A stretch of DNA of 30,451 nucleotides. Origin: a virus (lineage: Duplodnaviria; Heunggongvirae; Uroviricota; Caudoviricetes). The translations under genes were made by a program, and so were the position numbers. Below, one piece after another: positions 1 to 30,451 of the stretch; within the stretch, counting starts at the first letter, position 1, and every line of letters begins with the position of its first letter. The notes under the pieces are model-generated. The model saw only the letters and a program-made list of their open reading frames with translations, was not told the origin of the DNA and made no database searches. The stretch is from IMG/VR virus record IMGVR_UViG_2728369554_000010, positions 1-30,451 of that record. One strand, written 5' to 3'.

Positions 1-996
1 TTAACGAACCAGCCAGACCAGAATCAGGATAATCGCGACTAACAGTATCCACAGCGCGGGACGCGTTGCCATATTTTGCAACGTGTCCATCATCGGTGGA
101 AAAGGATTAAGCAGCGGTTGCATATCACGCGGCTCAATCCCTTTAACCCGCCGTTGATAAAGCTGGTTAAGAATATCCTCGGCCTGGGCAGAAGAAAGCG
201 ATGATTGCGCAGAAAGGCCATATTTTTGCTGGATATATGCCGATAACGCCGCCAGTTCACTGGCATCTAAAGGTTGTTTTAGCGCCATCTGTAGTGATTC
301 CAGTGTCGGCGTATTTTGCTGGCTTAGCGTCTGACGCGCCTGTAGCCAGGTCACCAGATGGTTAAACAGTTTCGCTGGAATTAACTCGCCATCTTTCACC
401 CCGGAAAGTTCCAGCATCGATTGCCAGATCTGTTTGCTGGGTTCCCCCGTTGCTGCCGCAAGTTTGGTCACCAGCTGTTTGAGCGCATTGTGCTCCGCCG
501 GTAATAAAGGACGGTCGGTCGCCTCGCGCTGCTGTGGTTGCGGAATAACCATCTTCCCTTCCTGCAACAGGGTGAGAATGGTTTTTAATTGCTCCGGTGA
601 GAGCTGATTCAGCGGCGTCTGACCAAAGTTATGACGGATATAATCCGTGACCGCCTGACGATTATTCCCCAGACGTAAATACTCCCCTAATTGCGCTAAA
701 AGCTGGCGGGCAGAATGGCTTTTTTGCGCGGCCAACAGACGTTGCGCCAGATTATGCTCAGCGGCAGGGAAGTGACGCGAAAGCAGCGGTGAATCTCCCG
801 ACAGACCAATATCGTGCCTGATACCCGCCCACAGTTCTGCTCTTTGTTGTTGCGTCAGTGAGGTCACTTTCGTCATTAAGCTTTCCAGCGAAGTACGTTG
901 CTGACTGGATAAAGGCTGATTGCCCGCGCCAGACGGCAGGTTATCTCCCTGACCTGGTGGTTGCCCAGGAGGAGGGCCGGAAATAGGTTGTATCAT
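1..996 (-). CDS. flk: Flk-like flagellar regulator, C-terminal membrane anchor (chromosomal flank)
   Basis: 331-aa ORF; Pro/Gln-rich N-terminus (MIQPISGPPPGQPPGQ) and C-terminal hydrophobic anchor (ALWILLVAIILILVWLV) match my recollection of E. coli Flk; core-genome-like composition. Confidence 0.75.
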   Translation of the reverse strand: MIQPISGPPPGQPPGQGDNLPSGAGNQPLSSQQRTSLESLMTKVTSLTQQQRAELWAGIRHDIGLSGDSPLLSRHFPAAEHNLAQRLLAAQKSHSARQLLAQLGEYLRLGNNRQAVTDYIRHNFGQTPLNQLSPEQLKTILTLLQEGKMVIPQPQQREATDRPLLPAEHNALKQLVTKLAAATGEPSKQIWQSMLELSGVKDGELIPAKLFNHLVTWLQARQTLSQQNTPTLESLQMALKQPLDASELAALSAYIQQKYGLSAQSSLSSAQAEDILNQLYQRRVKGIEPRDMQPLLNPFPPMMDTLQNMATRPALWILLVAIILILVWLVR

Positions 997-1198
997 TACG
1001 TATCCTTATACCTGAAATCTTCGCAAGTATGCCTGGCCGCGAGATTATGGCACACTTGTCTGGTTAACTCTCGTCTCATACAGGTAACACAAACGTGAAA
1101 ATCCTTGTTGATGAAAAAGATGATGAGTTAATTTATTGATATAAAAGGATTTGTATCAACGTATGTCCACGCAGTGACCACATTTTCGAGGTATAGTC

Positions 1199-1230
1199 AA
1201 AGCCCGTAAAATATGCGGGCTTTATAATTC
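1199..1230 (+). terminator. Orphan hairpin (AAAGCCCG-loop-CGGGCTTT) followed by T-rich run
   Basis: Inverted repeat with 8-nt loop then TTATAATTCTT; no plus-strand ORF upstream in the window. Confidence 0.3.
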
Positions 1231-1315
1231 TTGCTTTGCCCTCTTTTCAAACCATAAAATTTGTGTGCCTTTTTAGGGGAGTTAGTTTTATCTTTGATAT
1301 TATGGAGAATTATTC

Positions 1316-2056
1316 ATGCTTCATTGGGTTTGTACAAAATGTCAGTCTAAAAATTCTACGAAGGAATCAGTGTGTCCTGCGTGTGGAACTTCTTTTTGGT
1401 CGACGCAGAAAAAAGAAAGGAGAGGGTGTTTATTGTTGGTTGTAATGTTTTTCGTTGTGTTTTGGGTTATTGGGCAATTATCCGGAAACGAATCCGATTC
1501 ACAGGTAAATAATATTCCATCGAAAGATCATATTAGTGATGAACTTGCTTTATCTGGAGTAGACAAGGCGAAACCGTATTCTTTTGTGCGTTATGATGAC
1601 ATAAGTTATGCGGGACGAAAAAGATTTAAGGTTTTTATAGTGTCGCCTGAGTCTCAAGATTTAGAATCAAGAGCTTCGACAGCAATGGCCGCGGCTATTG
1701 AGTGGCAGAAAGAGAAAAGAGCTGACTTTGTATCTGTGTTGCTTCTACCTACGGAAAATTCTGAAGGTAGTTATCGGTTGGCAATGGTTGATTATTCTCC
1801 GGATGGTTGCGGAACTGGTGCTGTATGTGATAATAAAAAATGGACTATATTGTCTAGTGACGTAATATTAACGAAATCGCAACTTCAATCTATATCCTTG
1901 TGGAATGAGTATAAGAAAAAGTTTGCGGGTAATAATGAGATTTTGGATTTAAAGGAAGAAAAGAAATTGAAGCAGTTTATTAGTAAACAGCTAAATATTC
2001 CTGTTAAGGATGTATTTACTCCAGATATTTTTCCTTTAAAGAAAATCGAAGATTAA
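1316..2056 (+). CDS. Hypothetical zinc-ribbon membrane protein (N-terminal C-x2-C...C-x2-C, one TM helix, about 190-aa C-terminal domain)
   Basis: 246-aa ORF with GGAG 8 nt upstream of ATG; CTKCQ...CPACG motif then hydrophobic LLLVVMFFVVFWVIG; strongly AT-rich relative to flank, suggesting horizontal acquisition. Confidence 0.6.
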   Translation: MLHWVCTKCQSKNSTKESVCPACGTSFWSTQKKERRGCLLLVVMFFVVFWVIGQLSGNESDSQVNNIPSKDHISDELALSGVDKAKPYSFVRYDDISYAGRKRFKVFIVSPESQDLESRASTAMAAAIEWQKEKRADFVSVLLLPTENSEGSYRLAMVDYSPDGCGTGAVCDNKKWTILSSDVILTKSQLQSISLWNEYKKKFAGNNEILDLKEEKKLKQFISKQLNIPVKDVFTPDIFPLKKIED

Positions 2057-2103
2057 CAAAATAAATAGACGAGACTGAATTAGTATTATTGTAATCTTTA
2101 ACT

Positions 2104-2165
2104 GGCACCCTCACTTGTGAGGGTGCCAAAAAGAAAACCCGCAGTTTTTACGCTGCGGGTTTCTG
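2104..2165. terminator. Convergent terminator region with two hairpins between the zinc-ribbon gene and the YafO-like gene
   Basis: GGCACCCTCA-CTTG-TGAGGGTGCC, then A-tract, then CCCGCAG-TTTTTAC-CTGCGGG flanked by T run; reads as terminator on both strands. Confidence 0.5.
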
Positions 2166-2182
2166 GGAGAAAATCGGGCTAT

Positions 2183-2563
2183 TTATGAGTTCTGGAATTC
2201 TTCAGCCCGTCTTTCCAGTTCAGCCATGAAAGAAGTTTTGGCTTTTTCGTGAGCATCTGGGGCCATGATGCTGATGATTTGTATATTGTCATAATCCATC
2301 CAGTGCCTTGTATAAACCAGATAGATATTTGAAGTTCTGTCTATTTGGGCTTTGCTTTTCTTCCATGGTGGTTCTGACGGTAGTCTTATGTGTAATTTAT
2401 ATACAAACGAACCACATAATCTTGCGTTATCTTCCCACTGCCCTTCATTGCCGAATCTGTCAGGGAGAACACCGGTATTTAACCAGTTTTCCAGAGCCTT
2501 TCCGTAAACTTTTGCAATGTCCTGGTATTCAACATCTTTATGAATGCTTACTTTGCTTGCCAT
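2183..2563 (-). CDS. YafO-family toxin-like protein
   Basis: 126 aa; motifs GVLPDRFG, HIRL, YLVYTRH, IISIMAPDAHEKAK, MAELERRAEEF align with my recollection of E. coli YafO (GVLPDIFG, HIHL, HLVYCQG, LIAILKPEPHKLAR, MAEAF); start overlaps the upstream stop. Confidence 0.5.
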   Translation of the reverse strand: MASKVSIHKDVEYQDIAKVYGKALENWLNTGVLPDRFGNEGQWEDNARLCGSFVYKLHIRLPSEPPWKKSKAQIDRTSNIYLVYTRHWMDYDNIQIISIMAPDAHEKAKTSFMAELERRAEEFQNS

Positions 2564-3189
2564 CAGGAAAACTCCGGTGCCGGGAGTCCCATGTTTTTAT
2601 GCTCGGCAATAATCATTGCTTTCACATTTCCGTCAGACAGCGTATTGCCCAGGCTGGTTGTTTTGTCTGGTGCGGTGCTTCGTTTGATGGTGTTGATGGC
2701 ATCACGAGCGATAAACTCTCCCTGCGCAATTGCCCGACCAAAACGAACCAGTTTATTGCGATAGGCGATTCTTTGCTCTAGGCTATCCGGATACATTTTT
2801 GCCAGGTTATCCGGATCCATTACAATTTTGACAGCCTCTTTAACACGGGTGTGCTGCTTAATTGACTCTTCGCATATTTTTATGATTTTTGCGGTTTTGT
2901 CAGTAAACAGTGCTCCCTTGCCTCTGTTCTGTCGTTCTTCAATGACTGCATTGAGCGCGGCGCGCATGTTGTCATTCAGCCCGTTGATATATTCAATAGC
3001 TTCTTCGAGAGGCAGAAACACCTGACCATCATGATGCTCAAATGTAAGCATTGAAACCACTCTGGCGTGTGTCGCGGATTCAATAACTGTTGTTGGTAGT
3101 ATCGTGCTTTTAGCTGGCACCGGAGCCAGTGATGCTGTCAGAGCTGTAGTAATAGCAGCAATGGCAGCAGACTTTGATTTTCGTTTCAT
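2563..3189 (-). CDS. Hypothetical signal-peptide (secreted/periplasmic) protein, translationally coupled to the YafO-like gene
   Basis: ORF 2563-3201; preferred start MKRKSKS at about 3189 with GGAG 6-7 nt upstream; N-terminus has basic n-region, Ala/Thr-rich h-region and PVPA-K cleavage-like site; no resemblance to YafN/Phd antitoxins. Confidence 0.5.
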   Translation of the reverse strand: MKRKSKSAAIAAITTALTASLAPVPAKSTILPTTVIESATHARVVSMLTFEHHDGQVFLPLEEAIEYINGLNDNMRAALNAVIEERQNRGKGALFTDKTAKIIKICEESIKQHTRVKEAVKIVMDPDNLAKMYPDSLEQRIAYRNKLVRFGRAIAQGEFIARDAINTIKRSTAPDKTTSLGNTLSDGNVKAMIIAEHKNMGLPAPEFS

Positions 3190-3261
3190 AATGCACTCCA
3201 CAGGTTGATGTGTTCAGCATATCGCAAATAGCAGCTTGTATAAAGAAACGCCACATCAGCA

Positions 3262-3523
3262 GCGATCGTTTTACGCGCTTTTCTTCTTGTTGCGATCCTT
3301 TTTTTCAGTTTTATTTTGGAGCTTAATTTTGTGCAGGCCGCGCCGTGTCTGCCTTCTTTGTTTGATGGCTGTTTGATGCGATCCTTTCGTGATCGTTTTT
3401 TTGTCTCGCGTAAAGTATGAAAACTCTTTTAATATCATGCGGTTTTATTGCTCCGGCCATTTGTGCGATCGTAAAAACCACTTTGAAAACTGCAAAAAAT
3501 TTCAAAGCGTGAAATTTCAGATC
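3262..3523. promoter_or_regulatory. GATC-rich intergenic region with repeated GCGATC(G/C)TTTT-like motifs
   Basis: Six GATC sites in about 260 bp (near 3264, 3294, 3380, 3391, 3467, 3520), several inside a reiterated GCGATC-T-run motif; lies upstream of the secreted-protein/YafO-like operon. Confidence 0.35.
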
Positions 3524-3628
3524 TTCGCTTTTCCCTCAGTTGCTGCGCGGGCTGGCGGTCATTTTTGCACGGCAGAAAACTGAAAAACTGTTTCGACACG
3601 AAACCCGCGGGTTGGAGGGGGTAGCGCG

Positions 3629-3671
3629 GTTTACGTCACCTCACGCTTTACGTCACACCGTTTACGCGGTG
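3629..3671. repeat. Three direct repeats of TTTACG(T/C) motif (iteron-like) near the prophage boundary
   Basis: GTTTACGTCAC, CTTTACGTCAC, CGTTTACGCGG at 15-17 bp spacing; adjacent GTTTCG-ACA-CGAAAC and AACCCGCGGGTT palindromes at about 3586-3612. Confidence 0.4.
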
Positions 3672-3789
3672 TGCGCATACAGCGCCAGAATGGCACGCAG
3701 AACGCATTAATCAGGTGGCAGATATGAAAACGCACGACCGGAGCCGTGCGTTGCGTGATGGGCGTTTATGGGGGTGGTATGCCCGGTGA

Positions 3790-5487
3790 TCAGGCGATAA
3801 GGTCACCGTATTTTTCGCGCAGGCTCGTAGCCTGTTTGGCGTCTGCGGCAAGTTCGCTGCTGTTTGTTGGTGCGCCGGTGTTGCTGTGGGTGTGGTTTGC
3901 AGTGTGTGTGGCCAGCAACTGAACCAGATCCAGAATATCAATCAACAACGTCAGCAGATTAAGTCCGGATTTTTCCCGTGAGCCACCGCGACCAATAAAT
4001 ACTGTCGGGGCTGTAAACTCCAGACCACCGTCCGCCCGGCATGTTCTGCGGCCTCCCACGTTTTCAGTAAGGTCGCGCTCAATCGTGGATGTCGCCCCTT
4101 TGAGTTTAGTCAGCAAATCCTGCGCTACCATCTGGATATGCTCACCGGCTGCGATCGCATAATGACCAGTAGTAATGTGTTCTGTCTGGCCTGTCATCAG
4201 CTTGCTGGTTCCCAGAACGCTGGTTATGTCGTTTGCCTGTACTGTTGTTGTTCTGGTTGTTGTTGTGCGTTCTTCCTGATCGCTGTTAATGGTTCGTCTG
4301 GCTGAATGCTCCCTGATTTGCTGATCGGTTTCTCTGTGCCAGCTTCCGTCAGTCGTGACGCGCTGAAACACTTCTGCGCGCTGTTGCTGCAGCTGTTCGC
4401 CGGGCTTTACATCAGGCAGGTTATGGCCAGCGGGTAAGATTTGCCTGATAACGGGTTTGTCCGGACGTCCTTCAATGTTGGATATTTCCACGATGGTGCC
4501 TGCCGGTGGGTAGGCAAAACATCCCGCCTCACTGCCAGCCATGGGGACGGGGAGCGGTACTGCCGGGTAAACGGGCGTGTCGCTTTTATCGTTGCCGTTC
4601 TCATCAAGCAACTGCACATCGACGGCGTAGCGTGGGCGGAAACTGTCGGCCACGTCGCCCAGGGTGGTGGGCTCCGTTGGCGCAATGACGCGCGCCAGCC
4701 GGGTATGTAGCGTACCGCTGGCCAGTTCCGGGAACTGTGTTTCCATTTGTCTGCGTAATGGTGATTTGGAAACAGGGTTACCCGTGGCGGTAAGGCGCTC
4801 CCATGTCAGGGTCATTTTCTCGTTGTTGAGGGCTACACGGGTAATGCGCCCGGCCGGTAGGTTCACGCCCGGTCGCACAGTTTCCATAAACATGATGTCG
4901 ATGCTGTTTCCGCCGCTTTGCCCGAGTGTGTACTGTTGCGGAATATCCGGTATTGTAATACTGGCAAATCGTGAATCAGCTGCGCTTCCCACAAATACAG
5001 AACCGTCCGGCATAGGGTGCCAGACGTAATCGCTGATACTGAATGCTCGCCCCAGTTGGCTGAGCAGTTGTGCTCCGCTGCCACTGTGGGTGATGTAGGG
5101 AGTTGGTATACTGGCATAATCCGCATCCGGAGTGATAAAAACGATACCGCTTTGTCGCCCCAGATTATCGAGTACCCCCCGCAACGTCGGGTGTTGCATG
5201 GAGCAAGGGAAATCAAAATCCAGCACAGCAGCCGCTTCACGAATAAAAAGGCGACGTGAGCCATTTTCAGCAGGTTGATCGCGCTCAATGTAGCCGGAGA
5301 AATAGCGCCATGCTTCACCGTCACGGCCGAGATCAATTTGTACCATTGCGCCGGCAAGGCTGTGTTCGGGTGACAGATTGTTAACAGAAATGAAGCCACG
5401 ACCGGCAGCATTCAGGGTAAGAACAAGGCTTATATCGGCAATTTCCACCTGTTCGCCATTAATCATGCAGCGTTGTATCAATTTCAT
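3790..5487 (-). CDS. Phage tail protein, putative baseplate central spike/hub-like (C-terminal HxH apex-like motif)
   Basis: 565 aa; last gene of the late operon, start overlaps upstream stop; C-terminal LLATHTANHTHSNTGAPT resembles the His-rich apex of P2 gpV-type spikes (from memory); function not certain. Confidence 0.4.
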   Translation of the reverse strand: MKLIQRCMINGEQVEIADISLVLTLNAAGRGFISVNNLSPEHSLAGAMVQIDLGRDGEAWRYFSGYIERDQPAENGSRRLFIREAAAVLDFDFPCSMQHPTLRGVLDNLGRQSGIVFITPDADYASIPTPYITHSGSGAQLLSQLGRAFSISDYVWHPMPDGSVFVGSAADSRFASITIPDIPQQYTLGQSGGNSIDIMFMETVRPGVNLPAGRITRVALNNEKMTLTWERLTATGNPVSKSPLRRQMETQFPELASGTLHTRLARVIAPTEPTTLGDVADSFRPRYAVDVQLLDENGNDKSDTPVYPAVPLPVPMAGSEAGCFAYPPAGTIVEISNIEGRPDKPVIRQILPAGHNLPDVKPGEQLQQQRAEVFQRVTTDGSWHRETDQQIREHSARRTINSDQEERTTTTRTTTVQANDITSVLGTSKLMTGQTEHITTGHYAIAAGEHIQMVAQDLLTKLKGATSTIERDLTENVGGRRTCRADGGLEFTAPTVFIGRGGSREKSGLNLLTLLIDILDLVQLLATHTANHTHSNTGAPTNSSELAADAKQATSLREKYGDLIA

Positions 5488-6059
5488 GTTTTCCCTTCCT
5501 CTTTCACGCTCCCGATGCCAACAGCATCCAGACCAGAGCCAACGGCATCATTGATTTTTTTCCAGAACGAACTTTGCGTATTCATGCCTTTGTCTGGTAC
5601 CTGTTCGCTGCCATTCTGGGTCTGCTGTCTGGCGATGGTTTTTTGCGAACCGCTGCGTGCGGATGCTTTCTCTGGCACGCTTAATTTTTCCCTGAGAGTA
5701 AAGGTGATCTGCCAGTGCATTTTTCCCTGTTGTTCCGTGGCATCAATGCCACCAGAAAATACCCCCTGTCGCATATTGATTGCCTTCGCGGTAGCGTTAG
5801 CAATGCGATATGTTTTTTTAGCACCGTTGCTTTCTGTTGCCTCCGCAAGCTGAAAAATACGGGTCAGAATAGCTTCATCGTTAAAATCAATAACCCCCGA
5901 CACGCGCAGCTCTTTAGCCTTGTTTCCCTGCTGGGCGCTCGTGGTGCTGGTTGACTGTCCGGACATATCTTTGTCCGGTAGTTGCATGGTGGCGCTGACG
6001 GTGATGTTACGCAGCAGAATGGCTTCCCCGTCAAGCGCAAGGACAATCATCTGGGTCAT
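5484..6059 (-). CDS. Phage tail-associated protein, function unknown
   Basis: 191-aa ORF whose stop overlaps the spike-like gene start; sits in the tail operon; no motif I can name. Confidence 0.4.
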   Translation of the reverse strand: MTQMIVLALDGEAILLRNITVSATMQLPDKDMSGQSTSTTSAQQGNKAKELRVSGVIDFNDEAILTRIFQLAEATESNGAKKTYRIANATAKAINMRQGVFSGGIDATEQQGKMHWQITFTLREKLSVPEKASARSGSQKTIARQQTQNGSEQVPDKGMNTQSSFWKKINDAVGSGLDAVGIGSVKEEGKT

Positions 6060-6744
6060 GTAGTGCTTCCCTTAGTGATGAGAGATTATCGCCGACGAAC
6101 AGCATCACAGCTGTAAAAACCCACTCGGGGTGTGGGATGTTTTTTTGTATCAGCACTGCAGCCTGGCTAAGGGCTCCCTTGTAGCAAAAGCGCCACACCG
6201 GGCAAACTTTTTGCCGGAGTGCGGCCTGCTGATCAGCGATTTCCTGTAAGGCTTTATCTCTCGCATTCATGAACTGATGCAGCGATGATGACAATGTTTC
6301 CGGTGATGTGGCGGCAGGAGTGGCTGCCTGTGCAATGGTTGCTGCCAGCGACATGCTGCGAGTGGTCTGTGTCGACAGCATTATCGGTTCCGGAAGTGAT
6401 GTTGCCGGTCTGGCGGGGATTTGCATTCTGCTGATGGCCAGTGAAAGTTGACTGGAAATCATGCGGGACATTCGCCCCACCTCTGGCAATGGAAATGCGC
6501 CTGAAAATTGCCTGGCGAGTGATAAAAACTCGCCAGCAGAAGGAGCGCAAAACAACAGCGCCACAATGTCTTTTTCTGTGCTTTCTTTCAGGTAGGGTAA
6601 AAGTGCAGATACAGCATTTTCGGGGCTGAGATAACGCCCCGATGGTTTGATGTTTCCGGTATTTTCTGACCACGGATGAAGACAAACCACAGAACATTTA
6701 ATGTTTATGGCAGACGGACGTAAAATTACCTCTTTCCATTTCAT
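6031..6744 (-). CDS. Phage tail-associated protein, function unknown (Cys-containing motifs)
   Basis: 237-aa ORF; start overlaps the Tfa2 stop (ATGA); contains CSVVC, CPVWRFC and C-terminal DDCPC. Confidence 0.4.
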   Translation of the reverse strand: MKWKEVILRPSAINIKCSVVCLHPWSENTGNIKPSGRYLSPENAVSALLPYLKESTEKDIVALLFCAPSAGEFLSLARQFSGAFPLPEVGRMSRMISSQLSLAISRMQIPARPATSLPEPIMLSTQTTRSMSLAATIAQAATPAATSPETLSSSLHQFMNARDKALQEIADQQAALRQKVCPVWRFCYKGALSQAAVLIQKNIPHPEWVFTAVMLFVGDNLSSLREALHDPDDCPCA

Positions 6745-7313
6745 TCTGCTTTGCCCACCTGAAATGCCCTAATTGCAGCAATGTTATTCAGTGTGGCCAG
6801 CGTGTTTTTCATCTCACGCTGGCGCAGGTAAATCTCATCGTTGCGTGCAGCCTGAGCCTGCACCATTGCCGTAAGTAGTTCTTCCAGCTTTTGTTGTGAC
6901 AATTTAATTTGTTGGTTATTTGCATCACTCCATACTGTGGCATTGTGTGCCACACCAGATTTTGCTGCCATCACTGCCGGGAATAAGCGTTCCAGTGAGG
7001 ATTTTCCTCCATTCCATGTGCTGCTGTTCCATTCGAATGTGAACGGCTGCGCCTCCTGTTCTGTTCGCCAGCGCCTGATTTCCTCTTTTTTCAGTTCTTT
7101 TTCTTTGTCCAGCATCTCTGCTGTTACAGTGAAGGGGATGATTTCACCAAACTCACCGCTCATCAGTGTTCCCCATACCCGCTGGCCTGATGCAGCTGAA
7201 TCATTTTCCACTGCACGATAAGGAATATAATCAGCCCGCCCTTCAAACAACACTTCACAGGAAACAGACCCGTCTTCCAGGTATTTCATCGCCTTTATGT
7301 CGATTATTTTCAT
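6741..7313 (-). CDS. Tail fibre assembly chaperone (Tfa), second copy
   Basis: ORF 6741-7343; preferred start MKIIDIK at about 7313 overlapping the fibre-2 stop (TAATG); size about 190 aa and position immediately downstream of a tail fibre gene. Confidence 0.6.
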   Translation of the reverse strand: MKIIDIKAMKYLEDGSVSCEVLFEGRADYIPYRAVENDSAASGQRVWGTLMSGEFGEIIPFTVTAEMLDKEKELKKEEIRRWRTEQEAQPFTFEWNSSTWNGGKSSLERLFPAVMAAKSGVAHNATVWSDANNQQIKLSQQKLEELLTAMVQAQAARNDEIYLRQREMKNTLATLNNIAAIRAFQVGKAE

Positions 7314-9352
7314 TATTCTGCCCTCATCACCAGGCAAATCCACCAGGCATTGGCTTTATTCCCACAGTTCAGACTCTGACTGGAGCCATTCAGAATAAAA
7401 TAGGACCCCGGCAATAACCCGTACATCATCGATACGTTGTAAACCGATGCCGCTGCGCACGGATTACCATTGTTCTCAAACATAAGCGATACATGCCGTA
7501 ACTTTTCGCCTGATATCCTGTCCCCACGCTTATGTGAGGCAAGGTCAGCGACAGATATTGCTGCCAGTGTGACTCCGTCAATCCCCGGGTTTCCCCAGAA
7601 GTCAGCAGAGCGTAATCCCTTCGCGCTGAGATTTCCCCAGCCAGCCAGACCGGCTCCGGCACTGGTCCATTTCAGCCAGTTGATAAACATTTCTCCCTTC
7701 TTACTCATGAAAATAATGAGCTTGTCTGCACGCGATTGCGAAGACGAGGAGGCTGTATCCGGAATAATAATTTCAACAATCCCTTCCAGACGATTTTCCT
7801 TGTCAATAATCTGAGGCGCGCTATATGAAGTACCGTCTCCTACCGCATACCGGCCCGGTGGTGTAGTGGATACCCAGGAAATAAAATCAGCAGGGCCGTT
7901 TTCTCCCCTGAAAATGACTTTGTCTTCATGTCGGTAATATCCTCCATATCCCAGCGTCCCCGGAATGGCCACCACGCCTTCGCTGCGATCATAAATATTA
8001 TTCTGTGGCACCACAGTGTCTGACCTTTCCAGCTCAAGCACTCTGCGCATATCTTCCGGTGTGGCCTGTGCCAGCAGTGAACGGGCTTCTGGCGTCAACC
8101 GTGTCAGCGATGCGTTCCCGTCCGAATCAAAGTACAGAAGATTATCTGCCTGAGTGTTTAACCTGCTGATGGCGGTTAAAACATCACTAAGTGGCTGTTT
8201 GCCTGCAAGCGCGTTAGTGACCGTCGTTGCAAAATTCGGGTCACTGCCCAGCGCCGCTGCCAGCTCATTCAGTGTGTCAAGGGCTTCCGGAGATGAGCCA
8301 ACCAGTGCAGCGAGCAGTTTGCGGACAAACGCCGCGTTCGCCATCTCCAGCCCGACCGCATCATCCGGTGGGGTTGGTGTGGTTGGCGTACCGGTGAACG
8401 CCGGGCTGTTCAGCGGCGCGCGGGTTTCAATCAGCGCCCTGAGTGAAGCCTCGTTGACTTTCAGGTTTTCCCAGCCAGTCAGCAATCCATTTCCTGTACT
8501 CCAGTAACGGTTGTAATAAATATCACCGTTAATGCCATAGAAAATAATGGCCTTTGCTGTATGTGGTGGCAGAGGTGTGGAGCGTTCTGCTTCCAGCCAG
8601 CGGATACTTATCATCCCCCGGAAGGCGATGCCGGGAAGTACTCCGCTTCCCCCCTCCACATAATATTCTCCGGGTTCCACACATCTTACCCATGCCAGCA
8701 AATCAGCATCGTTGTTAAACCTGACAGCATCACCCGGAATAAAAATATGACCAAAACCAAATGCGCCCGGTATCGCCAGACAACCTTCAGTCCGGTCTCG
8801 AATATCACCCTGTGGCTCCATTATGGCTGAAACTTTCAGTCCCAGATTATCGCGGGATTCCTGTTGCGCCTCTTCGCCTTCTGCTGCAATTTCTGACAGG
8901 TGATTAGGAGTTTTCAGTGCTGTTTTCAGCTCCGGAGTGATATCCACCTGCCAGCTCTGGGGAGGGACGCTGATTTGCGCGGACTGAGCAATGCCTCTGT
9001 AGGTGATTGTAAAATTGCGGACGAGTGACTCACCTGTCGTTTTCTGTCTGACGGGAGTTTTTATTACGCCGCATAACGTTCCGCTGGCCTGATGGATGAG
9101 ACAAATCCAGTCATAACTGAAAACACAGTCATCAGGAACAACGGCGCTGCACACAATAGTGTCCTGGCTTAACTGGCCACAGGTCAGTTCATTCACAGCG
9201 TATGTGATTCTGTCTTCCGGAACGGTATTGTCTTCGCGCGTTGGTTCCCGCTCCATCAGGGCAAAAATAATAGCGTCAGGGCGTGCAGGTAAATTACTGG
9301 AAGTGCATTCAGCAACCCACTTTTCAAATGCTTTTGTTAACAGTGCGCTCAT
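7313..9352 (-). CDS. Tail fibre protein 2 (mosaic; P2 gpH-like collar region plus duplicated distal domain)
   Basis: 679 aa; contains APLNSPAFTGTPTTP...LNELAAALGSDPNFATTVTNALAGKQP matching P2 gpH from memory; N-terminal 150 aa similar to fibre 1; two copies of an about 115-aa domain. Confidence 0.8.
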   Translation of the reverse strand: MSALLTKAFEKWVAECTSSNLPARPDAIIFALMEREPTREDNTVPEDRITYAVNELTCGQLSQDTIVCSAVVPDDCVFSYDWICLIHQASGTLCGVIKTPVRQKTTGESLVRNFTITYRGIAQSAQISVPPQSWQVDITPELKTALKTPNHLSEIAAEGEEAQQESRDNLGLKVSAIMEPQGDIRDRTEGCLAIPGAFGFGHIFIPGDAVRFNNDADLLAWVRCVEPGEYYVEGGSGVLPGIAFRGMISIRWLEAERSTPLPPHTAKAIIFYGINGDIYYNRYWSTGNGLLTGWENLKVNEASLRALIETRAPLNSPAFTGTPTTPTPPDDAVGLEMANAAFVRKLLAALVGSSPEALDTLNELAAALGSDPNFATTVTNALAGKQPLSDVLTAISRLNTQADNLLYFDSDGNASLTRLTPEARSLLAQATPEDMRRVLELERSDTVVPQNNIYDRSEGVVAIPGTLGYGGYYRHEDKVIFRGENGPADFISWVSTTPPGRYAVGDGTSYSAPQIIDKENRLEGIVEIIIPDTASSSSQSRADKLIIFMSKKGEMFINWLKWTSAGAGLAGWGNLSAKGLRSADFWGNPGIDGVTLAAISVADLASHKRGDRISGEKLRHVSLMFENNGNPCAAASVYNVSMMYGLLPGSYFILNGSSQSLNCGNKANAWWICLVMRAE

Positions 9353-9358
9353 TACTTC

Positions 9359-9910
9359 TTAATTCTCGCTAATGTTCTGCGGTAATTCTGGCCATACAAT
9401 CGCGGCATACGATGCTTTATCTGTAACCTGGCTGAATGTCATCTCTCGTAACTTTTTTGTATAAATACGGCAGGCTTTCAGTTTTTCCCTGTCTTCGTCG
9501 CTGATTAATCCCAGCAGCAGGTCTTTTTCCCACTCGCAGGTCATGATACTGAACTGTTTTAACAGGGCATCACGCTCGTCTTCTGCTTTTAATTTGTAAT
9601 CGAAGACAAATTCATCATTGCGGTAAAACCAGTAACCCGGTGCAGTGATGCGGCGGTTAGCGGTAATATCCGGAACTTCAATAACACTGGCATTACGGGG
9701 TTCAATGCCTGTCACATCCTTACCGACCCACACCACGCGCCCGTCCCCGGTGTAAACCATTTTTATTGTGTCGCTGGCAAAGTTCTTCTGTTCTTCATAC
9801 CAGTTTTTGTCGTCTTCCGAAAAAAGCCAGGTGACACCATATTGTTTTGTCATCTGATATTGTTCTGCGGTTTTCGGATTGCCCGCAGTAATATTTTTTA
9901 AATGCAACAT
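9359..9910 (-). CDS. Tail fibre assembly chaperone (Tfa)
   Basis: 183 aa beginning MLHLKNITAGNPKTAEQY, the characteristic Tfa N-terminus; directly downstream of fibre 1. Confidence 0.8.
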   Translation of the reverse strand: MLHLKNITAGNPKTAEQYQMTKQYGVTWLFSEDDKNWYEEQKNFASDTIKMVYTGDGRVVWVGKDVTGIEPRNASVIEVPDITANRRITAPGYWFYRNDEFVFDYKLKAEDERDALLKQFSIMTCEWEKDLLLGLISDEDREKLKACRIYTKKLREMTFSQVTDKASYAAIVWPELPQNISEN

Positions 9911-9912
9911 TA

Positions 9913-11613
9913 TTAAACACTCGCCACGTTATACCAGGTGCCGTTAATCAGTTTCTGAAGCGGTCGGTAATACACGCCGCCGATGTTATCTGCCGAATTA
10001 CTTCCGGTTTCCTGCACATTAATACCAGATAATCCATGGCCTGAAGGTGAGCGAAATGTCCAGGATATCTGGTTACCTCCCGGGTTGTAATACATTTCGG
10101 AACCATAACGCACATCCTGCACGCCGCCTGTTTTGGTCTGGTAACGGGCATCAAAGTTTCCGTAGTCTGACGGTGTTACCCGCCCGGTAACGTTTACAGG
10201 TTTATTACTCTGAATGCTGCCATTCTGAAAACGCAACACATGCACGCTATTGGCATAAACATCCAGCAGGCCATCACCATTCTGTTTCAGGCCGGTATCG
10301 TTATCCCCGAAAGCAATTGAGTTTCCGCCCAGCGCATTCTGAACGCCGATACCCAACGCACCGTTAACTTTCGAACCACCGCCAACAGATACTGCGTGTG
10401 GCATGGAAACTTCACCCGTCCGCAAATTAATAGTGAACGGACGCAGGGGGCCAATATCGCCATTCTCGCCCTGACCTTCACTGGTAGGGATAAGGTGCAG
10501 GCACTCTTCCGAACGACGAAAAATCAGGCCAAAAGCTTCGTTGAAAATCCTCAGTGCATTAACACCACGGATTTTCAGCTCCCCGGTCATGGTGTCGCCG
10601 TCGCGCTCAACAGCGTCTTTTGCTTTATCCATTGCGGCTTTTACTGCCTTTGATGTGGCGGCGCGGTCTTCTGCGTCGCTGTCGGTGGAGTTGCTGTACT
10701 GCGCAAAGCCTTTCTCCTTCAGTGTTGCGTCCGGATGATGGCGGGATTTTTCGTGCTCTGCCAGTGCATTGCTTTGTTCTTCGTCTGGTGTCTCCGGGCG
10801 CAGGTCCTGTGGGCCGTCTCCTGTCATTTTTGCAAGTGGCGCGACAAAGTGTCGGAAGCCGTTACCGTCTGTATAAGACGCATGTTCCTGGCGGGCGCAG
10901 AACGTAAAAACGGTATTCCATTCGCCAGTAACAAATCCCTGCCAGCTTGCATCAATCCAGAGGGTATCCCCGACCGCAGCCGGCAGGCTGTAAGGTTCGC
11001 GCAGACTGACGCGCAGACCTCCCACATAACCCACGCCGGCGGCAACAGTAGCGGTACCGTCCTGATAGCTGACCTGAAAACCATCCCCCAGAAAAGCGGC
11101 TTCACCGTAGTGATCAAACGCCAGCAGCCGGCGGGCCTCATCCATTCCTGCAAGGCGTGCAGTGAAATCAATCTGCCAGACATCAGCGCTGACATCGATA
11201 TGCATTGCTGCGGCTGCGCCGTCAAACTCCATGGAAAATGTGCGGATCAGGTTGTTTCCCTGCACGCCGTTCGCTGTTTTAATTTTTTGCTGACGAGGTG
11301 TGTGTGCAATCATGCAGAGCACGCCGCTTTCTTCGTTCAGCAGACCGATCCAGTTGTATTCGAAGTCGCCGACTGTCGTGTCCAGAATGATGGAAAACGC
11401 GGTCGCGTTCGGCGACAGGAGGCCGTACTGGGTGACCGGCGCACGATACTGAATCATGGATTCATCAGGGAGTATCTCATCGCGGGGGATCTCTGCGGAT
11501 TCATCCTGTCCCGGAATATATGCAAAAACAAATGTATCCGGGCGCGCAGGTTTTCCACTGATGATTTGATTTGCGCACCAGTGTTCGTACTGTTCAGTAA
11601 TAATCGTGCTCAT
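9913..11613 (-). CDS. Tail fibre protein 1 (P2 gpH-like C-terminal region)
   Basis: 566 aa; HEKSRHHPDATLKEKGF, NALGGNSIAFGDNDTGLKQNGDGLLDVYANS, NFDARY and C-terminal INGTWYNVASV closely parallel P2 gpH as I recall it. Confidence 0.85.
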   Translation of the reverse strand: MSTIITEQYEHWCANQIISGKPARPDTFVFAYIPGQDESAEIPRDEILPDESMIQYRAPVTQYGLLSPNATAFSIILDTTVGDFEYNWIGLLNEESGVLCMIAHTPRQQKIKTANGVQGNNLIRTFSMEFDGAAAAMHIDVSADVWQIDFTARLAGMDEARRLLAFDHYGEAAFLGDGFQVSYQDGTATVAAGVGYVGGLRVSLREPYSLPAAVGDTLWIDASWQGFVTGEWNTVFTFCARQEHASYTDGNGFRHFVAPLAKMTGDGPQDLRPETPDEEQSNALAEHEKSRHHPDATLKEKGFAQYSNSTDSDAEDRAATSKAVKAAMDKAKDAVERDGDTMTGELKIRGVNALRIFNEAFGLIFRRSEECLHLIPTSEGQGENGDIGPLRPFTINLRTGEVSMPHAVSVGGGSKVNGALGIGVQNALGGNSIAFGDNDTGLKQNGDGLLDVYANSVHVLRFQNGSIQSNKPVNVTGRVTPSDYGNFDARYQTKTGGVQDVRYGSEMYYNPGGNQISWTFRSPSGHGLSGINVQETGSNSADNIGGVYYRPLQKLINGTWYNVASV

Positions 11614-12245
11614 GCTTCATCTGCCTGTAATGTGTAATGTTCCACGGACAGGCCGTAATGTCCTGCCTGTAGCGAAGCGGTTAACCAGATGGTGTCCTTT
11701 CTCACCGTTGCTTCTGCTGTGTGATACCTGTAATGGCCGTCGAATGTGCTGGCTGTCAGCCGGGCGGTGGTTGTATTGATTACCTGAAAGAAATAGCGCC
11801 TGCAGGTACGGCCATACTGGCGCACGAGCTGCATCATCAGCGCATTGTTTTCACTTAACTGGGTGTCATTAATGCGCAGTAAAATAACGTCCCAGTCATG
11901 CTGCAGCTGCCGTTCCAGTGTTTTAACGTCTCCCACGCCAAGACGCTTAAAGATGCGTTCGAATCCGGCGCGTTCGCCCGAGTCCTGAGCGTTAATAAAC
12001 GCGTGTTTCACCCTTAAGCGAAATAACGAAACCGGCTCCCCTTTAAATCGGGTGATATTGCGCTGATAAGCCAGCAGGTTAAGTAAAGGCTCTGCGCAGG
12101 TGTCGACATCAATCTGCTGTAGTGGCCACGTCAGCCAGCTGTATACCTTTTCCCAGTAGCGATGCGATGAATGTGCCAGCGTTAACGGCTCGCCTTTATT
12201 CATCCAGGTGGGAAGCGGGAATTCAGGGATCTCCGGAAGTTTCAC
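11610..12245 (-). CDS. Baseplate wedge protein, tail protein I-like (putative)
   Basis: 211 aa between J-like gene and fibre, overlapping both (coupled); assignment is mainly positional. Confidence 0.45.
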   Translation of the reverse strand: MKLPEIPEFPLPTWMNKGEPLTLAHSSHRYWEKVYSWLTWPLQQIDVDTCAEPLLNLLAYQRNITRFKGEPVSLFRLRVKHAFINAQDSGERAGFERIFKRLGVGDVKTLERQLQHDWDVILLRINDTQLSENNALMMQLVRQYGRTCRRYFFQVINTTTARLTASTFDGHYRYHTAEATVRKDTIWLTASLQAGHYGLSVEHYTLQADEA

Positions 12246-13426
12246 GCGCTCACCTCCACAGTAAGGGATTCCAGACGGGGAACAGCCAGATCACTGAGAA
12301 TATCCGGAAGAGAAAATGTAACCGACTCCACCTGTGGAAATACCTGGTGGATCTCTTCGCCCAGTCTGGACATGCTGAAACGGCTGTACGGCCATGTTTT
12401 CTGAACGTCATAATCGCTGTTTTCGCGAAATGCACAGCGAACCAGATTTTCCACATTGCGCAATAACGTCTGAATTTCCTCATCGCTGAGGTTCAGCGTT
12501 GCATACAACCAGAGTGTCACAGTCAGGGGGTGGCGTGTTTCAGGCATGGAAAAACAGCGCAGATCATCACCGTGTCCGTGATGACCTTCATCGTTAATGA
12601 ATGCGTTTACGGCATCAACGAACGGTTCGGATGCGATGCCGGTATCCAGCAGAATGTAAGCATTTGCTGTGCCGGGGCCGCGTGGTGCGTCATGCAGAAA
12701 ATAGATGCGGTCGGCACTGATACCGGCAACGCCGGCAATTACCCCCCGGTAAACGGCATCGGTGTGATAAGCGCCGGCAAGATTAAACTGATTGCGAACA
12801 CGATCACGCAGCTCGTCATCGCTTTCTTCGTTGGCACCCGGTGTGGTCAGCCAGTTTTCATCGTTCTCAACACCGGCAATACCATCAATCGCCACCGGAA
12901 GGATGCGGTAATATCCCGGCGCAAGGTTAAAGCCGGCTCCGGCCTGTTCCGCAGAAACATCGATGTTCATGCTGAGTGTTCCTGCCGGAATAACGGTATC
13001 CCTGACAACGGTCAGCGTATAAATCACGCCGTTAATGCGTTCTGTCTGAATCTGCGTACCGGCCGGCACGGTAACTGCGCGATCAATGTCGTTTTTGGTG
13101 AAACGAATCACGCCGGCTGCGTGCGTGGCGGCCTTGCGTTGCAGGTTTACCGCCCAGGCAAAAACATCAACGAATACACCGCTGGCATCAGCCAGAAACA
13201 GGTTTTTCATCACCACATTAACCAGCGCATCTTTCAGCCACATCACGGGTTTTGTGGTGATAGCTGTAATCAGTCGCCAGAACGGTGACATGCGGGATGT
13301 GTTGGTGATAAGCCCTTCGTCTTTGACAATGGCTTCAAATTCAGCGCGCGCCTGTTCTTCTGTTACCGGCATGCCGTTATCAGCCAGAATGCGCTCGTAA
13401 TCTGCGGTAGGTTTGCCGTTAATCAT
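12242..13426 (-). CDS. Baseplate J-like protein
   Basis: ORF 12242-13429 (TTG at 13429, ATG at about 13426); about 394 aa with acidic ESDDELRDR segment typical of baseplate J family; position upstream of I-like and fibre genes. Confidence 0.55.
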   Translation of the reverse strand: MINGKPTADYERILADNGMPVTEEQARAEFEAIVKDEGLITNTSRMSPFWRLITAITTKPVMWLKDALVNVVMKNLFLADASGVFVDVFAWAVNLQRKAATHAAGVIRFTKNDIDRAVTVPAGTQIQTERINGVIYTLTVVRDTVIPAGTLSMNIDVSAEQAGAGFNLAPGYYRILPVAIDGIAGVENDENWLTTPGANEESDDELRDRVRNQFNLAGAYHTDAVYRGVIAGVAGISADRIYFLHDAPRGPGTANAYILLDTGIASEPFVDAVNAFINDEGHHGHGDDLRCFSMPETRHPLTVTLWLYATLNLSDEEIQTLLRNVENLVRCAFRENSDYDVQKTWPYSRFSMSRLGEEIHQVFPQVESVTFSLPDILSDLAVPRLESLTVEVSA

Positions 13427-13768
13427 CAAGAGATACCGTAAAAGTCAGGGGTTCAAAAAAATCTTCGGTGTGGGCGCTAATCAGCAGGCGACCAGAAAGC
13501 GGGGTTTCTTCTGTCACACTGACCGTGCCAGGTGTGATGCGCTCATCATCTTCAATCAGCAGTGTCATCTGCATCATGATGTCGGCACGAAGCGTCGGGC
13601 TTTTTTCAGCCAGCAGGCGCGTTGCCAGTCCGCTCTCAATGATGGCGTGCTGGCAGTCCTGGGCAATACTTTCCCTGTTGTTGCATAACACTGGTTCACT
13701 GGCGCTGTTCAGCGTGAGATTGCGGCCGGTGATGAGCAAATCAATGTAAAGCGGTTTATCAGTATGCA
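13419..13768 (-). CDS. Small baseplate-position protein (gpW-like position), function uncertain
   Basis: ORF 13419-13895 overlaps the tape-measure 3' end; internal ATG (MHTDKPLYIDLL) at about 13768 gives about 116 aa starting just after the tape-measure stop. Confidence 0.35.
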
Positions 13769-15855
13769 TGCAGCTCCATCCACTCGTTAAGACGGGCAGG
13801 GGATGGATCCTGCACATTGACGTTGACCACACGACGGGAGTTGTCGATTGTGGTCTGGTTTTCGCTGTTGTTCTGCATTTCTGCCGCAATGCCACCCGGC
13901 CCCGCGCTGATGGCTTTACCGCCGGTTAATACGGAGCCTTCGCCACTTCCTGTGCTTTCTGATGTGCCGATGTTAACGCCGGGGATCATGTTGAGTTTGC
14001 CCACAATCCAGCCCCATGAATCACTGAAGGACTGTTTCACCAGTTCCCAGAGATTACTGAAAATCTTCAGTATGCCGCCGGCGAGATCCTTCAGGGCATC
14101 CAGTGGTGAATGGGTGGAAAAATAGTTAACCAGTGCATTCCAGCCGTCCTGGATTGTGTTCCATGCATTGCCGAACCATGCCCCCATACTGCCGACCATT
14201 TCAGCCACCCACTGAAAGGCGGCGGTATCCATCAGCGCGGCTTTAATCTCATCCCAGCGGGTGATCAGGAAATAAATGCCCACGCCCAGCGCAGCCAGTG
14301 CCAGGATGATTAATGTGATGGGGCTGAAAAGTAACTGTGTTGCAATTGCAGCTCCGCTGGTGACTGCGGTGTAGATTTTCATTGCTATGCCGGCGGCACC
14401 CAGCGCAACAGAATAAAGCCAGAGTCCGGCGCGCTGTAATTTCAGCAGCGCCAGCTGAATTTTTGCTTTGACGTTGTATGTTCCCATAGCAATAGACATG
14501 GCCAGATACAGCGCCCTGACCGTTCGGGCAACTACAGTGAATGCCCACATGGTAGCCGTCAGTGTGCGTTTCAGCAGAATGAGAATCTTCAGAGGTGTAA
14601 CTGCTGCCAGCCAGACCAGCCGCAGTCCTGTCCAGACAAACTTCGCCACACCCACCATAATGTTGACAACGGCACCCACTGCGGCAATGCCCAGCAGGGC
14701 GGCAGACAGTAAACCAATAGCCCGTGTGATATTGGGATACAGACGTAACCAGGCAACAAAGGATTTACCGCCTTCGTTGCTTTTCTGGATAAACGGGTAC
14801 AGAACAGGCAGCAACTGCGTGCCGATTTCGATGCGAATGCCGTTAATAATTGCGGCGGCCTGTTCCCATGGATCAACCATGGCCTGCGCCATTTCGACAG
14901 CCTTATCCATACCTTTGATATTGCCCAGCGTGGCGATATTCTTTTCAAGTCCGCCAATGTCCGCATTGAGTAATTTAATCATGGCCACAGCTTCATCGGA
15001 GCCAAAGGCGCTTTTCAGCAAATCGGAATCAGCCACTTTTGACAGATCACCAAATTTGCCCCTGATAAGTTTCATGATCTCGACAACACTTTTCATCGTG
15101 CCGTCTTTATTCACGAAATTAAGCCCCAGCTTTTTCTGGGCGCTGCCTACTGCGGCAAGAAATGCCTTGTACTTTGTCCCGGCCTCGCTGCCACTCATGG
15201 TGGCCTGCAGTTGTCCCAGCACGGCGAACTGTTCAGCCGCATCAATACCGGCCGCTTTTGCACTGGCACCCAGCGTGGTGAACGCCGCTGACATGTTATC
15301 GCCGGTTGTTTTAAACATTTGCACGGCGGTGGCGGTTTGCCCGGCGACCTGCTCCACCCATTTGCTTTTTCCCATGGCATCAGCCTGGTCTTTAAAGATG
15401 CCGTACATGGTGCCCATGTAGGCGGTAATGGTCTGGCTGCTGGATTTGGTTGCTGCTGCCACCGTTGCTGATGCGGTGGTGAAGCGGGACAGCTCATCGT
15501 CAGTTAACCCGGCAATGGCTGACTGGATGTCGTAAGAAGCACGCACAAAATCCTGCGCAGCCCCGCCGTATTCCATAGTGAAATCAACGGCGGCGCGGCT
15601 GAGTTTACGCAATCCGGACTCTGCGACGCCCAGTGATTTCACCTCACCGAGCGCCCTGTCCATTTCAATGGCTGGCATCAGTGCCCCCTGAATGGCTGCA
15701 CCCACTCCCCAGAGCGCAGCGCCTCCGGTAGCAATGTCCCGAAAGGCTCCCCGACTTGTTGCAGCAAATCCCTGAACCTGTCGCCCGGCTGCACGCAACG
15801 GCCTTGTCAGGCGGTCTGTCAGTTCAAGAAGTAATTCAAGGCGCTGTTGTGACAT
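13759..15855 (-). CDS. Tail tape measure protein
   Basis: 698 aa, Ala/Gly-rich with central hydrophobic segments; immediately downstream of the frameshifted chaperone pair. Confidence 0.8.
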   Translation of the reverse strand: MSQQRLELLLELTDRLTRPLRAAGRQVQGFAATSRGAFRDIATGGAALWGVGAAIQGALMPAIEMDRALGEVKSLGVAESGLRKLSRAAVDFTMEYGGAAQDFVRASYDIQSAIAGLTDDELSRFTTASATVAAATKSSSQTITAYMGTMYGIFKDQADAMGKSKWVEQVAGQTATAVQMFKTTGDNMSAAFTTLGASAKAAGIDAAEQFAVLGQLQATMSGSEAGTKYKAFLAAVGSAQKKLGLNFVNKDGTMKSVVEIMKLIRGKFGDLSKVADSDLLKSAFGSDEAVAMIKLLNADIGGLEKNIATLGNIKGMDKAVEMAQAMVDPWEQAAAIINGIRIEIGTQLLPVLYPFIQKSNEGGKSFVAWLRLYPNITRAIGLLSAALLGIAAVGAVVNIMVGVAKFVWTGLRLVWLAAVTPLKILILLKRTLTATMWAFTVVARTVRALYLAMSIAMGTYNVKAKIQLALLKLQRAGLWLYSVALGAAGIAMKIYTAVTSGAAIATQLLFSPITLIILALAALGVGIYFLITRWDEIKAALMDTAAFQWVAEMVGSMGAWFGNAWNTIQDGWNALVNYFSTHSPLDALKDLAGGILKIFSNLWELVKQSFSDSWGWIVGKLNMIPGVNIGTSESTGSGEGSVLTGGKAISAGPGGIAAEMQNNSENQTTIDNSRRVVNVNVQDPSPARLNEWMELHAY

Positions 15856-16336
15856 TACGATCCCTTAAAAGCACGGATAATGCCGTTATTGACGGCGATG
15901 CTCATATTTTCCCAGTAGTGGTTATCCAGCCAGACGGCGGCAGCCAGTGACTGCGGCGAGTCATCCTCGCCGGGCAGCCAGTGGCGGCGCAGAATCAGCA
16001 TCCGGGTAAGGTCATTGCGATCAATGGCCCCCAGATGGCTTTTTATTTTTTTACGGTGATTTCCACTTCCGGCACAAACTCGTTATTCACGGCTGTTGCC
16101 AGGCTGGCCGGCATTCCTGGTTTTTCCAGCAACTGGTTCAGCAGATCGCGGTGCTCTTTAATCACGATACGGCGCAGGTAGTTTTTCAGCGGCGCGATTT
16201 TGTTATCCGGCATGAAGTCGTTCTGCAGGTCGTTGTAGGCTTTTACGGTCGGGATAAACGTCAGTTCATGCTCGCCGACCTGTAAAGTGATGGTGTTCTC
16301 TGCGGTAGTCTGGGTGTTTTTATCGTTCATCATCAT
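15855..16336 (-). CDS. Tail assembly chaperone extended form (gpE+E'-like) by programmed -1 frameshift
   Basis: A7 slippery heptamer at about 16046-16052; the -1 frame after it is open for 64 codons (IKSHLGAIDRNDL...IIRAFKGS) and stops at TAATG overlapping the tape-measure start. Confidence 0.5.
16043..16336 (-). CDS. Tail assembly chaperone (gpE-like)
   Basis: 97-aa ORF directly upstream of tape measure; ends GTA-AAA-AAA-TAA, i.e. an A7 slippery run immediately before the stop. Confidence 0.6.
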   Translation of the reverse strand: MMMNDKNTQTTAENTITLQVGEHELTFIPTVKAYNDLQNDFMPDNKIAPLKNYLRRIVIKEHRDLLNQLLEKPGMPASLATAVNNEFVPEVEITVKK

Positions 16337-16400
16337 TTCCTTTTAAAGTCAAGAATAAGAGGGCTTAATAAGCCTGCAGGAAGGCTTATTAAGCGTAAAA

Positions 16401-16742
16401 TCAGCGCACGCCGTCGTGCTCAAGGCTGAAATGATTGCCATCCGGGCGGTTTTTAAAACGACCGCCCCATGCGCCACCAAGGGATTCCCAGTACTCGCCC
16501 AGCTCGCGGTAGGCCTCTGTGCGGGTCTGATATTCACCGTTAATAAACAGATTAAAATCCACGGCCAGCCGCTGGCAGTGCAGGCTGTTGGCAATGCCGG
16601 ATCCCTTTTGTGCGTTGAGTTTTGCCTGTTCTGGCGTGCGGTACGCCTCACCGAACGTCAGGCCATAACCGCGCTGATGGGCAAACTGGATGAGTTTTCC
16701 GATCATGACGGTAAATTGTTGTTGCTTATCGGAGAGTTTCAT
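16401..16742 (-). CDS. Endolysin, peptidase M15-type (L-alanyl-D-glutamate peptidase-like)
   Basis: 113 aa with SLHCQRLAVDF (H-x6-D) and DGNHFSLEH zinc-ligand-like motifs characteristic of small M15 endolysins. Confidence 0.7.
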   Translation of the reverse strand: MKLSDKQQQFTVMIGKLIQFAHQRGYGLTFGEAYRTPEQAKLNAQKGSGIANSLHCQRLAVDFNLFINGEYQTRTEAYRELGEYWESLGGAWGGRFKNRPDGNHFSLEHDGVR

Positions 16743-16846
16743 TTTTGCTCCTTATGAGGTTGCTGAGGTTTGCGCAGCCAGTACCACAGTGCCCGGATAA
16801 TTTTCCAGGCAATGGCGGCAGCTTTTTGTTCCCTGCGGGACAGCAT
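16739..16846 (-). CDS. Small ORF (35 aa, MLSRREQKAAAIAWKIIRALWYWLRKPQQPHKEQK) between holin and endolysin
   Basis: AGGAG 8 nt upstream of ATG (inside the holin 3' end); stop overlaps endolysin ATG (ATGA); amphipathic/hydrophobic core; below the ORF-track size cutoff. Confidence 0.3.
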   Translation of the reverse strand: MLSRREQKAAAIAWKIIRALWYWLRKPQQPHKEQK

Positions 16847-16851
16847 TGCTG

Positions 16852-17148
16852 TTACTCCTCTTTGTTCTCTTTCTCGCCCAGCTTCCGGCGCATATGACGC
16901 AGGAAGATTTCAACAATCTGGTAACCGGCAACGCCCATTGCGGTGCCTGCGCCGGCAATGGCCAGTGGGTCAAGGTTCGGGTAGCGAACCAGCAGGGCAG
17001 CGGCAGAAACACCCAGCGCGCTCCCCAGCAGGGTTCGGCCCACAAACAACCGCAACGTAATCGGCTCTGCGCCAGCCAGCACCCGACTTGCGGCAGCGAT
17101 TCCGCCCAGAATGCCCAGAGTGATAATGGTGCGCTCATGCTCCTGCAT
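16852..17148 (-). CDS. Holin-like small membrane protein
   Basis: 98 aa with hydrophobic stretches (IITLGILGGIAAA; LLGSALGVSAAALLV; AIAGAGTAMGVAGY) and charged C-terminus RRKLGEKENKEE; immediately upstream of endolysin. Confidence 0.6.
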   Translation of the reverse strand: MQEHERTIITLGILGGIAAASRVLAGAEPITLRLFVGRTLLGSALGVSAAALLVRYPNLDPLAIAGAGTAMGVAGYQIVEIFLRHMRRKLGEKENKEE

Positions 17149-17151
17149 GGT

Positions 17152-17607
17152 TCACCCCATCAGTCCGCGCACGTCGTTCTCTGAGAGAACGGGCACGCCG
17201 TTGATACGCACAAAGTCAGGGCTTGCCACCACGTACTTGATTTTGTGCGTGGTCAGATCTGCGCTCTCGGTGTCAATGCTTAACAGGCCGGAAAGCATCA
17301 GCTCACAACCGAAGGCTTCGACGCGGATTTCTTCGGTTCCCGTATTGGCGTAAAACACAAAATCCATTGGCGGCAGGTCACGCCACGATCCCGCCTGAGC
17401 AGCCACTTCCCCGAGCTGGTTAAAGCTGCGGGTACTCATTTCGATTTCACCTTCGGCACTGACAGGGCCGCGCAGTTTACCGTCAGGGATGCCACGGGTT
17501 TTGGCAACGGCGCTTTCATCGCTGATGTCCAGTGAGATGCTTTTCACATGGATATCCGTTCCACCGATAAAAGTGTCAAACGCCATGCCGTTAATGCGGG
17601 TCGTCAT
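17152..17607 (-). CDS. Tail tube-like protein (putative)
   Basis: 151 aa, coupled to the upstream sheath-like gene (overlapping stop/start); assignment by size and position. Confidence 0.4.
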   Translation of the reverse strand: MTTRINGMAFDTFIGGTDIHVKSISLDISDESAVAKTRGIPDGKLRGPVSAEGEIEMSTRSFNQLGEVAAQAGSWRDLPPMDFVFYANTGTEEIRVEAFGCELMLSGLLSIDTESADLTTHKIKYVVASPDFVRINGVPVLSENDVRGLMG

Positions 17608-18752
17608 GCGTTTTCCTCCAGAGATTTATCCAGCTGAATGCCCACTTTGATGGTTTTAGGGCAGGCGTAAGGGCGGACGACAATGCTGATGCTGACCGTC
17701 TTTTCGTCCTGCCAGGTGATAACCACGTCGCCTTTCCGGGGCGATTTCACTTCGCCCGGAAACGTGATGCCGTTAATTTGCATGGATTTCGCCATGGCAC
17801 GCAGTGGGCGGGCAAACAGCGTTTCATGTGCGGCAATGCTGCCCGGCGTGCTGTTCAGCGAGCGGTCGGCAATCTTGGGGATGGCCATCAGCCGCACGCG
17901 GCGCGCCACCTTATCAGCAATGCGGACATGCTCAATGACGTTGTAGTCCCCGCCTTCCACCTCAAGTGTTACACCGTCAGCCCAGTAAAGGCCGTCATAG
18001 TCGGCATACCACATGGGCACGCTGTAGCGGGCGGTTGCCAGTGCCTGCAGAGTGTCGAGATCAATTGCCTGCCCTGTGCTGTCTTTCGGGCGTTCTGTGG
18101 TTTTCAGTGCGGACAGGTGCCCGGTTGCCACACGTGCCGGACTGTCAGCAATGGTGACGGCGCTGTTACACAGGCGACCGGCAAGAACGCCCGGTTCAAA
18201 TCCAAAAATCTCCGGAACCAGCATGACCTGCGGGGCTGCAATGCCTTTCTGTAGTGCGGTCAGTTCGGCAACGTATTCCGCCCAGGTTTTACTGTTGTCG
18301 TTGGCGGCGATGGTCAGGATGAACCAGATGCGGCGCTGATATTTATTGATGATGGTCTGACGTAACGCCTGTATGGCGTTGATGTCATCCTTCGTGCTGA
18401 CCGGCTCGGTGATCACCACGCCTTCAACTGAAACAGTTTCCTGAGCCGCCAGTATGGCGTTCTGCCATACCTGGCAGGCTGGCGTTGCTTCTTTGCCTTT
18501 GCCGGCTTCCGGCAGAACGGCAACATAGAAAAAGGCATTCTGTCCGGCATTGGTCAGTGCAGACTGAAGGAAGTTCTTCAGCGGGCTGGCGTTCTTTCCC
18601 AGTAGCTCATCCAGATCGCTGTTGGCATTAACCGGCAGAACCTCACCTTTGTTGTTTTGTGCATTGCCCACAAACAGCAGCGTATTTTCCACGCCGTCCG
18701 GTGAACTGCTGAATGTGTTGTACTGTTCAATCGTGACAGATGGCCATGTCAT
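17604..18752 (-). CDS. Tail sheath-like protein (putative)
   Basis: ORF 17604-18884; preferred start MTWPSVTIEQY at about 18752 with AGGAG 7 nt upstream; about 382 aa; assignment by size and position. Confidence 0.4.
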   Translation of the reverse strand: MTWPSVTIEQYNTFSSSPDGVENTLLFVGNAQNNKGEVLPVNANSDLDELLGKNASPLKNFLQSALTNAGQNAFFYVAVLPEAGKGKEATPACQVWQNAILAAQETVSVEGVVITEPVSTKDDINAIQALRQTIINKYQRRIWFILTIAANDNSKTWAEYVAELTALQKGIAAPQVMLVPEIFGFEPGVLAGRLCNSAVTIADSPARVATGHLSALKTTERPKDSTGQAIDLDTLQALATARYSVPMWYADYDGLYWADGVTLEVEGGDYNVIEHVRIADKVARRVRLMAIPKIADRSLNSTPGSIAAHETLFARPLRAMAKSMQINGITFPGEVKSPRKGDVVITWQDEKTVSISIVVRPYACPKTIKVGIQLDKSLEENA

Positions 18753-18771
18753 GGTTTGTCTCCTGATTTTG

Positions 18772-19485
18772 TTATCTCGTGCCGCCGTAATGCAGGCTGC
18801 GCAGCTGCGCTTCCAGAATGCGGGCAAATTCAGCATCGCTGGCTCCCAGAAATGCGCGGGAGGGGATTTTGATTTCCCATACACGTTTTTTCTGCTCGCC
18901 TTTCAGAATGCTGATCACCAGTCCGGCCTGCGCCATACTCATGTTTTCCATAATCCATTTCAGAGAAGGCTTTCTGCGTCCCCTGCGTCCGGTTTTTTTG
19001 TTGACTGCGCCGACGGGGGCGCGAAAGCCCAGAGAAAGAAGGCGTTCTGCCTGCCGTCGTGTGGCGGGACGGGTGCGCATGGCTTCGCTGTCCCGGCGTT
19101 TTGTGGCGCGGCCTTTGATGGTTGCGCCGTGCTGTTGCACCCACGCGACCGCCCCACCATGAGAGCCGGTGTTGTAATCCCCTTTTTTGAAGAAAAGGCG
19201 GACACTTTTCCCGCTGCCGTCAACCCTGATGGCCAGCAGTTTCGGCAGTCCCAGCAGCATTTTGTTTTTATACCTGCCGCCGGCTTTATCCGGTCTTTTT
19301 CGTGGTGCCCAGGCTGCCCCCTCCGGTGTTCGCTGTGCTTTCACATTGCGTCGTGCAGCCGGTATCAGGCCGTATTTCGCAATGCGAACCAGCAGCTTTC
19401 TGGCCTTTGCCGGCGGAAGTTCTGCCTCTCTGATGGCGCGACGAACCTGCCGGAGTTGTGACTCGTTAATCACGGGGCGCGTCAT
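18772..19485 (-). CDS. Phage virion morphogenesis / tail completion protein (gpS-like)
   Basis: 237 aa, basic, between head-completion and sheath-like genes; overlaps upstream gene by 4 nt. Confidence 0.5.
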   Translation of the reverse strand: MTRPVINESQLRQVRRAIREAELPPAKARKLLVRIAKYGLIPAARRNVKAQRTPEGAAWAPRKRPDKAGGRYKNKMLLGLPKLLAIRVDGSGKSVRLFFKKGDYNTGSHGGAVAWVQQHGATIKGRATKRRDSEAMRTRPATRRQAERLLSLGFRAPVGAVNKKTGRRGRRKPSLKWIMENMSMAQAGLVISILKGEQKKRVWEIKIPSRAFLGASDAEFARILEAQLRSLHYGGTR

Positions 19486-19955
19486 GGCATCACCTGGCAG
19501 TGAAGCTGATGCGCCTGAGCCACCCAGATTTCAGGCTTTTCCAGCTGGTAACGTTTCCCGCCTCTGGGGATGGGGCCGTTTTCGTCCTCAACCAGGGTGA
19601 TGGGATCAACCAGCGGCAGACTGATTTCCAGCCATGCCACTTCATTTTCATCATCCACTTCGACGTCAACGGCTGGCGCATCCGGTGCCAGGCGCTGGCG
19701 CAGGTCGCCGCCGTTGTCTGCCAGCCAGGCTTCAACCAGAGAAAACACCAAATCCGGATTGAGCTGACGATAGGGCCATGCGTCCCATCGCAGAAAAGCC
19801 GTATATTTTCGGACCTGCGTACATAACTGCCCGTGCCCCAGCGACTTCGTAAACGGAACGAGCGTGATGTCATCCATGTCACTGGTGAACGGAATGCGTG
19901 CGCGTGCCGGCAGATTGTTTTCAATGAATGCCGTCAGGCTGGCGAGTTGCGTCAT
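19482..19955 (-). CDS. Tail completion protein (gpR-like, putative)
   Basis: 157 aa directly downstream of gpL-like gene; size and position as P2 gpR. Confidence 0.4.
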   Translation of the reverse strand: MTQLASLTAFIENNLPARARIPFTSDMDDITLVPFTKSLGHGQLCTQVRKYTAFLRWDAWPYRQLNPDLVFSLVEAWLADNGGDLRQRLAPDAPAVDVEVDDENEVAWLEISLPLVDPITLVEDENGPIPRGGKRYQLEKPEIWVAQAHQLHCQVMP

Positions 19956-19964
19956 ACCATTTCC

Positions 19965-20459
19965 TTAATCAATCAGCGCGATGGATGCACGCGGTCGGCC
20001 CAGCAGCGCCCGCACCGCCATGGCCGCTTCAGCCAGCAACGTCCGGCGGCTTTCGCTGGCTTCTGATGATGGCTGCGTCTCGCGCCGCCCCACACTGGCA
20101 GATTCCGGCAAAAGATCGGCCTTTGCGCGGGCATACACAGCCTTGGTGTACAGTGCTGTAATGTGGTTCTGCATCCGTTCAGGTTGTGCATCCGTATTGC
20201 GCGGCTCTGGTTGCAACACGGTGTAACCCGGAATATCAGCGGCCCGGATGTGGCCCTGTTCCTGCCAGTATTCACGGCGTGCAGCCAGTTCAGTGTTAAT
20301 CTCTGTTAGCGCGCAAAGCAGCGCCGTCAGCACCGTTTCGTGTGACGTGACGGCGGGGATGCTGCGGCTCTTTTCAAAATCGCCGGCATCAATATCCGGC
20401 CAGAATCCATCGTTCTGAATAATGGCCTGCTGATAGTGAATGCTTTTCCCGTCAAACAT
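19965..20459 (-). CDS. L: Head completion/stabilisation protein (gpL-like)
   Basis: ORF 19965-20654; internal ATG (MFDGKSIHYQQAII) at about 20459 gives about 164 aa, P2 gpL-sized, directly downstream of gpM-like gene. Confidence 0.6.
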   Translation of the reverse strand: MFDGKSIHYQQAIIQNDGFWPDIDAGDFEKSRSIPAVTSHETVLTALLCALTEINTELAARREYWQEQGHIRAADIPGYTVLQPEPRNTDAQPERMQNHITALYTKAVYARAKADLLPESASVGRRETQPSSEASESRRTLLAEAAMAVRALLGRPRASIALID

Positions 20460-20557
20460 GCTCACTCCGGGGAAAGGCGGGCTGACCGGTTTCCGCAGTG
20501 TGCTGATGGCTTTTGCCGGCACACCTCCACCGCGCCCGCCCGGTTGTTGGGAGTCGT

Positions 20558-21268
20558 TTACGTGCCCTGCAACGCGCGCAGTCTTGCGGCAATGCGCTGG
20601 CGCAGGGTTTTCACCTGAATTTTTGGATGCAGCCAGGCAGCCTGTTCCAGACACTGGTCGGCCTGTTGCAGTCTCTCCGGATCGTTAATTGCACTGGCCA
20701 GCGGTTTACCGTCATCGCCGCGCAGCAGCAGGACGCCTGCAAAGCGCCAGTAGCGGGCAGCAAGGCGTTCATTCACGCGCCATTTGTCGCGGATTTTTTC
20801 AAACACCTGCTGAAAATATGGCGCGATACTGTTCCCGCGTTCAGCTTCGGTTTCTGCCCATTCAAGAATGAAATGGGCCACAAACGTTGGCAGCTCGCTT
20901 TTGAAGTTCTCCGGCGTCTTTTGCCCCTGCTCAATGGCAATGTCAGCCCACCGCAGCGCTATCTCAAACTGCCCGGTATCGAACAGCCAGATGATGCAGT
21001 ACACCAGAATGGGATTCTGATAGACGCGTTCCCCCTCCAGATAAGCCTGTGCGTGTGGCAGCCAGCGGGGCAGCAGCGTGTTCCGTTTGAATTCCAGCTT
21101 GTCAGACAGCAGCTCCATGTTGTGCAGTTGTCTGATGTCGTTATCCAGTGCCAGCAGCTTAATGTGCTGACTCTCTGTGCTGATGGCGCTCCCGTCCGTT
21201 CTGGTCATGAGCGCCGCACGGCGCTCATCCATCTGTCGGGCACGTTGTCGCTGCATTGGCGTTGGCAT
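20558..21268 (-). CDS. M: Terminase endonuclease (small) subunit, gpM-like
   Basis: 236 aa, downstream of major capsid gene in canonical P2 O-N-M-L order. Confidence 0.65.
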   Translation of the reverse strand: MPTPMQRQRARQMDERRAALMTRTDGSAISTESQHIKLLALDNDIRQLHNMELLSDKLEFKRNTLLPRWLPHAQAYLEGERVYQNPILVYCIIWLFDTGQFEIALRWADIAIEQGQKTPENFKSELPTFVAHFILEWAETEAERGNSIAPYFQQVFEKIRDKWRVNERLAARYWRFAGVLLLRGDDGKPLASAINDPERLQQADQCLEQAAWLHPKIQVKTLRQRIAARLRALQGT

Positions 21269-21285
21269 ACCGTGCGCTCCGTTTA

Positions 21286-22299
21286 TCAGGCGATGGTGAC
21301 CGCAGACTCATCTACGGCAGCATATAAATCCGGATCGCCCAGGGCGTACCCCTCGTAACGCCAGTATGAGTTTTCGAACTGTTTGCGATCGCCCACATCT
21401 TCTGCCTTGCGGCGGCGGGAGCCTTTCAGCGTCAGGATCTGCAGGTTTGGCAGCATGGTCACCACCATACGTTTGCCCGGCATAAACGGCGGAATGATGG
21501 CCTTGCGGCCTGCAATGTTCTTCGTCAGCAACTGTGCGGCCACTTTTTCGGTAGGCTTATCCTCTTTGTTGTAGAGGCGTAGTTCTTCAGCAGCCACAAG
21601 GTCTGCGCCGACCAGTACGGTAAGTCGTGGGTCGTTGTGATACTGTGCCGGGATGTAAGTGCGGATCAGGTCTGAGGCCATGGCATCAAGACCGACATAA
21701 TCGCCGCCTTCGCCCAGGGTAACGGCGTCTGTCAGAATACGGGAGGTATTGCCGGGCTGTTCTCCCCACTTTTTGGCGATTTCATGCCAGCCGATGTTGA
21801 CGTCTTCGCCGTTCGGATGACTTTCCGGGTCAGAGTTTTCCGCTGCTGTTTTACCGTTAAAGCCAATGCGCAGCATATCCAGCGCAAAGTTGGTGACGGC
21901 GGCGGAGTTCATCAGGTTGAAAAATTCCTGCGGGCTGCCGGCATTCGCCCAGATGGCGAGTTGTTCCCAGGTGATCACGCAGCAGGAATCAGTTTCAACG
22001 AGTTTAAATTCGTTGCCTTTGATGCCCGAACCTTTAGCGAAACGACCGCTTTTCACGCGACCGGTGCGCAGTGTGGATTCGCCCACGGTGACGACCTGTC
22101 CCTGCGGGTGCGGAACGTCCATGCAGGTGATGAAACTCAGAAACTCCGTGCTTTCCAGCAGGGCTTTACGCAGAGCAATACTGCGTGGCTCGGTCAGCGA
22201 AAAGAAACGATCGCTTGATTTCCCGCAGTCACTGAATGTTTTTTGCAGTTCGCTGATGTACTGATTAACCAGCTTTTGTGCTTCTGGTGTCATGTTCAT
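21286..22299 (-). CDS. N: Major capsid protein, gpN-like
   Basis: 337 aa; GFNGK, VNIGWHE, GEGGDYVGLDA, DPRLTVLVG parallel P2 gpN as I recall it. Confidence 0.85.
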   Translation of the reverse strand: MNMTPEAQKLVNQYISELQKTFSDCGKSSDRFFSLTEPRSIALRKALLESTEFLSFITCMDVPHPQGQVVTVGESTLRTGRVKSGRFAKGSGIKGNEFKLVETDSCCVITWEQLAIWANAGSPQEFFNLMNSAAVTNFALDMLRIGFNGKTAAENSDPESHPNGEDVNIGWHEIAKKWGEQPGNTSRILTDAVTLGEGGDYVGLDAMASDLIRTYIPAQYHNDPRLTVLVGADLVAAEELRLYNKEDKPTEKVAAQLLTKNIAGRKAIIPPFMPGKRMVVTMLPNLQILTLKGSRRRKAEDVGDRKQFENSYWRYEGYALGDPDLYAAVDESAVTIA

Positions 22300-22313
22300 T
22301 GCGTTCTCTCCGG

Positions 22314-23204
22314 TTACACCAGGTTAAAAGTTTCGCCACCGGCCGGATTGTTGCCCGGCAGCTTCGTGGCGTCCTTGCTGAGTTCAGCAAATGCGGTTTC
22401 CATACTGGTAACCTTCTCCGCGATGGCGTTCACTGTGGAGAACAGCTTTTCGCCCTGCTCGGTGGTCAGCGTGAAGGTTTTGTCGTCCTTGTTGTTCTGT
22501 TCTGCGTTGTCCTGCCCCTGATCGCCGGTGCTGCCTTCCGGCTTGTTATCACCGGTATCTTTCGGGGCATCCTTCGCGCTGAACTGCGTGACGTTTTCTT
22601 CCAGTTTGTCCAGGCGTTCGCCGGTTTTGTTGATAGCGTCCATCAACTGGCCGAACTGTTTTTCGTTCATATCGTTTTCCTGTTTGTTGCGTCCCACGGA
22701 GAAAAGGCCGGAAAAGAAACTGCGTTTGGCCTGCTCGTCGTCAGACTGCAGCGTGAAATTCAGTTCTTCTGCATTCCCCATGTGAATGGAATCTCCCTGC
22801 GAAAATTGCAGGCGGGTGGTGTTGATGCTGGCCGGTGTGTCAGTCACAGCGATACCGGATACAAAGAATTTGCCTGTTCCCAGGTAGTTTTCCTTTACCT
22901 CTATGGAGGTGAAAAGTTTTTGTCCAGCCTCGTTGGCTTCGGTCAGAAAGCGGTTGGGTATCAGGCGGGCTTTCAACTGCACTTTATCACCGACTTTTTC
23001 CGCCTTCAGTGCATCAACAAGACCATAGTTATTGGTGAAAGCACGCCAGCCGGCGCTGGCATGAAACGGCCAGAGCATGGCGGTGTGTTCGTCCGGGTTA
23101 TAAACCTCGGCGGCATCCGTCAGCCACTTTGGATCAATTTCCCGACCGTCGATGGTGGGGCCTGAAGTGGCTACGACCACCCAGTCTGTTTTCAGTTTCG
23201 ACAT
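22314..23204 (-). CDS. O: Capsid scaffolding protein, gpO-like
   Basis: 296 aa; N-terminus GPTIDGREIDPKWLTDAAEVYNP and acidic C-terminal half resemble P2 gpO; first gene of the leftward head operon. Confidence 0.8.
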   Translation of the reverse strand: MSKLKTDWVVVATSGPTIDGREIDPKWLTDAAEVYNPDEHTAMLWPFHASAGWRAFTNNYGLVDALKAEKVGDKVQLKARLIPNRFLTEANEAGQKLFTSIEVKENYLGTGKFFVSGIAVTDTPASINTTRLQFSQGDSIHMGNAEELNFTLQSDDEQAKRSFFSGLFSVGRNKQENDMNEKQFGQLMDAINKTGERLDKLEENVTQFSAKDAPKDTGDNKPEGSTGDQGQDNAEQNNKDDKTFTLTTEQGEKLFSTVNAIAEKVTSMETAFAELSKDATKLPGNNPAGGETFNLV

Positions 23205-23287
23205 CTGAATTAACCCGCTGATAAAAATTAAACTGGCGTTATTTAACGGAGAAATAAAAATGTCGTCATCTGATTAATTTCCGGTAC

Positions 23288-23313
23288 TTTCGGATATGTG
23301 TATATATCCGAAA
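23288..23313. promoter_or_regulatory. Perfect 10-bp-arm palindrome TTTCGGATAT-N6-ATATCCGAAA in the O/P divergent promoter region
   Basis: Read directly from sequence; centred about 85-100 bp from both the O and P start codons in an AT-rich 194-bp intergenic region. Confidence 0.45.
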
Positions 23314-23398
23314 AATACCGAAAAGCGATATTCGTTTTTAAAAAAGCCTTTGCTGAAAATGCATAAATTAAAATTGCATCAGCAGGTGAGGTTTATTT

Positions 23399-25186
23399 AT
23401 GGCGTATTCTGATGAGGTGATTGCTGCTGCAAAATCGCTCTATCTGAAAAGACACACACCAAAAGAAATACAAAAGAAGCTCGGACTGAACAGCCCGCGA
23501 ATTGTTTATTACTGGGCGACAAAGTTTGAGTGGTACACACAGCTTAATGCTGAAGGCGTGGAGGATGTTATCGCTCGTCGTCTCGCTGTACTGGCGGAGC
23601 GTGATCATAAAACGCCGGAAGAGCACGATGAACTTGATCGCCTGATTGGTCATCACGTCAAACTGATGTCGGTCAGGAACAAGCACACGGAACGCATGGC
23701 CGAGATTGAACGAATGGGAGCGGATATTCCCCAGTCTGGTCGTTATGGAAAAGAAGAACGCGGAGAAAAAGGTGCAGGTAAGAAAGAGCGCCCCCGCAAA
23801 GCTAATGACGTTTCCGGACTGACTGCTGAAAGTTTTGAGCCGTTTACGAAAAAGTTGTTTGCTTATCAGTTGCATCTGCGTGAAAACAAATTCCGCCGTG
23901 TACGCAACCTGCTTAAATCCCGCCAGATTGGGGCGACGTATTACTTCGCGTTTGAGGCATTTGAAGATGCAGTATTAACCGGCGACACACAGATATTTTT
24001 ATCGGCATCAAAACGTCAGGCCGAAGTGTTCCGTACTTATATTGTAAAAATTGCACAAACAGAGTTTGGCATTCCCATTAAAGGCAATCCGGTTAAGTTA
24101 AGTAATCTGGCTGAACTGTATTTTCTGGCGACCAACAGTAACACAGCGCAGTCAAACAGCGGCCACCTGTATATTGATGAATACCTGTGGATCCCCGGTT
24201 TTCGCCGTCTCAATGAAGTGGCATCAGGGATGGCCACCCATAAACACTGGCGCATTACCTATTTCTCCACGCCGTCATCCAAAACACACCAGGGTTACCC
24301 GTTCTGGTCTGGCGATGAATGGCGCAAAGGCGATCCGAAACGAAAAGGGGTTGAGTTTCCGTCCTTTGATGAGCTGCGCGATGGTGGGCGTGAATGTCCG
24401 GATGGTCAGTGGCGCTATGTGGTTACGCTGGAAGATGCCATTGCCGGCGGCTTTAACCTTGCTGACATCAACGAGCTGCGCGAGCGATACAACGAAACAG
24501 CGTTCAATATGCTGTTTATGTGTGTGTTTGTGGATGACAAAGAGAGCGTCTTTAAATTCGATGATCTTGTGCGTTGTGGTGTTGATGTCAGTACGTGGGA
24601 GGATTTTCACCCGGAAGAGCCCATGCCATTTGGTAACCGTGAAGTGTGGGGCGGCTTTGACCCTGCGCGCTCCGGCGATAACGCCACATTTGTTGTGCTG
24701 GCACCGCCGCTGGTTGCGGCAGAACGATTCCGCGTGCTGGAAAAACACCACTGGCGCAGCATGTCATTCCAGTTTATGGCAGAGCGTATCCGCAGCATTA
24801 AGGCGCGCTATAACATGACATTTATCGGCATTGACGTCACCGGTCTTGGCTACGGTGTCTTTGAGCTGGTTCAGGGATTTGCCCGCCGTGAAACAGTGGC
24901 CATTCATTACAGCGTGGAATCCAAAAACCGCCTGGTGATGAAGATGCTGGATCTGATTTACGCCAACCGTATTGAGTGGGATGAAGAAGCCACGGATATT
25001 CCGGCATCGTTCCTGGCCATTCGTCAGGAATCCACCAACAGCGGCAATAAAGTCACTTTCACCGCCGAACGTAGCGAAGAAACCGGGCACGCTGACATCT
25101 TCTTTGCCATAGCTCATGCCGCAAGTAATGAACCCCTGAACTATAAGCACAAGCGCAAATCAACATGGATCCTGTCAGATGAGTAA
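23399..25186 (+). CDS. P: Terminase large (ATPase) subunit, gpP-like
   Basis: 595 aa; GGTGAGG SD; motifs KSRQIGATYYFAFEAF and IDEYLWIPGF typical of P2-type terminase; overlaps portal start by 8 nt. Confidence 0.85.
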   Translation: MAYSDEVIAAAKSLYLKRHTPKEIQKKLGLNSPRIVYYWATKFEWYTQLNAEGVEDVIARRLAVLAERDHKTPEEHDELDRLIGHHVKLMSVRNKHTERMAEIERMGADIPQSGRYGKEERGEKGAGKKERPRKANDVSGLTAESFEPFTKKLFAYQLHLRENKFRRVRNLLKSRQIGATYYFAFEAFEDAVLTGDTQIFLSASKRQAEVFRTYIVKIAQTEFGIPIKGNPVKLSNLAELYFLATNSNTAQSNSGHLYIDEYLWIPGFRRLNEVASGMATHKHWRITYFSTPSSKTHQGYPFWSGDEWRKGDPKRKGVEFPSFDELRDGGRECPDGQWRYVVTLEDAIAGGFNLADINELRERYNETAFNMLFMCVFVDDKESVFKFDDLVRCGVDVSTWEDFHPEEPMPFGNREVWGGFDPARSGDNATFVVLAPPLVAAERFRVLEKHHWRSMSFQFMAERIRSIKARYNMTFIGIDVTGLGYGVFELVQGFARRETVAIHYSVESKNRLVMKMLDLIYANRIEWDEEATDIPASFLAIRQESTNSGNKVTFTAERSEETGHADIFFAIAHAASNEPLNYKHKRKSTWILSDE

Positions 25187-26213
25187 AAAGAAAAAATACC
25201 CCGTGTTACACGATGGCGTGGCAAAAAAAACAGCCAGCAAAATGACTTTTATTGAATTTGGTGACCCGGAACCGGTCGCAGCATGGGGCTGTTATTACGG
25301 CTCGCTCTGGGATGGCTATAACGGCTGGTACACACCGCCCATTGAGCGCATGGATCTCGCCATGTTGTCCAATATCGCACCGTATCACGGCGCGGTATTG
25401 CGTGCGCGCGTCAATATGATCATGCAGGGTTTTCGGGGTGGTGGTGGTATGACACACGCCGCCATGGCGGCAGCAGTAACCAATCTGCTGATATTCGGGG
25501 ATATGGGGTTGCTTAAAGTGCGCAATGGCTTCGGTCGAGTGGTGCGCCTGCATACGTTACCTTCTCTGTACCTGCGGCGTAACAACGAGGGTGGCACGGT
25601 GATTGTGCAGGCGGCACTGGAAGATCTCGTTTACCCGCCAGGCGAAGTAGTGTTCGTGGCCATTTATGACCCGCAACAGCAGGTTTACGGTGTCCCGGAT
25701 TATATTCACGGGATGGAATCTGCCATGCTGAATGTGGATGCCACCCGCTTTCGCCGCAAGTATTACAAGAACGGCGCACATCTTGGTTATATCCTGTATT
25801 CCACTGACCCGGACATGGATCCCGAGCTCGAGGCGGAATTCCGTAAAAAGATAGAGGCGTCAAAAGGGGCGGGCAATTTTAAATCCATGTTTATCAATAT
25901 ACCTGGCGGAGACAAAGAAGGCGTTAAGGTGATCCCTATCGGAGATTCAGGTACAAAAGATGAGTTCCTGAATATAAAAACTATCAGTGCCCAGGATCAG
26001 CTCGTTGCGCACCGTTTTCCACCCGGGCTTGCCGGCATCATTCCCGCAAATACGGCCGGGCTTGGTGACCCACTGAAATCCCGCGAGGCATATTACAGGG
26101 ATGAGGTTATCCCGATGCGCCGCCTGATTATGGAGGGGATCAACAGCGACCCGGATATCAGACGACTGGGGGAGGTGAAATTTATTCTTGATTTTGATGA
26201 ACCCATGGAGTGA
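25179..26213 (+). CDS. Q: Portal protein, gpQ-like
   Basis: 344 aa starting MSKKKK; FRRKYYKNGAHLGYILY and GAGNFKSMFINIPGG parallel P2 gpQ as I recall it. Confidence 0.85.
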   Translation: MSKKKKYPVLHDGVAKKTASKMTFIEFGDPEPVAAWGCYYGSLWDGYNGWYTPPIERMDLAMLSNIAPYHGAVLRARVNMIMQGFRGGGGMTHAAMAAAVTNLLIFGDMGLLKVRNGFGRVVRLHTLPSLYLRRNNEGGTVIVQAALEDLVYPPGEVVFVAIYDPQQQVYGVPDYIHGMESAMLNVDATRFRRKYYKNGAHLGYILYSTDPDMDPELEAEFRKKIEASKGAGNFKSMFINIPGGDKEGVKVIPIGDSGTKDEFLNIKTISAQDQLVAHRFPPGLAGIIPANTAGLGDPLKSREAYYRDEVIPMRRLIMEGINSDPDIRRLGEVKFILDFDEPME

Positions 26214-26278
26214 TGTGCGGTATGGGGAAAGAGCGGGTAAAATCGGTGGCAGTAAAACGCTGTTCCGGGAGGTGGAAA

Positions 26279-26536
26279 ATGCGCAGACAGAAAGCGCGAT
26301 GTCATTGCTGCGGTGCACATGCAGTGATTGAGAAAACAGCCTGGAAAACCGATCAGTTTGCTGATGTGTATTACCGTTGCACCCGTCTCGAGTGCGGACA
26401 TACCTGGGTGATGAATCTGACCTACTCGCACACACTGGTGCCCAGCGGGCTGGAGAATGGTGTGTTAAAGCTGTTGATTGAGCGGATGCGTCCGGAAGAA
26501 AAACAAATGGCTCTGGAGTTGTTGCAGGCCGGATAG
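26279..26536 (+). CDS. ogr: Ogr/Delta-family zinc-finger late-gene transcriptional activator
   Basis: ORF 26210-26536; preferred start MRRQKARCHCCG at about 26279 with GGAGG 6 nt upstream; C-x2-C...C-x4-C zinc finger (RCHCCGAH...YRCTRLECGHTW); about 85 aa. Confidence 0.7.
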   Translation: MRRQKARCHCCGAHAVIEKTAWKTDQFADVYYRCTRLECGHTWVMNLTYSHTLVPSGLENGVLKLLIERMRPEEKQMALELLQAG

Positions 26537-26555
26537 CTGACGCGCTTCGCTTGTC

Positions 26556-26607
26556 CAACCCGGAACGGGCGCACAAAGAATTTGCGCACCCGTTCCGGGT
26601 TTTCTTA
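26556..26607. terminator. Long hairpin (AACCCGGAACGGG...CCCGTTCCGGGTT) with T-run between convergent ogr and rrf2-like genes
   Basis: About 13-bp near-perfect stem with nested inner stem, followed by TTTTCTTATT on the plus strand. Confidence 0.5.
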
Positions 26608-26964
26608 TTCAATGGCAGACAACTGATAATTTGTGTCTTCCTGCAGGCTGGTTAAAGAAATATTATCCAGTGCAGCCAGAATAACGTGCTGTGTATATAA
26701 TCCGGAACATTTCATTGCCCGGACAATATCACCAACACTGTAATTTTCTTTTGTCGGGATATATCCACCACCCGGGCCGCGTGTGGCTTTTACCAGGCTA
26801 CTTTCCCGTAAATATCTGAATATTTGCTCCAGATATGACAGTGAAACGGTTTCTTTGCTTAATTGCCGGAGCGAGATTGGCTTTCCGGTGTACTGTTTCA
26901 CAAATTTAATCATTACCATAACTGCAACTGATGCACGCTGGCTTCCGGAATTATCTTTCATCAT
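26605..26964 (-). CDS. Rrf2-family winged-helix transcriptional regulator (short form, no Fe-S cysteine cluster)
   Basis: ORF 26605-27030; preferred start MMKDNS at about 26964 with GGAAG upstream; VSLSYLEQIFRYLRESSLVKATRGPGGGY matches the Rrf2/IscR recognition-helix signature; about 119 aa. Confidence 0.6.
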   Translation of the reverse strand: MMKDNSGSQRASVAVMVMIKFVKQYTGKPISLRQLSKETVSLSYLEQIFRYLRESSLVKATRGPGGGYIPTKENYSVGDIVRAMKCSGLYTQHVILAALDNISLTSLQEDTNYQLSAIE

Positions 26965-26975
26965 GATTACTTCCA

Positions 26976-27263
26976 TTAATGGCATAAATTGATGGAGCGG
27001 GTCAGTGAATAAAGAGGCAATACATTCCATCCCTTAGAGCGCCAGCTGTCTGCAACATCTTTACTTCTTGTTATCGCCGGTATTCCAATAGGATTATTTG
27101 CGTGCATCCATGCCACTGGCTCTGCTTCCAGTGATGCAAGTGCGATTTCCAGTGCGATTAACATATTGTGATCGTCTTCATCAAGACCGAACGGGATGTC
27201 TTCGCGCCACGATTTAAACTCTGTGATTTTACGTTGTAACCATTCTTTGGTAATGGTGGACAT
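26976..27263 (-). CDS. Hypothetical protein (95 aa) in the par operon
   Basis: ORF 26976-27281; preferred start MSTITKEWLQ at about 27263 with AGGAG 5 nt upstream; 14 nt downstream of the parR-like stop. Confidence 0.4.
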   Translation of the reverse strand: MSTITKEWLQRKITEFKSWREDIPFGLDEDDHNMLIALEIALASLEAEPVAWMHANNPIGIPAITRSKDVADSWRSKGWNVLPLYSLTRSINLCH

Positions 27264-27277
27264 AGTTACTCCTGTTT

Positions 27278-27592
27278 TCACTTCGGGAAAAACGCCTGAA
27301 TATTCTTTTTCACCTGCTGCATATGGGGGGCGCTGTCTGCTGCTGGTTGCGCCGGTTTTTCAGGCTGTACTGGTAGCGGTGGCATCCGTATTTCGTCTTC
27401 TGACCATTCTGCCAGCGAATACGCCAACGCGGGGGTGCGTTTTATAAGAGCCAGTCCGGCCAGAAAAGCCGCGCGTTGTGCGCGGCTGCGTTCGGAGGCT
27501 GGCAGGCTGTCGAGGTAACTGCACGCCTCCCGTTCGCTCTTGACGACGGCGGGCTTCAGATAGAAACTTATCCGTCTGGTTGGTGTCGTCAT
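27278..27592 (-). CDS. parR: ParR-like centromere-binding partition protein
   Basis: ORF 27278-27721; preferred start MTTPTRR at about 27592 with AGGAG inside the parM 3' end; ISFYLKPAVVKSEREACSYLDSLPASERSRAQRAAFLAGLALIKRTP parallels plasmid R1 ParR as I recall it. Confidence 0.6.
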   Translation of the reverse strand: MTTPTRRISFYLKPAVVKSEREACSYLDSLPASERSRAQRAAFLAGLALIKRTPALAYSLAEWSEDEIRMPPLPVQPEKPAQPAADSAPHMQQVKKNIQAFFPK

Positions 27593-27596
27593 TGAT

Positions 27597-28556
27597 TTAC
27601 TCCTTGTCCATTGCGTACAGCCCATTAACCAGAGCAAACTGTGGCACCCCGTCCGCGATGAAAGTCGCATTAACTCCGCAGGCTTCGCGGATAGCGGGTG
27701 CCACAATCTCTGCCCCTCCACCTACAACCATCACCCGCCCGTAACCCGAAAAACCCGCCAGCGCGCGGATCACGCGTTGTTTCAGTGTTTCTTCCTTTTC
27801 ACGAATAACAGCCATCAGGCTGGCGTAATGTGCGTTATTGTGGATGTGCTGGCGCAGCCAGGCTTCATCGTGGCGATGTTCGATAATGGTATTGGCGATG
27901 TGGTGACTGGTGCGCATACCGTTAGTGGCCATTACCGACAGTACGGCATCGGCCATCAGGGAAACGCCTACGTGTGGATCGCAAAACACCTGGCTGATAC
28001 CTGCCAGTTGCCCCTGAACCTTTGCCACATCCAGCGTGGTTCCGCCCAAATCCACAATCAGCAGGGATTCAAACGGACTCATGTCAGCCAGTGCTTTAAA
28101 GCCAGCCGGAATGGATTCAGGCATAACCCGCACGTTACGGATAGTGAATGCCTCGCCGTTCTGGTACTCCACCGGGCGCATAACGTTCGCTTTTTTGCGG
28201 TTGATGTTGGCCATGTCCGGCTGTGCGTTTGTGTCGAAATACTCGCTCAGTGGCAGGGTGACAACCACATCCACCTCCTGTGGCGTGATGCCTGATTTGA
28301 CCAGCGCATGATGAATGGCAATGACATTCACATCGCTGTACTGGTATTGCGTGTCGGTCGTCTGGACAAAGCGATCGCTGACCGGATCAAAACCATAGCG
28401 CACGCCATCAAGCATGTAGTTCGCGGGCTGCGTGCCACCGAACGGCGCAGACCATTCTGACTTGAAGCTGTTCGGGCTGATGGCGTTGCGGCGTTCGCCG
28501 TTCTCAGTCCATGCCAGCTTGATGTTGGTGGATCCGTCGTCGATACAAATTTTCAT
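27597..28556 (-). CDS. parM: ParM/StbA-family actin-like plasmid segregation ATPase
   Basis: 319 aa; MKICIDDGSTNIKLAW...ISPNSFKSEW...YQYSDVNVIAIHHAL...LLIVDLGGTTLD...VMVVGGGAE parallels plasmid R1 ParM along its length (from memory). Confidence 0.8.
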   Translation of the reverse strand: MKICIDDGSTNIKLAWTENGERRNAISPNSFKSEWSAPFGGTQPANYMLDGVRYGFDPVSDRFVQTTDTQYQYSDVNVIAIHHALVKSGITPQEVDVVVTLPLSEYFDTNAQPDMANINRKKANVMRPVEYQNGEAFTIRNVRVMPESIPAGFKALADMSPFESLLIVDLGGTTLDVAKVQGQLAGISQVFCDPHVGVSLMADAVLSVMATNGMRTSHHIANTIIEHRHDEAWLRQHIHNNAHYASLMAVIREKEETLKQRVIRALAGFSGYGRVMVVGGGAEIVAPAIREACGVNATFIADGVPQFALVNGLYAMDKE

Positions 28557-28574
28557 GTCGCTTTTCCTTATGTT

Positions 28575-28700
28575 GATTAATTAATCGGTTACAGGATTTT
28601 TAAATCCCGTTTTCGCCTGTTTTGTGCGCGCTTCATATATCACGGCGCGTTTTTTGCTCATTTACGGGATTTGTGAATCCTGTTTTTGTCTGTTTTTTGT
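28575..28700. repeat. Centromere/operator-like repeats upstream of parM: GATTAATTAATC palindrome plus two about 38-bp direct repeats each with GGATTT-N3-AATCC
   Basis: Palindrome about 20 bp upstream of parM ATG; repeats TTACAGGATTTTTAAATCCCGTTTTCGCCTGTTTTGTG and TTACGGGATTTGTGAATCCTGTTTTTGTCTGTTTTTTGT about 73 bp apart, the second inside the 3' end of gene A. Confidence 0.4.
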
Positions 28701-30451
28701 TTCCACTGGTCAGGCCACCCCGCAGCAGGTCTGCTTTGCGGCGGGCGCGTTCAGTTGTTTCACTGATTCTCTGTGCGTGCTCTGCGTCACGGATGGCGCG
28801 CAGCATGTCAGAAAGCACGGTAACGGGGGTTTTCATGGTGTTCTGGTCCTGCTGAAGTGTGGATGCCAGGCGTGCGGCGGCTTCGGGGTCTGATGCCCCC
28901 AGCTGTTCCAGATAGCTGGCGACCGGGTTATGGCGGATCCCCGTGCTGCTTACGCCGTGATTACGGCTCAGGCGCTGCCAGAGCTGCGTGATTCGGCTGT
29001 CCGGGCTGGTATCCGGTTTGCGTACAATTTCAAATCCCTGCGGTGCAATGATGCTGCCGTCAACGTACAGGCTGCCGCCCCGTAACAGGTGCTGCATCTG
29101 CTGTTCACCGATATGCAGGCCGAGAGATTCAGCAGACTCCCGCCATTCTTTAGCGAGTAACTCGTGGTTATCAGGCAAAGGCTGTGGCTGTTTGCGGCTC
29201 TGTGTCCAGTTCTGCATTTCATCACTGCTGTTTTTTGCCTGTTTGTCACGCAGCGAACGCATCAGCGCCCGGCGTTCGTGCCGTTTCAGTGAGCGCATCC
29301 ATTCATTCACGTCAACGCTGTCAGGAAGCTGCGGCCACGGTGCTGGCCGTTCTTCCGGCTGTTCTGTCCCGTTGTTGTCCGTTTCCTGTACACGGGGACA
29401 GTTATTGCCACGAGTCCAAGGGGCGGCAGGGCCGCCCTGAAGGTCAAAACCATTTTCGCGGGCGCTGTCTTCCGTTTCCGGTTTACGTCTTACCAGCTTC
29501 CAGTTATCCGGATGCGTGCACACACGGGAGGATTCCCCGATGAGTGGCGACCAGATCCCGTAAATCTGTACGCTCTGTTCGCCGTAATCGTTCAGCTCAT
29601 CTGCGAGGTCGTAGGCGGTGCGAATCAGGTAGTCTTTGCGTGGAACAAGAACGCCGCCCTGTTTCTCTATGTAGGTGGCAAAACATCCGGCATCAGCGGC
29701 AGCAAGAACCGCATCCATTGCGTCATCCTTCAGCCGTTGCGGGCCTTCCGGGTTGCGTGCCATCTGGCTGGCAAGGCGGCGCAGTTCACGCCACACCTGA
29801 CGGGAGGGGATGNNNNNNNNNNNNNNNNNNNNNNNNNNNNNNNNNNNNNNNNNNGTGAAGGCGCGCCCAGCCGATAGCGCGCTCCACGCTCTCGGCCATT
29901 GATTTTCCGGTTTCATGGTCAACGCGTGGCTTGCCCGTTTTTGGGTCGATACCATCCACGGCGCGGCTGCTCAGGTTTTTTCCGATGTAGGTGGCGATGT
30001 AGCTGGTTGGCGTGCCTTTTGAGCCGTCGACGTACTCCGCTTTAAAACGCGGAGTTATGTCATCGCCCAGCTCGTGGCGGTCTTCCTGAATGGCAATATC
30101 GCGGGTGATGGCCACGATGCTGTCGATTTCTTCCGGATGAGCAAAGACCATCATATGCCAGTGCACAGTGCCGTCATGGTGAGGCTCCACCGTGCGGATG
30201 CCATACCAACGAAGGCCGTCGCGGTTCAGTTTTTTGCGGACCGCTGCAAAAAACGTGTTAACCAGGTAATCGCTGGAGTCGCGCATGGTGGCCCCGTTCC
30301 ATTTGGGATTCGGATGACCGTTCTCTGTTGTGGCATGGTATTTTGACGGGCAGGTGACAGTCAGAAACACCGCTCTGTCGCCACGGGCTTCGGCCAGAAG
30401 TTCCAGCCCCTTCATGGTGGCCATCATTTCTGCCTTACGGTGAACCGGGTT
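28633..30451 (-). CDS. A: Replication initiator gpA-like (rolling-circle, HUH-type), 5'-truncated by window edge and split by a gap
   Basis: Two ORF-track pieces (28633-29955, 29786-30427) in different frames across the N run; reading frame stays open to position 30451; contains GTVHWHMMVFA HUH-like motif. Confidence 0.65.
29813..29854. other. Assembly gap (42 N) inside gene A
   Basis: Run of N in the sequence; flanking A fragments are in different frames, so the true gap length is unknown. Confidence 0.95.

What the first reader, a model, noticed from the sequence alone, without database searches (positions are those of the whole stretch)
2183..3189. YafO-like toxin translationally coupled to a signal-peptide protein rather than a Phd/YafN-type antitoxin
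The 126-aa protein shows YafO-like motifs, but the overlapping upstream gene encodes an about 208-aa protein with a Sec-type signal peptide and no resemblance to known YafN antitoxins. A cytoplasmic mRNA-interferase-type toxin paired with an apparently exported partner is atypical for type II toxin-antitoxin pairs. This could be a novel antitoxin class, a toxin domain reused in a different system, or a mis-called start. The pair sits at the prophage/chromosome junction in AT-rich DNA.
Basis: partly seen in the sequence, partly recalled or inferred. Interest (0 to 1): 0.6.

Follow-up and report, generated by a model that had tools for sequence, protein, structure and literature searches.

The report
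YafO-type toxin with unknown partner protein
This is a small mobile two-gene toxin-antitoxin-type cassette at the end of a prophage, in which a well-known type of RNA-cutting toxin is always paired with an undescribed 200-residue protein whose conserved front end looks like a secretion signal, which no known antitoxin has.

Summary
On the minus strand, a 208-aa ORF (3189→2563) overlaps by one base (TGATG) a 126-aa ORF (2563→2183). The 126-aa protein is a clear YafO-family, RelE-fold toxin: Pfam E 1e-27, 31% identity to K-12 YafO, and structural matches to HigB, RelE and YafQ.

The 208-aa protein matches no Pfam, NCBIfam, PHROG, PADLOC or PDB entry and is unrelated to YafN. Its start is not mis-called.

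Its N-terminus has the layout of a Sec signal peptide: basic residues, then an Ala/Leu/Ile-rich core, then V-P-A. This layout is kept in almost all relatives. However, the motif APVPAxS is the most conserved stretch of the whole protein, which is not how ordinary signal peptides evolve.

In about 65 loci the partner always sits directly upstream of the toxin. These loci include prophage ends, P2-like prophage cargo slots and plain Vibrio and Yersinia chromosome. The toxin is knocked out three times with the partner intact, and the reverse was never seen.

My verdict is a type II-like toxin-antitoxin cassette with a new antitoxin family. Whether the N-terminus drives export or binds the toxin is unresolved. 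No signal-peptide predictor or complex model could be run. Nothing in the searched literature describes it.

The parts
2183..2563 (-). Toxin gene, 126 aa: YafO-family, RelE-superfamily fold. It is predicted to be active because the family-invariant residues His58, Arg76 and His105 are present.
2563..3189 (-). Partner gene, 208 aa: putative antitoxin of an undescribed family. RefSeq calls it 'hypothetical protein' or, wrongly, 'SufA'.
   Evidence: No Pfam, NCBIfam, PHROG, PADLOC or PDB match. Only 32 representatives among 1.8 billion proteins. Always directly upstream of the toxin.
3112..3189 (-). Codons 1-26: N-terminal signal-peptide-like segment, with a basic n-region, an Ala/Ile/Leu/Thr core and V-P-A at positions -3 to -1.
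   Evidence: Composition metrics. Conserved architecture. AF2 predicts helix 3-18 followed by strand 21-25.
3106..3126 (-). Codons 22-28, motif A-P-V-P-A-K-S: the most conserved stretch of the partner protein.
   Evidence: Mean pairwise identity 0.88, against 0.20-0.58 elsewhere. A22, P23, V24, P25 and S28 are nearly invariant in 25 diverse members.
3025..3105 (-). Codons 29-55: variable Ser/Thr-rich linker, predicted disordered.
   Evidence: pLDDT 33. Pairwise identity 0.20.
2626..3024 (-). Codons 56-188: strand plus long-helix bundle, carrying the conserved FLPLxEA (57-64) and FGRA (150-153) motifs.
2566..2625 (-). Codons 189-208: conserved C-terminal motif V-K-x-M-I-x-A-E-H-K-x-L-G-L-x-x-P-x-F, ending at the toxin start codon. 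It is a candidate toxin-binding element.
   Evidence: E196 and H197 are invariant; I193, L200 and G201 are nearly so. Pairwise identity 0.56. It is the part still recognisable in a very distant partner (hhalign E 1.7e-4).
2561..2565 (-). TGATG junction: the partner stop and toxin start share base 2563. The toxin's GGAG Shine-Dalgarno motif lies at 2572-2575, inside the partner ORF.
   Evidence: Read from the sequence. Junctions in relatives range from a small stop/start overlap to an 11-nt spacer.
2134..2163 (-). Intrinsic-terminator-like hairpin 20 nt after the toxin stop, marking the end of the operon.
   Evidence: 11-bp stem, 6 GC pairs, T-rich tail.
2166..3293 (-). The exchangeable cassette: the two genes plus about 100 nt of leader or promoter region.
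   Evidence: Against the otherwise collinear E. coli STEC711 locus, which has hok/gef in this slot, homology stops at 2165 and resumes at 3294. The same stretch (2117-3289) is found at 98% identity at the end of a P2-like prophage at serS.

Best explanation
The pair is a self-contained, horizontally mobile toxin-antitoxin-type cassette carried as prophage cargo.

The 126-aa protein is a RelE-fold, YafO-family ribosome-dependent mRNA endonuclease. Family, fold and conserved His/Arg/His are shown here; the activity is inferred from E. coli YafO.

The 208-aa protein is its cognate antidote and belongs to a previously undescribed family that replaces the Phd/YefM-type YafN (inferred from comparative genomics). 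It is made from the same transcript just ahead of the toxin. The shared stop/start base presumably keeps toxin synthesis tied to antidote synthesis, which is inferred and not shown. I infer that it neutralises the toxin by direct binding in the cytoplasm through its two strongly conserved terminal motifs: the N-terminal helix plus APVPAxS strand, and the C-terminal AEHKxLGL helix.

I lean, narrowly, towards this reading of the signal-peptide-like N-terminus: it is mainly a toxin-neutralising helix-then-strand segment of the kind seen in Vibrio cholerae HigA2, not a device that simply ships the protein to the periplasm. It may still engage the Sec machinery as a secondary property.

The cassette most likely serves as an addiction or anti-phage (abortive-infection) module for the prophage. 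This is inferred from its position in prophage cargo slots, where a hok/gef toxin gene, nuclease genes and other cargo alternate with it.
For: Toxin identity.

Partner unrelated to YafN or any other family.

Co-occurrence. In every locus recovered with a toxin of this subfamily, a partner gene lies immediately upstream on the same strand. This covers about 65 loci: 8 GTDB species, Vibrio, Yersinia-type chromosome, P2-like prophages, 26 IMG/VR contigs and 14 metagenome contigs.

Minimal module. It is two genes between rne and sbcB in Vibrio, and between an aldose-epimerase gene and gapA in a Yersinia-type chromosome.

Erosion is one-sided. The toxin carries independent nonsense or frameshift lesions with an intact partner in L005, L010 and L063. 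No locus has an intact toxin with a broken partner. Where the toxin is gone, the partner is a truncated remnant.

Rates of change. The partner evolves faster than the toxin in 105 of 105 comparisons (35% against 59% mean identity), and the two diverge in step (Spearman 0.52, p 9e-9).

N-terminus. It is translated and constrained. APVPAxS is the most conserved stretch. AF2 predicts helix 3-18 then strand 21-25. The closest solved relative of the toxin is VcHigB2. Its antitoxin neutralises it with an N-terminal disordered segment that folds into a helix followed by a strand on a large hydrophobic interface (PMC5416850 abstract).

Members that break signal-peptide rules. Two members still sit next to intact toxins. 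P0042 has an acidic n-region and no basic residue, and its start is fixed by an upstream stop codon. P0048 has a Glu in its hydrophobic core.

Cargo-slot context.
Against: No binding, toxicity or rescue was tested.

The partner has no recognisable DNA-binding domain and is basic (pI 7-9.7), while the toxin is neutral to acidic. This is the reverse of most type II pairs.

The N-terminus has a full n-h-c signal-peptide layout in about 30 of 33 distinct members. The core sequence varies while its hydrophobicity is kept, as in real signal peptides. A very distant probable relative has an even more hydrophobic, membrane-like N-terminus. This argues that targeting to Sec or the membrane is itself selected.

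The AF2 strand pairing of residues 21-25 with 56-60 has low confidence (pLDDT 56-61), and the alignment is shallow (24 sequences).
Confidence: 0.6

Rival explanations
1. The N-terminus is a working Sec signal and export is part of the mechanism. The precursor binds the toxin in the cytoplasm. Free or toxin-bound antidote is continually removed by SecA/SecYEG translocation and signal-peptidase cleavage after V-P-A. Export therefore plays the role that Lon or Clp proteolysis plays for ordinary antitoxins. When synthesis stops, through prophage loss or phage-induced shut-off, the toxin is freed.
For: The n-h-c layout is canonical, with charge, core hydrophobicity and length within the range of classic signal peptides. 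It is kept across the family down to below 20% identity, while the core sequence drifts. The next 27 residues form a disordered, variable linker. A distant branch keeps a hydrophobic N-terminus. From general knowledge: sequences of this kind are usually sufficient for Sec targeting in E. coli.
Against: The cleavage-region motif is far more conserved than signal peptidase needs. Two members with intact toxins lack signal features. No antitoxin is known to work this way: no paper was found that links a YafO-type toxin, or any type II antitoxin, to an exported partner. No predictor or experiment was available.
Confidence: 0.27
2. The upstream ORF is mainly an export-monitoring leader of the SecM/VemP kind, not an antidote. 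A signal peptide at the front and a conserved peptide at the very end of the ORF would control ribosome behaviour at the stop codon, which overlaps the toxin start. Toxin translation would then respond to the state of the Sec pathway or the membrane.
For: The ORF is about the size of SecM and VemP (from my own knowledge: 170 and 159 aa). It has a signal-like N-terminus. Its last ~20 residues are conserved and end exactly at the toxin's start. The toxin's Shine-Dalgarno motif lies in a small hairpin in the window.
Against: The whole 150-residue helical body is under purifying selection and folds confidently. This is unnecessary for a leader. The C-terminal tail and junction are not fixed: Vibrio has a shortened tail and an 11-nt spacer. 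No conserved RNA structure was seen at the junction. A RelE-type toxin with no antidote would be hard to carry.
Confidence: 0.06
3. The two genes are functionally independent prophage cargo. One would be a secreted or envelope protein, for example a superinfection-exclusion factor. The other would be a YafO-like toxin that is inactive or is controlled by something else.
For: The location is a slot for miscellaneous cargo genes. The partner resembles no known antitoxin.
Against: The adjacency is strict and conserved in about 65 loci and in non-phage chromosomal sites. The two genes diverge in step. Loss is one-sided. No third gene is shared by all contexts.
Confidence: 0.05

Closest known systems
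YafN-YafO of E. coli K-12 (dinB-yafNOP operon)
   Same: The toxin family is the same (PF13957), with shared His58, Arg76 and His105 and the C-terminal AExF. The antidote gene comes first and the genes abut.
   Different: Toxin identity is only 31%, and the score is far below the NCBIfam ortholog cut-off (42.7 against 153). The partner is a 208-aa helical protein with a signal-like N-terminus, not the 97-aa Phd/YefM-type YafN. The cassette is prophage cargo, not part of the SOS operon.
HigB2-HigA2 of Vibrio cholerae
   Different: There is no sequence similarity between the partners. HigA2 has a helix-turn-helix domain and the toxin gene comes first. The N-terminus here additionally has a full signal-peptide layout.
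Toxin-antitoxin-chaperone (TAC) system HigB1-HigA1-SecB-like chaperone of M. tuberculosis
   Same: Mtb HigB1 is the second-best structural match of the toxin. From my own knowledge, it is the one known case where an antitoxin carries a hydrophobic, aggregation-prone extension that ties it to export-type chaperone machinery.
   Different: In TAC the extension is C-terminal and a dedicated third gene encodes the chaperone. Here there are only two genes and the segment is N-terminal.
SecM-secA and VemP-secDF2 export-monitoring leaders
   Same: An upstream ORF with a signal peptide precedes a gene whose translation it could control, and a conserved peptide sits at the ORF's end (from my own knowledge of those systems).
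   Different: No arrest motif was identified. The body of the protein is conserved and folded. The downstream gene is a toxin, not a Sec component.
hok/gef-type toxin gene (type I toxin-antitoxin family) in the same prophage slot
   Same: It occupies exactly the same position, between the DUF4875 gene and the baseplate gene, in E. coli STEC711. It also lies next to the related pair in P2-like prophages.
   Different: It encodes a small membrane toxin that, from my own knowledge, is normally controlled by an antisense RNA. It has no protein partner.

Membership tests
YafO toxin family (Pfam PF13957) | Match to the family model above the curated cut-off | tested here: met
   96.5 bits against a cut-off of 25, E 1.1e-27, covering 100 of 101 model positions
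YafO toxin family (Pfam PF13957) | Ortholog of E. coli K-12 YafO (NCBIfam equivalog PRK09885) | tested here: not met
   42.7 bits against a cut-off of 153, and 31% identity. It is a separate subfamily.
YafO toxin family (Pfam PF13957) | RelE/ParE-superfamily fold with conserved putative catalytic residues | tested here: met
YafO toxin family (Pfam PF13957) | Ribosome-dependent mRNA cleavage and growth inhibition | not testable with these tools
   Needs expression and cleavage assays.
YafN / Phd-YefM antitoxins | Sequence or profile similarity of the upstream protein to YafN / PF02604 | tested here: not met
   No Pfam hit. hhalign probability 0.6%.
Type II toxin-antitoxin module | Two adjacent co-oriented genes inherited together in unrelated genomic contexts | tested here: met
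   About 65 loci with the partner always directly upstream. Correlated divergence.
Type II toxin-antitoxin module | The toxin is harmful without the partner, so decay is one-sided | tested here: met
   The toxin is disrupted with an intact partner in L005, L010 and L063. The reverse was never seen. This is indirect evidence only.
Type II toxin-antitoxin module | The antitoxin binds and neutralises the toxin protein | not testable with these tools
Needs rescue and pull-down assays.
Type II toxin-antitoxin module | The antitoxin carries a DNA-binding domain for autoregulation | tested here: not met
   No HTH, RHH or AbrB-type hit. The model is all long helices. This feature is not universal among type II systems.
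Sec-type (signal peptidase I) signal peptide | Basic n-region, 10-15-residue hydrophobic core, small residues at -1 and -3 | tested here: met
   Charge +1 to +4, best 10-residue hydropathy 2.0-2.6, V/I-P-A at residues 22-27 in 17 of 17 members analysed, within the range of 12 reference signals recalled from memory. Exceptions are P0042 and P0048.
Sec-type (signal peptidase I) signal peptide | Call by a trained predictor (SignalP, Phobius, DeepTMHMM) | not tested
   No such tool was available.
Sec-type (signal peptidase I) signal peptide | Evolves as a loosely constrained targeting sequence, less conserved than the mature protein | tested here: not met
   It has the lowest pN/pS in the gene (0.27). 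The cleavage-region motif is the most conserved stretch (0.88 identity).
Sec-type (signal peptidase I) signal peptide | The protein is actually translocated and cleaved | not testable with these tools
   Needs fractionation, reporter fusions and N-terminal mass spectrometry.
Tat signal / lipoprotein signal | Twin-arginine motif, or a lipobox with Cys at +1 | tested here: not met
   No RR motif and no conserved Cys in any member.
SufA (the name given in RefSeq) | Fe-S cluster biosynthesis domain | tested here: not met
   No Pfam or NCBIfam hit of any kind in 25 members. The name is an annotation error.
Known anti-phage defence systems (PADLOC 2.0) | Match of either protein to a defence-system model | tested here: not met
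   Only a 14-bit chance-level ThsB hit.

The most novel reading that the evidence does not exclude
The partner really is a Sec substrate, and secretion is the switch. Either the Sec translocon acts as the machine that removes the antidote, an export-driven instead of protease-driven antitoxin turnover. Or the ORF works as an export monitor that gates toxin translation. In both cases a cytoplasmic RNase toxin would be wired to the state of protein export or the membrane, for example as a sensor of phage attack on the envelope.
Probability: 0.25. Interest if true: 0.85.

Novelty: new variant of a known kind. Interest (0 to 1): 0.52.

Why it matters
YafO is one of the least understood E. coli toxins. 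It has no solved structure, and YafN is its only known partner.

This work defines a second, conserved partner family for YafO-type toxins that has no detectable similarity to any described protein. It is spread through Enterobacterales and Vibrio, mostly as prophage cargo in slots where toxin and nuclease genes alternate.

The partner's most conserved feature is a signal-peptide-like N-terminus. If that segment binds the toxin, it is a striking look-alike that would fool secretion predictors and annotation pipelines. If it drives export, it would be a new way to make an antitoxin unstable, or to couple a toxin to envelope status.

Either answer is cheaply testable with deletion constructs. 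The work also exposes a propagated misannotation ('SufA') in RefSeq.

Tried and rejected
- **Mis-called start or internal start.** Rejected. The upstream GTG at 3201 adds four residues (MECI) that are not conserved outside the near-identical E. coli copies, and it lies upstream of the GGAG (3196-3199) that serves the ATG.
- **Similarity to YafN, SufA or any Pfam, NCBIfam, PHROG, PADLOC or PDB entry.** None found.
- **Joint structure prediction** of a partner-linker-toxin fusion with a paired alignment.
- **RNA antitoxin or riboregulator.** No Rfam match in 1-6000. No meaningful repeats in the leader. No conserved hairpin at the gene junction.
- **Spanin pair or Tat 'hitch-hiker' export.** Rejected: no lipobox, no twin arginine, and the pair occurs outside lysis cassettes.
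- **Link between subfamily-specific tryptophans in the toxin and the APVPA motif.** The positions are aromatic in the other branches too, so this is uninformative.
- **Metagenome scan with the partner alignment.** Failed because the alignment was too divergent. It was repeated with the toxin alignment.
- **Literature.** No paper links YafO-type toxins to a signal-peptide partner or describes this family. A Photorhabdus toxin-antitoxin survey mentions YafO only as a search category, and its supplements were not held.
Full report
**What is there**

On the minus strand of the window, a 208-codon ORF runs from ATG 3189 to its stop at 2565-2563. A 126-codon ORF runs from ATG 2563 to its stop at 2183. 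They share one base in a TGATG junction.

Each start has a GGAG motif at a suitable distance: 3196-3199 for the first ORF and 2572-2575 for the second. A strong terminator-like hairpin (2134-2163) follows the second gene.

The surroundings are as follows:
- flk at 1-996, confirmed by the annotation of a collinear E. coli locus.
- A convergent zinc-ribbon/DUF4875 gene at 1316-2056.
- From 3790 onward, the tail and baseplate genes of a myovirus-type prophage (phrog_2258, E 3e-232).

GC is 42-46% over the pair. It is 34-40% over the DUF4875 gene, 50-55% over flk and 52-59% over the prophage.

**The toxin**

The 126-aa protein matches Pfam YafO_toxin end to end (E 1.1e-27) and PHROG 1651. It aligns with E. 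coli K-12 YafO at 31% identity (E 3e-9). It scores far below NCBI's ortholog threshold (42.7 against 153 bits), so it belongs to a separate subfamily.

The following residues are invariant across this subfamily, a very distant branch and K-12 YafO: Gly38, His58, Arg76, Leu82, Val83, Ile99, Pro102, His105, Ala120, Glu121 and Phe123. The window copy has all of them, so nothing suggests it is inactive.

**The partner**

The 208-aa protein has no significant match in Pfam, NCBIfam, PHROGs, PADLOC or the PDB. This holds for the single sequence, for a profile, and for each of 25 diverse members scanned separately. Profile comparison with YafN gives probability 0.6%.

The family is small. The word-indexed search found 39 clusters. 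An exhaustive HMM search of 1.8 billion representatives found 32. All named sources are Enterobacterales or Vibrio.

Many RefSeq records call it 'iron-sulfur cluster assembly scaffold protein SufA'. Nothing supports that name.

AlphaFold2 on 24 sequences (pLDDT 72) predicts these elements:
- helix 3-18
- short strand 21-25, paired with strand 56-60
- a disordered stretch, 28-54
- long helices 61-89, 99-123 and 137-171
- a final helix, 186-199

**Is the start real, and is the N-terminus a signal peptide?**

The start is real. The N-terminal segment aligns in all full-length relatives, down to about 22% identity. Codons 8-29 have the lowest pN/pS of the gene (0.27, against 0.40 for the core). 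Synonymous divergence there is as high as elsewhere. The constraint therefore acts on the protein, not the RNA. Met48 is not conserved, so no shorter product is indicated.

The segment has the three-part layout of a Sec signal:
- a basic start, net +1 to +4
- a 10-15-residue Ala/Leu/Ile/Met core, with a best 10-residue hydropathy of 2.0-2.6
- V/I-P-A ending at residue 22-27

There is no twin arginine and no lipobox.

Two things are unlike an ordinary signal peptide. First, the motif A-P-V-P-A-x-S is the most conserved stretch of the whole protein. Its mean pairwise identity is 0.88. The figures for the next best motifs are 0.58 and 0.56, and for the linker 0.20.

Second, two divergent members break the signal-peptide rules but sit beside intact 126-codon toxin genes in P2-like prophages:
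- P0042 begins MGATDLDIVTALNASLAPVPVAS. It has no basic residue and two Asp, and its start is fixed by a stop 11 codons upstream.
- P0048 begins MRVAQINKSRIISELSASMAPAPEA, with a Glu in the hydrophobic core.

Against this, a 200-aa protein lies directly upstream of a YafO-like toxin that is only 33% identical to ours. Its similarity to the family is weak and confined to the C-terminus (hhalign E 1.7e-4). Its N-terminus is even more hydrophobic: MRLLGVIIMIASAALGAPLIIGVAL. Hydrophobicity at the N-terminus is therefore an old and persistent property. I could not run SignalP or any equivalent.

**Do the two genes belong together?**

Yes. In every recovered locus with a toxin of this subfamily, a partner gene lies immediately upstream on the same strand. 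The gap ranges from a small overlap to an 11-nt spacer. The loci are:
- 8 species-representative genomes: Buttiauxella, Pseudescherichia, Enterobacter, Kalamiella and four Photorhabdus
- Vibrio parahaemolyticus-type chromosomes
- E. coli P2-like prophages
- a Yersinia-type chromosome
- 26 IMG/VR contigs
- 14 metagenome contigs

In Vibrio the pair lies between rne and DUF496/sbcB. In the Yersinia-type locus it lies between an aldose-epimerase gene and gapA. The unit is therefore just these two genes.

Across 15 diverse pairs, the partner averages 35% identity and the toxin 59%. The toxin is the more conserved of the two in all 105 comparisons. The divergences correlate (Spearman 0.52, p 9e-9).

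Decay is one-sided. The toxin has an in-frame stop at codon 60 in L005 and at codon 88 in L010, and is split in L063. The partner is intact in all three. No locus shows the reverse.

Where the toxin is absent, the partner is a 141-150-aa stump lacking both termini. In one lineage both genes are truncated.

These are the classic signatures of a toxin and its antidote, but they are indirect.

**Mobility and setting**

A collinear E. coli locus (STEC711) has a hok/gef gene in place of the pair. Homology to the window ends at 2165 and resumes at 3294.

The same cassette occurs elsewhere in E. coli:
- At 99% identity next to an 'ATP-dependent nuclease', at the end of the same prophage type inserted near raiA.
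- At 98% identity after ogr, at the end of a P2-like prophage at serS. The shared stretch is window 2117-3289.

A 51%-identical pair lies between gpD and ogr of other P2-like prophages, beside hok/gef. More distant pairs lie between gpA and the portal gene. From my own knowledge, that position is the tin/old anti-phage slot of P2.

Only 23 of 5,426 complete E. coli genomes carry the near-identical pair, and always whole. No deposited phage genome has it, and only one plasmid does, in Pantoea.

**Most likely mechanism**

I conclude that this is a type II-like toxin-antitoxin cassette. A YafO-family ribosome-dependent RNase is held in check by a new kind of protein partner made just ahead of it on the same message (confidence about 0.6).

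Shown here:
- the toxin's family and fold
- the lack of any relationship between the partner and known families
- strict linkage of the two genes
- one-sided decay
- a constrained N-terminus

Inferred:
- toxicity
- neutralisation by direct binding
- the role of the stop/start overlap
- an addiction or anti-phage role

For the N-terminus, two readings are nearly balanced.

(a) It is a toxin-neutralising helix-plus-strand. This would explain why APVPAxS is the best-conserved motif, why AF2 predicts helix then strand, and why members without signal features persist. There is also a precedent. The closest structural relative of the toxin, VcHigB2, is neutralised in exactly this way by the N-terminal segment of HigA2 (PMC5416850).

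(b) It is a genuine Sec or membrane targeting signal. This would explain why the whole n-h-c layout, including the basic start, is kept while the core sequence drifts.

I lean slightly to (a), possibly with (b) as a secondary property. I put (b) as the main mechanism at about 0.27.

An export-monitoring leader model (SecM/VemP-like) and an 'independent cargo genes' model are both possible but poorly supported.

**Novelty**

The toxin family is known, and RefSeq already labels the gene as such. The partner family is uncharacterised, misnamed in databases, and absent from Pfam and from defence-system catalogues. I found nothing in the searchable literature about it.

New antitoxin families for old toxins are not rare, which tempers the score. 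A conserved signal-peptide-like N-terminus on a putative antitoxin is unusual, and it can be tested with a handful of constructs.

Noticed in passing
window 2563-3189; homologs P0003-P0032: RefSeq and UniRef name many members of the partner family 'iron-sulfur cluster assembly scaffold protein SufA'. No Fe-S domain or any other family is detectable in 25 members, so this looks like a propagated annotation error.
   Followed up: yes
window 2166-3293 versus L003 6067-6625: In E. coli STEC711 the same slot, between the DUF4875 gene and the baseplate gene, holds a hok/gef toxin gene instead of the YafO pair. hok/gef also lies beside the related pair in P2-like prophages (L019, L021, L022). The site looks like an exchange point for toxin cassettes.
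   Followed up: partly
window 1316-2056 (+): A 246-aa protein with an N-terminal zinc ribbon (CxxC...CxxC), a hydrophobic stretch (LLLVVMFFVVFWVIG) and a DUF4875 domain (E 3e-34). It lies in 34-40% GC DNA between flk and the pair. Its function is unknown. It is also present in STEC711, and a different zinc-ribbon protein plus a VasI-domain protein occupy the flk-adjacent position in L021.
   Followed up: no
L005 6624-7004; L010 6621-7001; L063 1495-1872: Three independent inactivations of the toxin gene with an intact partner gene: stops at codons 60 and 88, and a split ORF. This is a small natural record of toxin-first erosion.
   Followed up: yes
L016-L018 (P0036), also P0035, P0038, P0039: E. 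coli P2-like prophages carry 141-150-aa partner-gene stumps between gpD and ogr, with no toxin. Both the signal-like N-terminus and the C-terminal motif are missing. The stump's start overlaps the end of gpD.
   Followed up: partly
L074 891-1493 with L074 1501-1857; L075-L077: A very distant YafO-like toxin (33% identity) in phage-like metagenome contigs is preceded by a 192-200-aa protein. That protein has a membrane-like N-terminus and a C-terminal ...SHDLLGLE tail resembling the family motif AEHKxLGL. The partnership may therefore be older than the subfamily studied here.
   Followed up: partly
L001 4165-5634, L002 4133-5602: In the raiA-side copies of this prophage, the pair is flanked by a 489-aa 'ATP-dependent nuclease' and a DNA methyltransferase fragment. 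These may be further defence-type cargo. They were not analysed.
   Followed up: no
window 2183-3189 and the 15 pairs analysed: The charge pattern is the reverse of most type II pairs: the partner is basic (pI 7-9.7) and the toxin is neutral to slightly acidic (pI about 6-8 in most). This is unexplained.
   Followed up: no
window 3249-3264 (-) and 3216-3244 (-): A short terminator-like hairpin lies just upstream of a weak promoter-like TTTATA-17 nt-TATGCT, in the 100-nt leader of the cassette. This suggests the pair is transcribed independently of the tail operon. The promoter match (8 of 12) was below the scanner's threshold.
   Followed up: no

Follow-up and report, generated by a model that had tools for sequence, protein, structure and literature searches.

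We analysed a window of 30,451 bp, meaning the whole stretch of DNA under study, in which five GATC sites at 3294-3523 appear to form a conserved accessory array beside cos in a P2-family prophage of the HP1/ESSI-2 type, an array that is probably read through its methylation. We put the probability of this reading at roughly 55%. The sites belong to a cluster that the preliminary description had singled out as holding six GATC within about 260 bp where roughly one was expected, and the count was confirmed exactly: the sites lie at 3264, 3294, 3380, 3391, 3467 and 3520 (span 3262-3523), with consecutive spacings of 30, 86, 11, 76 and 53 bp. A comparison of GATC density, proposed in the same description and run here over the window, gave 2.66 per kb overall (81 GATC in 30,451 bp), or 0.70 expected per 262 bp, and a Poisson probability of 8.8e-5 for six or more. 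None of 5,000 dinucleotide shuffles of 3262-3523 reached six (mean 0.73), and any other 262-bp stretch of the window held at most five. When sites were placed uniformly over the whole 30-kb window, a scan gave P = 0.04 for the cluster. E. coli carries ~4.1 GATC per kb, a density that yields ~15 such clusters per genome by chance, and for this reason the count by itself is no proof of function. Judged from the alignments below, it is conservation, not count, that makes the cluster real.

The description had also pointed to a reiterated GCGATC motif followed by a T-run, and repeat finding recovered it as family D1, with three copies at 3262, 3292 and 3378. Read on the minus strand, this motif is RANGATC (RA-N-GATC). 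It occurs 14 times in the whole window, counting both strands, against 26 expected from shuffles, and 5 of the 14 fall inside the cluster, all on the minus strand.

By homology, the window is an E. coli junction between flk and a prophage, and the prophage is an HP1/ESSI-2-like member of the Peduoviridae. The ORF at 1-996 is chromosomal flk, homology common to all 5426 complete E. coli genomes stops at 1117, and everything to the right of that point is prophage. The features that define the junction and the phage type are:

1110..1141: chromosome/prophage junction (att) beside flk, with the homology end at 1117 and an IHF match
3790..5487, minus strand: 565-aa baseplate protein, the last late gene (phrog_2258, E = 2.8e-232; homologue of HP1/HP2 orf35)
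20558..21268, minus strand: terminase small subunit, gpM type (Pfam Phage_term_smal, E = 3.5e-36)
23399..25186, plus strand: terminase large subunit, gpP type (Pfam Terminase_6N, Terminase_6C and Terminase_5)

The prophage also has capsid, scaffold and portal genes of P2 type (Pfam matches to Phage_portal, Phage_cap_P2 and Phage_GPO), along with an ogr-like gene and gene A from 29786 onwards, and an HP1_ORF34 protein lies among the tail-end genes, as in Haemophilus phage HP1. Homologues of the baseplate protein were found by tblastn in ESSI-2, SW5, HP2, phiO18P and others. At 45-47% protein identity, Cronobacter ESSI-2, Escherichia ESSI2_ev015, ev129 and ev239, Salmonella SW5 and SI7, and Yersinia YenM_324 come closest among sequenced phages. 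Only 66-67 of the 5426 E. coli genomes carry the intergenic DNA that holds the array, always downstream of an orf35-like baseplate gene. We considered the end of a Mu-like transposable phage, given A/T-rich repeats and a weak GemA match, and rejected it: the GemA match is chromosomal Flk, and the head, terminase and replication genes are of P2 type.

Several other features of the prophage were recorded along the way. The strict IHF-consensus match lies at 1129-1141, 12 bp inside the junction, and would fit an att arm. Just past the junction, the opening gene of the prophage (1118-2056) codes for a DUF4875 protein whose N-terminus carries a zinc ribbon. Members of the prophage family integrate at two sites or more, flk/pdxB and pheL/raiA. 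The P2-type position of cos and hotspot (26605-28556), flanked by the ogr-like gene and gene A, is occupied here by an Rrf2-family regulator (26605-27030) together with a ParM-type actin-like segregation ATPase (27597-28556). This arrangement suggests that plasmid-like maintenance is possible, and one relative also has an annotated partitioning/stability partner gene. Two related prophages carry, at ~10630-11700 in the tail-fibre region, a fragment that RefSeq annotates as a "shikimate transporter" pseudogene, either an odd insertion or an annotation artefact.

We place the predicted cos of this prophage at about 3607-3624, because the core sequence there aligns with the termini of its relatives. 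The elements of the region are:

3607..3624: predicted cos core, GCGGGTTGGAGGGGGTAG, by homology to phage termini
3590..3604: perfect palindrome GTTTCGACACGAAAC, adjoining the cos core
3576..3587, minus strand: T5-6CAGT4 motif, copy 1, reading AAAACTGAAAAA on the plus strand (repeat families D6, I2 and I4)
3486-3497, same orientation as copy 1: T5-6CAGT4 motif copy with one mismatch
3301-3312, inverted relative to copy 1: T5-6CAGT4 motif copy
3545..3554 and 3334-3343: GC-rich inverted repeat, GCGCGGGCTG and CAGGCCGCGC respectively (I14; 90% complementary, 201 nt apart)
3627..3668, plus strand: direct TTTACG repeats CGGTTTACGTCAC, CGCTTTACGTCAC and CCGTTTACGCGG (family D5), on the gene-proximal side of cos
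3727..3751, minus strand: hairpin and T-run downstream of the baseplate gene, conserved in the alignment

The core lies 166-183 bp beyond the baseplate stop at 3790 and occurs once in the window. In a MAFFT alignment, 3607-3624 matched the termini of ESSI-2, ev015, ev129, SW5, phiO18P and the HP1 cosL; set side by side, the core reads CTACCCCCTCCAACCCGC in the window, CTACACCGCACCCGC in ESSI-2 and CTCATCCGCTCCCGCC in the phiO18P cosL. The distances agree as well. ESSI-2 has a 15-nt terminal redundancy, GCGGGTGCGGTGTAG, at both record ends, 199 bp past the baseplate gene; the SW5 record ends 175 bp past the baseplate gene and the HP2 record 196 bp past orf35; phiO18P has an annotated 16-nt cosL/cosR 200 bp past the baseplate gene; and in HP1 the annotated cosL precedes attP (251-694) and int. 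The ev015 and ev129 records break at the spot homologous to the core, with adapter attached. These RefSeq/ENA termini of ESSI2_ev015 and ESSI2_ev129 carry Nextera adapter (ending in TCGTCGGCAGCGTCAGATGTGTATAAGAGACAG, and CTGTCTCTTATACACATCTGACGCTGCCGACGA) over the first 48 and first 43 bases of the two records and the last ~48 of the second, which is contamination, yet it marks the cos ends. A P2-type cos beside the portal gene was sought and is absent; the ogr-like zinc-finger gene occupies that position. By location, core homology and terminase type, the locus is a member of the HP1-like Peduoviridae cos regions.

Read along the minus strand, the order is baseplate gene, hairpin, TTTACG repeats, cos core, an array region of ~310 bp and a variable cargo hotspot. 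The hairpin is probably the late-operon terminator, and K139 has an annotated terminator, T39, at the matching position. The TTTACG repeats are candidate terminase-binding (cosB-like) repeats, and the right end of HP2 carries a repeated CACGGAAA/CACGTAAA at the equivalent position. A T5-6CAGT4 block flanks cos in every lineage compared, HP2 included, and P2 has a shorter TTTTTTCAG at +43. Where the window has its palindrome, ESSI-2-like phages have a GATC-centred quasi-palindrome at the equivalent place, about 12 bp from cos. The arms of the GC-rich inverted repeat bracket most of the GATC array and are conserved in Edwardsiella and ESSI-2 (CAGGCCGCGCCAGC / GCTGGCGCGGCCCG); they may let the cos region loop or bind a dimeric protein. 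An Rfam scan of 2900-4100 at E <= 1 found no RNA family, and a DNA search of the phage collection with 3150-3800 found no match, the relatives having been reached through the baseplate protein. Terminator-like matches on the plus strand near the array were set aside as by-products of the GATC/T-run motifs.

The GATC sites of the cos flank are:

3294..3523, minus strand: cos-flank array of five GATC (3294, 3380, 3391, 3467 and 3520)
3380..3394: GATC pair 11 bp apart, about one helical turn, invariant in 28/28 relatives

These sites lie at roughly +84, +137, +213, +224 and +310 from cos, all within 84-313 bp and on one side only, opposite to the baseplate gene. Four of the five read RA-N-GATC on the minus strand and the one at 3467 reads TACGATC, with the A-rich side toward cos; a hand check found the helical phasing of all five to be approximate only. 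To follow the sites across relatives, we used a set of 28 distinct sequences from E. coli, E. albertii and Edwardsiella. GATC was kept at the aligned columns 3294, 3380 and 3391 in 28/28 each, at 3520 in 27/28 and at 3467 in 26/28. Mean column identity was 0.99 for GATC vs. 0.887 for other non-coding columns (permutation P = 6.5e-4), and the base adjoining GATC on its variable (3') side changed freely while the tetramer itself stayed fixed. By this column comparison, and by the recurrence in distant relatives shown below, the sites are non-random Dam-type targets and are apparently under selection. To this extent the Dam/SeqA reading of the preliminary description is partly supported, but not its further readings as a promoter switch or an origin, which are taken up below.

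Distances from the baseplate stop are similarly stable. In 32 relatives (E. coli, E. albertii and IMG/VR), GATC offsets fall at ~270, 323, 399, 410 and 495, with further ones at 512 and 525 in most close relatives, and no GATC occurs between the stop and +268. Edwardsiella prophages, whose baseplate protein is 61% identical, have offsets of 277, 319, 406, 417, 503 and 514. Small ORFs in 3271-3710 were considered and rejected: relatives differ there by 1- and 2-nt indels, and a coding function of the region is therefore excluded. A seventh GATC at 3788-3791 arises where the baseplate stop codon lies inside TGATCA; it is found in many but not all relatives (TAATCA, TGAACA or TGAGCT elsewhere), unlike the conserved array.

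The sixth site of the cluster has a different origin, as the features to the left of the array indicate:

2183..3289, minus strand: mobile cargo module of a 212-aa protein, the YafO toxin and an 88-bp upstream region
3264..3267: sixth GATC, inside the upstream region of the cargo module and not in the cos flank

A P2-like prophage near serS carries the same module at its ogr end (2982-4088 of its locus); window 3202-3289 matches it at 98-99% identity, and the similarity stops at 3289/3290. By this comparison, the 212-aa/YafO module is a mobile moron that takes 88 bp of upstream sequence along. The toxin is recognized by Pfam YafO_toxin (E = 1.1e-27). The 212-aa protein (2563-3201, and 5414-6040 in the locus of a relative) has no Pfam or PHROG match and a signal-peptide-like N-terminus, and it sits at the antitoxin position of the YafO pair, although it is far larger than YafN; its annotation in one RefSeq genome as "iron-sulfur cluster assembly scaffold protein SufA" looks like a misannotation.

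Other relatives have other cargo beside the array. In most, hok/gef adjoins the array, with a Com-regulated N6_N4 methyltransferase beyond it; in others the neighbour is hok with a DUF4875 gene, and in HP1, HP2 and SW5 it is attP/int. The five-site array persists whichever cargo adjoins it, and it therefore belongs to cos rather than to a cargo promoter. The cos flank gives way to cargo only a few bases from the outermost GATC motif (immediately after AAAAAAGGATC), at 3289-3297 in the window and likewise in relatives, and cargo exchange seems to occur right at the array edge. In the raiA-integrated relatives, a Mu Com-like zinc-ribbon gene overlaps an N6_N4-class DNA methyltransferase gene at the prophage end (4324-5272 of their loci), a pair that resembles the com/mom layout with a methyltransferase instead, and two relatives have a truncated Com/methyltransferase copy beside an ATP-dependent nuclease. 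With respect to location, the preliminary description was right to put the cluster upstream of the 212-aa/YafO operon, but not next to the prophage end, as the junction at ~1117 lies ~2.1 kb further left. On the evidence of the alignments, what the cluster points to is cos rather than the end of the prophage.

Equivalent arrays lie beside cos in ESSI-2, ev015/ev129, SW5, HP1/HP2, K139 and phiO18P. We compared 330 bp each from the far side of cos in eight lineages (the window, Edwardsiella, ESSI-2, ev015, SW5, HP2, K139 and phiO18P), and these flanks together held 32 GATC vs. 9.6 expected (P = 9e-9), though P values here overstate independence because the compared sequences are phylogenetically related. 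Among the 256 tetramers, GATC was the most over-represented (32 vs. 5.6 under a first-order Markov model, z = 11), and no other palindromic tetramer was enriched in the eight flanks. The tetramers ranking next were CAGT, CCGC, GGAT and TCAG, with the enriched CAGT/TCAG/ACTG/CTGA group stemming from the T5CAGT4 motif. Enrichment within any single phage was modest (P = 0.01-0.17), and the gene-proximal side of cos held zero or one GATC in the compared phages. An alignment-based scan supplied the diversity of IMG/VR, a scan of contigs with a single protein having yielded 3 loci. Across 55 non-redundant IMG/VR loci, the bins at 350-450 bp held 52 and 43 GATC vs. 9.4 in the coding control, with recurrent offsets after the stop at, for example, 123, 222, 349, 360 and 425. 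A few of these loci showed no array.

The positions and the orientation of the sites recur as well. Counted from the TTTTTCAG anchor, the window lineage has sites at +117 and +193, and ESSI-2, ev015 and ev129 have sites at exactly these two offsets, in sequence that otherwise barely aligns among them. Over 31 sites, A stands at -2 in 25 and a purine at -3 in 26, vs. T at the mirror position +2 in only 7, so the sites have a direction, with the A-rich side toward cos throughout. Pairs of GATC at 10-12 or 21-23 bp are found in ev015, ev129, K139, phiO18P, HP2 and SW5; ESSI-2 has no close pair, and HP1 has lost one of the HP2 sites. A literature search found no paper on a GATC array at a Peduoviridae cos site.

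We propose that a DNA-binding protein would read the array sites according to their Dam-methylation state, and this would tie cos recognition or cleavage to replication and to the methylation status, as at P1 pac; by this analogy, the array suggests methylation-sensitive packaging as in phage P1. The most likely reader would be the gpM/gpP terminase, with the gpM-type small subunit the candidate for recognizing the cos-flank motifs, and SeqA binding to hemimethylated pairs one helical turn apart would be the alternative. GATC is a poor substrate for methylation when an A4 tract precedes it (PMC4417163), and the A-tract just upstream of most sites may slow Dam re-methylation and so lengthen the hemimethylated period. 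Dam-class enzymes occur in the family: Pfam MethyltransfD12 recognizes ESSI-2 gp35 and the SW5 Dam, and a dam gene is annotated in HP2. The early region of the window lineage has no Dam-class gene, and this lineage would therefore rely on host Dam. The TTTACG repeats and T5CAGT4 motifs are equal or better candidates for the primary terminase site, and the reader of the GATC sites may differ from the protein that binds there. The more specific claim, that in the HP1-like phages of Haemophilus, Vibrio, Aeromonas, Edwardsiella, Cronobacter, Salmonella and Escherichia the cos-side Dam array is a methylation sensor gating terminase recognition or cleavage, we regard as tentative, and it could well be wrong.

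Among the other explanations, the one that survives best, though still unlikely, is that the array serves as a landing pad where SeqA would bind newly replicated, hemimethylated phage DNA without any part for the terminase, for example to time circularisation or ligation, to hold back transcription across cos or to organise replicating concatemers. The pairs described above are separated by whole helical turns in nearly all lineages, and whole-turn spacing is reportedly preferred by SeqA according to Brendler and Austin in 1999. Conservation of the tetramer beside a variable 3' neighbour would also suit such a role. However, recognition by SeqA and Dam is symmetric, yet the sites are strongly directional (25/31), and an asymmetric reader, be it terminase or a different site-specific protein, is therefore favoured over SeqA alone; moreover, ESSI-2 manages without a close pair. 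No replication-origin features were found in the region, and the array region holds no DnaA boxes. The origin that the preliminary description had in mind likewise fails on this absence, and by annotation replication in the P2 family starts at a nick within gene A.

An improbable reading is that the array is a Dam-dependent epigenetic switch with Lrp or OxyR, of the pap or gtr type, that sets the ON/OFF state of the leftward cargo, here the 212-aa/YafO operon. The motif CGATC(N)TTTT resembles the pap GATC box, and the clustered sites of pap Dam/Lrp switches and of the region upstream of Mu mom have the same Dam-slowing A/T-tract flanks, which are typical of slowly methylated regulatory GATCs. 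Relatives of the window prophage even carry a nearby Com-regulated methyltransferase. The array does lie upstream of a leftward operon, and accessory and defence genes are known from cos-adjacent hotspots (PMC9122126). By contrast with pap and mom, the window array lacks a promoter (a scan of 3100-3900 found no sigma-70-like site), the 102-bp two-box geometry of pap (its spacings are 86, 11, 76 and 53 bp) and any dependence on the neighbouring gene, being kept beside hok, Com with methyltransferase, YafO or attP/int (HP1, HP2 and SW5). The YafO module, for its part, has 88 bp of upstream DNA of its own and works in the setting of a different phage, where the array is absent. The suggestion in the preliminary description of a phase-variable promoter for a secreted-protein/YafO operon is therefore not sustained, given the module's own upstream region and the independence of the array from its cargo.

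We consider it just as doubtful that GATC has no function as such, the sites being part of a longer binding or bending motif (A-tract plus GGATC) or simply shared by descent, with Dam irrelevant. The relatives are indeed phylogenetically related, enrichment within single phages is weak, and several GATC sites have been lost in some lineages. Still, GATC comes out on top of all 256 tetramers in a comparison of lineages with non-aligning flanks, exact positions are kept amid diverged sequence, and the base beside GATC varies where the tetramer is fixed. It is very improbable that the cluster is an attachment site or prophage end with arm sites for integrase or Cox: the array of HP1, HP2 and SW5 does lie between cos and attP/int, but the annotated HP1 attP (251-694) excludes the GATC sites at 112-165, and the window junction at ~1117 is 2.2 kb away with cargo between.

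The preferred reading, a cos accessory array, can be set against the phage packaging sites already described. HP1, HP2, phiO18P and ESSI-2 share with the window the order orf33-34-35, terminator and cos ~170-200 bp downstream, together with a pyrimidine-rich cos core, a T5-6CAG motif and GATCs on the int or cargo side; the window lineage differs in its higher number of GATCs (5-7) and in the cargo hotspot that separates the array from attP. The cos of P2, 186 and P4 resembles it in terminase family and in a TTTTTTCAG about 40 bp from the cohesive end. In P2, by contrast, cos lies beside the portal gene Q, and the genome is GATC-depleted (0.74 per kb), with none within 260 bp of cos and no such array. 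At lambda cosB/cosQ, the nicking site is likewise flanked by arrays of repeated elements to which proteins bind and which direct terminase, but the R sites and IHF site of lambda have no Dam sites, and the cos/array region of the window has no strict IHF consensus.

To our knowledge, phage P1 has the sole packaging site known to be gated by adenine methylation, and the work on its pac site is said to be that of Sternberg and Coulby. At P1 pac, seven TGATCA/G repeats bind pacase, and methylation controls both binding and cleavage (PMC10028697). The likeness lies in directional GATC-containing repeats clustered beside the terminase cut site, in the window a predicted cos, in a Dam that is commonly phage-encoded in the family and in the proposed gating by methylation. 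The P1 repeats, however, are TGATCA/G elements on both sides of the cut and inside pacA, whereas the window has RA-N-GATC sites with a variable 3' side, on one side only, in ~230 bp of non-coding DNA. P1 also uses a PacA/PacB pacase and headful packaging, vs. the gpM/gpP P2-type terminase of the window, whose relatives have cohesive ends. The analogy is imperfect because a cos phage must cut every cos, whereas P1 leaves later pac sites uncut. By consensus, enzyme type and packaging mode, then, the array is not of the P1 pac family, but by analogy the two may work alike.

These results relocate cos for this prophage group. In P2 and P4, a hotspot of accessory genes adjoins cos (PMC9122126), and the variable cargo seen here (hok, Com-methyltransferase, nuclease and YafO) makes the same kind of cos-adjacent hotspot. 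They also carry a warning, as GATC clusters at prophage margins should not be taken as the phase-variation switch of the nearest gene. A whole phage subfamily keeps a directional array of GATC sites at set distances from cos, and this offers a concrete hypothesis. The role of the orphan Dam methyltransferases of temperate phages is still poorly understood (PMC7556043), and if the hypothesis is true, it would provide both a cos-phage counterpart of P1 pac and a function for these enzymes.

Follow-up and report, generated by a model that had tools for sequence, protein, structure and literature searches.

The HP1-like phages of the family Peduoviridae, which include HP1, HP2, YenM_324 (YenM324), SI7, ESSI-2 (ESSI2_ev040), phiO18P, F108 and PV94, arrange their tail genes in the order tape measure, DUF2590, gpJ-like, gpI-like, fibre, chaperone, orf33, ORF34 and orf35. 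These phages have one fibre with a PF12571 anchor and no second fibre-chaperone module, and their gpI proteins are without a C-terminal SVEHYTLQ tail. Two successive fibre genes are found in phiP27, Rac-SA53 and 'Actinobacillus' phage pPE4, which have the layout J-I-fibre-Tfa-fibre-DUF4376 in a single orientation. Their second fibre starts with a lambda-Stf-type sequence (MSVVISG...), whose matching proteins carry PF08400 and which is unrelated to the anchor of their first fibre. The tail and baseplate genes of these phages are of another type, such as the Mu-like DNA-circularization, hub and wedge set of phiP27. Two fibre-chaperone pairs of differing receptor specificity are also present in the Mu G segment and the P1 C segment (S-U and S'-U'), where the pairs are mutually inverted and have a single constant N-terminal exon in common; Gin or Cin switches between them, and only one pair is made at a time (PMC11821841). 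A simple wedge can hold more than six fibres. Sf14 places 12 fibres on such a wedge, using two fibres from adjacent genes with related baseplate-binding motifs (PMC11821841), and Pam3, as cited in the same article, places 12 fibres on a simple wedge by using one fibre gene in two positions. Finally, the lambdoid Stf proteins are side fibres of about 1030-1050 aa, usually from lambdoid prophages, with a PF08400 anchor; in phage records, homologous side fibres are followed by DUF4376 proteins.

The window analysed here, a stretch of 30,451 nucleotides, comes from an HP1-like temperate myovirus integrated in Escherichia coli, a member of the Peduoviridae but not P2 itself. It has the HP1-like tail gene order and the four-gene layout of phiP27, Rac-SA53 and pPE4, with identities of 59-85% in the fibre 1 tip and Tfa 1, 30-48% (local) in the distal part of fibre 2 and 53-57% in the DUF4376 protein. 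This layout is already known from these three phages; what appears to be new in this locus is a paralogous anchor on the second fibre: unlike in phiP27, Rac-SA53 and pPE4, fibre 2 bears a paralogue of the PF12571 anchor of fibre 1 itself. In contrast to Mu and P1, the two pairs are co-directional and complete, each fibre has its own anchor and no invertase was found, while the different receptor specificities, which would be the likeness to Mu and P1, are suggested here by sequence. The likeness to Sf14 and Pam3 lies in a minimal wedge of the Mu/P2 type that would hold more than six fibres; Sf14 differs as a virulent FelixO1-like phage without Mu-type fibre chaperone genes, and neither Sf14 nor Pam3 shows a sequence relationship to the anchors described here. 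From about residue 160 to residue 679, fibre 2 has 45-60% identity with the distal parts of many E. coli PF08400 side fibres, but the tip here is joined to an HP1-type anchor. Within the articles covered by our literature searches we found no account of two-fibre P2/HP1-like prophages, and the late region of this prophage had no cultured representative among 50,697 phage records.

Organization of the late tail operon

Every gene from tape measure to orf35 has the same direction, with stops and starts that overlap or nearly abut, and the gene order is colinear with that of HP1, YenM324, SI7 and phiO18P, including PF10761 (DUF2590), PF04865 (Baseplate_J), PF09684 (Tail_P2_I), the fibre genes, PF25759 (HP1_ORF34) and phrog_2258 (orf35). 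The gpJ-like baseplate wedge protein (12242-13429, minus strand, 395 aa; PF04865, E = 9.2e-32) lies directly upstream of the fibre block in the same operon and is followed by the gpI-like wedge protein (11610-12245, minus strand, 211 aa; PF09684, phrog_1228), which ends in the C-terminal tail ...LQAGHYGLSVEHYTLQADEA. The fibre block consists of fibre 1 (9913-11613), Tfa 1 (9359-9910), fibre 2 (7313-9352) and 'Tfa 2' (6741-7313). An earlier sequence-only reading described these as four complete genes, and we indeed find four uninterrupted minus-strand ORFs of 566, 183, 679 and 190 aa, tightly coupled within one late tail operon. The start of fibre 1 overlaps the gpI stop, and fibre 2 begins one gene pair further downstream. 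The same reading held that each chaperone gene is coupled to its fibre gene, and this is borne out by a gap of 2 nt between the fibre 1 stop and the Tfa 1 start (TAAtaATG) and by the overlap of the fibre 2 stop with the 'Tfa 2' start (TAATG), with GAGGG upstream. The ATG at 7313 is taken as the start of 'Tfa 2', an in-frame GTG at 7343 being less likely. Between the two modules, a gap of 6 nt separates the Tfa 1 stop from the fibre 2 start (TAAgaagtaATG), and at the other end the 'Tfa 2' stop overlaps the orf33 start (ATGA).

Three HP1-type genes on the minus strand complete the operon. The first gene past the fibre block encodes an orf33-like protein (6031-6744, 237 aa; phrog_31292, phrog_1677) at the position of HP1 orf33 and of YenM324 gp33, which is annotated as a 'structural protein'; its N-terminus changes together with the slot-2 cassette. 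It is followed by an HP1 ORF34-type baseplate complex protein (5484-6059, 191 aa; PF25759, E = 2.5e-53) and by the last gene of the tail operon, which encodes an HP1 orf35-like baseplate protein (3790-5487, 565 aa; phrog_2258 'baseplate protein', E = 2.8e-232). A weak VgrG-like stretch in the orf35-like protein falls well under the curated cut-off.

We found no elements of an inversion system. No recombinase or invertase domain was detected by Pfam and PHROGs in the fibre-block genes and the scanned flanking ORFs, and the RefSeq annotation of the same prophage lists no invertase in the region. The best inverted repeat, 27 nt at 74% complementarity, is at chance level, the fibre genes contain no simple-sequence or slippery tracts, and the inter-module junctions contain no strong terminator or promoter. 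These results agree with the earlier proposals that the two modules, lying on the same strand, are not an invertible arrangement and that both fibres could be expressed. Predicted co-expression of both fibres from one operon is well supported by this organization; their co-display on the virion and the use of two receptors we infer from the sequences.

Two fibres with related anchors and different distal regions

In fibre 1, a canonical HP1-type PF12571 anchor (residues 1-157) is followed by a fibre repeat and by a distal, Mu-S-like region for receptor binding. Its PF12571 match scores 102.9 bits (E = 2.1e-29) against the Pfam cut-off of 23, with additional matches to PF03406 and PF20744, and its anchor shares 40-50% identity with those of HP1, YenM324, SI7 and phiO18P. 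The tip matches PDB 5yvq, the Mu tail fibre protein S (E = 1.6e-19). Tfa 1 carries the Caudo_TAP domain (PF02413; E = 2.7e-20, 73.3 bits; phrog_136) and is 85% identical to the Tfa of pPE4 and 69% identical to L55 of phiP27, which identifies it as a predicted classical tail-fibre assembly protein for fibre 1.

Fibre 2 begins with a divergent paralogue of this anchor (residues 1-145), followed by a knob-like repeat 1 (about 160-305), a P2-H/lambda-Stf-type collar repeat (about 305-445), a knob-like repeat 2 (about 445-580) and a C-terminal tip; the two internal repeats share 33-34% identity. The anchor passes the PF12571 cut-off of 23 with 34.2 bits (E = 3e-08), as do all slot-2 variants of the relatives. 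The sequence-only reading proposed a common N-terminal domain of about 150 aa, and the formal pairwise alignment proves significant (BLASTP, 30% identity over 217 aa, E = 1e-21). Its proposal that the distal regions differ holds as well, with no significant similarity between the two fibres past about residue 215. Thus, the fibres share the PF12571 anchor, including the motifs PARPD, (N/D)WI(G/C)L, SG(V/T)LC and WQ(I/V)D, and nothing else. Beyond the anchor, residues 160-679 of fibre 2 find their matches in many E. coli lambdoid proteins annotated as 'prophage tail fiber N-terminal domain' (PF08400), and slot 2 appears to be a cassette that is swapped quickly and carries tips like those of lambdoid side fibres. 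A sequence search of the PDB with fibre 2 matched the collar repeat only (9d93). The AlphaFold2 monomer model of fibre 2 is poor, with a mean pLDDT of 52 and values of 74-83 in residues 210-300 alone, and Foldseek searches of the PDB with this model gave nothing below E = 0.1.

The earlier notion of two Tfa genes holds in part. It is right for Tfa 1, but 'Tfa 2' is not a Tfa paralogue: it has no PF02413 match, shows no similarity to Tfa 1 (best E = 9.2) and instead matches DUF4376 (PF14301) through residues 71-176, at 48 bits where the cut-off is 25. A sequence search of the PDB with 'Tfa 2' gave no match, and NCBIfam has no family for any of the four proteins. DUF4376 genes likewise lie directly after a fibre gene in Rac-SA53, phiP27, pPE4, SerU-LTIIb, Av-05 and Y. 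kristensenii. DUF4376 proteins have experimental support as required fibre chaperones (PMC7289586, PMC10579305, PMC7882524), with a need for folding or function of the cognate fibre shown for Alteromonas V22 gp27 and the partner of the CJIE1 H-fibre only (PMC7289586, PMC7882524). We therefore regard 'Tfa 2' as a DUF4376-type putative chaperone for fibre 2.

Conservation and divergence of the two slots

The arrangement J-I-fibre 1-Tfa-fibre 2 is kept in all 13 complete related loci and likewise in the more distant prophages of Y. kristensenii and E. coli E7-1N7. Both fibres are present in every complete relative examined, from E. coli, E. albertii and Y. kristensenii. Among 5426 complete E. coli genomes, the fibre 1 anchor DNA is present in 52 and the fibre 2 anchor DNA in 49, with both fibres together in about 48. 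By comparison, this anchor type is present in 45 phage records, always as a single copy. In HP1, YenM324, SI7, phiO18P, ESSI2_ev040 and PV94, a single fibre gene lies after gpI and before the next baseplate genes, and F108 has two annotated fibre ORFs at that place but only one anchor-type domain. The two-slot layout is thus fixed in this lineage and absent from the sequenced HP1-like phages. One scan of genome contigs found E. albertii only. Because a word-indexed search of proteins that used just the fibre 2 anchor as query returned no more than 13 short proteins, the wider distribution of this subtype is under-sampled.

Fibre 2 is not a single ORF in every relative. It is split into ORFs of 200 and 340 aa in Y. 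kristensenii and of 285 and 352 aa in two other loci (L006 and L024), and therefore slot 2 can decay or be two-part. Other apparent interruptions result from annotation: second fibres with intact ORFs appear in RefSeq as pseudogenes or as fragments of a 'shikimate transporter'. Broken second fibres in E. coli EC42405 (NZ_CP043414), whose prophage is 99.7% identical to the one described here, and in E7-1N7, suggested by such labels, were rejected when translation gave intact ORFs, and in locus L002 the fibre 2 ORF is identical and intact although RefSeq has it as a pseudogene.

Sequence comparisons reveal that the fibre 2 anchors form a clade of their own, with 53-81% identity within it, 20-40% identity to all others and two characteristic deletions. 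Of the two anchors, that of fibre 1 has a dN/dS ratio of 0.04 and that of fibre 2 one of 0.12, in the latter case across lineages with dS > 1; gpI and orf34 give 0.05-0.06. Both anchors are under purifying selection, and the fibre 2 anchors evolve about five times faster than the fibre 1 anchors of the same prophages. The C-terminal gpI tail (SVEHYTLQ) is conserved in all five dual-fibre lineages and absent from all seven single-fibre HP1-like phages compared; because this co-occurrence falls within one clade, the association of the tail with the second fibre represents a single evolutionary event and does not amount to independent support.

Probable display of the two fibres and competing explanations

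This region is the receptor-recognition block of an HP1-like prophage, with two receptor-binding slots in series, and the virus probably displays two different host-recognition fibres. We favour, with moderate confidence, the reading that both fibres are made together and dock through their own anchors, probably at two sites, to give two receptor specificities per virion. The late tail transcript would yield both fibres, each trimer would be folded by its own downstream chaperone, and each anchor paralogue would attach its fibre to the gpJ/gpI wedge of the baseplate, probably with a separate, non-equivalent site for each of the two. Separate sites would be in keeping with the distinct clade and faster change of the fibre 2 anchors and with the additional gpI tail of the dual-fibre lineages. 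Two docking sites would produce the 6 + 6 fibre layout that has been reported for Sf14 and Pam3 with their simple baseplates, and the virion would then bear two receptor specificities. The dual specificity suggested by the sequence-only reading has indirect backing from the single operon, the conservation of the layout throughout the lineage and the purifying selection on both anchors. Slot 1 would hold a conservative fibre, and slot 2 a cassette in rapid turnover, with tips taken from the pool of E. coli prophages.

Another explanation, which we consider unlikely but worth keeping in view, is that both fibres are made and their anchors compete for the same six sites, giving mosaic virions or a mixed, bet-hedging population that carries fibre 1, fibre 2 or both. 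The two anchors do belong to one Pfam family with common motifs, and gpJ, orf33, orf34 and orf35 are of the same size as in the single-fibre phages, with no extra domain. However, competition at one site is hard to reconcile with anchors that share just 30-36% identity, one of them with two deletions, or with a lineage-specific gpI tail; nor is it easy to see why the fibre 2 anchor would change about five times faster than the fibre 1 anchor at an identical interface, when gpI and gpJ are nearly invariant. It is considerably less probable that fibre 2 is branched onto fibre 1 or onto a bound Tfa 1 and not onto the baseplate. Such branching has parallels in LtfB on LtfA in DT57C and in the stacked tailspikes of other phages with multiple receptor-binding proteins. 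It would fit the constant position of fibre 2 directly after the fibre 1-Tfa 1 pair and the 83-90% nucleotide identity with pPE4 and Rac-SA53 over a block that spans the fibre 1 C-terminus, Tfa 1 and the sequence up to the fibre 2 collar. We had considered that the fibre 2 N-terminus travels together with the fibre 1 tip and Tfa 1, but this was downgraded when protein comparison identified the shared part as the central collar repeat; the DNA in common with pPE4, Rac-SA53 and phiP27 excludes the fibre 2 N-terminus, which in those phages is of the lambda-Stf type. Moreover, fibre 2 has an anchor whose homologue is a baseplate anchor and not any known branching domain, and the divergence of this anchor tracks neither Tfa 1 (Spearman 0.15) nor the middle region of fibre 1.

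The possibility that fibre 2 and its chaperone are not virion parts, but a silent reservoir of tips for recombination or a decaying duplicate, seems a shade less probable still. The split slot in some relatives and the pseudogene fragments given by RefSeq in several genomes would suit such a cassette, but the pseudogene calls that were checked are annotation artefacts over intact ORFs. The low dN/dS of the anchor across lineages with dS > 1 and the preserved start/stop coupling to Tfa 1 and orf33 speak against such a cassette, and fibre 2 must be transcribed through because orf33-35, required for the baseplate, lie downstream. Alternate use of the modules through an unrecognised switch, in the manner of the Mu G segment or the P1 C segment, is the most improbable of these explanations. 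Mu, P1 and some P2-like phages classically rely on alternative fibre sets, and the fibre 1 tip is related to Mu S; against this stand the common direction of the modules and the lack, in the searches described above, of an invertase, of inverted repeats beyond 27 nt at 74%, of simple-sequence tracts and of an internal promoter or terminator.

Beyond the favoured reading of co-made, separately docked fibres, we tentatively offer a more specific proposal, to which we give rather less than an even chance. A P2/HP1-family virion with a minimal gpJ-gpI wedge may carry twelve fibres of two kinds, after duplication and divergence of the anchor and with the new gpI tail as a second docking site. The second site would then serve as a universal socket for often-swapped lambdoid side-fibre tips and their chaperones, which would combine a constant 'core' receptor with a second, rapidly retargetable one.

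Engineered killing particles that can be retargeted are built mainly on P2/HP1-type tails and their tailocin relatives, and the working assumption for such particles has been one fibre type with one N-terminal anchor. A natural anchor duplication with two kept slots would show how a second receptor-binding protein can be accommodated on a minimal baseplate and, if true, would provide dual-specificity designs with a ready-made second anchor and possibly the gpI tail. In terms of phage ecology, this lineage is a clear example of a temperate phage with one conserved and one hyper-mosaic fibre.

Two fibre modules in tandem

Our analysis confirms that two fibre modules lie in tandem on the minus strand, and that fibre 1 (9913-11613), Tfa 1 (9359-9910), fibre 2 (7313-9352) and the gene initially called Tfa 2 (6741-7313) are all complete, with no interruption in any of them. 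The sequence-only reading had proposed that each Tfa gene is coupled to its fibre, and the junctions bear this out, with 2 nt separating fibre 1 from Tfa 1 and a TAATG shared by the end of fibre 2 and the start of Tfa 2; fibre 2 begins 6 nt after Tfa 1, and Tfa 2 overlaps the orf33-like gene by ATGA. The N-terminal similarity proposed for the two fibres amounts to 30% identity over 217 residues (E = 1e-21), and both fibres score above the Pfam cut-off for PF12571, the anchor domain of the P2-H/HP1-orf31 type. Their distal regions differ, as had also been stated, since the fibres do not align outside the N-termini. The view that both modules carry a Tfa gene needs correction: Tfa 1 is a Caudo_TAP protein, whereas Tfa 2 is a DUF4376 protein unrelated to it. 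The earlier reading had seen neither flanking inverted repeats nor an invertase, and our search likewise reveals no inverted repeats around the modules exceeding chance, and none of the neighbouring ORFs that were scanned encodes a recombinase. On the coding strand, the stretch between the modules holds no sigma-70-like promoter, and its terminator-like consensus matches are weak and intragenic only. The fibre genes contain no homopolymer or short tandem tract. The block has none of the features that make the Mu G and P1 C segments invertible switches. The earlier proposal that both fibres could be expressed and confer dual receptor specificity is supported: co-expression is strongly implied, and we infer that both are co-displayed on the virion and serve dual receptor use.

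Fibre composition and the variable second position

Fibre 1 joins the canonical anchor to a distal part homologous to tail fibre S of Mu (PDB 5yvq, E 1.6e-19), and its tip and Tfa 1 show 59-85% identity to their counterparts in phiP27, Rac-SA53 and pPE4. Fibre 2 is a chimera of several modules, comprising the PF12571 anchor (residues 1-145), two copies of a knob-like repeat with 33-34% mutual identity (about 160-305 and about 445-580) and the widespread P2 H/lambda Stf collar repeat (about 305-445). Its distal part shares 45-60% identity with more than 100 E. coli 'prophage tail fiber N-terminal domain' proteins, which are lambda-Stf-type side fibres (PF08400). Overall, fibre 2 is an anchor paralogue joined to a lambdoid side-fibre-type tip. 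Homologues of Tfa 2 always come after fibres with such a distal part, and DUF4376 proteins are needed for fibre function in two published systems, Alteromonas phage V22 (gp27; PMC7289586, PMC10579305) and Campylobacter CJIE1, where one partners the H-fibre (PMC7882524). RefSeq/PGAP splits the intact second fibre into pseudogene fragments in the prophages of E. coli EC42405 (23816-25852 of locus L002, corresponding to 7313-9352 here) and E. coli E7-1N7 (3999-6245 of locus L035); 'shikimate transporter', the name given to one of these fragments, is wrong and recurs on many NCBI lambdoid side-fibre proteins.

The second fibre position is hyper-mosaic among relatives. Its distal parts range from 350 to 842 aa, and widely differing distal modules occupy it in the related dual-fibre prophage loci L015 (6809-8668), L020 (7726-9282), L021 (8230-9282), L025 (6754-9282) and L006 (7307-9247). 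A DUF4376 gene follows in some relatives, and a separate chaperone is missing in several; the latter have a common C-terminal ...TTLRQNGMG ending, which might act as an intramolecular chaperone. L006 and L024 encode a 285-aa anchor protein and a separate 352-aa ORF at this position. In a Yersinia kristensenii prophage (8001-9721 of locus L032), the second fibre comprises an anchor protein of 200 aa and, in a different frame, a distal ORF of 340 aa, followed by DUF4376; either the gene has been broken by a frameshift or the fibre is truly built from two parts. The four-gene layout is matched most closely by the fibre-Tfa-fibre-DUF4376 block of phiP27, Rac-SA53 and pPE4, in which, however, the second fibre has a lambda-Stf-type N-terminus unrelated to the anchor of the first. 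The fibre block of pPE4 (PP818812.1, 'Actinobacillus phage vB_Apl-pPE4') is 89.5% identical in DNA to that of the window prophage, and its fibre region, from J and I through both fibres to the DUF4376 protein, is very like that of E. coli phage Rac-SA53; such likeness to an E. coli phage and prophage is surprising in a phage whose recorded host is Actinobacillus pleuropneumoniae.

A prophage lineage with two fibres

The window is a prophage lying on the minus strand. The 10 kb around the fibre block match prophages on the chromosomes of five complete E. coli genomes at 99.3-99.7% identity, and in E. coli EC42405 the prophage adjoins raiA. Late-region gene order is of the HP1-like Peduoviridae type, all on the minus strand: tape measure (13759-15855), a DUF2590 protein, gpJ-like wedge protein (12242-13429), gpI-like protein (11610-12245), the four fibre-block genes, orf33-like protein (6031-6744), HP1_ORF34 baseplate complex protein (5484-6059) and orf35-like baseplate protein (3790-5487). 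This region is colinear with HP1, Yersinia phage YenM_324, Salmonella phage SI7 and Aeromonas phage phiO18P, and has no close relative among deposited phages. Deposited phages match only in the replication and ParM early region (27278-30451), where identity to P88-like P2-family phages is about 96%; the prophage is thus a mosaic of two Peduoviridae lineages. The early region encodes a gpA-type replication endonuclease and a ParM and StbB-like plasmid partition pair, the latter a hint that a plasmid-like state may occur. Outside the tail operon, the prophage end carries as cargo a DUF4875/zinc-ribbon protein (1316-2056, plus strand) and a YafO-family toxin (2183-2563); a 212-aa ORF without Pfam match upstream of the toxin gene (2563-3201) could encode its antitoxin partner.

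All 13 related loci that cover the block completely, from IMG/VR prophage contigs and E. albertii, have the J-I-fibre 1-Tfa-fibre 2 order, and two more divergent relatives, the Y. kristensenii and E. coli E7-1N7 prophages, are also dual-fibre, the fibre 1 anchor DNA of the latter being only 72% identical. Among 5426 complete E. coli genomes, fibre 1 anchor DNA occurs in 52 (47 at no less than 80% coverage) and fibre 2 anchor DNA in 49 (48 at that coverage). The HP1-like phages, the closest operon relatives, differ in having one fibre: six of the seven examined carry one fibre gene from gpI to the downstream baseplate genes, and the seventh, F108, has two annotated fibre ORFs there, yet one anchor-type domain. 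All 45 phage records with a PF12571-type anchor hold a single copy. The dual layout is no accident of this genome; having two fibres is fixed in an enterobacterial prophage lineage not described before. The literature we searched covers multi-RBP phages in general (PMC11990801, PMC11821841) and describes no two-fibre P2/HP1-family prophage.

Anchor divergence and docking

Pairwise Nei-Gojobori comparison of 12 relatives puts dN/dS at 0.04 for fibre 1's anchor and 0.12 for that of fibre 2, with 0.05-0.06 for gpI and orf34; selection therefore maintains both anchors. Of the two, the fibre 2 anchor evolves about five times as fast in protein sequence (dN 0.147 versus 0.027). Fibre 1 anchors share 78-91% identity across lineages and 40-50% with those of HP1, YenM324, SI7 and phiO18P. 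Fibre 2 anchors form their own clade, with two characteristic deletions, 53-81% mutual identity and 20-40% identity to all others. Because the motifs PARPD and SG(V/T)LC, the latter with its cysteine, are common to both paralogues and missing from other HP1-like anchors, these alignments suggest that the anchor was duplicated within the dual-fibre lineage. Within the first 145 codons, cysteines lie at C13 and C100 in fibre 1 and at C16, C58, C68, C76, C84 and C94 in fibre 2; one pair is aligned, in the shared SG(V/T)LC motif, and the HP1, YenM324, SI7 and phiO18P anchors have none. The fibres of cyanophage Pam3 are reported to be disulfide-bonded to the wedge (PMC11821841).

The gpJ, orf33, orf34 and orf35 proteins equal their single-fibre counterparts in size. 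In all five dual-fibre lineages, gpI carries a conserved extra C-terminal tail, ...LQ(A/G)G.(Y/F)..SVEHYTLQ..., encoded here by the C-terminal codons at 11610-11670 on the minus strand (...LQAGHYGLSVEHYTLQADEA), while gpI of all seven single-fibre HP1-like phages lacks the tail and ends 9-37 residues sooner. This tail may serve as a second docking element, but its presence cannot be separated phylogenetically from that of the second fibre. Across 14 sequences, and confounded by linkage, fibre 1 anchor divergence follows gpI (Spearman 0.91) and fibre 2 anchor divergence follows orf34 (0.62) and orf33 (0.57), with no tracking of the neighbouring Tfa 1 (0.15). That both fibres compete for the same six sites appears unlikely to us, and a fibre 2 branched onto fibre 1 is more improbable still. 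In a published structure, Shigella phage Sf14 holds two sets of fibres on a simple baseplate resembling that of Mu (PMC11821841), and Pam3, as cited there, has 12 fibres at two non-equivalent wedge positions; by analogy with these precedents, a 6 + 6 arrangement is physically plausible. The divergent fibre 2 anchor and the gpI tail may together form a second docking site, and this possibility provides a testable lead.

What the first reader, a model, noticed from the sequence alone, without database searches (positions are those of the whole stretch)
7313..9352. Tail fibre 2 is a mosaic with an internally duplicated distal domain
Two copies of an about 115-aa domain (each starting (D/N)IxDR(T/S)EG..AIPG and ending GL.GW.NL) flank a P2 gpH-like collar segment (APLNSPAFTGTPTTP...LNELAAALGSDPNF). 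The order anchor, domain copy A, gpH-like shaft, domain copy B suggests recombination between fibre genes and duplication of a candidate receptor-binding or intramolecular-chaperone domain.
Basis: seen in the sequence. Interest (0 to 1): 0.45.

Follow-up and report, generated by a model that had tools for sequence, protein, structure and literature searches.

The report
Mosaic prophage tail fibre, repeated knob-like domain
The second tail-fibre gene of this E. coli prophage really does carry two copies of a roughly 125-residue domain around a P2-like shaft, but the copies came together by swapping ready-made fibre modules between phages rather than by duplication inside this gene, which is ordinary tail-fibre evolution.

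Summary
The 679-aa ORF (7313..9352, minus strand) holds two homologous domains, D(A) at aa 176-302 and D(B) at aa 445-579. They share 33% identity (E=3e-17, z=25 against shuffles) and flank a P2 gpH-like shaft at aa 303-444.

- **Mosaicism is shown at DNA level.** Shaft, D(B), tip and the first ~82 codons of the downstream DUF4376 chaperone (window 8427..7066) are 99.1% identical to the distal end of a lambdoid side tail fibre in E. coli 33F4. The left joint sits exactly at the D(A)/shaft boundary.
- **In-gene duplication is not supported.** D(A) is 60-81% identical to domains in other fibres but about 30% to D(B).
- **The repeat is a family feature.** The family has 87 representatives among 1.84 billion proteins. 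Its modules recur as D-T, D-D-T, D-S-D-T and S-D-D-S-D-T.
- **D(B) is not the distal end.** A conserved ~100-aa tip (aa 580-679) follows it.

This is a new member of a known kind and of modest interest.

The parts
8918..9352 (-). TF2 aa 1-145: N-terminal baseplate anchor (phage tail-collar fibre N-terminal domain)
   Evidence: PF12571 matches at 34.2 bits against a cut-off of 23, aa 3-144. It is 34% identical to the anchor of tail fibre 1, E=3e-25, and 85% identical to the sister allele in L004.
8828..8917 (-). TF2 aa 146-175: linker (TALKTPNHLSEIAAEGEEAQQESRDNLGLK) that starts the Stf-derived part
   Evidence: The same linker precedes D domains in lambdoid Stf proteins P0008, P0013, P0014 and P0016. 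Sister alleles L003 and L005 diverge from the window right after WQVD at aa ~145.
8447..8827 (-). TF2 aa 176-302: domain copy A, D(A)
   Evidence: Family HMM hit, E=6e-51. It is 81%, 78% and 75% identical to D domains of P0017, P0018 and P0008, and 30% to copy B. Its centre (aa 204-266) is only 29% identical to the L004 allele, while its edges are 61-72%.
8021..8446 (-). TF2 aa 303-444: P2 gpH-like shaft module (S)
   Evidence: aa 311-444 are 56% identical to P2 gpH. PDB 9d93 'tail collar fibers gp4' matches aa 341-400, E=1.2e-9. The segment is about 80-86% identical in DNA to the shafts of many E. coli prophage Stf genes. It was helical in the low-confidence single-sequence model.
7616..8020 (-). 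TF2 aa 445-579: domain copy B, D(B)
   Evidence: Family HMM hit, E=4e-39. It is 88% identical to the terminal D of P0022 and at most 43% to all others. The AlphaFold model gives a compact alpha/beta domain, with block pLDDT up to 95.
7316..7615 (-). TF2 aa 580-679: C-terminal tip domain (T), the true distal end; stop codon at 7313-7315
   Evidence: A T module follows the last D in 65 of 87 family representatives. It is 31% identical to the L004 allele and has no Pfam or PDB match.
6741..7313 (-). Cognate fibre chaperone (DUF4376 protein, 190 aa from the ATG at 7313)
   Evidence: PF14301 matches, E=2e-12. Its ATG overlaps the TF2 stop as TAATG. Its N-terminal part travels with the tip and its C-terminal DUF4376 half with the prophage backbone.
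7066..8427 (-). Exchanged cassette: shaft + D(B) + tip + first ~82 codons of the chaperone
   Evidence: 99.1% identical over 1362 nt to the distal end of the lambdoid Stf and its chaperone in E. coli 33F4 (L006 5993-7354), with unrelated flanks.
9913..11613 (-). Tail fibre 1 (566 aa), the prophage's other fibre with a P2 gpH-type distal part
   Evidence: PF12571, PF03406 and PF20744 match. None of the D, S or T profiles match it.
9359..9910 (-). Tail fibre assembly protein for fibre 1
   Evidence: PF02413 matches, E=2.7e-20.

Best explanation
TF2 is the second baseplate-attached tail fibre of an HP1/P2-like E. coli prophage, and it is assembled from interchangeable modules. In order these are a lineage-specific PF12571 anchor (aa 1-145), a linker plus a globular domain D(A), a helical P2 gpH-like shaft S, a second and only distantly related domain D(B), and a ~100-aa tip T. 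A translationally coupled DUF4376 chaperone gene follows.

The two D copies were not duplicated in this gene. They belong to different branches of a small tail-fibre domain family and were brought together by homologous recombination. The recombination used the conserved segments as homology arms: the shaft, the edges of D, and the DUF4376 C-terminal half of the chaperone.

Inferred: in the trimeric fibre each D layer forms a knob-like node on the rod, as in R-type pyocin fibres. The terminal D-T unit, folded and perhaps capped by the chaperone, carries the main receptor specificity. The hypervariable centre of the proximal D(A) offers a second, more proximal contact site, or at least a folding and registration node for the adjacent shaft.
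For: - **The repeat is real**.
- **Family architectures.** Among 87 representatives, D occurs once in 68, twice in 15 and three times in 3. The orders seen include D-T, D-D-T, D-S-D-T, S-D-D-S-D-T and D-S-D-S-D, on either PF12571 or lambda-Stf N-termini. Rac-SA53 tail3 reads S-D-D-S-D-T.
- **Copy relationships.** A against B is about 30% identical. A's nearest relatives are 81%, 78% and 75% identical, and B's nearest is 88%.
- **DNA cassette.** The block is 99.1% identical to a lambdoid Stf, with joints at TF2 aa 309 and chaperone aa ~82.
- **Sister prophages carry other module orders at the same locus**.
- **Variability pattern.** Against the same-architecture allele in L004, the D centres and T are about 30% identical while the shaft, linker and anchor are 82-85%.
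- **Chaperone.** The gene is a DUF4376 protein overlapping the TF2 stop as TAATG. DUF4376 proteins are experimentally studied tail-fibre chaperones in Alteromonas phages (PMC10579305).
Against: - No binding or structural experiment exists for D or T.
- The model is a monomer, so the trimer arrangement is inferred.
- The tree is a neighbour-joining tree on about 125 residues without support values, although the identity ranks do not depend on it.
- The direction of the cassette transfer is unknown.
- The DNA source of the linker plus D(A) block was not found outside the 5 near-identical genomes.
- Whether both fibres are mounted on the virion is untested.
Confidence: 0.8

Rival explanations
1. 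One reading: copy B, or copy A, arose by duplication of a distal domain inside this gene, and the shaft was then inserted between the copies.
For: The two copies are homologous. An ancient duplication somewhere in the family's history must underlie multi-copy fibres.
Against: The copies are only about 30% identical. Copy A is 60-81% identical to domains of at least 11 other proteins, and copy B ranks 74th of 87 among A's relatives. The A-to-shaft junction (GWENLKV[ND]EASLRALIE.RAPL) is conserved in Rac-SA53 and other Stf proteins, so D-S is a pre-existing unit. S-B-T exists without A at 99% DNA identity elsewhere.
Confidence: 0.05
2. The D domains are purely structural nodes for trimerisation, folding or length-setting along the rod and have no role in receptor binding. 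All specificity lies in the tip T.
For: The N-terminal ~25 residues (Q.DIYDRT.GRLA.PGAFGFG) and the C-terminal edge of D are conserved across the family. Pyocin knob domains are proposed to aid trimer folding (PMC6116203). Copy number varies freely from 1 to 3, as expected for spacers.
Against: The centre of both D copies is as variable between alleles (29-32% identity) as the tip (31%), while the neighbouring shaft is 82% identical. That pattern is typical of exposed surfaces under diversifying selection or exchange. In pyocin fibres the most variable regions, Knob2 and the foot, are taken to set the killing spectrum.
Confidence: 0.3
3. D is an intramolecular chaperone, or the repeat marks a self-cleaving assembly domain.
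For: None beyond its place in a fibre.
Against: No Peptidase_S74 or any other Pfam match appears in 44 family members. Neither copy is C-terminal, and D(A) is followed by 377 more residues. A dedicated chaperone gene follows the fibre.
Confidence: 0.02
4. TF2 is a decaying pseudogene, as the PGAP annotation of two genomes suggests.
For: PGAP marks it as two partial pseudogenes in NZ_CP043414 and NZ_LR778147.
Against: The ORF is uninterrupted in the window and in both of those records. It is annotated as an intact 'phage tail protein' in other genomes. It is translationally coupled to its chaperone. All family modules are full length.
Confidence: 0.05

Closest known systems
Lambdoid prophage side tail fibres of E. 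coli (Stf of Rac-SA53 tail3, KU052037; Stf of strain 33F4; K-12 Rac StfR)
   Same: They use the same shaft, D and tip modules and the same DUF4376-type downstream gene. The distal 371 aa of TF2 are essentially identical to the 33F4 Stf (99.1% DNA identity). Rac-SA53 tail3 has three D and two S modules.
   Different: TF2 has a PF12571 myovirus-type anchor rather than the lambda Stf N-terminal domain and Ala/Ser-rich stalk. It sits after baseplate J/I genes rather than after gpJ and lom.
Bacteriophage P2 gpH
   Same: The shaft segment aa 311-444 is 56% identical. The position after baseplate genes and the fibre-plus-chaperone gene pair are shared. Horizontal exchange of H-gene segments is the classic example of fibre mosaicism (own knowledge: Haggard-Ljungquist et al. 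1992, listed as a reference in PMC3945230).
   Different: TF2 lacks the gpH distal receptor-binding region, which in this prophage sits in fibre 1 instead. The D and T modules gave no match in P2, where only aa 311-444 aligned.
R1/R2 pyocin fibres (PDB 6CL5/6CL6)
   Same: Rods are interspersed with globular domains. Repeated knob domains of low mutual identity (20%) and a C-terminal binding domain carry the variable regions, and a separate chaperone gene lies downstream (PMC6116203).
Alteromonas phage V22/A5 tail fibres with DUF4376 chaperones
   Same: The layout runs from fibre through knob(s) to a distal head. A DUF4376 chaperone gene lies immediately downstream, and knob copy number differs between related phages (PMC10579305).
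   Different: Homology of the fibre domains was not tested here. In A5 the extra knob is described as an insertion or duplication, whereas here the two copies have separate origins.

Membership tests
Phage tail-collar fibre proteins (PF12571 N-terminal anchor; P2/HP1-type baseplate fibres) | N-terminal PF12571 domain above the gathering score | tested here: met
   34.2 bits against a cut-off of 23, aa 3-144.
Phage tail-collar fibre proteins (PF12571 N-terminal anchor; P2/HP1-type baseplate fibres) | Gene lies in the late tail operon downstream of the baseplate J and I genes and is followed by a fibre chaperone gene | tested here: met
   The PGAP context in L001 reads J/gp47, tail protein I, fibre 1, Tfa, TF2, DUF4376. 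The stop and start overlap as TAATG.
P2 gpH orthologues | Similarity along the whole protein, including the C-terminal receptor-binding region | tested here: not met
   Only aa 311-444 align with P2 gpH, at 56% identity. The gpH-type distal region (phrog_6859, PF20744) is in fibre 1 and not in TF2.
Lambdoid side tail fibres (Stf) | Prophage tail fibre N-terminal domain of lambda Stf type | tested here: not met
   No Pfam hit other than PF12571. The N-terminus is unrelated to the MAVKISGVL... N-terminus of the 33F4 Stf.
Lambdoid side tail fibres (Stf) | Distal shaft-D-tip module with a DUF4376 chaperone | tested here: met
   99.1% DNA identity over 1362 nt to the 33F4 Stf. The same modules occur in Rac-SA53 tail3.
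Recent internal (in-gene) domain duplication | The two copies are each other's closest relatives | tested here: not met
   A against B is about 30% identical. A's best relative is 81% and B's best is 88%. The sister copy ranks 74th of 87 for A and 40th of 87 for B.
Intramolecular chaperone domains (Peptidase_S74-type) | C-terminal position and a match to the family profile | tested here: not met
   No Pfam match in TF2 or in 44 D-T units, even at E<=1. D(A) is internal and D(B) is followed by T.
Knob domains of pyocin/phage fibres | Trimeric globular node on the fibre axis | not testable with these tools
   Only a monomer prediction was possible.

The most novel reading that the evidence does not exclude
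The D domain is a previously undescribed fold restricted to tail fibres of Enterobacterales and Pasteurellaceae phages. It would act as an autonomous, swappable receptor-binding knob. Fibres with two or three D layers, such as TF2, would then read out two or three different surface ligands spaced along one fibre, each exchangeable on its own through the conserved shaft 'recombination linkers'.
Probability: 0.25. Interest if true: 0.45.

Novelty: new member of a known kind. Interest (0 to 1): 0.3.

Why it matters
The locus is a clean, datable example of a receptor-specificity cassette shared at 99% DNA identity between a contractile-tail prophage and a lambdoid prophage. The cassette comprises shaft, domain, tip and the matching part of the chaperone. 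The joints fall at module boundaries that could be used directly as fusion points when engineering fibre chimeras. It also delimits an unannotated ~125-aa fibre domain and a ~100-aa tip domain that deserve family definitions, and it exposes a propagated misannotation ('shikimate transporter'). It does not change how tail-fibre evolution is understood.

Tried and rejected
- **Self-BLASTP of the whole protein** reported only the identity hit. The repeat needed an explicit segment-against-segment alignment.
- **Word-indexed homologue search with copy A** gave only 7 mostly fragmentary hits. The exhaustive HMMER search was needed.
- **Single-sequence AlphaFold of aa 176-679** failed, with pLDDT 36.
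- **AFDB50 was not available**.
- **NCBIfam had no model for TF2**.
- **Pfam scanning of 44 D-T units** gave only scattered chance hits.
- **Literature searches** found comparators but no description of this domain.
- **The pseudogene reading** was considered and rejected.
- **An inversion-switch reading** was considered and set aside. Both fibre-plus-chaperone sets lie in the same orientation within one operon. No repeat search for inversion sites was run.
Full report
**The object.** The finding's coordinates hold one intact ORF on the minus strand, 7313..9352, encoding 679 aa and here called TF2. It lies in the late tail operon of an E. coli prophage. The gene order is baseplate J, tail protein I, tail fibre 1 (9913..11613), a Tfa-type assembly protein (9359..9910), TF2, a DUF4376 protein (6741..7313), a 237-aa unknown, an HP1 ORF34-like protein and a 565-aa baseplate protein. 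The same 5-kb stretch is 99.6-99.7% identical in five complete E. coli genomes. No sigma-70-like promoter was found between 3500 and 12000. TF2 starts 6 nt after the Tfa stop, and its own stop overlaps the chaperone's ATG as TAATG. The genes therefore look co-transcribed and translationally coupled.

**Checking the observation.** A local alignment of aa 171-312 against aa 441-600 scores 155, against 29.9 +/- 4.9 for 2000 shuffles with a maximum of 55, so z=25. BLASTP gives 33% identity over 136 columns, E=3e-17. The repeat is real. A family HMM delimits copy A at aa 176-302 and copy B at aa 445-579. Two corrections apply. The end motif is GLLTGWENL in A and GLAGWGNL in B. A further ~100-aa C-terminal domain (aa 580-679) follows copy B.

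**Anatomy.**
- Pfam recognises only the N-terminal anchor, PF12571 at aa 3-144. It is 34% identical to the anchor of fibre 1.
- Residues 311-444 are 56% identical to P2 gpH.
- Residues 341-400 match a solved 'tail collar fibre' chain, E=1.2e-9.
- Neither the D copies nor the tip match Pfam, NCBIfam or any PDB sequence, even with a 44-sequence profile at E<=10.
- PHROGs place TF2 in tail-fibre families, and phrog_2636 matches in two stretches.

**The domain family.** A profile of the two window copies plus one homologue was searched against 1.84 billion representatives. It found only 87 proteins at E<=0.001, 80 of them at E<=1e-10. Named members come from E. coli, Escherichia sp., Salmonella and Plesiomonas. 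tblastn also finds the domain in phages of Escherichia and Actinobacillus. These include the virulent Av-05 (gp76 = S-D-T, gp78 = D-D-S) and the jumbo phage Goslar.

Mapping D, shaft (S), tip (T) and anchor (N) profiles on all 87 gave a clear grammar:
- The canonical distal end is D-T, and 65 of 87 have T.
- D occurs once in 68 proteins, twice in 15 and three times in 3.
- The orders seen include D-D-T, D-S-D-T, S-D-D-S-D-T and D-S-D-S-D.
- The N-termini are of either PF12571 type or lambda Stf type.

Rac-SA53 tail3 reads S-D-D-S-D-T, and it conserves the junction GWENLKV[ND]EASLRALIE.RAPL between a D and the following shaft. TF2's order N-D-S-D-T is thus one instance of a recurrent modular design.

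**Duplication or shuffling?** In an alignment of 88 full-length D copies, A and B are about 30% identical. A is 81%, 78% and 75% identical to D domains of P0017, P0018 and P0008. It is also 60-65% identical to terminal D domains that directly precede a tip (P0014, P0015, P0019, P0021). B is 88% identical to the terminal D of P0022 and at most 43% to the rest. The sister copy ranks 74th of 87 for A and 40th of 87 for B, and the two fall in different parts of the NJ tree. The copies therefore share an ancient ancestor, but they were not duplicated in this gene.

**DNA-level joints.** Megablast and blastn show that window 8427..7066 is 99.1% identical over 1362 nt to a lambdoid prophage of E. coli 33F4. 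There it forms the distal end of the side tail fibre downstream of gpJ and lom, next to tRNA-Ser and hya.
- The block starts at TF2 aa 309, exactly where D(A) ends and APLNSPAF begins.
- It covers S, D(B) and T, and ends about 82 codons into the chaperone gene.
- The 33F4 fibre has a lambda-Stf N-terminus and no D before this shaft.
- In the alignment, the chaperone is identical to 33F4's from its ATG to about residue 79, diverging after EEI[R/S]RWR. Measured from the listed GTG start, aa 1-100 are 84% identical to 33F4's and the rest 39%. The reverse holds for the sister HP1-like prophages: 50-51% for aa 1-100 and 61-62% for the rest.

Sister prophages share the backbone on both sides. The anchor is shared to about aa 117-200, and homology resumes within the chaperone gene at about 7189-7090. 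At this locus they carry other fibres: N-S-D-D-T in strain A36, a diverged N-D-S-D-T in SC418, and a 285-aa fibre plus an unrelated 352-aa ORF in RIVM_C019217.

The shaft is about 80-86% identical in DNA to those of dozens of E. coli Stf genes. It is therefore a ready homology arm. I infer that exchange occurs by homologous recombination in the conserved segments. This is consistent with experimental stf/tfa recombination between lambda and the Rac and Qin prophages (PMC3945230).

**Variability.** Against the same-architecture SC418 allele:

| Segment | Identity |
|---|---|
| Anchor | 85% |
| Linker | 83% |
| Shaft | 82% |
| D(A) edges | 61-72% |
| D(A) centre | 29% |
| D(B) N-terminal edge | 57% |
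| D(B) beyond its N-terminal edge | 32% |
| Tip | 31% |

Both D copies thus carry a hypervariable core comparable to the tip.

**Structure.** A single-sequence prediction failed, with pLDDT 36. With a 44-sequence alignment of D-T units, the model of aa 440-679 reached pLDDT 81.6 and pTM 0.59. It shows a compact alpha/beta D domain, with one helix and about six strands, followed by a mainly beta tip.
- Foldseek against the PDB found nothing below E=0.1.
- BFVD returned only the family's own homologues.

The fold is unassigned.

**Mechanism.** The modular composition and the recent cassette exchange are shown. The functional reading is inferred. In the trimer, each D layer probably forms a globular node on the rod. 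This would resemble R1/R2 pyocin fibres, where rods alternate with two knob domains of 20% mutual identity and a C-terminal lectin-like foot, and where the variable regions map to Knob2 and the foot (PMC6116203).

The D(B)-T unit co-inherits with the N-terminal part of a DUF4376 chaperone, so it is the likely main specificity determinant. DUF4376 proteins are the cognate chaperones of Alteromonas phage fibres, for which a transient tip 'cap' role was suggested from models. Knob number also differs between related phages there (PMC10579305). D(A), with its own hypervariable centre, may give a second, proximal contact site. The rival is that D is only a folding and spacing node.

There is no support for an intramolecular chaperone role: no S74-type match, neither copy is C-terminal, and a separate chaperone gene follows. 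The PGAP pseudogene calls in two genomes are annotation artefacts, because the ORFs are intact.

**Verdict.** The mosaic origin holds. In-gene duplication of a distal domain does not. TF2 is a new member of a well-known kind, the mosaic and modular phage tail fibres. Its useful specifics are precise module boundaries, a 99%-identical cross-morphotype cassette, and an unannotated domain family. Interest is modest, at 0.3.

Noticed in passing
window 7313-9352; L001 10142-11653; L004 3155-4519: PGAP splits the intact TF2 ORF into partial pseudogenes in NZ_CP043414 and NZ_LR778147, and labels the NZ_CP043414 middle piece 'shikimate transporter'. The same misnomer sits on fragment proteins P0002 and P0007 and on other E. 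coli Stf genes. It appears to be a propagated naming error for a tail-fibre segment.
   Followed up: partly
window 6741-7343: The mechanical ORF starts at a GTG at 7343. The likely start is the ATG at 7313, which overlaps the TF2 stop as TAATG and gives the 190-aa product that PGAP calls. The first ~82 codons of this gene travel with the fibre tip, and the DUF4376 half travels with the prophage backbone.
   Followed up: yes
L003 1892-3829; L004 2468-4519; L005 2162-4102: The second-fibre locus is hypervariable among sister prophages. One allele reads N-S-D-D-T, another is a diverged N-D-S-D-T, and a third has a short 285-aa fibre followed by an unrelated 352-aa ORF instead of a DUF4376 chaperone.
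   Followed up: partly
window 3790-6744: Three more late genes lie downstream of the fibres. They are a 237-aa protein with no Pfam match (phrog_31292/1677, function unknown), an HP1 ORF34-like baseplate protein (PF25759), and a 565-aa 'baseplate protein' (phrog_2258) with a weak VgrG-like stretch at aa 315-363. Baseplate or hub-like genes placed after the fibre genes are unusual compared with P2.
   Followed up: no
window 9913-11613 and 7313-9352: The prophage encodes two complete fibre-plus-chaperone sets in the same orientation. Their PF12571 anchors are only 34% identical. This implies either two fibre types on one baseplate or alternative occupancy. No repeat search for an inversion switch was run.
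   Followed up: no
window 3500-12000: There are no sigma-70-like promoter matches, against 7.7 +/- 2.9 expected. There are 19 terminator-like hairpins, against 9.1 +/- 3.0 expected. This is consistent with a long late operon, but the hairpin excess is unexplained.
   Followed up: no
L007 2378-5837 (Escherichia phage Av-05); L008 1985-5852 (phage Goslar): The same D and shaft modules occur in virulent phages: Av-05 gp76 (S-D-T), Av-05 gp78 (D-D-S) and the 1324-aa Goslar fibre (D-S...). The module set is therefore shared between temperate and virulent coliphages.
   Followed up: partly

Follow-up and report, generated by a model that had tools for sequence, protein, structure and literature searches.

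The window, by which we mean the whole 30,451-nt stretch of viral DNA analysed here, contains a lysis cassette composed of a holin gene, a small ORF of 35 codons and an M15 endolysin gene (Table 1). All three ORFs were verified on the minus strand, exactly where an earlier sequence-only reading had placed them, and its identification of the holin and the endolysin was confirmed by Pfam and PHROG matches. The tail tube protein encoded next to the cassette is 50.7% identical to HP1 orf24, and the stop codon of its gene lies 3 nt before the holin ATG.

The holin has a charged C-terminal tail and hydropathy peaks at about residues 6-27 and 39-55, and no dual-start motif could be read from its sequence. 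Its homologue in phiKT, the holin gp29 (28% identity, E 1e-11), also matches PF04550 (37.9 bits; cut-off 25). The endolysin, an M15 peptidase of the VanY / T5 L-Ala-D-Glu peptidase type, scored 44.1 bits against PF13539 (cut-off 25) and contains the motifs H55-x6-D62 and D101-x2-H104 (D101-G-N-H104), whose residues H55, D62, D101 and H104 we take, by analogy, to be the zinc ligands. It has neither a signal nor a SAR sequence, and a sequence search of the PDB gave no solved homologue.

The small ORF, which the PGAP annotation omits, encodes the 35-aa product MLSRREQKAAAIAWKIIRALWYWLRKPQQPHKEQK. As the sequence-only reading had noticed, it is preceded by a strong Shine-Dalgarno (SD) sequence and its TGA overlaps the ATG of the endolysin gene in an ATGA (16739-16742).

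Table 1. Lysis cassette of the window and its neighbouring features
Feature	Position	Strand	Description
Tail tube gene	17152-17607	-	151 aa; PF10772 Phage_HP1_Orf24, E 1.1e-50; PHROG 1182 tail protein
Holin gene	16852-17148	-	98 aa, HP1-type; PF04550 Phage_holin_3_2, E 5.5e-28; PHROG 175 holin, E 1.2e-32
SD of small ORF, GAGGAG	16855-16860	-	within the final codons of the holin gene, 8 nt upstream of the ATG; read from the sequence
Small ORF	16739-16846	-	35 codons; candidate outer-membrane disruptor; predicted cationic amphipathic helical peptide
SD of endolysin gene, AAGGAG	16748-16753	-	within the small ORF, 5 nt before the endolysin ATG
Endolysin gene	16401-16742	-	113 aa, M15 zinc peptidase; PF13539 Peptidase_M15_4, E 3.2e-11; PHROG endolysin families
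Hairpin	16363-16394	-	13 bp, perfect, followed by CCUCUUAUUCUU; terminator-like
Tail assembly chaperone gene	16043-16336	-	downstream neighbour; PF10963, E 1.6e-26
DUF6890 gene	15855-16001		downstream of the chaperone gene; PF21830 / PF10145 (cited jointly for the genes downstream of the chaperone)
Tape measure gene	13759-15855		after the DUF6890 gene; PF21830 / PF10145 (cited jointly, as above)

Position of the cassette and comparison with HP1-like phages

The cassette is the late lysis module of an HP1-like prophage of E. coli belonging to the P2 family (Peduoviridae), and it occupies the site usual for this family. The prophage has a P2-type gene set, complete from the integrase to the tail fibres, and was found in 41 of 5426 complete E. 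coli genomes. A holin-based scan of contigs gave a match in E. albertii only; members of the cluster annotated as originating from Citrobacter are also present.

Location of the lysis genes inside the tail operon had been regarded as unusual, a view that has to be abandoned, as homologous cassettes are standard at this position in the HP1-like Peduoviridae. The gene order in HP1 is as follows: orf23 (sheath), orf24 (tube), hol, lys, orf25 (Rz-like), orf26 and orf27. The same tube-holin-endolysin site is used in Evevirus ev239, Irrigatiovirus SI7 and 88 distinct related cassettes; together with Hpunavirus HP1, Cronobacter ESSI-2 and Yersinia vB_YenM_324, the two named phages share with the window both the PF04550 holin and the arrangement of sheath, tube, holin and endolysin, followed further on by chaperone and tape measure. 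The enterobacterial members also carry the same 112-113 aa M15 endolysin, and the spanin-bearing relatives with endolysins of the same length are 75-83% identical to the window in this protein. The P2 cassette (Y holin, K endolysin, lysA, lysB, lysC), from the same virus family, likewise consists of lysis genes of the late operon with overlapping frames. It sits between head-completion and tail-completion genes, whereas in the HP1-like branch, including the window, the lysis genes follow the tube gene.

The window thus has a PF04550 holin directly after a PF10772 tube gene and before a PF10963 chaperone gene, as expected of the HP1 type, but departs from this type in two respects. Firstly, the holin gene overlaps or abuts the endolysin gene in nearly all of the 88 relatives (spacing of -14 to 0 nt; 59 nt in L208), whereas in the window the two are separated by a gap of 109 nt, in which the 35-codon ORF lies. 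Secondly, in the relatives the endolysin gene is followed by an i-spanin gene and an overlapping o-spanin gene (about 480 nt together), both of which are missing from the window, where a 64-nt spacer with the hairpin is found instead.

Loss of spanin genes and distribution of the small ORF

An o-spanin lipoprotein ORF was present in all 88 distinct relatives, within the 475-509 nt that separate the endolysin gene from the chaperone gene. We consider these spanins to be real, as an Rz-like i-spanin is annotated and lipoboxes (LSAC, TSGC) occur in the lipoprotein ORFs that overlap it; the lipoprotein ORF of one relative gave a weak match to PF23793 (LysC/Rz1-like). The 64 nt between endolysin and chaperone in the window hold no transmembrane or lipobox ORF, in agreement with the earlier statement that no spanin pair lies downstream of the endolysin. 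For the wider search for spanin-like lipoproteins that had been recommended, lipoboxes were sought throughout the window and the entire prophage as it stands in a 100%-identical E. coli genome; no credible lipoprotein ORF was detected, whereas of three control loci scanned in the same way, two yielded their o-spanins. A hidden o-spanin in an alternative frame at the 3' end of the endolysin gene (16349-16477, with the lipobox-like STTAC) was considered and rejected: only 5-19 aa follow the Cys, this tail is not conserved between lineages, and the internal ATG is absent in L024.

The place of the relatives' two spanin genes is taken by the hairpin, which folds with -21 kcal/mol (z -2.9). It is retained in L212, and in L026 two of its pairs have changed in a compensatory manner (T-A to G-C and A-T to T-A).

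Counting the window, 23 distinct spanin-less cassettes were found. They have a holin-endolysin gap of 100-118 nt containing the small ORF, a distance of 64-86 nt to the chaperone gene with the conserved hairpin in this spacer, and no lipoprotein or transmembrane ORF. Among unique cassettes the presence of spanins and that of the small ORF is a strict either/or (88 versus 23, zero exceptions), and homologues of the small ORF were found in spanin-less cassettes only. However, in the trees of all four flanking genes the cassettes without spanins group together as one clade, and therefore the loss of the spanins and the gain of the ORF represent a single evolutionary event rather than repeated co-variation. 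A connection between the small ORF and the missing spanins had not been made in the sequence-only reading; in our opinion it is the interesting part of this locus.

In other phage types that carry the same endolysin family, ordinary spanins follow it, so the endolysin itself is unlikely to be the breaker of the outer membrane. Normal spanins, and no small ORF, were also seen in the P2-like loci L115, L124, L148 and L174, which have PF04550 holins but belong to other phage types.

The absence of spanins might also mean that the clade is lysis-impaired: a prophage that is decaying or has been domesticated would have lost them as a defect, and the small ORF would play no part in the rupture of the outer membrane. 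In favour of this, the clade is known from prophages and metagenomic contigs only: no isolated virion genome was found, and the phage collection searched contained no isolated phage with a small-ORF cassette. However, the spanin-less state persists across three lineages at a synonymous divergence of the flanking genes of about 0.5-1.4, while the tube, holin, endolysin and chaperone genes are under strong purifying selection (dN/dS 0.04-0.08). Together with the full P2-type gene set and the occurrence in E. coli, E. albertii and members annotated from Citrobacter, this makes degeneration quite an improbable explanation.

Evidence that the small ORF is a gene

Comparison of sequences makes it very probable that the small ORF is a genuine gene. 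Synonymous changes are in excess in its own frame only (p = 0.0075), the omega-like ratio being 0.35 in that frame versus 0.84 and 0.76 in the other two. With the remaining estimates, a pN/pS of 0.21 and a dN/dS of 0.30 against lineage L212, the ratio for the ORF is about 0.2-0.35 overall, several-fold higher than in its neighbour genes. The ORF is present in all three lineages, although the identity of its product drops to 54% and 15%. Its coupling and charge are kept even where the DNA of the lineages barely aligns: the start of the endolysin gene overlaps the stop of the ORF in an ATGA in L026 as well and by 14 nt in L212, SD-like motifs precede the ORF in both (GGAGG and AAGGA, respectively), and the net charge is +7 in the window (35 aa), +8 in the 39-aa product and +9 in the 41-aa product. 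Three in-frame indel variants (-1, +3 and -3 codons) were observed. The frame is open in 20 of 22 distinct cassettes, and two further variants are C-terminal truncations that retain the helix; disrupted variants are rare (a frameshift in P0059 and P0060, a stop at codon 28 in L018).

Seen against these data, it is highly improbable that the 35-codon ORF is untranslated and its 109-nt spacer non-coding, and the earlier suggestion that it may be spurious is unlikely to hold in view of the purifying selection and its presence in three lineages. The ORF admittedly has no PGAP call and no match in Pfam, PHROG or NCBIfam, and small cationic ORFs arise here by chance: among 145 random ORFs of 28-45 aa in the window, 21 had a net charge of at least +7, and 3 equalled the hydrophobic moment of the peptide. 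On this comparison charge and amphipathicity are not significant alone, and they were dropped as statistical evidence. A non-coding spacer, on the other hand, does not account for a strong and properly spaced SD sequence, a frame-specific synonymous excess, in-frame indels, truncations that spare the helix, or a similarly coupled and charged ORF at the same place in distant lineages, and the spacer region has no match in Rfam.

A second possibility is that the ORF is translated merely as a bridge that links the production of the endolysin to that of the holin across an insert of 110 nt and provides the SD sequence of the endolysin gene, while its peptide has no function. This agrees with the coupling of both start and stop to the two neighbours, kept in three lineages, and with the much faster divergence of the peptide (54% identity versus 80-95% for the neighbour genes). 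Nevertheless, a functionless bridge predicts a dN/dS close to 1, while the values obtained are 0.21-0.35 with the synonymous excess confined to the ORF's own frame; the charge and the helix core AWK(I/L)(I/L)R-x-LW are conserved among homologues; and the relatives couple holin and endolysin by direct overlap, with no spacer. We consider such a bridge improbable.

Homologues outside the clade were sought in several ways. The peptide gave no match in a tblastn search of 50,697 phage records, even at E = 10, nor in a sequence search of the PDB. When an alignment with the 41-aa homologue as its first sequence was used as a profile against 1.84 billion representative proteins, only the three lineages and two spurious repeat proteins were returned; at the sensitivity used, this peptide has no wider family. 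Comparison of the 109-nt insert with the spanin-bearing loci and the rest of the window by blastn-short found nothing that could indicate its origin.

The predicted peptide and its proposed role in opening the outer membrane

AlphaFold2 modelled the 35-aa peptide as a single helix (residues 4-25, mean pLDDT 75). In a helical wheel the residues Q7, R25, R18, A11, R4, Y22, K15 and K8 form a contiguous polar/cationic stripe, and the composition is rich in Trp, Arg and Lys. The maximum KD(17) is 0.81 (0.48-0.81 over the three lineages), which indicates that this is not a transmembrane helix. The product contains no Cys and no lipobox. Two-component spanins, such as Rz/Rz1 of lambda or LysB/LysC of P2, perform the step otherwise missing here, and in the closest relatives their genes come immediately behind that of the endolysin, but the small ORF product, which lacks a transmembrane domain, a lipobox and the length needed to span the periplasm, cannot be a spanin.

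Based on these observations, we suggest that the product of the small ORF may be a peptide of the disruptin type that has taken over from the spanins, similarly to gp28 of phage phiKT; we give this reading a probability of roughly 0.45. phiKT gp28 is a protein of 56 aa with a net charge of +7, encoded between the endolysin gp27 and the holin gp29 (bioRxiv 10.1101/515445), and it complements lambda Rz/Rz1 amber mutants (Holt et al.; bioRxiv 10.1101/515445). The experimental criteria applied to it are Rz/Rz1 complementation, membrane association and the bactericidal action of a synthetic peptide (bioRxiv 10.1101/515445). The product of the small ORF falls within the limits of size and charge of the disruptins (fewer than 80 aa, net charge of at least +4), is predicted to be an amphipathic helix with no transmembrane or signal sequence, and has its gene among the lysis genes of a prophage in which neither a spanin nor a lipoprotein gene was found. 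It shares with gp28 the small size, the charge of +7, the predicted amphipathic helix (hydrophobic moment 0.62 versus 0.68 for gp28), the location between holin and endolysin in a spanin-less genome, and a partner holin of the PF04550 family.

The two systems also differ. phiKT is a virulent podovirus with a T4-type lysozyme, whereas the window belongs to the prophage of a temperate myovirus with an M15 peptidase, and the function of gp28 has been demonstrated, while that of the window peptide is deduced. BLASTP gave no alignment with gp28 at E <= 100; however, it is function that defines the disruptins, and gp28 itself is almost without homologues, so the missing similarity says little. The peptide, at 35 aa, is also shorter than gp28. 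Further points against the disruptin-like reading are the single origin of spanin loss and ORF gain, a charge and amphipathicity that do not stand out among random ORFs, a dN/dS above that of the neighbour genes, the rare disrupted variants, and the absence of the ORF from the PGAP annotation and of its cassette from the isolated phages in the collection.

If the disruptin-like reading is correct, lysis may proceed as follows. At the end of the late period the PF04550 holin would permeabilise the inner membrane and thereby release the cytoplasmic 113-aa M15 peptidase, which would degrade the murein. In the relatives, the i-spanin and the overlapping o-spanin encoded right after the endolysin would then break the outer membrane. 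The clade of the window, which lacks both spanin genes, would rely on the gene of 35-41 codons between holin and endolysin, presumably translated by coupling to both, whose product, an amphipathic helix rich in Trp and bearing a cationic stripe (net charge +7 to +9), may bind membranes and destabilise the outer membrane in the manner of an antimicrobial peptide. It is conceivable, and we put it forward as a tentative proposal, that a lineage-restricted and possibly de novo-born gene of this kind acts as an outer-membrane disruptor in place of the two-component spanin in a clade of temperate Escherichia Peduoviridae.

[quoted passage not shown] The cassettes compared here constitute a natural comparison: the close relatives agree in tube, endolysin, chaperone and holin family, and the only difference is whether they have spanins or a cationic mini-gene. 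A disruptin in the window would be the second one, much shorter than phiKT gp28 and unrelated to it in sequence, yet likewise paired with a PF04550 holin, and, to our knowledge, the first proposed in a prophage. It would provide a search rule (in relatives that lack spanins, look for a coupled mini-ORF within the lysis cassette) and a 35-residue peptide, rich in Trp, Arg and Lys, that might be of antimicrobial interest, and would mean that PGAP overlooks a lysis gene carried by many E. coli genomes. Otherwise the cassette would be an ordinary HP1-type lysis module.

The peptide might instead act at the level of the holin on the inner membrane, as an antiholin, timing regulator or accessory factor, with the outer membrane ruptured by another protein or without a dedicated one. 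The small ORF adjoins the 3' end of the holin gene and is translationally coupled to it, the holin has no dual-start motif, and cationic amphipathic helices bind the anionic inner leaflet. The sequence-only reading had likewise named an antiholin or lysis regulator, which is possible in itself but leaves the restriction of the ORF to the spanin-less clade unexplained. Small lysis accessories of this kind exist: Lcc6 of the Shewanella prophage LambdaSo is a 65-aa transmembrane protein acting at the holin level, and LambdaSo has nested spanins (bioRxiv 10.1101/2024.01.23.576932). Like the ORF described here, Lcc6 is small and was formerly unannotated, and it is required for lysis besides holin and endolysin. 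However, it is a transmembrane protein working alongside spanins, whereas the window has no spanins and no transmembrane domain is predicted for its peptide in any of the three lineages. The known antiholins, too, contain membrane or periplasmic domains. We regard an action at the holin level as rather unlikely, since the 88 spanin-bearing relatives have the same holin family and no such ORF, while the small ORF is present exactly where the spanins vanish.

Organization and position of the lysis cassette

All genes of the cassette region are encoded on the minus strand (see the table below). Re-reading of the ORFs and of their Pfam and PHROG matches bore out the coordinates and the description of the holin, the 35-aa ORF and the endolysin given in the sequence-only reading. 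The ATG of the small ORF is preceded by GAGGAG 8 nt upstream, its stop codon overlaps the endolysin ATG (ATGA), and the SD-type AAGGAG of the endolysin is embedded within it.

Features of the lysis cassette region and neighboring tail genes
Feature	Position	Strand	Remarks
Tail sheath	17604-18884	-	DUF2586, PHROG tail sheath
Tail tube	17152-17607	-	PF10772 Phage_HP1_Orf24, E 1e-50
Holin	16852-17148	-	98 aa; PF04550 Phage_holin_3_2, E 5.5e-28
Small ORF	16739-16846	-	35 codons; between holin and endolysin
Endolysin	16401-16742	-	113 aa; PF13539 Peptidase_M15_4, E 3.2e-11
Spacer	endolysin-chaperone interval	-	64 nt; contains the hairpin
Hairpin	16363-16394	-	perfect 13-bp stem GCUUAAUAAGCCU/AGGCUUAUUAAGC, then U-rich CCUCUUAUUCUU
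Tail assembly chaperone	16043-16336	-	PF10963
DUF6890	15855-16001	-	48-aa ORF; chaperone-tape measure interval
Tape measure	13759-15855	-	3' of DUF6890
Alternative-frame ORF	16349-16651	-	100 aa; over endolysin
Alternative-frame ORF	16752-17138	-	128 aa; over holin
42-N run	29813-29854		masked or unresolved bases; prophage early or replication region

The location of the lysis genes within the tail operon had been regarded as an oddity, but the same layout is found in other HP1-like phages. The gene order is orf23 (sheath), orf24 (tube), hol, lys, orf25 (Rz-like spanin), orf26 and orf27 in Haemophilus phage HP1, and tube, holin, endolysin, Rz-like spanin, chaperone and tape measure in Evevirus ev239 and Irrigatiovirus SI7. 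The window tube protein additionally matches 75 phage records of the HP1-like branch (including K139, F108, phiO18P, ESSI-2 and phi3). The embedded cassette therefore represents the standard layout of the family, and its position is ordinary, which refutes this part of the sequence-only reading by its own criterion. The interest lies rather in the missing spanins combined with a coupled mini-ORF, which were previously under-emphasised and make this cassette a known type in a new form.

Of 5426 complete E. coli genomes, 41 carry a chromosomal prophage that matches the 951 bases around the cassette at 95-100% identity. The element of E. coli STEC711 is a complete P2-type prophage with the following order: integrase (beside pdxB), cox, replication, ogr, portal, terminase, capsid, tail genes, tail fibres and hok/gef near flk. 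Its PGAP annotation calls the holin and endolysin and leaves a 109-nt gap without a gene between them, while other submitters annotated the small peptide as a hypothetical protein (UniProt A0A2X6GE95). No isolated phage with a window-type cassette was found in the phage collection.

Spanin-bearing and spanin-less cassettes

About 200 related loci were collected from IMG/VR and metagenomes, using the window holin and endolysin as queries, and the architecture of each was measured. The unique cassettes split without exception into two classes: 88 distinct spanin-bearing (type A) and 23 spanin-less (type B), the latter number including the window's own sequence (22 distinct cassettes in the separate count of ORF retention). 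In type A, the holin and endolysin genes overlap or abut (-14 to 0 nt; single outlier of 59 nt), the endolysin lies 475-509 nt from the chaperone, and the spanins comprise an annotated Rz-like i-spanin and an overlapping, mostly unannotated lipoprotein ORF. In type B, a gap of 100-118 nt between holin and endolysin contains the small ORF, the endolysin-chaperone distance is 64-86 nt, and there is neither a transmembrane nor a lipoprotein ORF.

The o-spanin ORFs of Escherichia phage ESSI2_ev239 (L002 5537-5836) and Salmonella phage SI7 (L003 5533-5829) carry the lipoboxes LSAC and TSGC, respectively, and one type A lipoprotein ORF weakly matches PF23793 (LysC/Rz1-like). In the RefSeq records of both phages (NC_049392 and NC_049460) only an 'Rz-like spanin' is annotated; the overlapping, unannotated lipoprotein ORF of 98-99 aa, which reaches the chaperone start, is its o-spanin partner.

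The earlier observation that no spanin pair follows the endolysin holds, the 64-nt spacer being devoid of transmembrane or lipoprotein ORFs. A lipobox scan of the window and the whole prophage gave no hits other than antisense or alternative-frame artefacts; applied to three control loci, it picked up the o-spanins of two, and the one missed has a longer signal peptide. One rejected candidate, the 100-aa alternative-frame ORF, ends with a lipobox-like STTAC. Both this ORF and the 128-aa one look like by-products of codon bias, because their C-terminal parts are unconserved between lineages.

In unrelated phage types, the window endolysin family is followed by normal spanins. The window endolysin is of the same length as its spanin-associated relatives and is hence an improbable agent of outer-membrane rupture. 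It is also very improbable that the whole clade is lysis-defective: the spanin-less state together with the small ORF has persisted through considerable divergence (dS 0.5-1.4) and all flanking genes are strongly constrained, which argues against a decaying prophage.

In neighbor-joining trees of the tube, holin, endolysin and chaperone, type B is monophyletic each time; the spanin loss and the ORF gain thus constitute a single historical event, without independent replicates. A P2-like locus (L190 3001-4030, IMGVR_UViG_2671180641_000001) encodes a PF04550-type holin, a 164-aa lysozyme and a 58-aa hydrophobic ORF, followed by tail genes. It contains no recognisable spanin pair and may be a further spanin-less arrangement with a different small protein.

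The small ORF and its putative product

When 1.84 billion representative proteins were searched with a profile, three lineages of the small peptide and no other credible match emerged: the window type (35 aa), P0062 of locus L212 (39 aa, MKLTDRQQKRAAIAWKILRTLWRWLCKPQKTSKDKNETL) and P0058 of locus L026 (41 aa). The peptide has no match in Pfam, PHROG, NCBIfam or Rfam. The identity of L212 to the window is 92% (tube), 80% (holin), 95% (endolysin) and 90% (chaperone), and it drops to 54% for the small ORF; for L026 the values are 73% (holin), 86% (endolysin) and about one third (small ORF), and the small ORFs of L026 and L212 share 15% identity. In all three lineages the small ORF starts at or overlaps the holin stop (ATGA in L212, GTGA in L026, 6 nt downstream in the window) behind an SD-like motif, its end overlaps the endolysin start, spanins are absent and a hairpin spacer lies 3' of the endolysin.

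The substitution patterns support the coding status of the small ORF. Within the window type its pN/pS is 0.21 (holin 0.03, endolysin 0.07); counting distinct substitutions, the omega-like ratio is 0.35 in its frame (synonymous excess p = 0.0075) versus 0.84 and 0.76 in the two other frames. Between the window and L212, dN/dS is 0.30, against 0.04-0.08 in neighboring genes. Length variants are all in frame (-1, +3, -3 codons), and in 20 of 22 distinct cassettes the ORF is intact as far as the usual stop (32-41 aa, in-frame variants included); in the other two it is two codons short or stops at codon 28, past the helix. Frameshifts occur in two singleton database entries. Hence the small ORF is very probably translated and subject to moderate purifying selection, and the idea that it is not translated appears highly improbable. 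A role purely as a translational bridge is at odds with the dN/dS values and seems quite unlikely. Judged by these comparisons, it is fast-evolving, yet its physico-chemical character is kept.

AlphaFold2, run on the family alignment, predicts a single helix over residues 4-25 (mean pLDDT 75), the basic tail being disordered. In helical-wheel projection, R4, K8, K15, R18 and R25 line up with Q7, A11 and Y22 in a single unbroken polar stripe, outside which lie Ala, Ile, Leu and Trp. The three lineages carry net charges of +7, +8 and +9, and the maximal hydrophobic moment (18 residues) is 0.61-0.68, versus 0.68 for phiKT gp28. Since in the GC-rich window DNA a net charge of at least +7 is also reached by 21 of 145 random ORFs 28-45 aa long, composition alone proves nothing.

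With phiKT gp28 as the precedent, we suggest, with a probability of roughly 45%, that the small peptide is disruptin-like. The inner membrane and murein would be handled as usual by the holin and endolysin, and the third step, performed by spanins in every relative, would most economically be assigned to the peptide. The gene of gp28 (56 aa, net charge +7, predicted amphipathic helix) in Escherichia phage phiKT lies between those of endolysin gp27 and holin gp29; the protein is needed for lysis, complements lambda Rz/Rz1 amber mutants and equals LL-37 in bactericidal activity (bioRxiv 10.1101/515445). Holin gp29 is homologous to the window holin (28% identity, E 1e-11; both PF04550), whereas gp28 and the small peptide are unrelated in sequence. 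A paper from 2026 (PMC12819732) continues to present gp28 as the archetype disruptin and describes how other spanin-less phages open the outer membrane as an unsettled question. Gp29 (L211 22103-22666, NC_019520) partners the only validated disruptin, and RefSeq still labels gp28 a 'hypothetical OmpW family transmembrane protein'.

Alternatively, the peptide could be a regulator acting at holin level, for which Lcc6 of LambdaSo offers a comparison. This is unlikely, as it leaves the link with spanin loss unexplained and the peptide has no predicted transmembrane domain (maximum KD(17) 0.48-0.81, below transmembrane-helix level).

The hairpin and other features of the prophage

The hairpin occupies the exact place of the spanin genes in relatives and is kept in all three spanin-less lineages. 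Two compensatory pair changes in L026 (T-A to G-C and A-T to T-A), together with stem retention in L212, show that its structure is selected. It may be a partial terminator/attenuator or an mRNA-stabilising element inside the tail operon, between the sheath, tube and lysis genes, which are needed in abundance, and the chaperone and tape measure genes.

The DUF6890 ORF begins with its own ATG 41 nt past the chaperone stop and ends in a 1-nt overlap with the tape measure start. At this place P2-type phages make a frameshift-extended chaperone (gpE+E'), whereas here the ORF stands on its own. The mechanical sheath ORF has 426 aa from a GTG, against 382 aa assigned by PGAP in an identical E. coli record; Pfam and PHROG matches begin near residue 45-47, and translation probably starts about 44 codons further in. 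In STEC711, a hok/gef family toxin gene (L001 31505-31645) lies beside flk, about 0.8 kb beyond the final annotated gene of the prophage (tail-fibre end), and should correspond to roughly 3600-3750 of the window. The prophage also carries ParM and partition/stability protein genes adjoining the replication gene, which is unusual in an integrated P2-like element.

Follow-up and report, generated by a model that had tools for sequence, protein, structure and literature searches.

The window, by which we mean the whole 30,451-nt stretch of DNA analyzed here (IMG/VR record IMGVR_UViG_2728369554_000010, assigned to the Caudoviricetes), carries between its divergent late genes O and P an array of four short inverted half-sites. 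This array is almost certainly a positioned cis-regulatory element of both late promoters, whichever protein binds to it. On the basis of sequence comparisons, we assign a probability of about 75% to the reading that the array serves as the activator site through which the phage-encoded Ogr-like protein acts on the divergent promoters pO and pP. The first-pass annotation had tentatively interpreted a perfect palindrome at this location as the site of a diverged Ogr-like activator, or of another regulator, that controls both late operons. Computational support for this interpretation comes from the P2-like position of the element, the retention of its half-sites around a freely varying spacer, the fixed distances to the predicted −10 hexamers, and the presence of only one regulator that is shared by the phages concerned. 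The evidence also refines the earlier view by supporting the array of four half-sites, beyond the 26-bp palindrome alone, as the functional unit. Most likely, the element is the HP1/K139-subfamily counterpart of the P2-type Ogr site, and therefore represents a known form of control in a new sequence version.

The O/P palindrome and its surrounding array

The window matches, at 100% identity, a prophage that adjoins pheL/pheA in the chromosome of E. coli 7_33_46A; among 5426 complete E. coli genomes, 43 contain this prophage. The genes for its head, tail, and replication functions belong to the HP1/K139/ESSI-2 type and not to the P2 type, and its early region is different again. Prophages of E. 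coli and Yersinia that pair a P2-type switch with HP1-like late genes are known (PMC3448106). A leftward late operon of roughly 20 kb is headed by gene O (22314–23204, minus strand), which encodes the capsid scaffold/protease (PF05929, E = 1.7e-40, and the RefSeq annotation of the identical E. coli prophage) and is followed on its side by the capsid gene N and the small terminase gene M. The rightward late operon P-Q (23399–26213, plus strand) is composed of gene P for the terminase large subunit (23399–25186, plus strand; Pfam terminase domains and annotation) and gene Q for the portal protein (25179–26213, plus strand; Pfam and annotation). Directly 3′ of Q and in the same direction lies an Ogr/Delta zinc-finger gene (26279–26536, plus strand), which matches phrog_603, annotated as a transcriptional regulator. 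The first-pass annotation had thus correctly assumed divergent O (minus strand) and P (plus strand) genes with an Ogr/Delta gene near them.

The palindrome TTTCGGATAT-GTGTAT-ATATCCGAAA had been placed at positions 23288–23313, and both its sequence and its coordinates proved to be right, with arms that are 100% complementary. The weaker symmetry proposed to surround it is also real, and is formed by TTCCGGTA (23279–23286) and TACCGAA (23316–23322). Taken together, positions 23279–23324 read TTCCGGTAC-TTTCGGATAT-GTGTAT-ATATCCGAAA-AATACCGAAAA, wherein the palindrome makes up the center of a 44-bp array whose four half-sites are arranged as TTCCG-N5-TTCGG-N14-CCGAA-N5-CCGAA (23279–23322). The left arm (23288–23297) contains the inner half-site TTCGGATA (23289–23296), the right arm (23304–23313) contains the inner half-site TATCCGAA (23305–23312), and the variable 6-bp spacer GTGTAT between them (23298–23303) places the dyad center between positions 23300 and 23301. 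Nearest to pP is the right outer half-site TACCGAAA (23316–23323), whose perfect CCGAA (23318–23322) is located 10 bp from the inner CCGAA. Its mirror image nearest to pO, the left outer half-site TTCCGgta (23279–23286), is an imperfect version of TTCGG that carries one mismatch (TTCCG, 23279–23283). The dyad center is 96 nt from the start codon of O and 98 nt from that of P. The GC content of the O/P intergenic region is 32%, versus 52% for the window, and the central 14 bp of the palindrome (ATATGTGTATATAT) exhibit perfect purine–pyrimidine alternation in the E. coli lineage.

When judged against random sequence alone, the palindrome is suggestive but modest. Inverted repeats that are perfect over arms of 10 nt or more, with loops of no more than 12 nt, number five in the window, versus 0.46 expected, and at least one such repeat occurs in 1.4% of random 194-mers of intergenic composition (32% GC). 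What places the palindrome beyond chance is that its core is conserved between O and P across dozens of diverged relatives. The 24-bp core TTCGG[A/T]TA-N8-TA[A/T]CCGAA is present as a single copy in the window even when three mismatches are allowed. The first-pass annotation had proposed that the same palindrome be sought elsewhere, and a search of the window for it, for half-site pairs, and for TTCGG-N14-CCGAA revealed that only the O/P site stands out; the other matches reside inside genes and occur at chance level. An array that is present once agrees with the HP1-type layout of two divergent late units. At least three of the five repeats, perfect hairpins with arms of 10 to 13 nt (16363–16394, 2103–2128, and 2135–2162), are terminator-like. 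One of these separates the lysis genes from the tail-chaperone gene, and the other two are located between convergent genes near a YafO-like toxin gene.

The classical Ogr site is missing from this region, as had been noted before, since TGT-N12-ACA has no exact match within positions 23205–23398. The six exact matches in the whole window correspond to chance level, and none of them is upstream of a late gene. The sole match with one mismatch in the O/P region (23297–23314) relies on bases of the spacer that relatives do not share. The O/P site therefore deviates from the TGT-N12-ACA consensus and has CGG-N14-CCG as its conserved core.

Searches with the O/P region by megablast and blastn yielded no match among deposited phages, and the only match among plasmids was to 112 nt of the O gene. 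Relatives were therefore collected through the similarity of their P proteins. The 20 arm positions show no change among approximately 30 close relatives, in which six versions of the spacer occur (GTGTAT, GCGTAT, GCGCAT, GTGCAT, GCACAT, and ACGCAT). One relative with 90% identity has CGGGCA as its spacer, and the spacers of distant relatives are unrelated. Nearly all of the enterobacterial relatives, down to a P identity of 55%, carry TTCGG-N14-CCGAA once per locus of ~10 kb, between O and P. These relatives include Edwardsiella (75% P identity), two relatives with 67 to 68% identity, and phages of the Yersinia massiliensis type (55%), whose half-site is TTCGGTTA. Among O/P intergenic regions that had been found by protein similarity, TATCCGAA is the most widely shared 8-mer (11 of 18). 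When 2.9 million viral contigs were scanned for exact matches to TTCGGATA-N8-TATCCGAA, 80 stretches were recovered, about 65 of which lie between homologues of O and P with 43 to 99% identity; the remaining ~14 approximate the number expected by chance for 16 specified bases. Phages vB_YenM_324 and ESSI-2 carry imperfect versions of the motif, with one half-site reading TAGCCGAA in the former and TTCCCGAA in the latter.

We then compared 21 non-redundant regions anchored on the dyad center, both for the anatomy of the element and for the promoter offsets described below. Their consensus, TTC.G-N5-TTCGGATA-N8-TATCCGAA-N5-CCGAA, contains two half-sites in each direction at 10-bp phasing. The outer half-sites are conserved at positions −22 to −18 and +17 to +21 from the center with an information content of more than 1 bit, and these positions belonged to no search pattern.

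Other perfect palindromes are present at the equivalent place upstream of P in distant clades of the P2 family. Examples include GCAATCGTAGAGAC-N1-5-GTCTCTACGATTGC, TTCTATAT-N5-ATATAGAA, and GTTTTTCTGTATT-CCGC-AATACAGAAAAAC, and the clades concerned are L038–L051, L081–L088, and L096 (Sphingomonas-type), a second clade that comprises L067, L092, and L098 (Aliivibrio fischeri ES114), and loci L068 and L073. Their placement suggests that these palindromes may be clade-specific activator sites.

Several features elsewhere in the window were also recorded. A run of 42 N (29813–29854) splits replication gene A into two ORFs, and this gene is intact in the identical E. coli record (2823 nt). Between ogr and gene A (26605–28556) are an Rrf2-family regulator gene, a small ORF, and a ParR/ParM (StbB/StbA) pair. 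The latter is a plasmid-partition pair, yet the prophage is integrated and all 44 E. coli copies are chromosomal. This Rrf2/ParR cassette varies among near-identical relatives, in which Rrf2 is often missing and ParR is swapped for a version with 60 to 66% identity. A noncoding stretch of ~590 bp located 3′ of the last tail gene (3202–3789) contains short repeats (TGCGATCC/GTTTT several times and TTTACGTCAC twice), and might include cos or packaging sites or the prophage end. No direct repeat of at least 12 nt was found to be shared between the int-proximal flank and the first 1600 nt of L099 (corresponding to the window up to ~3899), which include this tail-distal noncoding stretch.

Predicted late promoters and their distance from the array

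Every offset from the dyad center was scored for likeness to TATAAT, and this analysis revealed a sharp peak on each side at index 54–59. On the P side, 17 of the 21 regions have a −10-like hexamer at the offset observed in the window (at least four of six matches, including A2 and T6), versus zero to three regions at any other offset. On the O side, the mean TATAAT match is 3.45 at the peak versus ~1.5 at other offsets. The −10 hexamer predicted for pP in the window is GAAAAT (23355–23360, plus strand), which would place the start near position 23367 and is accompanied by no −35 match. The hexamer predicted for pO is TTAAAT (23241–23246, minus strand), located at the mirror-image offset and consistent with a start near position 23234. 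A −35-like sequence for pO, ATGACG (23264–23269, minus strand), resides 17 nt upstream of this hexamer and matches at four of six positions. With this fair −35 element, pO could be partly activator-independent. No sigma-70 consensus promoter was found in the O/P region.

The hexamers vary by lineage (GAAAAT, CATAAT, TACACT, TATCAT, TTAAAT, AATACT, and TATGCT), and on the O side relatives have hexamers of the TAnnnT type. Because the hexamers differ between lineages, the spacing itself is conserved and not just an inherited sequence. At the −35-like sequence of pO, a CA dinucleotide is conserved at positions −34/−33 from the center (1.45 and 1.72 bits), and an nTG(A/C) pattern recurs in relatives.

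A simple rule applies across the variants of the array: from the promoter-proximal CCGAA to the beginning of the hexamer, the distance stays at 32 nt. When measured from the proximal CCG of the window (23318–23320), the distance to the predicted GAAAAT hexamer is 34 nt. In two relatives that carry only the inner pair of half-sites (L158 and L159), the hexamers are 10 bp nearer to the center on both sides. In HP2, where the inner pair is 10 bp wider (N24), the hexamers CACAAT and AAAAAT are 5 bp further out. These shifts indicate that each promoter is placed relative to its own side of the array.

Leader lengths differ among the relatives. The distance from the pP −10 hexamer to the terminase start codon is only 6 to 10 nt in ESSI-2 (L181), vB_YenM_324 (L180), the K139-type locus L116, L023, and L079, and such a short gap implies, if the hexamers are correctly predicted, that P mRNA would be leaderless or nearly leaderless in those lineages. 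By contrast, 38 nt separate the −10 hexamer from the P ATG in the window, and this interval contains a Shine–Dalgarno sequence. In another group of relatives (L004, L005, L006, L007, L009, and L011), the pP leaders are 26 to 36 nt longer and carry tandem TTACGGAACG-like repeats, and the half-site array and the −10 position are unchanged.

Candidate binding proteins

The Ogr-like protein is 85 amino acids long, carries the motif CX2C-X22-CX4C, and matches PF04606 with a score of 48.3 bits, which exceeds the gathering cut-off of 26.3. Its residues C8, C11, C34, and C39 are invariant in an alignment that includes P2 Ogr, to which the protein is 19% identical. The subfamily is further characterized by an almost invariant segment, CGHTFVxNLTFSHTLSPS, and by a C-terminal helical extension. 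We found no solved structure for the Ogr_Delta family. An Ogr-like gene is located after Q in every motif-bearing relative for which enough sequence is available. The order P-Q-ogr is kept in all enterobacterial relatives as well as in K139, ESSI-2, vB_YenM_324, and HP2, and the gene position is also found in Salmonella SW3/SI7. Among the 45 prophage proteins, those with homologues in HP2, ESSI-2, and K139 are the late proteins, P, Q, A, Int, and the Ogr-like protein, such that the last of these is the only transcription regulator common to all motif-carrying phages. From this co-occurrence, which falls within one clade and is confounded by shared ancestry, and by analogy, we infer that the Ogr-like protein is the probable binder. 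A clade whose half-sites read GGTTA in place of GGATA has also changed in the conserved Ogr segment (NAVFSHSL). This covariation is a single event and provides a weak indication.

In the Yersinia-type loci L028 and L029, the usual array is replaced by a perfect palindrome with 21-nt arms, TTATAATAAATTCGGTTAAGT-N12-ACTTAACCGAATTTATTATAA. Their Ogr-like protein differs very little from its counterpart in L030, a locus with the N14 arrangement. If nearly identical proteins accept both N14 (L030) and N24 (L028), then binding by the dimer would need to be modular and not rigid.

A host transcription factor or nucleoid protein that is conserved across the Enterobacteriaceae, Vibrionaceae, and Pasteurellaceae might instead bind the array and set the activity of the late promoters. 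The near-constancy of the TTCGG...CCGAA core among phages of E. coli, Edwardsiella, Yersinia, Vibrio, and Haemophilus, whose Ogr-like proteins are only 32 to 50% identical, would be accounted for by such a factor. We nevertheless consider this explanation unlikely. The exact motif in viral contigs is almost confined to the O/P region of this phage family, with only ~14 of the 80 scan stretches located elsewhere, and this near restriction to one phage context disfavors a host protein. A constant half-site could also be explained by the near-invariant CGHTFVxNLTFSHTLSPS segment of the Ogr-like proteins, and the parallel change of half-site and segment in the GGTTA clade points weakly, as a single event, in the same direction. 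Furthermore, we know of no matching consensus among the regulators of gamma-proteobacteria, which also counts against a host factor. The HipB operator, TATCC-N8-GGATA, has its half-sites in the orientation opposite to that of the array, and the consensus sites for OxyR, GlpR, and other regulators known to us do not match it.

Even less probable is that the array is the operator of another phage regulator, such as an Rrf2, ParR, or MarR-like protein, an immunity repressor, or a Cox-like protein, that acts negatively on the late operons. The size of the palindrome is typical of repressor operators, and the Rrf2-family gene (26605–27030) is only 3.3 kb away. However, Rrf2 is absent from eight relatives that have an identical palindrome (L003, L006, L009, L011, L014, L017, L019, and L026) and from all distant relatives, and in more distant relatives ParR is lost or replaced and ParM was not found. 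No homologue of the Rrf2, ParR, ParM, MarR, HTH-repressor, or cox-position proteins is present in the motif-bearing phages HP2, ESSI-2, and K139. On the strength of their distribution among relatives, Rrf2, ParR/ParM, MarR, the HTH repressor, and the product of the cox-position ORF were rejected as binders. Moreover, the site does not overlap the predicted −35 and −10 elements but is located upstream of both.

The least probable explanation is that the palindrome has no dedicated binder and instead reflects two promoters arranged as mirror images, a cruciform or a flexible tract of alternating purines and pyrimidines, a role in packaging or replication, or chance. The perfect alternation of ATATGTGTATATAT in the E. 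coli lineage and the 1.4% frequency of perfect 10-nt palindromes in random AT-rich 194-mers count in favor of this view, but the arms are kept and the spacer varies freely, L027, K139, and ESSI-2 lose the alternating tract and keep the half-sites, the half-sites are phased at 10 bp with fixed distances to the −10 hexamers, and the repeat of HP2 resides in the middle of a linear record that has the integrase gene at one end and the last late gene at the other. The cos site is located at such genome ends, and the origin of P2-type phages resides within gene A.

Proposed mechanism and comparison with known systems

In the mechanism that we propose for the Ogr-like activator, the protein encoded at 26279–26536 would bind the half-sites as a dimer or tetramer. 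Bound around positions −47 and −58 with respect to each start, it would bring the host RNA polymerase to promoters with a −10 hexamer and a poor −35 element. Contact would probably occur via the alpha C-terminal domain of the polymerase, as for P2 Ogr, whose activation reportedly proceeds through this domain. Rightward transcription would yield P-Q, plus ogr by read-through, and leftward transcription would proceed from O through the tail genes. Within this scheme, we infer the Ogr-like identity of the binder, activation as opposed to repression, the starts near 23234 and 23367, and the stoichiometry. In HP1-type genomes, the genes from O through to the final tail gene are all oriented one way and P-Q the opposite way, and with this two-unit layout a single central array could control the whole late program, including ogr.

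A broader proposal, to which we extend credence and doubt in equal measure, is that Ogr proteins of the HP1/K139 type constitute a distinct specificity class. Its members would recognize half-sites of the sequence TTCGG(A/T)TA, assembled in modular fashion as two or four copies with an inner spacing of N14 or N24 and always 32 nt from the −10 hexamer. From a single array, two RNA polymerases would set out in opposite directions, and the whole late program would be run from one locus. If true, this class would be a sequence-orthogonal counterpart to the pair formed by P2 Ogr and TGT-N12-ACA, wherein the activator and its promoters are expected to lack cross-talk with P2 Ogr. Terminase would likewise be made from leaderless or nearly leaderless mRNA in the ESSI-2, vB_YenM_324, and K139-type lineages.

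Late control by Ogr-family zinc-finger activators is a textbook case. To our knowledge, however, its details have been established solely for the TGT-N12-ACA class (P2, 186, and P4). The HP1/K139/ESSI-2 half of the family includes prophages that are common in E. coli, Yersinia, Vibrio cholerae, and Haemophilus. For these, the gain is a testable cis-element and a promoter-spacing rule by which late promoters could be annotated across hundreds of prophages, and the rule also predicts which helper activators would be able to trans-activate satellites. The result extends a known mechanism and does not describe a new one. In the open-access literature, we found no paper that names the motif or defines sites for Ogr homologues of the HP1/K139 type, and no published binding, footprint, start-site, or expression results were found for the phage in the window or for its HP1/K139-type relatives.

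The characterized Ogr/Delta sites have the consensus TGT-N12-ACA (PMC3931495), with which the motif of the window has no bases in common. In the P2 record AF063097, the mapped starts of pP and pO are at 3016 and 3127, and a single feature at 3057–3087 is annotated as "activator binding site; pO, pP promoters". This site reads TGT-N12-cCA (3063–3080) and lies midway between the two starts, ~55 nt from each. The mapped starts imply GAAACT (3115–3120) and TAGCCT (complement of 3023–3028) as −10 hexamers, and the distance from the ACA/TGT triplet to the −10 hexamer is 34 nt on both sides. The window resembles P2 in having a single dyad-symmetric element midway between the divergent P-Q and O-N-M-L operons, a proximal triplet that precedes a weak −10 hexamer, predicted in the window, by 34 nt on each side, a −35 element that is poor at least at pP, and a phage-encoded Ogr-family protein with the CX2C-X22-CX4C motif. 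Given the same place in the gene map and the same 34-nt geometry, the array would occupy the place of the Ogr site with a different sequence. The half-site here is TTCGGATA, with CGG/CCG as its core, whereas that of P2 is TGT/ACA, and the dyad spacing is CGG-N14-CCG versus N12 in P2. Four half-sites are present at 10-bp phasing, with their center ~66 nt from the predicted starts versus 55 nt in P2. The window has one site per genome, whereas P2 has additional sites at pV and pF. Finally, the low identity of the activator to P2 Ogr (19%) is coupled with its C-terminal helical extension, and its gene follows Q, whereas ogr of P2 is next to att/int.

Variation of Ogr sites between clades has a precedent in the Ralstonia phages RSA1 and RSY1, for which the putative sites are TGTTGT-N13-ACAACA (PMC5694545). 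As in the window, these clade-variant sites are dyad-symmetric and reside upstream of late operons that lack sigma-70 promoters (PMC5694545). However, they are based on TGT/ACA and serve four late promoter regions, whereas the motif described here occurs once.

Closer counterparts are found in K139 and HP2. The O/P region of K139 (AF125163, orf16/orf17) contains the near-identical core TTTCGGATAT-AACCCC-ATATCCGAA with outer half-sites TTCCG and CCGAA, and its Ogr homologue Orf13, described as a "zinc-finger protein", is encoded 3′ of the portal gene, a position that has also been noted elsewhere (PMC8537503). K139 differs in that its depositors annotated the putative sigma-70 promoters P16 and P17, the former of which overlaps the palindrome, and in that only 7 nt separate the predicted −10 hexamer from the P start codon. 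The HP2 record has a repeat_region (NC_003315, 12555–12610) between orf16 (P) and orf17 (O) that, according to its depositors, "most likely contains promoters for late genes of HP2", with no binding protein named. This region holds a homologous element, TTTGGATATCTTCGGATATA-N14-TATATCCGAAGATATCCAAA, with the same GGATA half-sites at 10-bp phasing and with −10-like hexamers 32 nt beyond the outer half-site on both sides. It differs by its inner pair, TTCGG-N24-CCGAA, and by a fifth half-site within the loop. An unannotated ORF of the Ogr/Delta type (L183, NC_003315, 9299–9577, minus strand, 92 amino acids) is located between Q and terminator T14 of HP2, and another is present at the same position in HP1 (NC_001697, ~10447–10650). 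The position of these ORFs corresponds to that of ogr in the window and of orf13 in K139. The window thus displays the hallmark of the HP1/HP2/K139 type, namely inverted GGATA-type half-sites between P and O and an Ogr-like gene after Q.

Follow-up and report, generated by a model that had tools for sequence, protein, structure and literature searches.

A plasmid-type parMR gene pair belongs to the fixed replication module of P88-like prophages and may segregate phage circles

Comparison of related loci indicates that parM and parR of a P2-like prophage belong permanently to the replication module, made up of gene A and parMR, that P88-like (Xuanwuvirus) phages share with related P2-like temperate phages, and on balance we favor the view that the two genes, together with two repeats upstream of them, form a type II (ParMRC) system that would segregate phage circles. 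The prophage lies in a DNA stretch of 30,451 nucleotides that was analyzed as a whole and is here called the window. That P88-like prophages carry parMR is already known, with the role regarded as putative: a putative partition system was reported in about a quarter of P2-like phages (Rousset et al., 2022; PMC9122126), and the annotations of P88 and of identical RefSeq prophages already name the genes "plasmid segregation protein ParM" and "partition protein". Our literature search for functional studies of the P2-like or P88 parMR returned passing mentions only. As both genes are canonical and had been annotated before, nothing about them is new in kind, and the question raised is rather why an integrating rolling-circle phage lineage retains a plasmid-type segregation machine. 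About 24% of complete Escherichia coli genomes contain this lineage, which is also represented among the prophages of at least four further genera. An answer would extend the precedents of srpMRC in integrative and conjugative elements (ICEs) and of AlpAC in the prophage CGP3 to a major coliphage family, and it would also settle the published guess that such prophages can live as plasmids. The question is easily testable, as P88 and phiSM are inducible and plaque-forming.

Results

The genes parM, parR, orf95, and a gene for an Rrf2-like protein follow each other in this order on the minus strand, between gene A and the ogr/portal end of the element, and they are separated by gaps of only 4 nt (parM/parR), 14 nt, and 11 nt. 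The initial annotation had described four co-directional, closely packed genes at this position and flk as the neighbor of the element, and the coordinates agree with this description: parM starts 76 nt downstream of the gene A end, ogr and the portal gene lie on the downstream side past a hairpin at 26557–26601, and flk, which adjoins the element, was recognized at window positions 1–996 (NCBIfam NF007987, 3.7e-152). Also as annotated, the Shine–Dalgarno sequence of parR (AAGGAG) sits within the final codons of parM. Gene A is represented by its 3′ part (28633–30451, minus strand), which is truncated at the window end and contains a run of 42 N at 29813–29854; it encodes a replication endonuclease of the P2 GPA family and is labeled "replication endonuclease" in the EC42405 prophage (99.7% identical). 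The hairpin is an inverted repeat (I1) with 21-nt arms of 90% complementarity and a 3-nt loop; it separates the convergent Rrf2-like and ogr genes, was called terminator-like on the plus strand, and is likely a bidirectional terminator at the end of the operon.

The parM gene (27597–28556, minus strand) encodes an actin-like segregation ATPase of 319 residues. The protein matches the Pfam families StbA_N (1.8e-82) and ParM C-terminal domain (1.6e-68), PHROG 691 "partition protein" (2.3e-90), and the structure of R1 ParM (PDB 1mwk; E=1.9e-92, residues 2–316), and BLASTP aligned it with ParM of plasmid R1 over the full length at 46.5% identity. The nucleotide-binding motifs DDGSTN, DLGGTT, and GGGAE are intact and found at the R1 positions, and the protein thus has the StbA/ParM-family actin fold and the complete nucleotide-binding motifs that characterize the ATPase of a type II system. 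By substitution analysis, parM is under very strong purifying selection (dN/dS 0.04–0.05), and internal stops were found in none of 87 copies. Identity to the closest plasmid ParMs does not exceed about 52%, and in a neighbor-joining tree the phage-context ParMs group in clades of their own, away from R1 and other plasmid ParMs. We rejected the idea that parMR is a separately inserted plasmid fragment because of this low identity to the nearest plasmid proteins.

The parR gene (27278–27592, minus strand), which begins directly behind parM, encodes a small ribbon–helix–helix protein of 104 residues, the centromere-binding adaptor of a type II system, with matches to Pfam Plasmid_stab_B (4.4e-24) and PHROG 2515 (7.3e-44), and a weak match to the structure of pB171 ParR (2jd3, E=0.009). 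The assignment of both proteins to the ParM and ParR families, made initially from their parallels to the R1 proteins, is thereby confirmed. The N-terminal strand MTTPTRRISFYLKP of ParR is almost invariant, with R6 to P14 identical in 47 of 48 variants; residues 65–90, which form the linker, are hypervariable, and the C-terminal tail NI(R/Q)A(L/F)FP is again conserved. Phage ParRs share with plasmid ParRs both the N-terminal strand and a tail motif N-x-x-x-(L/M/F)-F. This pattern suggests that the DNA-binding strand and a putative ParM-binding tail are kept, with the linker free to vary. It may be added as a counterpoint that the P88-type ParR of E. coli is shorter than its relatives and lacks some 25 residues that these have retained.

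The initial annotation had regarded all four genes as a cargo operon. For parMR this does not hold, as 1292 out of 5426 complete E. coli genomes carry the pair, and its occurrence follows that of gene A: full-length parM was found in 1279 genomes vs 1355 with a full-length gene A segment of the same type (about 94%), and parM was present at 97–98% nucleotide identity in 87 of 87 related loci. In phage P88 and all Xuanwuvirus records, parMR directly follows gene A, and the 14 Xuanwuvirus phage records have ParMs with 95.6–99.7% amino acid identity. Between the window and P88, GPA is 97% and ParM about 100% identical, with only 30–36% for TerL and portal, the latter at 30%; parMR moves with gene A even where the head genes are unrelated. 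More divergent ParMs, which were obtained by protein search and contig look-ups and are 54–63% identical, are encoded in prophages of Hafnia, Plesiomonas, Serratia, and Enterobacter with the same order of GPA, parM, parR, cargo, and portal. The Hafnia and Enterobacter loci have one or two small ORFs between GPA and parM, and in every phage-context relative the gene upstream of parM is Phage_GPA, immediately adjacent or at this distance. In pairwise comparisons with these four genera, ParM was better conserved than GPA in all, and better than portal and TerL in three of four. In the phage collection, ParM matches were confined to the Xuanwuvirus records and to D6, and a contig search with ParM gave only three near-identical loci, one of which is labeled Vagococcus and probably reflects contamination.

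The cargo interpretation does apply to the other two genes. The orf95 product (26976–27263, minus strand) is a small Eaa/DUF551-like mosaic prophage protein that matches two PHROGs without assigned function, 660 and 60, and had no match in Pfam, NCBIfam, or PADLOC. Its relatives carry the names Eaa protein or DUF551, and its N- and C-terminal halves are found separately in other cargo ORFs. The last gene (26605–26964, minus strand) encodes a short Rrf2-family protein of 119 residues with an N-terminal winged helix–turn–helix (Pfam Rrf2, 3.9e-13), in which only positions 2–87 of the 132 profile positions are covered. The NCBIfam models IscR, CymR, and rrf2_super all scored below their cut-offs (52.8 vs 73.3 for rrf2_super, 58.6 vs 207.6 for IscR), and the protein contains a single cysteine, as compared to the three Fe–S ligand cysteines of IscR and NsrR. 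We therefore rejected the assignment as a full-length Rrf2 regulator with C-terminal dimerization helix and Fe–S ligands. The protein belongs to PHROG 24072 of unknown function, and tblastn against phages gave distant matches only (31–47% identity). The Rrf2-like gene is always accompanied by orf95, and the two occur together in 40 of about 1290 parM-carrying E. coli genomes, in all cases with at least 99% identity, as one of at least 32 cargo types at 66 loci. They are a rare cargo allele of the gpA–gpQ hotspot that is unrelated to parMR, in line with the earlier remark that the last two genes have no obvious partition role. A PADLOC scan of all four proteins gave no matches and thus no support for a known defense role. 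The variable hotspot begins inside parR, and studies that mine this hotspot should place its left gpA–gpQ border there and not count parMR as hotspot content.

Repeats upstream of parM had been mentioned in the initial annotation; they exist, but there are only two copies of 38 nt. Repeat B (28589–28626; direct-repeat family D1, inverted pair I2) lies in the intergenic region between gene A and parM, and repeat A (28662–28699), which was detected by repeat and pattern searches, lies within the last codons of gene A. The copies thus straddle the gene A end at a distance of 73 nt, and each contains a 20-bp palindrome, which in repeat B reads ACGGGATTTAAAAATCCTGT on the minus strand. The palindrome consensus of 56 related sequences is ACGGGAT-N6-ATCCCGT, and a search with the palindrome pattern matched solely at repeats A and B, although any chance estimate for this is circular, since the pattern was taken from these very sites. 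In one related locus (L088), precisely one 73-nt unit has been lost. At the equivalent location, the Plesiomonas relative shows a pair of 26-nt CGGGA...CCCG repeats set 72 nt apart; paired repeats were found upstream of parM in three of four relatives (Plesiomonas, Serratia, and Enterobacter), and Hafnia has a single palindrome. Within E. coli, the palindrome arms were no better conserved than their flanks, a comparison that is uninformative at an overall identity of about 95% across the region. From their position and recurrence, we infer that the two repeats are a candidate parC-like centromere of parMR. It counts against this candidate that the parC of plasmid R1 consists of ten 11-bp iterons, whereas there are here two 38-nt units with only two 20-bp palindromes, or about six half-sites.

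The palindromes could alternatively be RNA hairpins or terminators, for example stopping antisense late-operon transcription into gene A, and have nothing to do with a centromere. On the plus strand, a T-rich tract follows both palindromes, one of which was called terminator-like, and three of the four strand-specific folds were more stable than shuffled sequences. However, the hairpins are weak (−4.5 to −11.2 kcal/mol; z=0.16 for copy B on the plus strand), and 13 of the 56 palindrome variants have an uncompensated T-to-C change in an arm. The Plesiomonas repeats with their 4-bp arms and 10-nt spacer, and the Serratia and Enterobacter repeats with A/T-rich arms 26–28 nt apart, fit protein-binding sites better than terminators. 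As the hairpin form is weak and not kept in relatives, we rejected terminators as an explanation and consider this reading very improbable.

As to expression signals, an element TTAATCAA (28573–28580, minus strand) precedes the start codon of parM by about 20 nt and is, as seen by eye, kept in the upstream regions of the window, Hafnia, and Plesiomonas; as a speculation, it may represent a −10 region. A parC usually overlaps the promoter of its parM; here, a sigma-70 consensus scan upstream of parM called no promoter, and a terminator scan of the stretch from gene A to parM detected no terminator-like site on the coding strand. The late-promoter motif of P2 that is recognized by Ogr is TGT-N12-ACA, and inspection by eye did not reveal it in the consensus repeats.

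Discussion

The prophage that carries parMR is normally integrated, and therefore parMR would act only while the phage DNA is an extrachromosomal circle, namely between infection and integration, or once it has excised and gene A drives its rolling-circle replication. We suggest that parMR segregates or positions these circles, by analogy to the srpMRC system of SXT/R391 ICEs. Where gene A meets parM, ParR dimers would bind the CGGGAT-type half-sites in the two 38-nt repeats; with its conserved C-terminal tail, ParR would capture the ends of ATP-driven ParM filaments, and filament growth would push sister circles apart, thereby distributing phage copies between the cell halves or the daughter cells. 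As no terminator intervenes between gene A and parMR, transcripts of the early/replication operon could run on into the pair and express it, and an autoregulated promoter of its own is an alternative. An argument against such a role is that rolling-circle replication gives many copies, which makes the need for active partition less obvious.

The srpMRC system is expressed only upon activation, stabilizes the excised form of the ICE, and has a centromere of four repeats (PMC4489591). As in srpMRC, a type II system is found here in an element that is normally chromosomal, the proposed role concerns a transient, excised rolling-circle form, and a (candidate) centromere of few repeats precedes the ParM gene. 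The host element is an ICE in the one case and a phage in the other, and SrpM belongs to a different, IncA/C-related ParM branch, with SrpR lacking a recognizable ParR domain (PMC4489591). Furthermore, srpMR is co-transcribed with int under SetCD, whereas parMR follows the replication gene A.

It had been proposed in the initial annotation, and before that by Rousset et al. (2022; PMC9122126), that such prophages might have a plasmid lifestyle, in which ParMRC would maintain them as low-copy plasmids, be it routinely or when the attachment site is missing. ParMRC is indeed the classical stabilizer of low-copy plasmids, the P1-like phage-plasmid D6 has a ParM with 48% identity, and one complete circular record of 34,461 bp that was deposited as a plasmid (NZ_CP148288.1) contains a whole P88-like genome with parMR. 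This record could, however, be induced phage DNA caught by the assembler, and 1429 of the 1431 parM copies in the 5426 complete E. coli genomes are chromosomal, and the copy in the window adjoins flk. An episomal form was also not apparent from junctions, since not one of 442 genomes encoding an integrase of the NZ_CP148288.1 type had an uninterrupted attP junction, in a test to which a junction at the record start is invisible. The integrase end of our element lies outside the window, but the relatives, NZ_CP148288.1 included, have integrase, Cox, and repressor, and for replication they have just the gene of the P2-type rolling-circle endonuclease A, without any plasmid Rep. We thus rejected, as the normal state, both a prophage that is an autonomous replicon and a plasmid-type initiator that makes integrase dispensable, and plasmid maintenance as the function of parMR is in our view decidedly unlikely.

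Segregation of transient circles, which we prefer, must also be weighed against a role in the lytic cycle, in which ParM filaments would site the replicating DNA and raise replication or packaging, with no contribution to inheritance by daughter cells. The precedent is AlpAC of the Corynebacterium glutamicum prophage CGP3: circular phage DNA is joined to actin-like filaments after induction, AlpA and AlpC are induced early and required for efficient phage replication, and the DNA bound by the adaptor lies upstream of the operon that encodes it (PMC4446434). In both cases, an integrated prophage has genes for an actin-like filament protein and a DNA-binding adaptor, and the linkage and co-conservation of parMR with gene A as well as the lack of a terminator behind gene A would fit such a role. 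Yet AlpC is a distinct actin-like protein outside the StbA/ParM family, its adaptor gene comes first, and the demonstrated role of AlpAC is in replication efficiency in an actinobacterium, whereas the ParM described here belongs to the plasmid-segregating family and not to the Alp type. Moreover, P2, 186, and most Peduoviridae have no such system and replicate all the same, in agreement with its restriction to Xuanwuvirus and D6 in the phage collection. We regard a purely lytic function as rather unlikely.

ParR and ParM could finally be made by the integrated prophage and affect the host or competitors, for instance through partition incompatibility toward incoming relatives or plasmids or through an effect on chromosome segregation. 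The adjacent slot does contain genes that prophages express, such as defense systems and toxin–antitoxin pairs (PMC9122126), and the conserved TTAATCAA element would allow a promoter of parM itself. On the other hand, parMR has stayed constant while true defense cargo next to it turns over, and it had no match in PADLOC. Up to three parM copies per genome argue against strong self-incompatibility, and cross-reaction with plasmid centromeres is unlikely, as ParR only weakly resembles the one solved plasmid ParR, that of pB171. A function in the lysogen thus seems hardly probable.

Segregation of phage circles could have a wider scope. ParMRC may be a core part of the replication module throughout a multi-genus clade of P2-like phages, as a cytoskeleton that segregates or positions rolling-circle or unintegrated genomes, a generalization that we put forward tentatively and with more doubt than confidence. 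If it is true, about one in four complete E. coli genomes holds an actin-based DNA-positioning machine that serves a virus and not a plasmid.

In its composition, the system closely resembles the R1/IncF-type ParMRC: the StbA/ParM and Plasmid_stab_B/ParR families are the same, the order is parC–parM–parR with the candidate parC, parR is translationally close to parM, and both the extended ParM similarity with its nucleotide-binding motifs and the ParR strand and tail are those of the plasmid proteins. Apart from the centromere, it differs in that ParR is shorter, the phage-context ParMs form their own clades, and the host is an integrating P2-like phage, where the genes follow a rolling-circle gene A, and not a theta-replicating low-copy plasmid. 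The parMR of P88/Xuanwuvirus (NC_026014, gp17–gp18) is the same system as that of the window, with 99.7% ParM identity, the same place after gene A, and the same repeats. Differences to P88 are found in ParR, which is a different allele with 53% identity, in the cargo, where orf95 and the Rrf2-like gene stand in place of P88 gp19–22, and in the unrelated portal and terminase genes.

The partition operon and its genomic setting

The four genes lie on the minus strand in the order parM (28556..27597, 319 aa), parR (27592..27278, 104 aa), orf95 (27263..26976, 95 aa) and an Rrf2-like gene (26964..26605, 119 aa), with intergenic gaps of 4, 14 and 11 nt, and the Shine-Dalgarno sequence of parR (AAGGAG) is located inside the final codons of parM, as the initial annotation had described. 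Upstream of parM, and separated from it by 76 nt, is the replication endonuclease gene A, whose 3' end is at 28633, and a hairpin with 21-nt arms (26557-26601) is found between the Rrf2-like gene and the convergent ogr and portal genes. The proposed chromosomal integration next to flk was also borne out, because window positions 1-996 encode Flk (NCBIfam, 3.7e-152). The region is 100% identical in annotated E. coli chromosomes of RefSeq, whose annotation already gives these genes the names ParM, plasmid partitioning/stability protein and Rrf2 regulator, and Xuanwuvirus (Peduoviridae) genomes, including phage P88, show 93-96% identity to the segment comprising parMR and gene A. P88 has the same order as the window, with gene A, parM, parR, different small genes, and the portal gene.

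Profile searches assigned both partition proteins to the families that had been suggested from the sequence. ParM matches the Pfam domains StbA_N (1.8e-82) and ParM C-terminal domain (1.6e-68) and belongs to PHROG 691 ('partition protein'); its residues 2-316 match the solved structure of R1 ParM (E=1.9e-92), to which it is 46.5% identical (BLASTP), and the motifs DDGSTN, DLGGTT and GGGAE occur at equal positions in both proteins. ParR belongs to Plasmid_stab_B (Pfam, 4.4e-24) and PHROG 2515, and it weakly matches the pB171 ParR structure 2jd3 (E=0.009).

parMR belongs to the replication module

The operon was initially regarded as cargo of the P2-like prophage, and this view must be modified, as parMR is part of the backbone. 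In 87 related loci, which comprise phages, plasmid records and 80 IMG/VR contigs, the nucleotide identity of parM is always 97-98%, no internal stop was found among the 87 copies, and the dN/dS is 0.04-0.05. The gene is present in 1292 of 5426 complete E. coli genomes (full length in 1279), and the adjoining 1.1 kb of gene A is full length in 1355 genomes of this set. In comparison with P88, the prophage of the window shares 97% amino acid identity in GPA and ~100% in ParM, versus 30% in the portal protein and 36% in the large terminase, and parMR therefore moves together with the replication module rather than with the head genes. A recent insertion of a plasmid fragment is excluded, since the closest plasmid ParMs are at most ~52% identical to the ParM of the window.

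At 23399-26213, the comparison with P88 revealed a modular hybrid, with one replication and partition module and unrelated structural modules. A tail set with tape-measure, DUF2586 and DUF2590 proteins is annotated in the near-identical EC42405 prophage, and a P2-type tail (tube, gpE, baseplate V/W/J/I) is encoded by the P88-like NZ_CP148288.1, among the records fetched. Gene A contains a run of 42 N (29813-29854), and the corresponding gap in the comparison with EC42405 measures 27 nt; identity to the EC42405 prophage is 99.7% before this run and 95% after it (29855-30451), and the site may mark a breakpoint of recombination or a repeat that was masked.

The association of parMR with gene A extends beyond E. 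coli. A search of 5.8 billion proteins identified intermediate ParMs with 54-63% identity in Hafnia, Plesiomonas, Serratia and Enterobacter, and all four genus contexts examined have the order Phage_GPA, parM, parR (Plasmid_stab_B), variable genes (including HicAB and a KAP NTPase), ogr, portal and terminase, with one or two small ORFs in the GPA-parM interval of the Hafnia and Enterobacter loci. ParM is better conserved across these phages than GPA (54-63% versus 30-56% identity), and in three of four comparisons also better than portal and TerL. Matches at or below 53% identity are found in an ICE and in Rep3 plasmids, and in a neighbor-joining tree without support values the phage-context ParMs form two adjacent clades, separate from the R1-type plasmid ParMs. 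A 226-kb contig labeled as the Firmicute Vagococcus sp. WN89Y (NZ_JBQPOM010000071.1) encodes a ParM that is 98% identical to that of the E. coli prophage and has the same region upstream of parM, most likely due to contamination or a mislabeled assembly.

The partition genes as such were already known, as they are named in RefSeq, P88 and phiSM records, are covered by PHROG 'partition protein' families, and appear in earlier papers; the phiSM paper lists the partition protein as a fitness factor (PMC6456863), Rousset et al. (PMC9122126) described a putative partition system in about a quarter of P2-like phages and likewise suggested a phage-plasmid state, and our literature searches found no functional study of a P2-like or P88 parMR. 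The system is canonical in kind. Our data add that it is a lineage backbone tied to gene A and not hotspot content, that this association spans several genera, that the pair is under strong constraint, and that its copies are almost always chromosomal. parMR is a common and well-conserved system with a putative phage role.

Chromosomal carriage, candidate centromere and proposed role

A phage-plasmid lifestyle had been considered in the initial annotation, and one circular record of 34,461 bp, submitted as an E. coli plasmid (NZ_CP148288.1), is indeed a complete P88-like genome, carrying integrase, Cox, repressor, parMR, hok/gef and a Com/methyltransferase pair. This record represents either a genuine episome or phage DNA that was induced and then assembled into a circle. 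However, 1429 of 1431 parM copies in the complete E. coli genomes are chromosomal, a plasmid Rep gene is absent, and no intact attP junction was detected in 442 genomes with the integrase type of this record, by a test that is blind at record starts. Routine maintenance as a plasmid is therefore unlikely, and an episomal state of the parMR prophages may occur occasionally.

Upstream of parM, two 38-nt direct repeats (28589-28626 and 28662-28699) are spaced by 73 nt, one of them within the final codons of gene A. A 20-bp palindrome lies within each repeat, with the consensus ACGGGAT-N6-ATCCCGT in 56 sequences, and AAAACAG-type half-sites with a spacing of ~10 nt precede each palindrome. This layout of two repeat sets around a core resembles parC and suggests a putative centromere, with limited support: the pattern used to search for the sites was derived from these sites, and in E. 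coli the conservation of the palindrome arms does not exceed that of the flanking sequence. One of the occasional decay variants (locus L088, 4870-4968) has lost exactly one repeat unit by a 73-nt deletion. In the Plesiomonas phage, the equivalent place upstream of parM is occupied by two CGGGA...CCCG repeats with a distance of 72 nt; the Hafnia phage has a single CGGGTT-N6-ATCCCA site, and the Serratia and Enterobacter phages have 14-20-nt inverted arms that are 26-28 nt apart. That the palindromes serve as terminators instead is a weak alternative to the candidate centromere. No coding-strand terminator was found between gene A and parM, which makes co-expression with the early operon plausible. 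A consensus scan called no sigma-70 promoter upstream of parM, and TTAATCAA, conserved ~20 nt ahead of the start codon, may by eye be a putative -10 element.

ParM and ParR are a complete pair under selection, with a plausible candidate centromere, and are fixed within the replication module of a phage lineage that integrates. Bound to the repeats, ParR would link phage DNA circles to growing ParM filaments. With integrated prophages in virtually all genomes, parMR would matter only in the extrachromosomal phase, either between infection and integration or following excision, while A drives replication, and its role could be inheritance by daughter cells or positioning for replication. Two analogous systems support such a role: srpMRC of SXT/R391 ICEs, with a centromere of four repeats, is expressed only on activation and stabilizes the excised rolling-circle form (PMC4489591), and AlpAC, encoded by prophage CGP3, connects circular phage DNA with actin-like filaments upon induction and is required for efficient replication (PMC4446434).

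ParR variation and the hotspot border

ParR is much more variable than ParM: the 85 loci encode 48 distinct ParR proteins, and the dN/dS of parR is 0.29 over codons 1-64. The N-terminal strand MTTPTRRISFYLKP is nearly invariant, with R6 to P14 identical in all but one of the 48 variants, residues ~65-90 are hypervariable, and the C-terminal tail NI(R/Q)A(L/F)FP is conserved; plasmid ParRs close with a similar motif, N-x-x-x-(L/M/F)-F. Judged from sequence, this pattern is expected for a ribbon-helix-helix adaptor with a flexible linker and a predicted ParM-binding tail. E. coli P88-type ParRs (103-104 aa; 27278-27592 in the window) lack a stretch of ~25 residues, aligned to TTISQIRHLISSVLP, that is kept in ParRs of the Hafnia, Plesiomonas, Serratia and Enterobacter phages and of plasmids. 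In locus L014, another occasional decay variant, a frameshift truncates ParR to 79 aa.

Between loci, nucleotide similarity collapses mid-parR, and the ParR allele of the window invariably occurs with orf95 and the Rrf2-like gene, which places the start of the recombining hotspot within parR. The parR-portal interval holds 32 cargo types in 66 loci, including toxin-antitoxin pairs and ATPase/TOPRIM-like pairs, in agreement with the described gpA-gpQ defense hotspot (PMC9122126). orf95 and the Rrf2-like gene are a rare allele, found in 40 genomes, all with at least 99% identity. orf95 has no match in Pfam, NCBIfam or PADLOC; its relatives are mosaic small prophage proteins of 'Eaa' and DUF551 type, and its halves recur separately within other cargo ORFs. 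The Rrf2-like protein covers only the winged-helix part (Pfam Rrf2 profile positions 2-87 of 132) and falls below every NCBIfam cut-off, and an IscR/NsrR-type Fe-S sensor is ruled out by its single cysteine. Other alleles of the slot (loci L016/L077, L081/L084, L092 and L093) look like defense or addiction systems, namely a 399-aa ATPase with a 172-aa TOPRIM-like protein, a 360-aa AAA protein with a 734-aa protein, HicAB, and a KAP-family NTPase.

Low-GC genes (0.37-0.45) are also found between flk and the tail genes (1316-5487), and the otherwise near-identical EC42405 prophage lacks window positions 1-2106. They encode a zinc-ribbon/membrane-like ORF of 246 aa (1316-2056, plus strand) and, on the minus strand, a YafO-family toxin (2183-2563) abutting an upstream 212-aa ORF (2563-3201), and a 565-aa protein with a weak VgrG-like stretch (3790-5487).

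Follow-up and report, generated by a model that had tools for sequence, protein, structure and literature searches.

A palindromic repeat region upstream of parMR in a P88-like prophage is a candidate ParR-binding centromere

The window, as we call here the whole stretch of 30,451 bases that was analyzed, belongs to a P88-like prophage (Xuanwuvirus, Peduoviridae, P2-family), and its positions 27200-29200 are 94-96% identical to P88 and to other Xuanwuvirus phages. The genes around the repeats described here are all encoded by the minus strand, in the order gene A, parM and parR (Table 1). The stop codon of the replication gene A (TGA, 28635-28633) is followed by a gap of 76 nt before parM. The parMR cassette is found in a variable region (hotspot) located downstream of gene A, and it contains the last ~22 codons and the stop codon of this gene. 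Inside gene A there is also a run of 41 N (29814-29854), either masked or unresolved, that splits the ORF call. Between the portal gene and parR the hotspot carries three more ORFs, at 26210-26536 on the plus strand and at 26605-27030 and 26976-27281 on the minus strand. This cargo consists of an Ogr/Delta-like zinc-finger gene (Pfam, 1.4e-12) with a start that overlaps the portal stop codon, a gene for a Rrf2/IscR-like regulator (3.9e-13) and a 101-aa ORF of unknown function (phrog_660), none of them present at the corresponding position in P88. A search for a defence role with PADLOC gave no matches for ParM, ParR or these three neighbouring genes. The P2 cos 19-mer was absent from the window.

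Upstream of parM, across the end of gene A, there is a pair of 38-nt direct repeats. An earlier note, made from the sequence of the window, had claimed two direct repeats of about 38 bp spaced about 73 bp apart, and this was borne out, with 31 of 38 positions matching (82%) and a start-to-start spacing of 73 bp. When the sequence was shuffled preserving the dinucleotides, the best 38-nt match did not go beyond 25/38 for the 501 nt of 28400-28900 (300 shuffles) or 24/38 for the A-rich 164-nt core, 28557-28720 (1000 shuffles). Repeat 2 covers about codons -22 to -10 of gene A, so that its location inside the end of the gene is also correct. Each of the repeats does contain an inverted motif, as had been described, although the form given for it (GGATTT-N3-AATCC) was slightly off and the motif is really a 20-bp imperfect palindrome. 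Its consensus over 218 related loci is ACGGGATT-N4-AATCCCGT, and the two copies of the window, S1 in repeat 2 and S2 in repeat 1, have one mismatch per arm pair. A third site, S3, corresponds to the perfect palindrome that had been noticed near the parM start; GATTAATTAATC is indeed there, 18 nt upstream of the parM ATG (28556) and 5 nt upstream of the AAGGA Shine-Dalgarno. The distance from centre to centre is 73 bp between S1 and S2, about seven helical turns, and 20 bp between S2 and S3. All three sites share the core GATT-N4-AATC, which appears exactly three times in the 30,451 bases, always within the 105 bp of 28575-28679, against a chance expectation of 0.54. The repeats and the palindromes are real and far beyond chance.

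Besides these sites, a short G+C dyad (CGCGC...GCGCG, within 28626-28650) brackets the stop codon of gene A and is followed on the plus strand by TTTTTTG. Together with S1 and S2 it makes a series of three successive hairpin-plus-T-run motifs on that strand.

Table 1. Genes and sites around the repeats upstream of parM, in coordinates of the window.
Feature	Position	Strand	Description
Replication gene A, 3' part	28633..30451	-	P88-type, about 940 aa in P88; runs off the window at 30451
Repeat 2	28662..28699	-	Promoter-distal block of the candidate parC; 38 nt, 82% identical to repeat 1
Site S1	28664..28683	.	20-bp palindrome in repeat 2; minus strand ACAGGATTCACAAATCCCGT; population consensus ACGGGATTCACAAATCCCGT
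Spacer between repeats	28627..28661	-	35 bp; holds the gene A stop codon (28633-28635) and a short G+C dyad
Repeat 1	28589..28626	-	parM-proximal block of the candidate parC; wholly intergenic
Site S2	28591..28610	.	20-bp palindrome in repeat 1; minus strand ACGGGATTTAAAAATCCTGT
Site S3	28575..28586	.	Perfect palindrome GATTAATTAATC; has the GATT-N4-AATC core as in S1 and S2
Whole A-rich region	28571..28698	-	Putative 11-bp register of 5 units, 18-bp core and 5 units; units degenerate
parM Shine-Dalgarno AAGGA	28565..28569	-	Read from the sequence
parM	27597..28556	-	Actin-like segregation ATPase, 319 aa
parR	27278..27592	-	Predicted ribbon-helix-helix centromere-binding adaptor, 104 aa

Judging by their sequences, the parM and parR genes of the window are genuine members of the R1 ParM/ParR (StbA/StbB) family. 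The ParM protein contains the Pfam domains StbA_N (1.8e-82) and ParM C-terminal (1.6e-68), is matched by phmmer over its full length (residues 2-316) to the R1 ParM structure 1mwk with an E value of 1.9e-92, and is ~46% identical to the IncF-type ParM. In the case of ParR, the match was to Plasmid_stab_B of Pfam (PF10784, 1.9e-24) and, marginally (E 0.009, residues 6-62), to the ribbon-helix-helix domain of the pB171 ParR/StbB structure 2jd3. We aligned 18 ParR sequences of the clade and found that residues 5-14 (TRRISFYLKP) are invariant, the linker is hypervariable and the C-terminal NIxAFFPE is conserved. This arrangement matches the known plan of ParR, in which a linker joins a ribbon that binds DNA to a tail that binds ParM (PMC5016525). 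The AlphaFold2 monomer of ParR, a model of low confidence (mean pLDDT 66.6), would have helices at residues 20-61 and 89-101 with disorder at 62-88, the ribbon not being modelled in the monomer; comparing this model with the PDB by Foldseek retrieved nothing meaningful.

The annotation of ParM and ParR in public records of P88-like phages is already known. The literature that we searched, on the other hand, gave no description of a parC or any other cis site for P88 or Xuanwuvirus.

Between the window and P88 the identity is only 57% for ParR, while for ParM it is 99.7%. Among its E. coli relatives the ParR alleles have identities of 46-93%, most of the variation being in the linker. This hypervariability beside a near-invariant ParM may come from mosaic recombination or from diversifying selection. 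Despite the range of ParR identity, the arms of the sites are the same in every ParR allele type, and no covariation was found between the allele type (window-type, P88-type and a third type) and the variants of the sites. Such a lack of covariation would be expected if the invariant ribbon sets the specificity, and we do not take it as evidence for binding.

In order to know whether the repeats go with gene A or with parMR, the gene contexts of ~230 related loci from IMG/VR were compared, and three of them had different genes upstream of parM. The first (L045) has an A gene of 783 aa and then, upstream of parM, a separate zinc-finger-like ORF of 155 aa; the second (L153) has a divergent A gene of 773 aa and, after it, ORFs of 159 and 73 aa. 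These two loci belong to other P2-like lineages. In both of them nucleotide homology to the window sets in with the first bases of repeat 2 (28697/28698), and the foreign ORF upstream runs into the cassette to end at the same TGA. The third (L117) has 2.7 kb of unrelated genes in the opposite orientation between gene A and parM; here the homology begins at 28613 and only S2 and S3 are kept. In one more variant (L081) exactly one 73-bp unit has been lost and repeat 2 is fused to repeat 1, so that gene A ends in ...KTGFKNPVTD*. Altogether, the repeats were co-inherited with parMR in four gene contexts.

The comparison was also run in the opposite sense, looking for repeats without parMR in P2 and 186, as the earlier note had proposed. 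The 3' ends of gene A in these two phages have neither such repeats nor the GATT-N4-AATC core, that is, the repeats are not conserved there in the absence of parMR, and their A proteins lack the C-terminal extension of the P88-type A. All of the 79 IMG/VR loci with the C-terminus of a P88-type A that reached far enough have the repeats and parM downstream. When the whole of IMG/VR was scanned for CGGGATT-N4-AATCCCG, paired sites came up in no other sequence context than the P88-type one, adjoining parM wherever the contig reached it, and the other 23 matches were single and in unrelated contigs. L287, a P88-like genome that is nearly complete, has no GATT-N4-AATC cores besides S2 and S3, and its int-C-cox control region is free of them. 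As for the origin of replication, the nick sites of ori are annotated at 29892 in P2 and at 28576 in 186, where the A gene stops 427 and 252 nt further on, respectively. The homologue of this nick region in the window is at about 29395-29450 on the minus strand, includes the invariant CAATAACTGT, and is ~0.7 kb away from repeat 2; this stretch is probably the rolling-circle origin.

The boundary of homology at the start of repeat 2, the distance to the origin and the lack of repeats in P2 and 186 tie the repeats to parMR rather than to gene A. From these sequence comparisons we conclude that they are inherited with parMR and not with gene A. The overlap with gene A would then be incidental, as whatever ORF lies upstream appears to run into the cassette and stop at the TGA that the cassette itself provides. 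The last ~22 codons of the P88-type A are supplied by the cassette, something that matters for the annotation and engineering of these phages.

An in-frame tail with the sequence ...KQT(K/E)TGFTNPVNEQKTR(R/S)DI* and the stop codon is common to three upstream ORFs: the 940-aa P88-type A (window 28633-28699), the 155-aa zinc-finger-like ORF (L045, 2457-2924) and the 73-aa ORF (L153, 6825-7046). The P88-type A, with 940 aa, has about the length of the 783-aa A and the 155-aa ORF of L045 put together. Regarding the one-repeat variants, at 2930-2975 in L081 and 530-600 in L117, both retain repeat 1 (in the second with homology from 28613, that is, S2 and S3); either S2 and S3 together may be enough as a minimal site, or these copies may be defective.

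With an identity threshold of 90%, the 221-bp region 28540-28760 is carried by 1285 of 5426 complete E. coli genomes (~24%), at 1415 places in all. Strains O157:H7, O104:H4, 55989 and O25b:H4 as well as ST131 genomes are among the carriers, some with up to three copies. The parM gene was intact in 216 of the 218 copies retrieved, and its polymorphic sites were 181 synonymous versus 108 nonsynonymous, indicating that the cassette is maintained and not decaying. Variation in the sites themselves was examined in the 80 distinct haplotypes of the 218 loci. The arms were polymorphic at 2 of 24 positions versus 20 of 113 for the others (Fisher p 0.36), a slight sparing that is not significant, and the relatives are too close for a test of constraint. 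In phages and plasmids, the ParM identities jump from at least 95% to at most 52%, and a scan of genome contigs gave only 3 close copies, with no centromere of intermediate divergence among these relatives. The most variable stretch is the spacer between the repeats, where 8 of 35 positions are polymorphic in more than 5% of the haplotypes. A symmetric double variant of S3, GGTTAATTAACC, was present in 21 of the 218 loci, with single-arm intermediates in 10 and 2 loci. This could be explained by selection for dyad symmetry or by template-switch mutation at the palindrome.

The earlier note expected a promoter/operator at the palindrome close to parM. This part of the proposal is weakly supported: the palindrome is located just upstream of the ribosome-binding site of parM, but the promoter scan detected no sigma-70-like site on the coding strand upstream of this gene. 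With relaxed settings the best match was AAAACA-16-AAAAAT (7/12), with its -10 inside S2. The orientation of parMR is that of the early operon cox...A, and the terminator scan gave no site on the sense (minus) strand in 28557-28720, nor any between gene A and parM. The shared orientation and the lack of a sense terminator after gene A make it likely that parMR is expressed by read-through.

Putting these data together, we propose that 28571-28699 is the cis-acting, parC-type centromere of a type II ParMRC cassette of the R1 family, to which ParR would bind. We give this reading a probability of roughly 0.6. Of the possibilities raised before for the repeats, the centromere is the one that the evidence, circumstantial and comparative, supports: R1-family ParM and ParR are encoded just downstream, the repeats travel with parMR, and the 130 bp upstream of the parM start contain two 38-nt repeats and three cores in an R1-like layout. 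ParR dimers would insert their N-terminal ribbon (TRRISFYLKP) into the arms of S1 and S2 and probably also into the core site S3, a weaker one. S1 and S2 being seven helical turns apart on DNA with phased A-tracts, the ParR dimers would all be loaded on the same side of the helix, much as they are on the split parC of R1. Clustered in this way, their C-terminal tails would capture the growing ends of ParM filaments, and the filaments would push the copies of DNA apart. Bound ParR would probably damp the expression of parMR as well, because S2 and S3 are immediately upstream of the ribosome-binding site of parM. It seems more likely that parMR is read through from the early transcript of gene A, in which case any such control would be exerted at a weak internal promoter or take the form of a roadblock. 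Against a centromere it must be said that the element is integrated in the chromosome at 1413 of the 1415 places, where a plasmid centromere has no obvious job. Other points against it are the small number of clear units (two long repeats and three palindromic cores), the lack of significant sparing of the arms, the missing sigma-70 promoter and the terminator-like pattern of S1 on the plus strand.

Other explanations can be given for the same sites. The protein that binds them might not be ParR but, for instance, a nucleoid protein of the host or some other regulator of the phage, or the sites might be recombination scars or hot spots at the edge of an exchangeable cassette, with no role in partition. 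The repeats are indeed recombinogenic, given that three independent junctions fall at their edges (28697/28698 and 28613) and that one variant has lost exactly one 73-bp unit, and the symmetric double changes of S3 could come from template switching at the palindrome instead of selection. Nevertheless, two palindromes that remain in helical phase in 1285 genomes are not what one would expect of a scar. No further copies of the sites occur in the phage genome, its immunity/control region included, and the sites stay the same while other hotspot genes differ between the window and P88. ParR is, besides, the only DNA-binding protein that always adjoins them. We consider this explanation unlikely.

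The palindromes could also work as intrinsic terminators or insulators on the plus strand, antisense to gene A and parM, stopping convergent read-through from the late P-Q or the ogr-like genes into gene A. S1 passes the plus-strand terminator scan (28664-28683, 8 pairs followed by TTTTGTCTGT), T-runs follow S2 and the G+C dyad of 28626-28650 on the same strand, and the folding of the plus-strand RNA has a z of -3.85. However, only one of the three sites (S1) passes the scan, S2 failing it, and five such sites in 1.8 kb compare with 2.4 expected. The stems are A+T-rich, with 3 G-C pairs, and S3, which has the core, has a stem of only 4 bp and no stable hairpin. The plus-strand transcript would have to cross first ~2 kb antisense to parR and parM. 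When variants compatible with wobble pairing were counted, the sense strand was favoured at S2 (52 vs 3) and the antisense strand at S1 (31 vs 2), so that no strand is consistently protected, and the T-runs are the complement of the A-tracts that would be expected in a ParR centromere such as that of R1. On these grounds a terminator or insulator is quite improbable.

A related possibility is that the repeats act as RNA in a gene A-parM co-transcript, through local hairpins or through pairing of the two copies over a distance, as a processing site or by affecting the stability of the parMR message or the translation of parM. No terminator intervenes between the two genes, the sense RNA of 28557-28720 folds with z = -2.97, the two copies of the repeat pair together, and the arm mismatches of S1 and S2 in the window are reciprocal, the left arm of S1 pairing perfectly with the right arm of S2. 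Yet this reciprocity is specific to the window, and no compensatory S1-S2 pattern was seen in the 80 haplotypes. The loop and spacer sequences are unpaired, Rfam gave no match for the repeat region, and the opposite strand preferences of the wobble-compatible variants at S1 and S2 count against an RNA role as well. Palindromic direct repeats will always fold in this way, and z-scores like these are expected from DNA repeats alone, which leaves a function as RNA very improbable. Finally, that the repeats are part of the rolling-circle origin used by the A protein, an option considered in the earlier note and suggested by the position of the P2 and 186 ori inside the last quarter of gene A, can be taken as largely refuted, since the nick-region homologue with CAATAACTGT is ~0.7 kb from repeat 2, the GATT-N4-AATC core does not appear at the 3' end of the P2 and 186 A genes, and the repeats adjoin unrelated ORFs in L045, L153 and L117.

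If the repeats are the centromere, a very common integrating prophage of E. coli keeps a plasmid segregation machine, and the candidate site makes it testable why, as it provides a concrete 130-bp fragment with three palindromes to mutate. A complete ParMRC machine, with a compact palindromic centromere, might be kept in the integrating prophage by purifying selection for a job other than plasmid inheritance. This is a speculative and rather unlikely idea. During lytic growth or before integration, the machine might serve to position or separate replication circles in monomeric form. Another possible job is to permit an episomal state, transient or occasional; the one complete circular "plasmid" copy of 34.5 kb can be compared here. 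It might also be an incompatibility weapon against incoming ParMRC plasmids and phage-plasmids, and in that case the hypervariable ParR next to a 99%-conserved ParM would reflect diversifying selection.

The circular copy, NZ_CP148288.1 (L287), was deposited as a non-mobilizable "plasmid" of an E. coli isolate, and is a complete 34,461-bp circular P88-like genome from the integrase to the tail genes, with parMR and the sites. It may be an excised replicating form or represent a true episomal state.

Among the known partition systems, par2 of pB171 and the system of pSK41 resemble the one predicted here in having a ParR that binds the centromere by a ribbon-helix-helix domain and contacts ParM by its C-terminal tail, and a repeat centromere upstream of the operon (PMC5016525). 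In these systems the centromere is an array of short repeats in tandem, uninterrupted in the case of pSK41, whereas the window has few clear units. Known centromeres of this type contain many direct iterons of 10-11 bp, and each iteron is bound by one ParR dimer. StbA/StbB of the phage-plasmid D6 provides the only other phage record with a relative of the ParM of the window (47.8% identity), and here too a ParR-like gene comes after parM and repeats are found upstream. D6 is, however, maintained as a plasmid, and its upstream region has dispersed repeats of the ATTCTCAAA type instead of GGGATT/AATCCC palindromes.

The closest comparison is with parC of R1, which is formed by ten direct iterons around a 39-bp core that holds the promoter (5 x 11 + 39 + 5 x 11; PMC2241845). 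We read the R1-type parC of an IncFII plasmid (L085) as five A-rich 11-bp iterons, a core and five more iterons, followed by CATAAGGAG and the parM start, in agreement with the published architecture (PMC2241845). Alignment of the nucleotide sequences of the site of the window and R1 parC revealed no homology, only a shared A-richness. The differences are several. R1 has ten clear 11-bp iterons and a 39-bp core, while the window has two 38-nt repeats, a 35-bp spacer and 20-bp palindromes plus a third core palindrome. The R1 core holds a promoter and the window has no convincing one, the upstream block of the window overlaps the end of an ORF, and R1 is a low-copy plasmid whereas the window is an integrating P2-like prophage. 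On the other hand, the protein families are the same, and in both the cis site is directly upstream of parM, A-rich on the coding strand, and made of two blocks around a short core, the second of which abuts a CATAAGGA ribosome-binding site. The A-rich region of the window can even be fitted to an 11-bp register, with an 18-bp core (GTGATATATGAAGCGCGC) that holds the stop codon of gene A and a second set of five units followed by CATAAGGAA and the parM start. These units are degenerate and none was reported by the repeat finder, the clear elements being the palindromes and not direct iterons, and as an analogy the 11-bp layout makes a suggestive parallel with the parC of R1.
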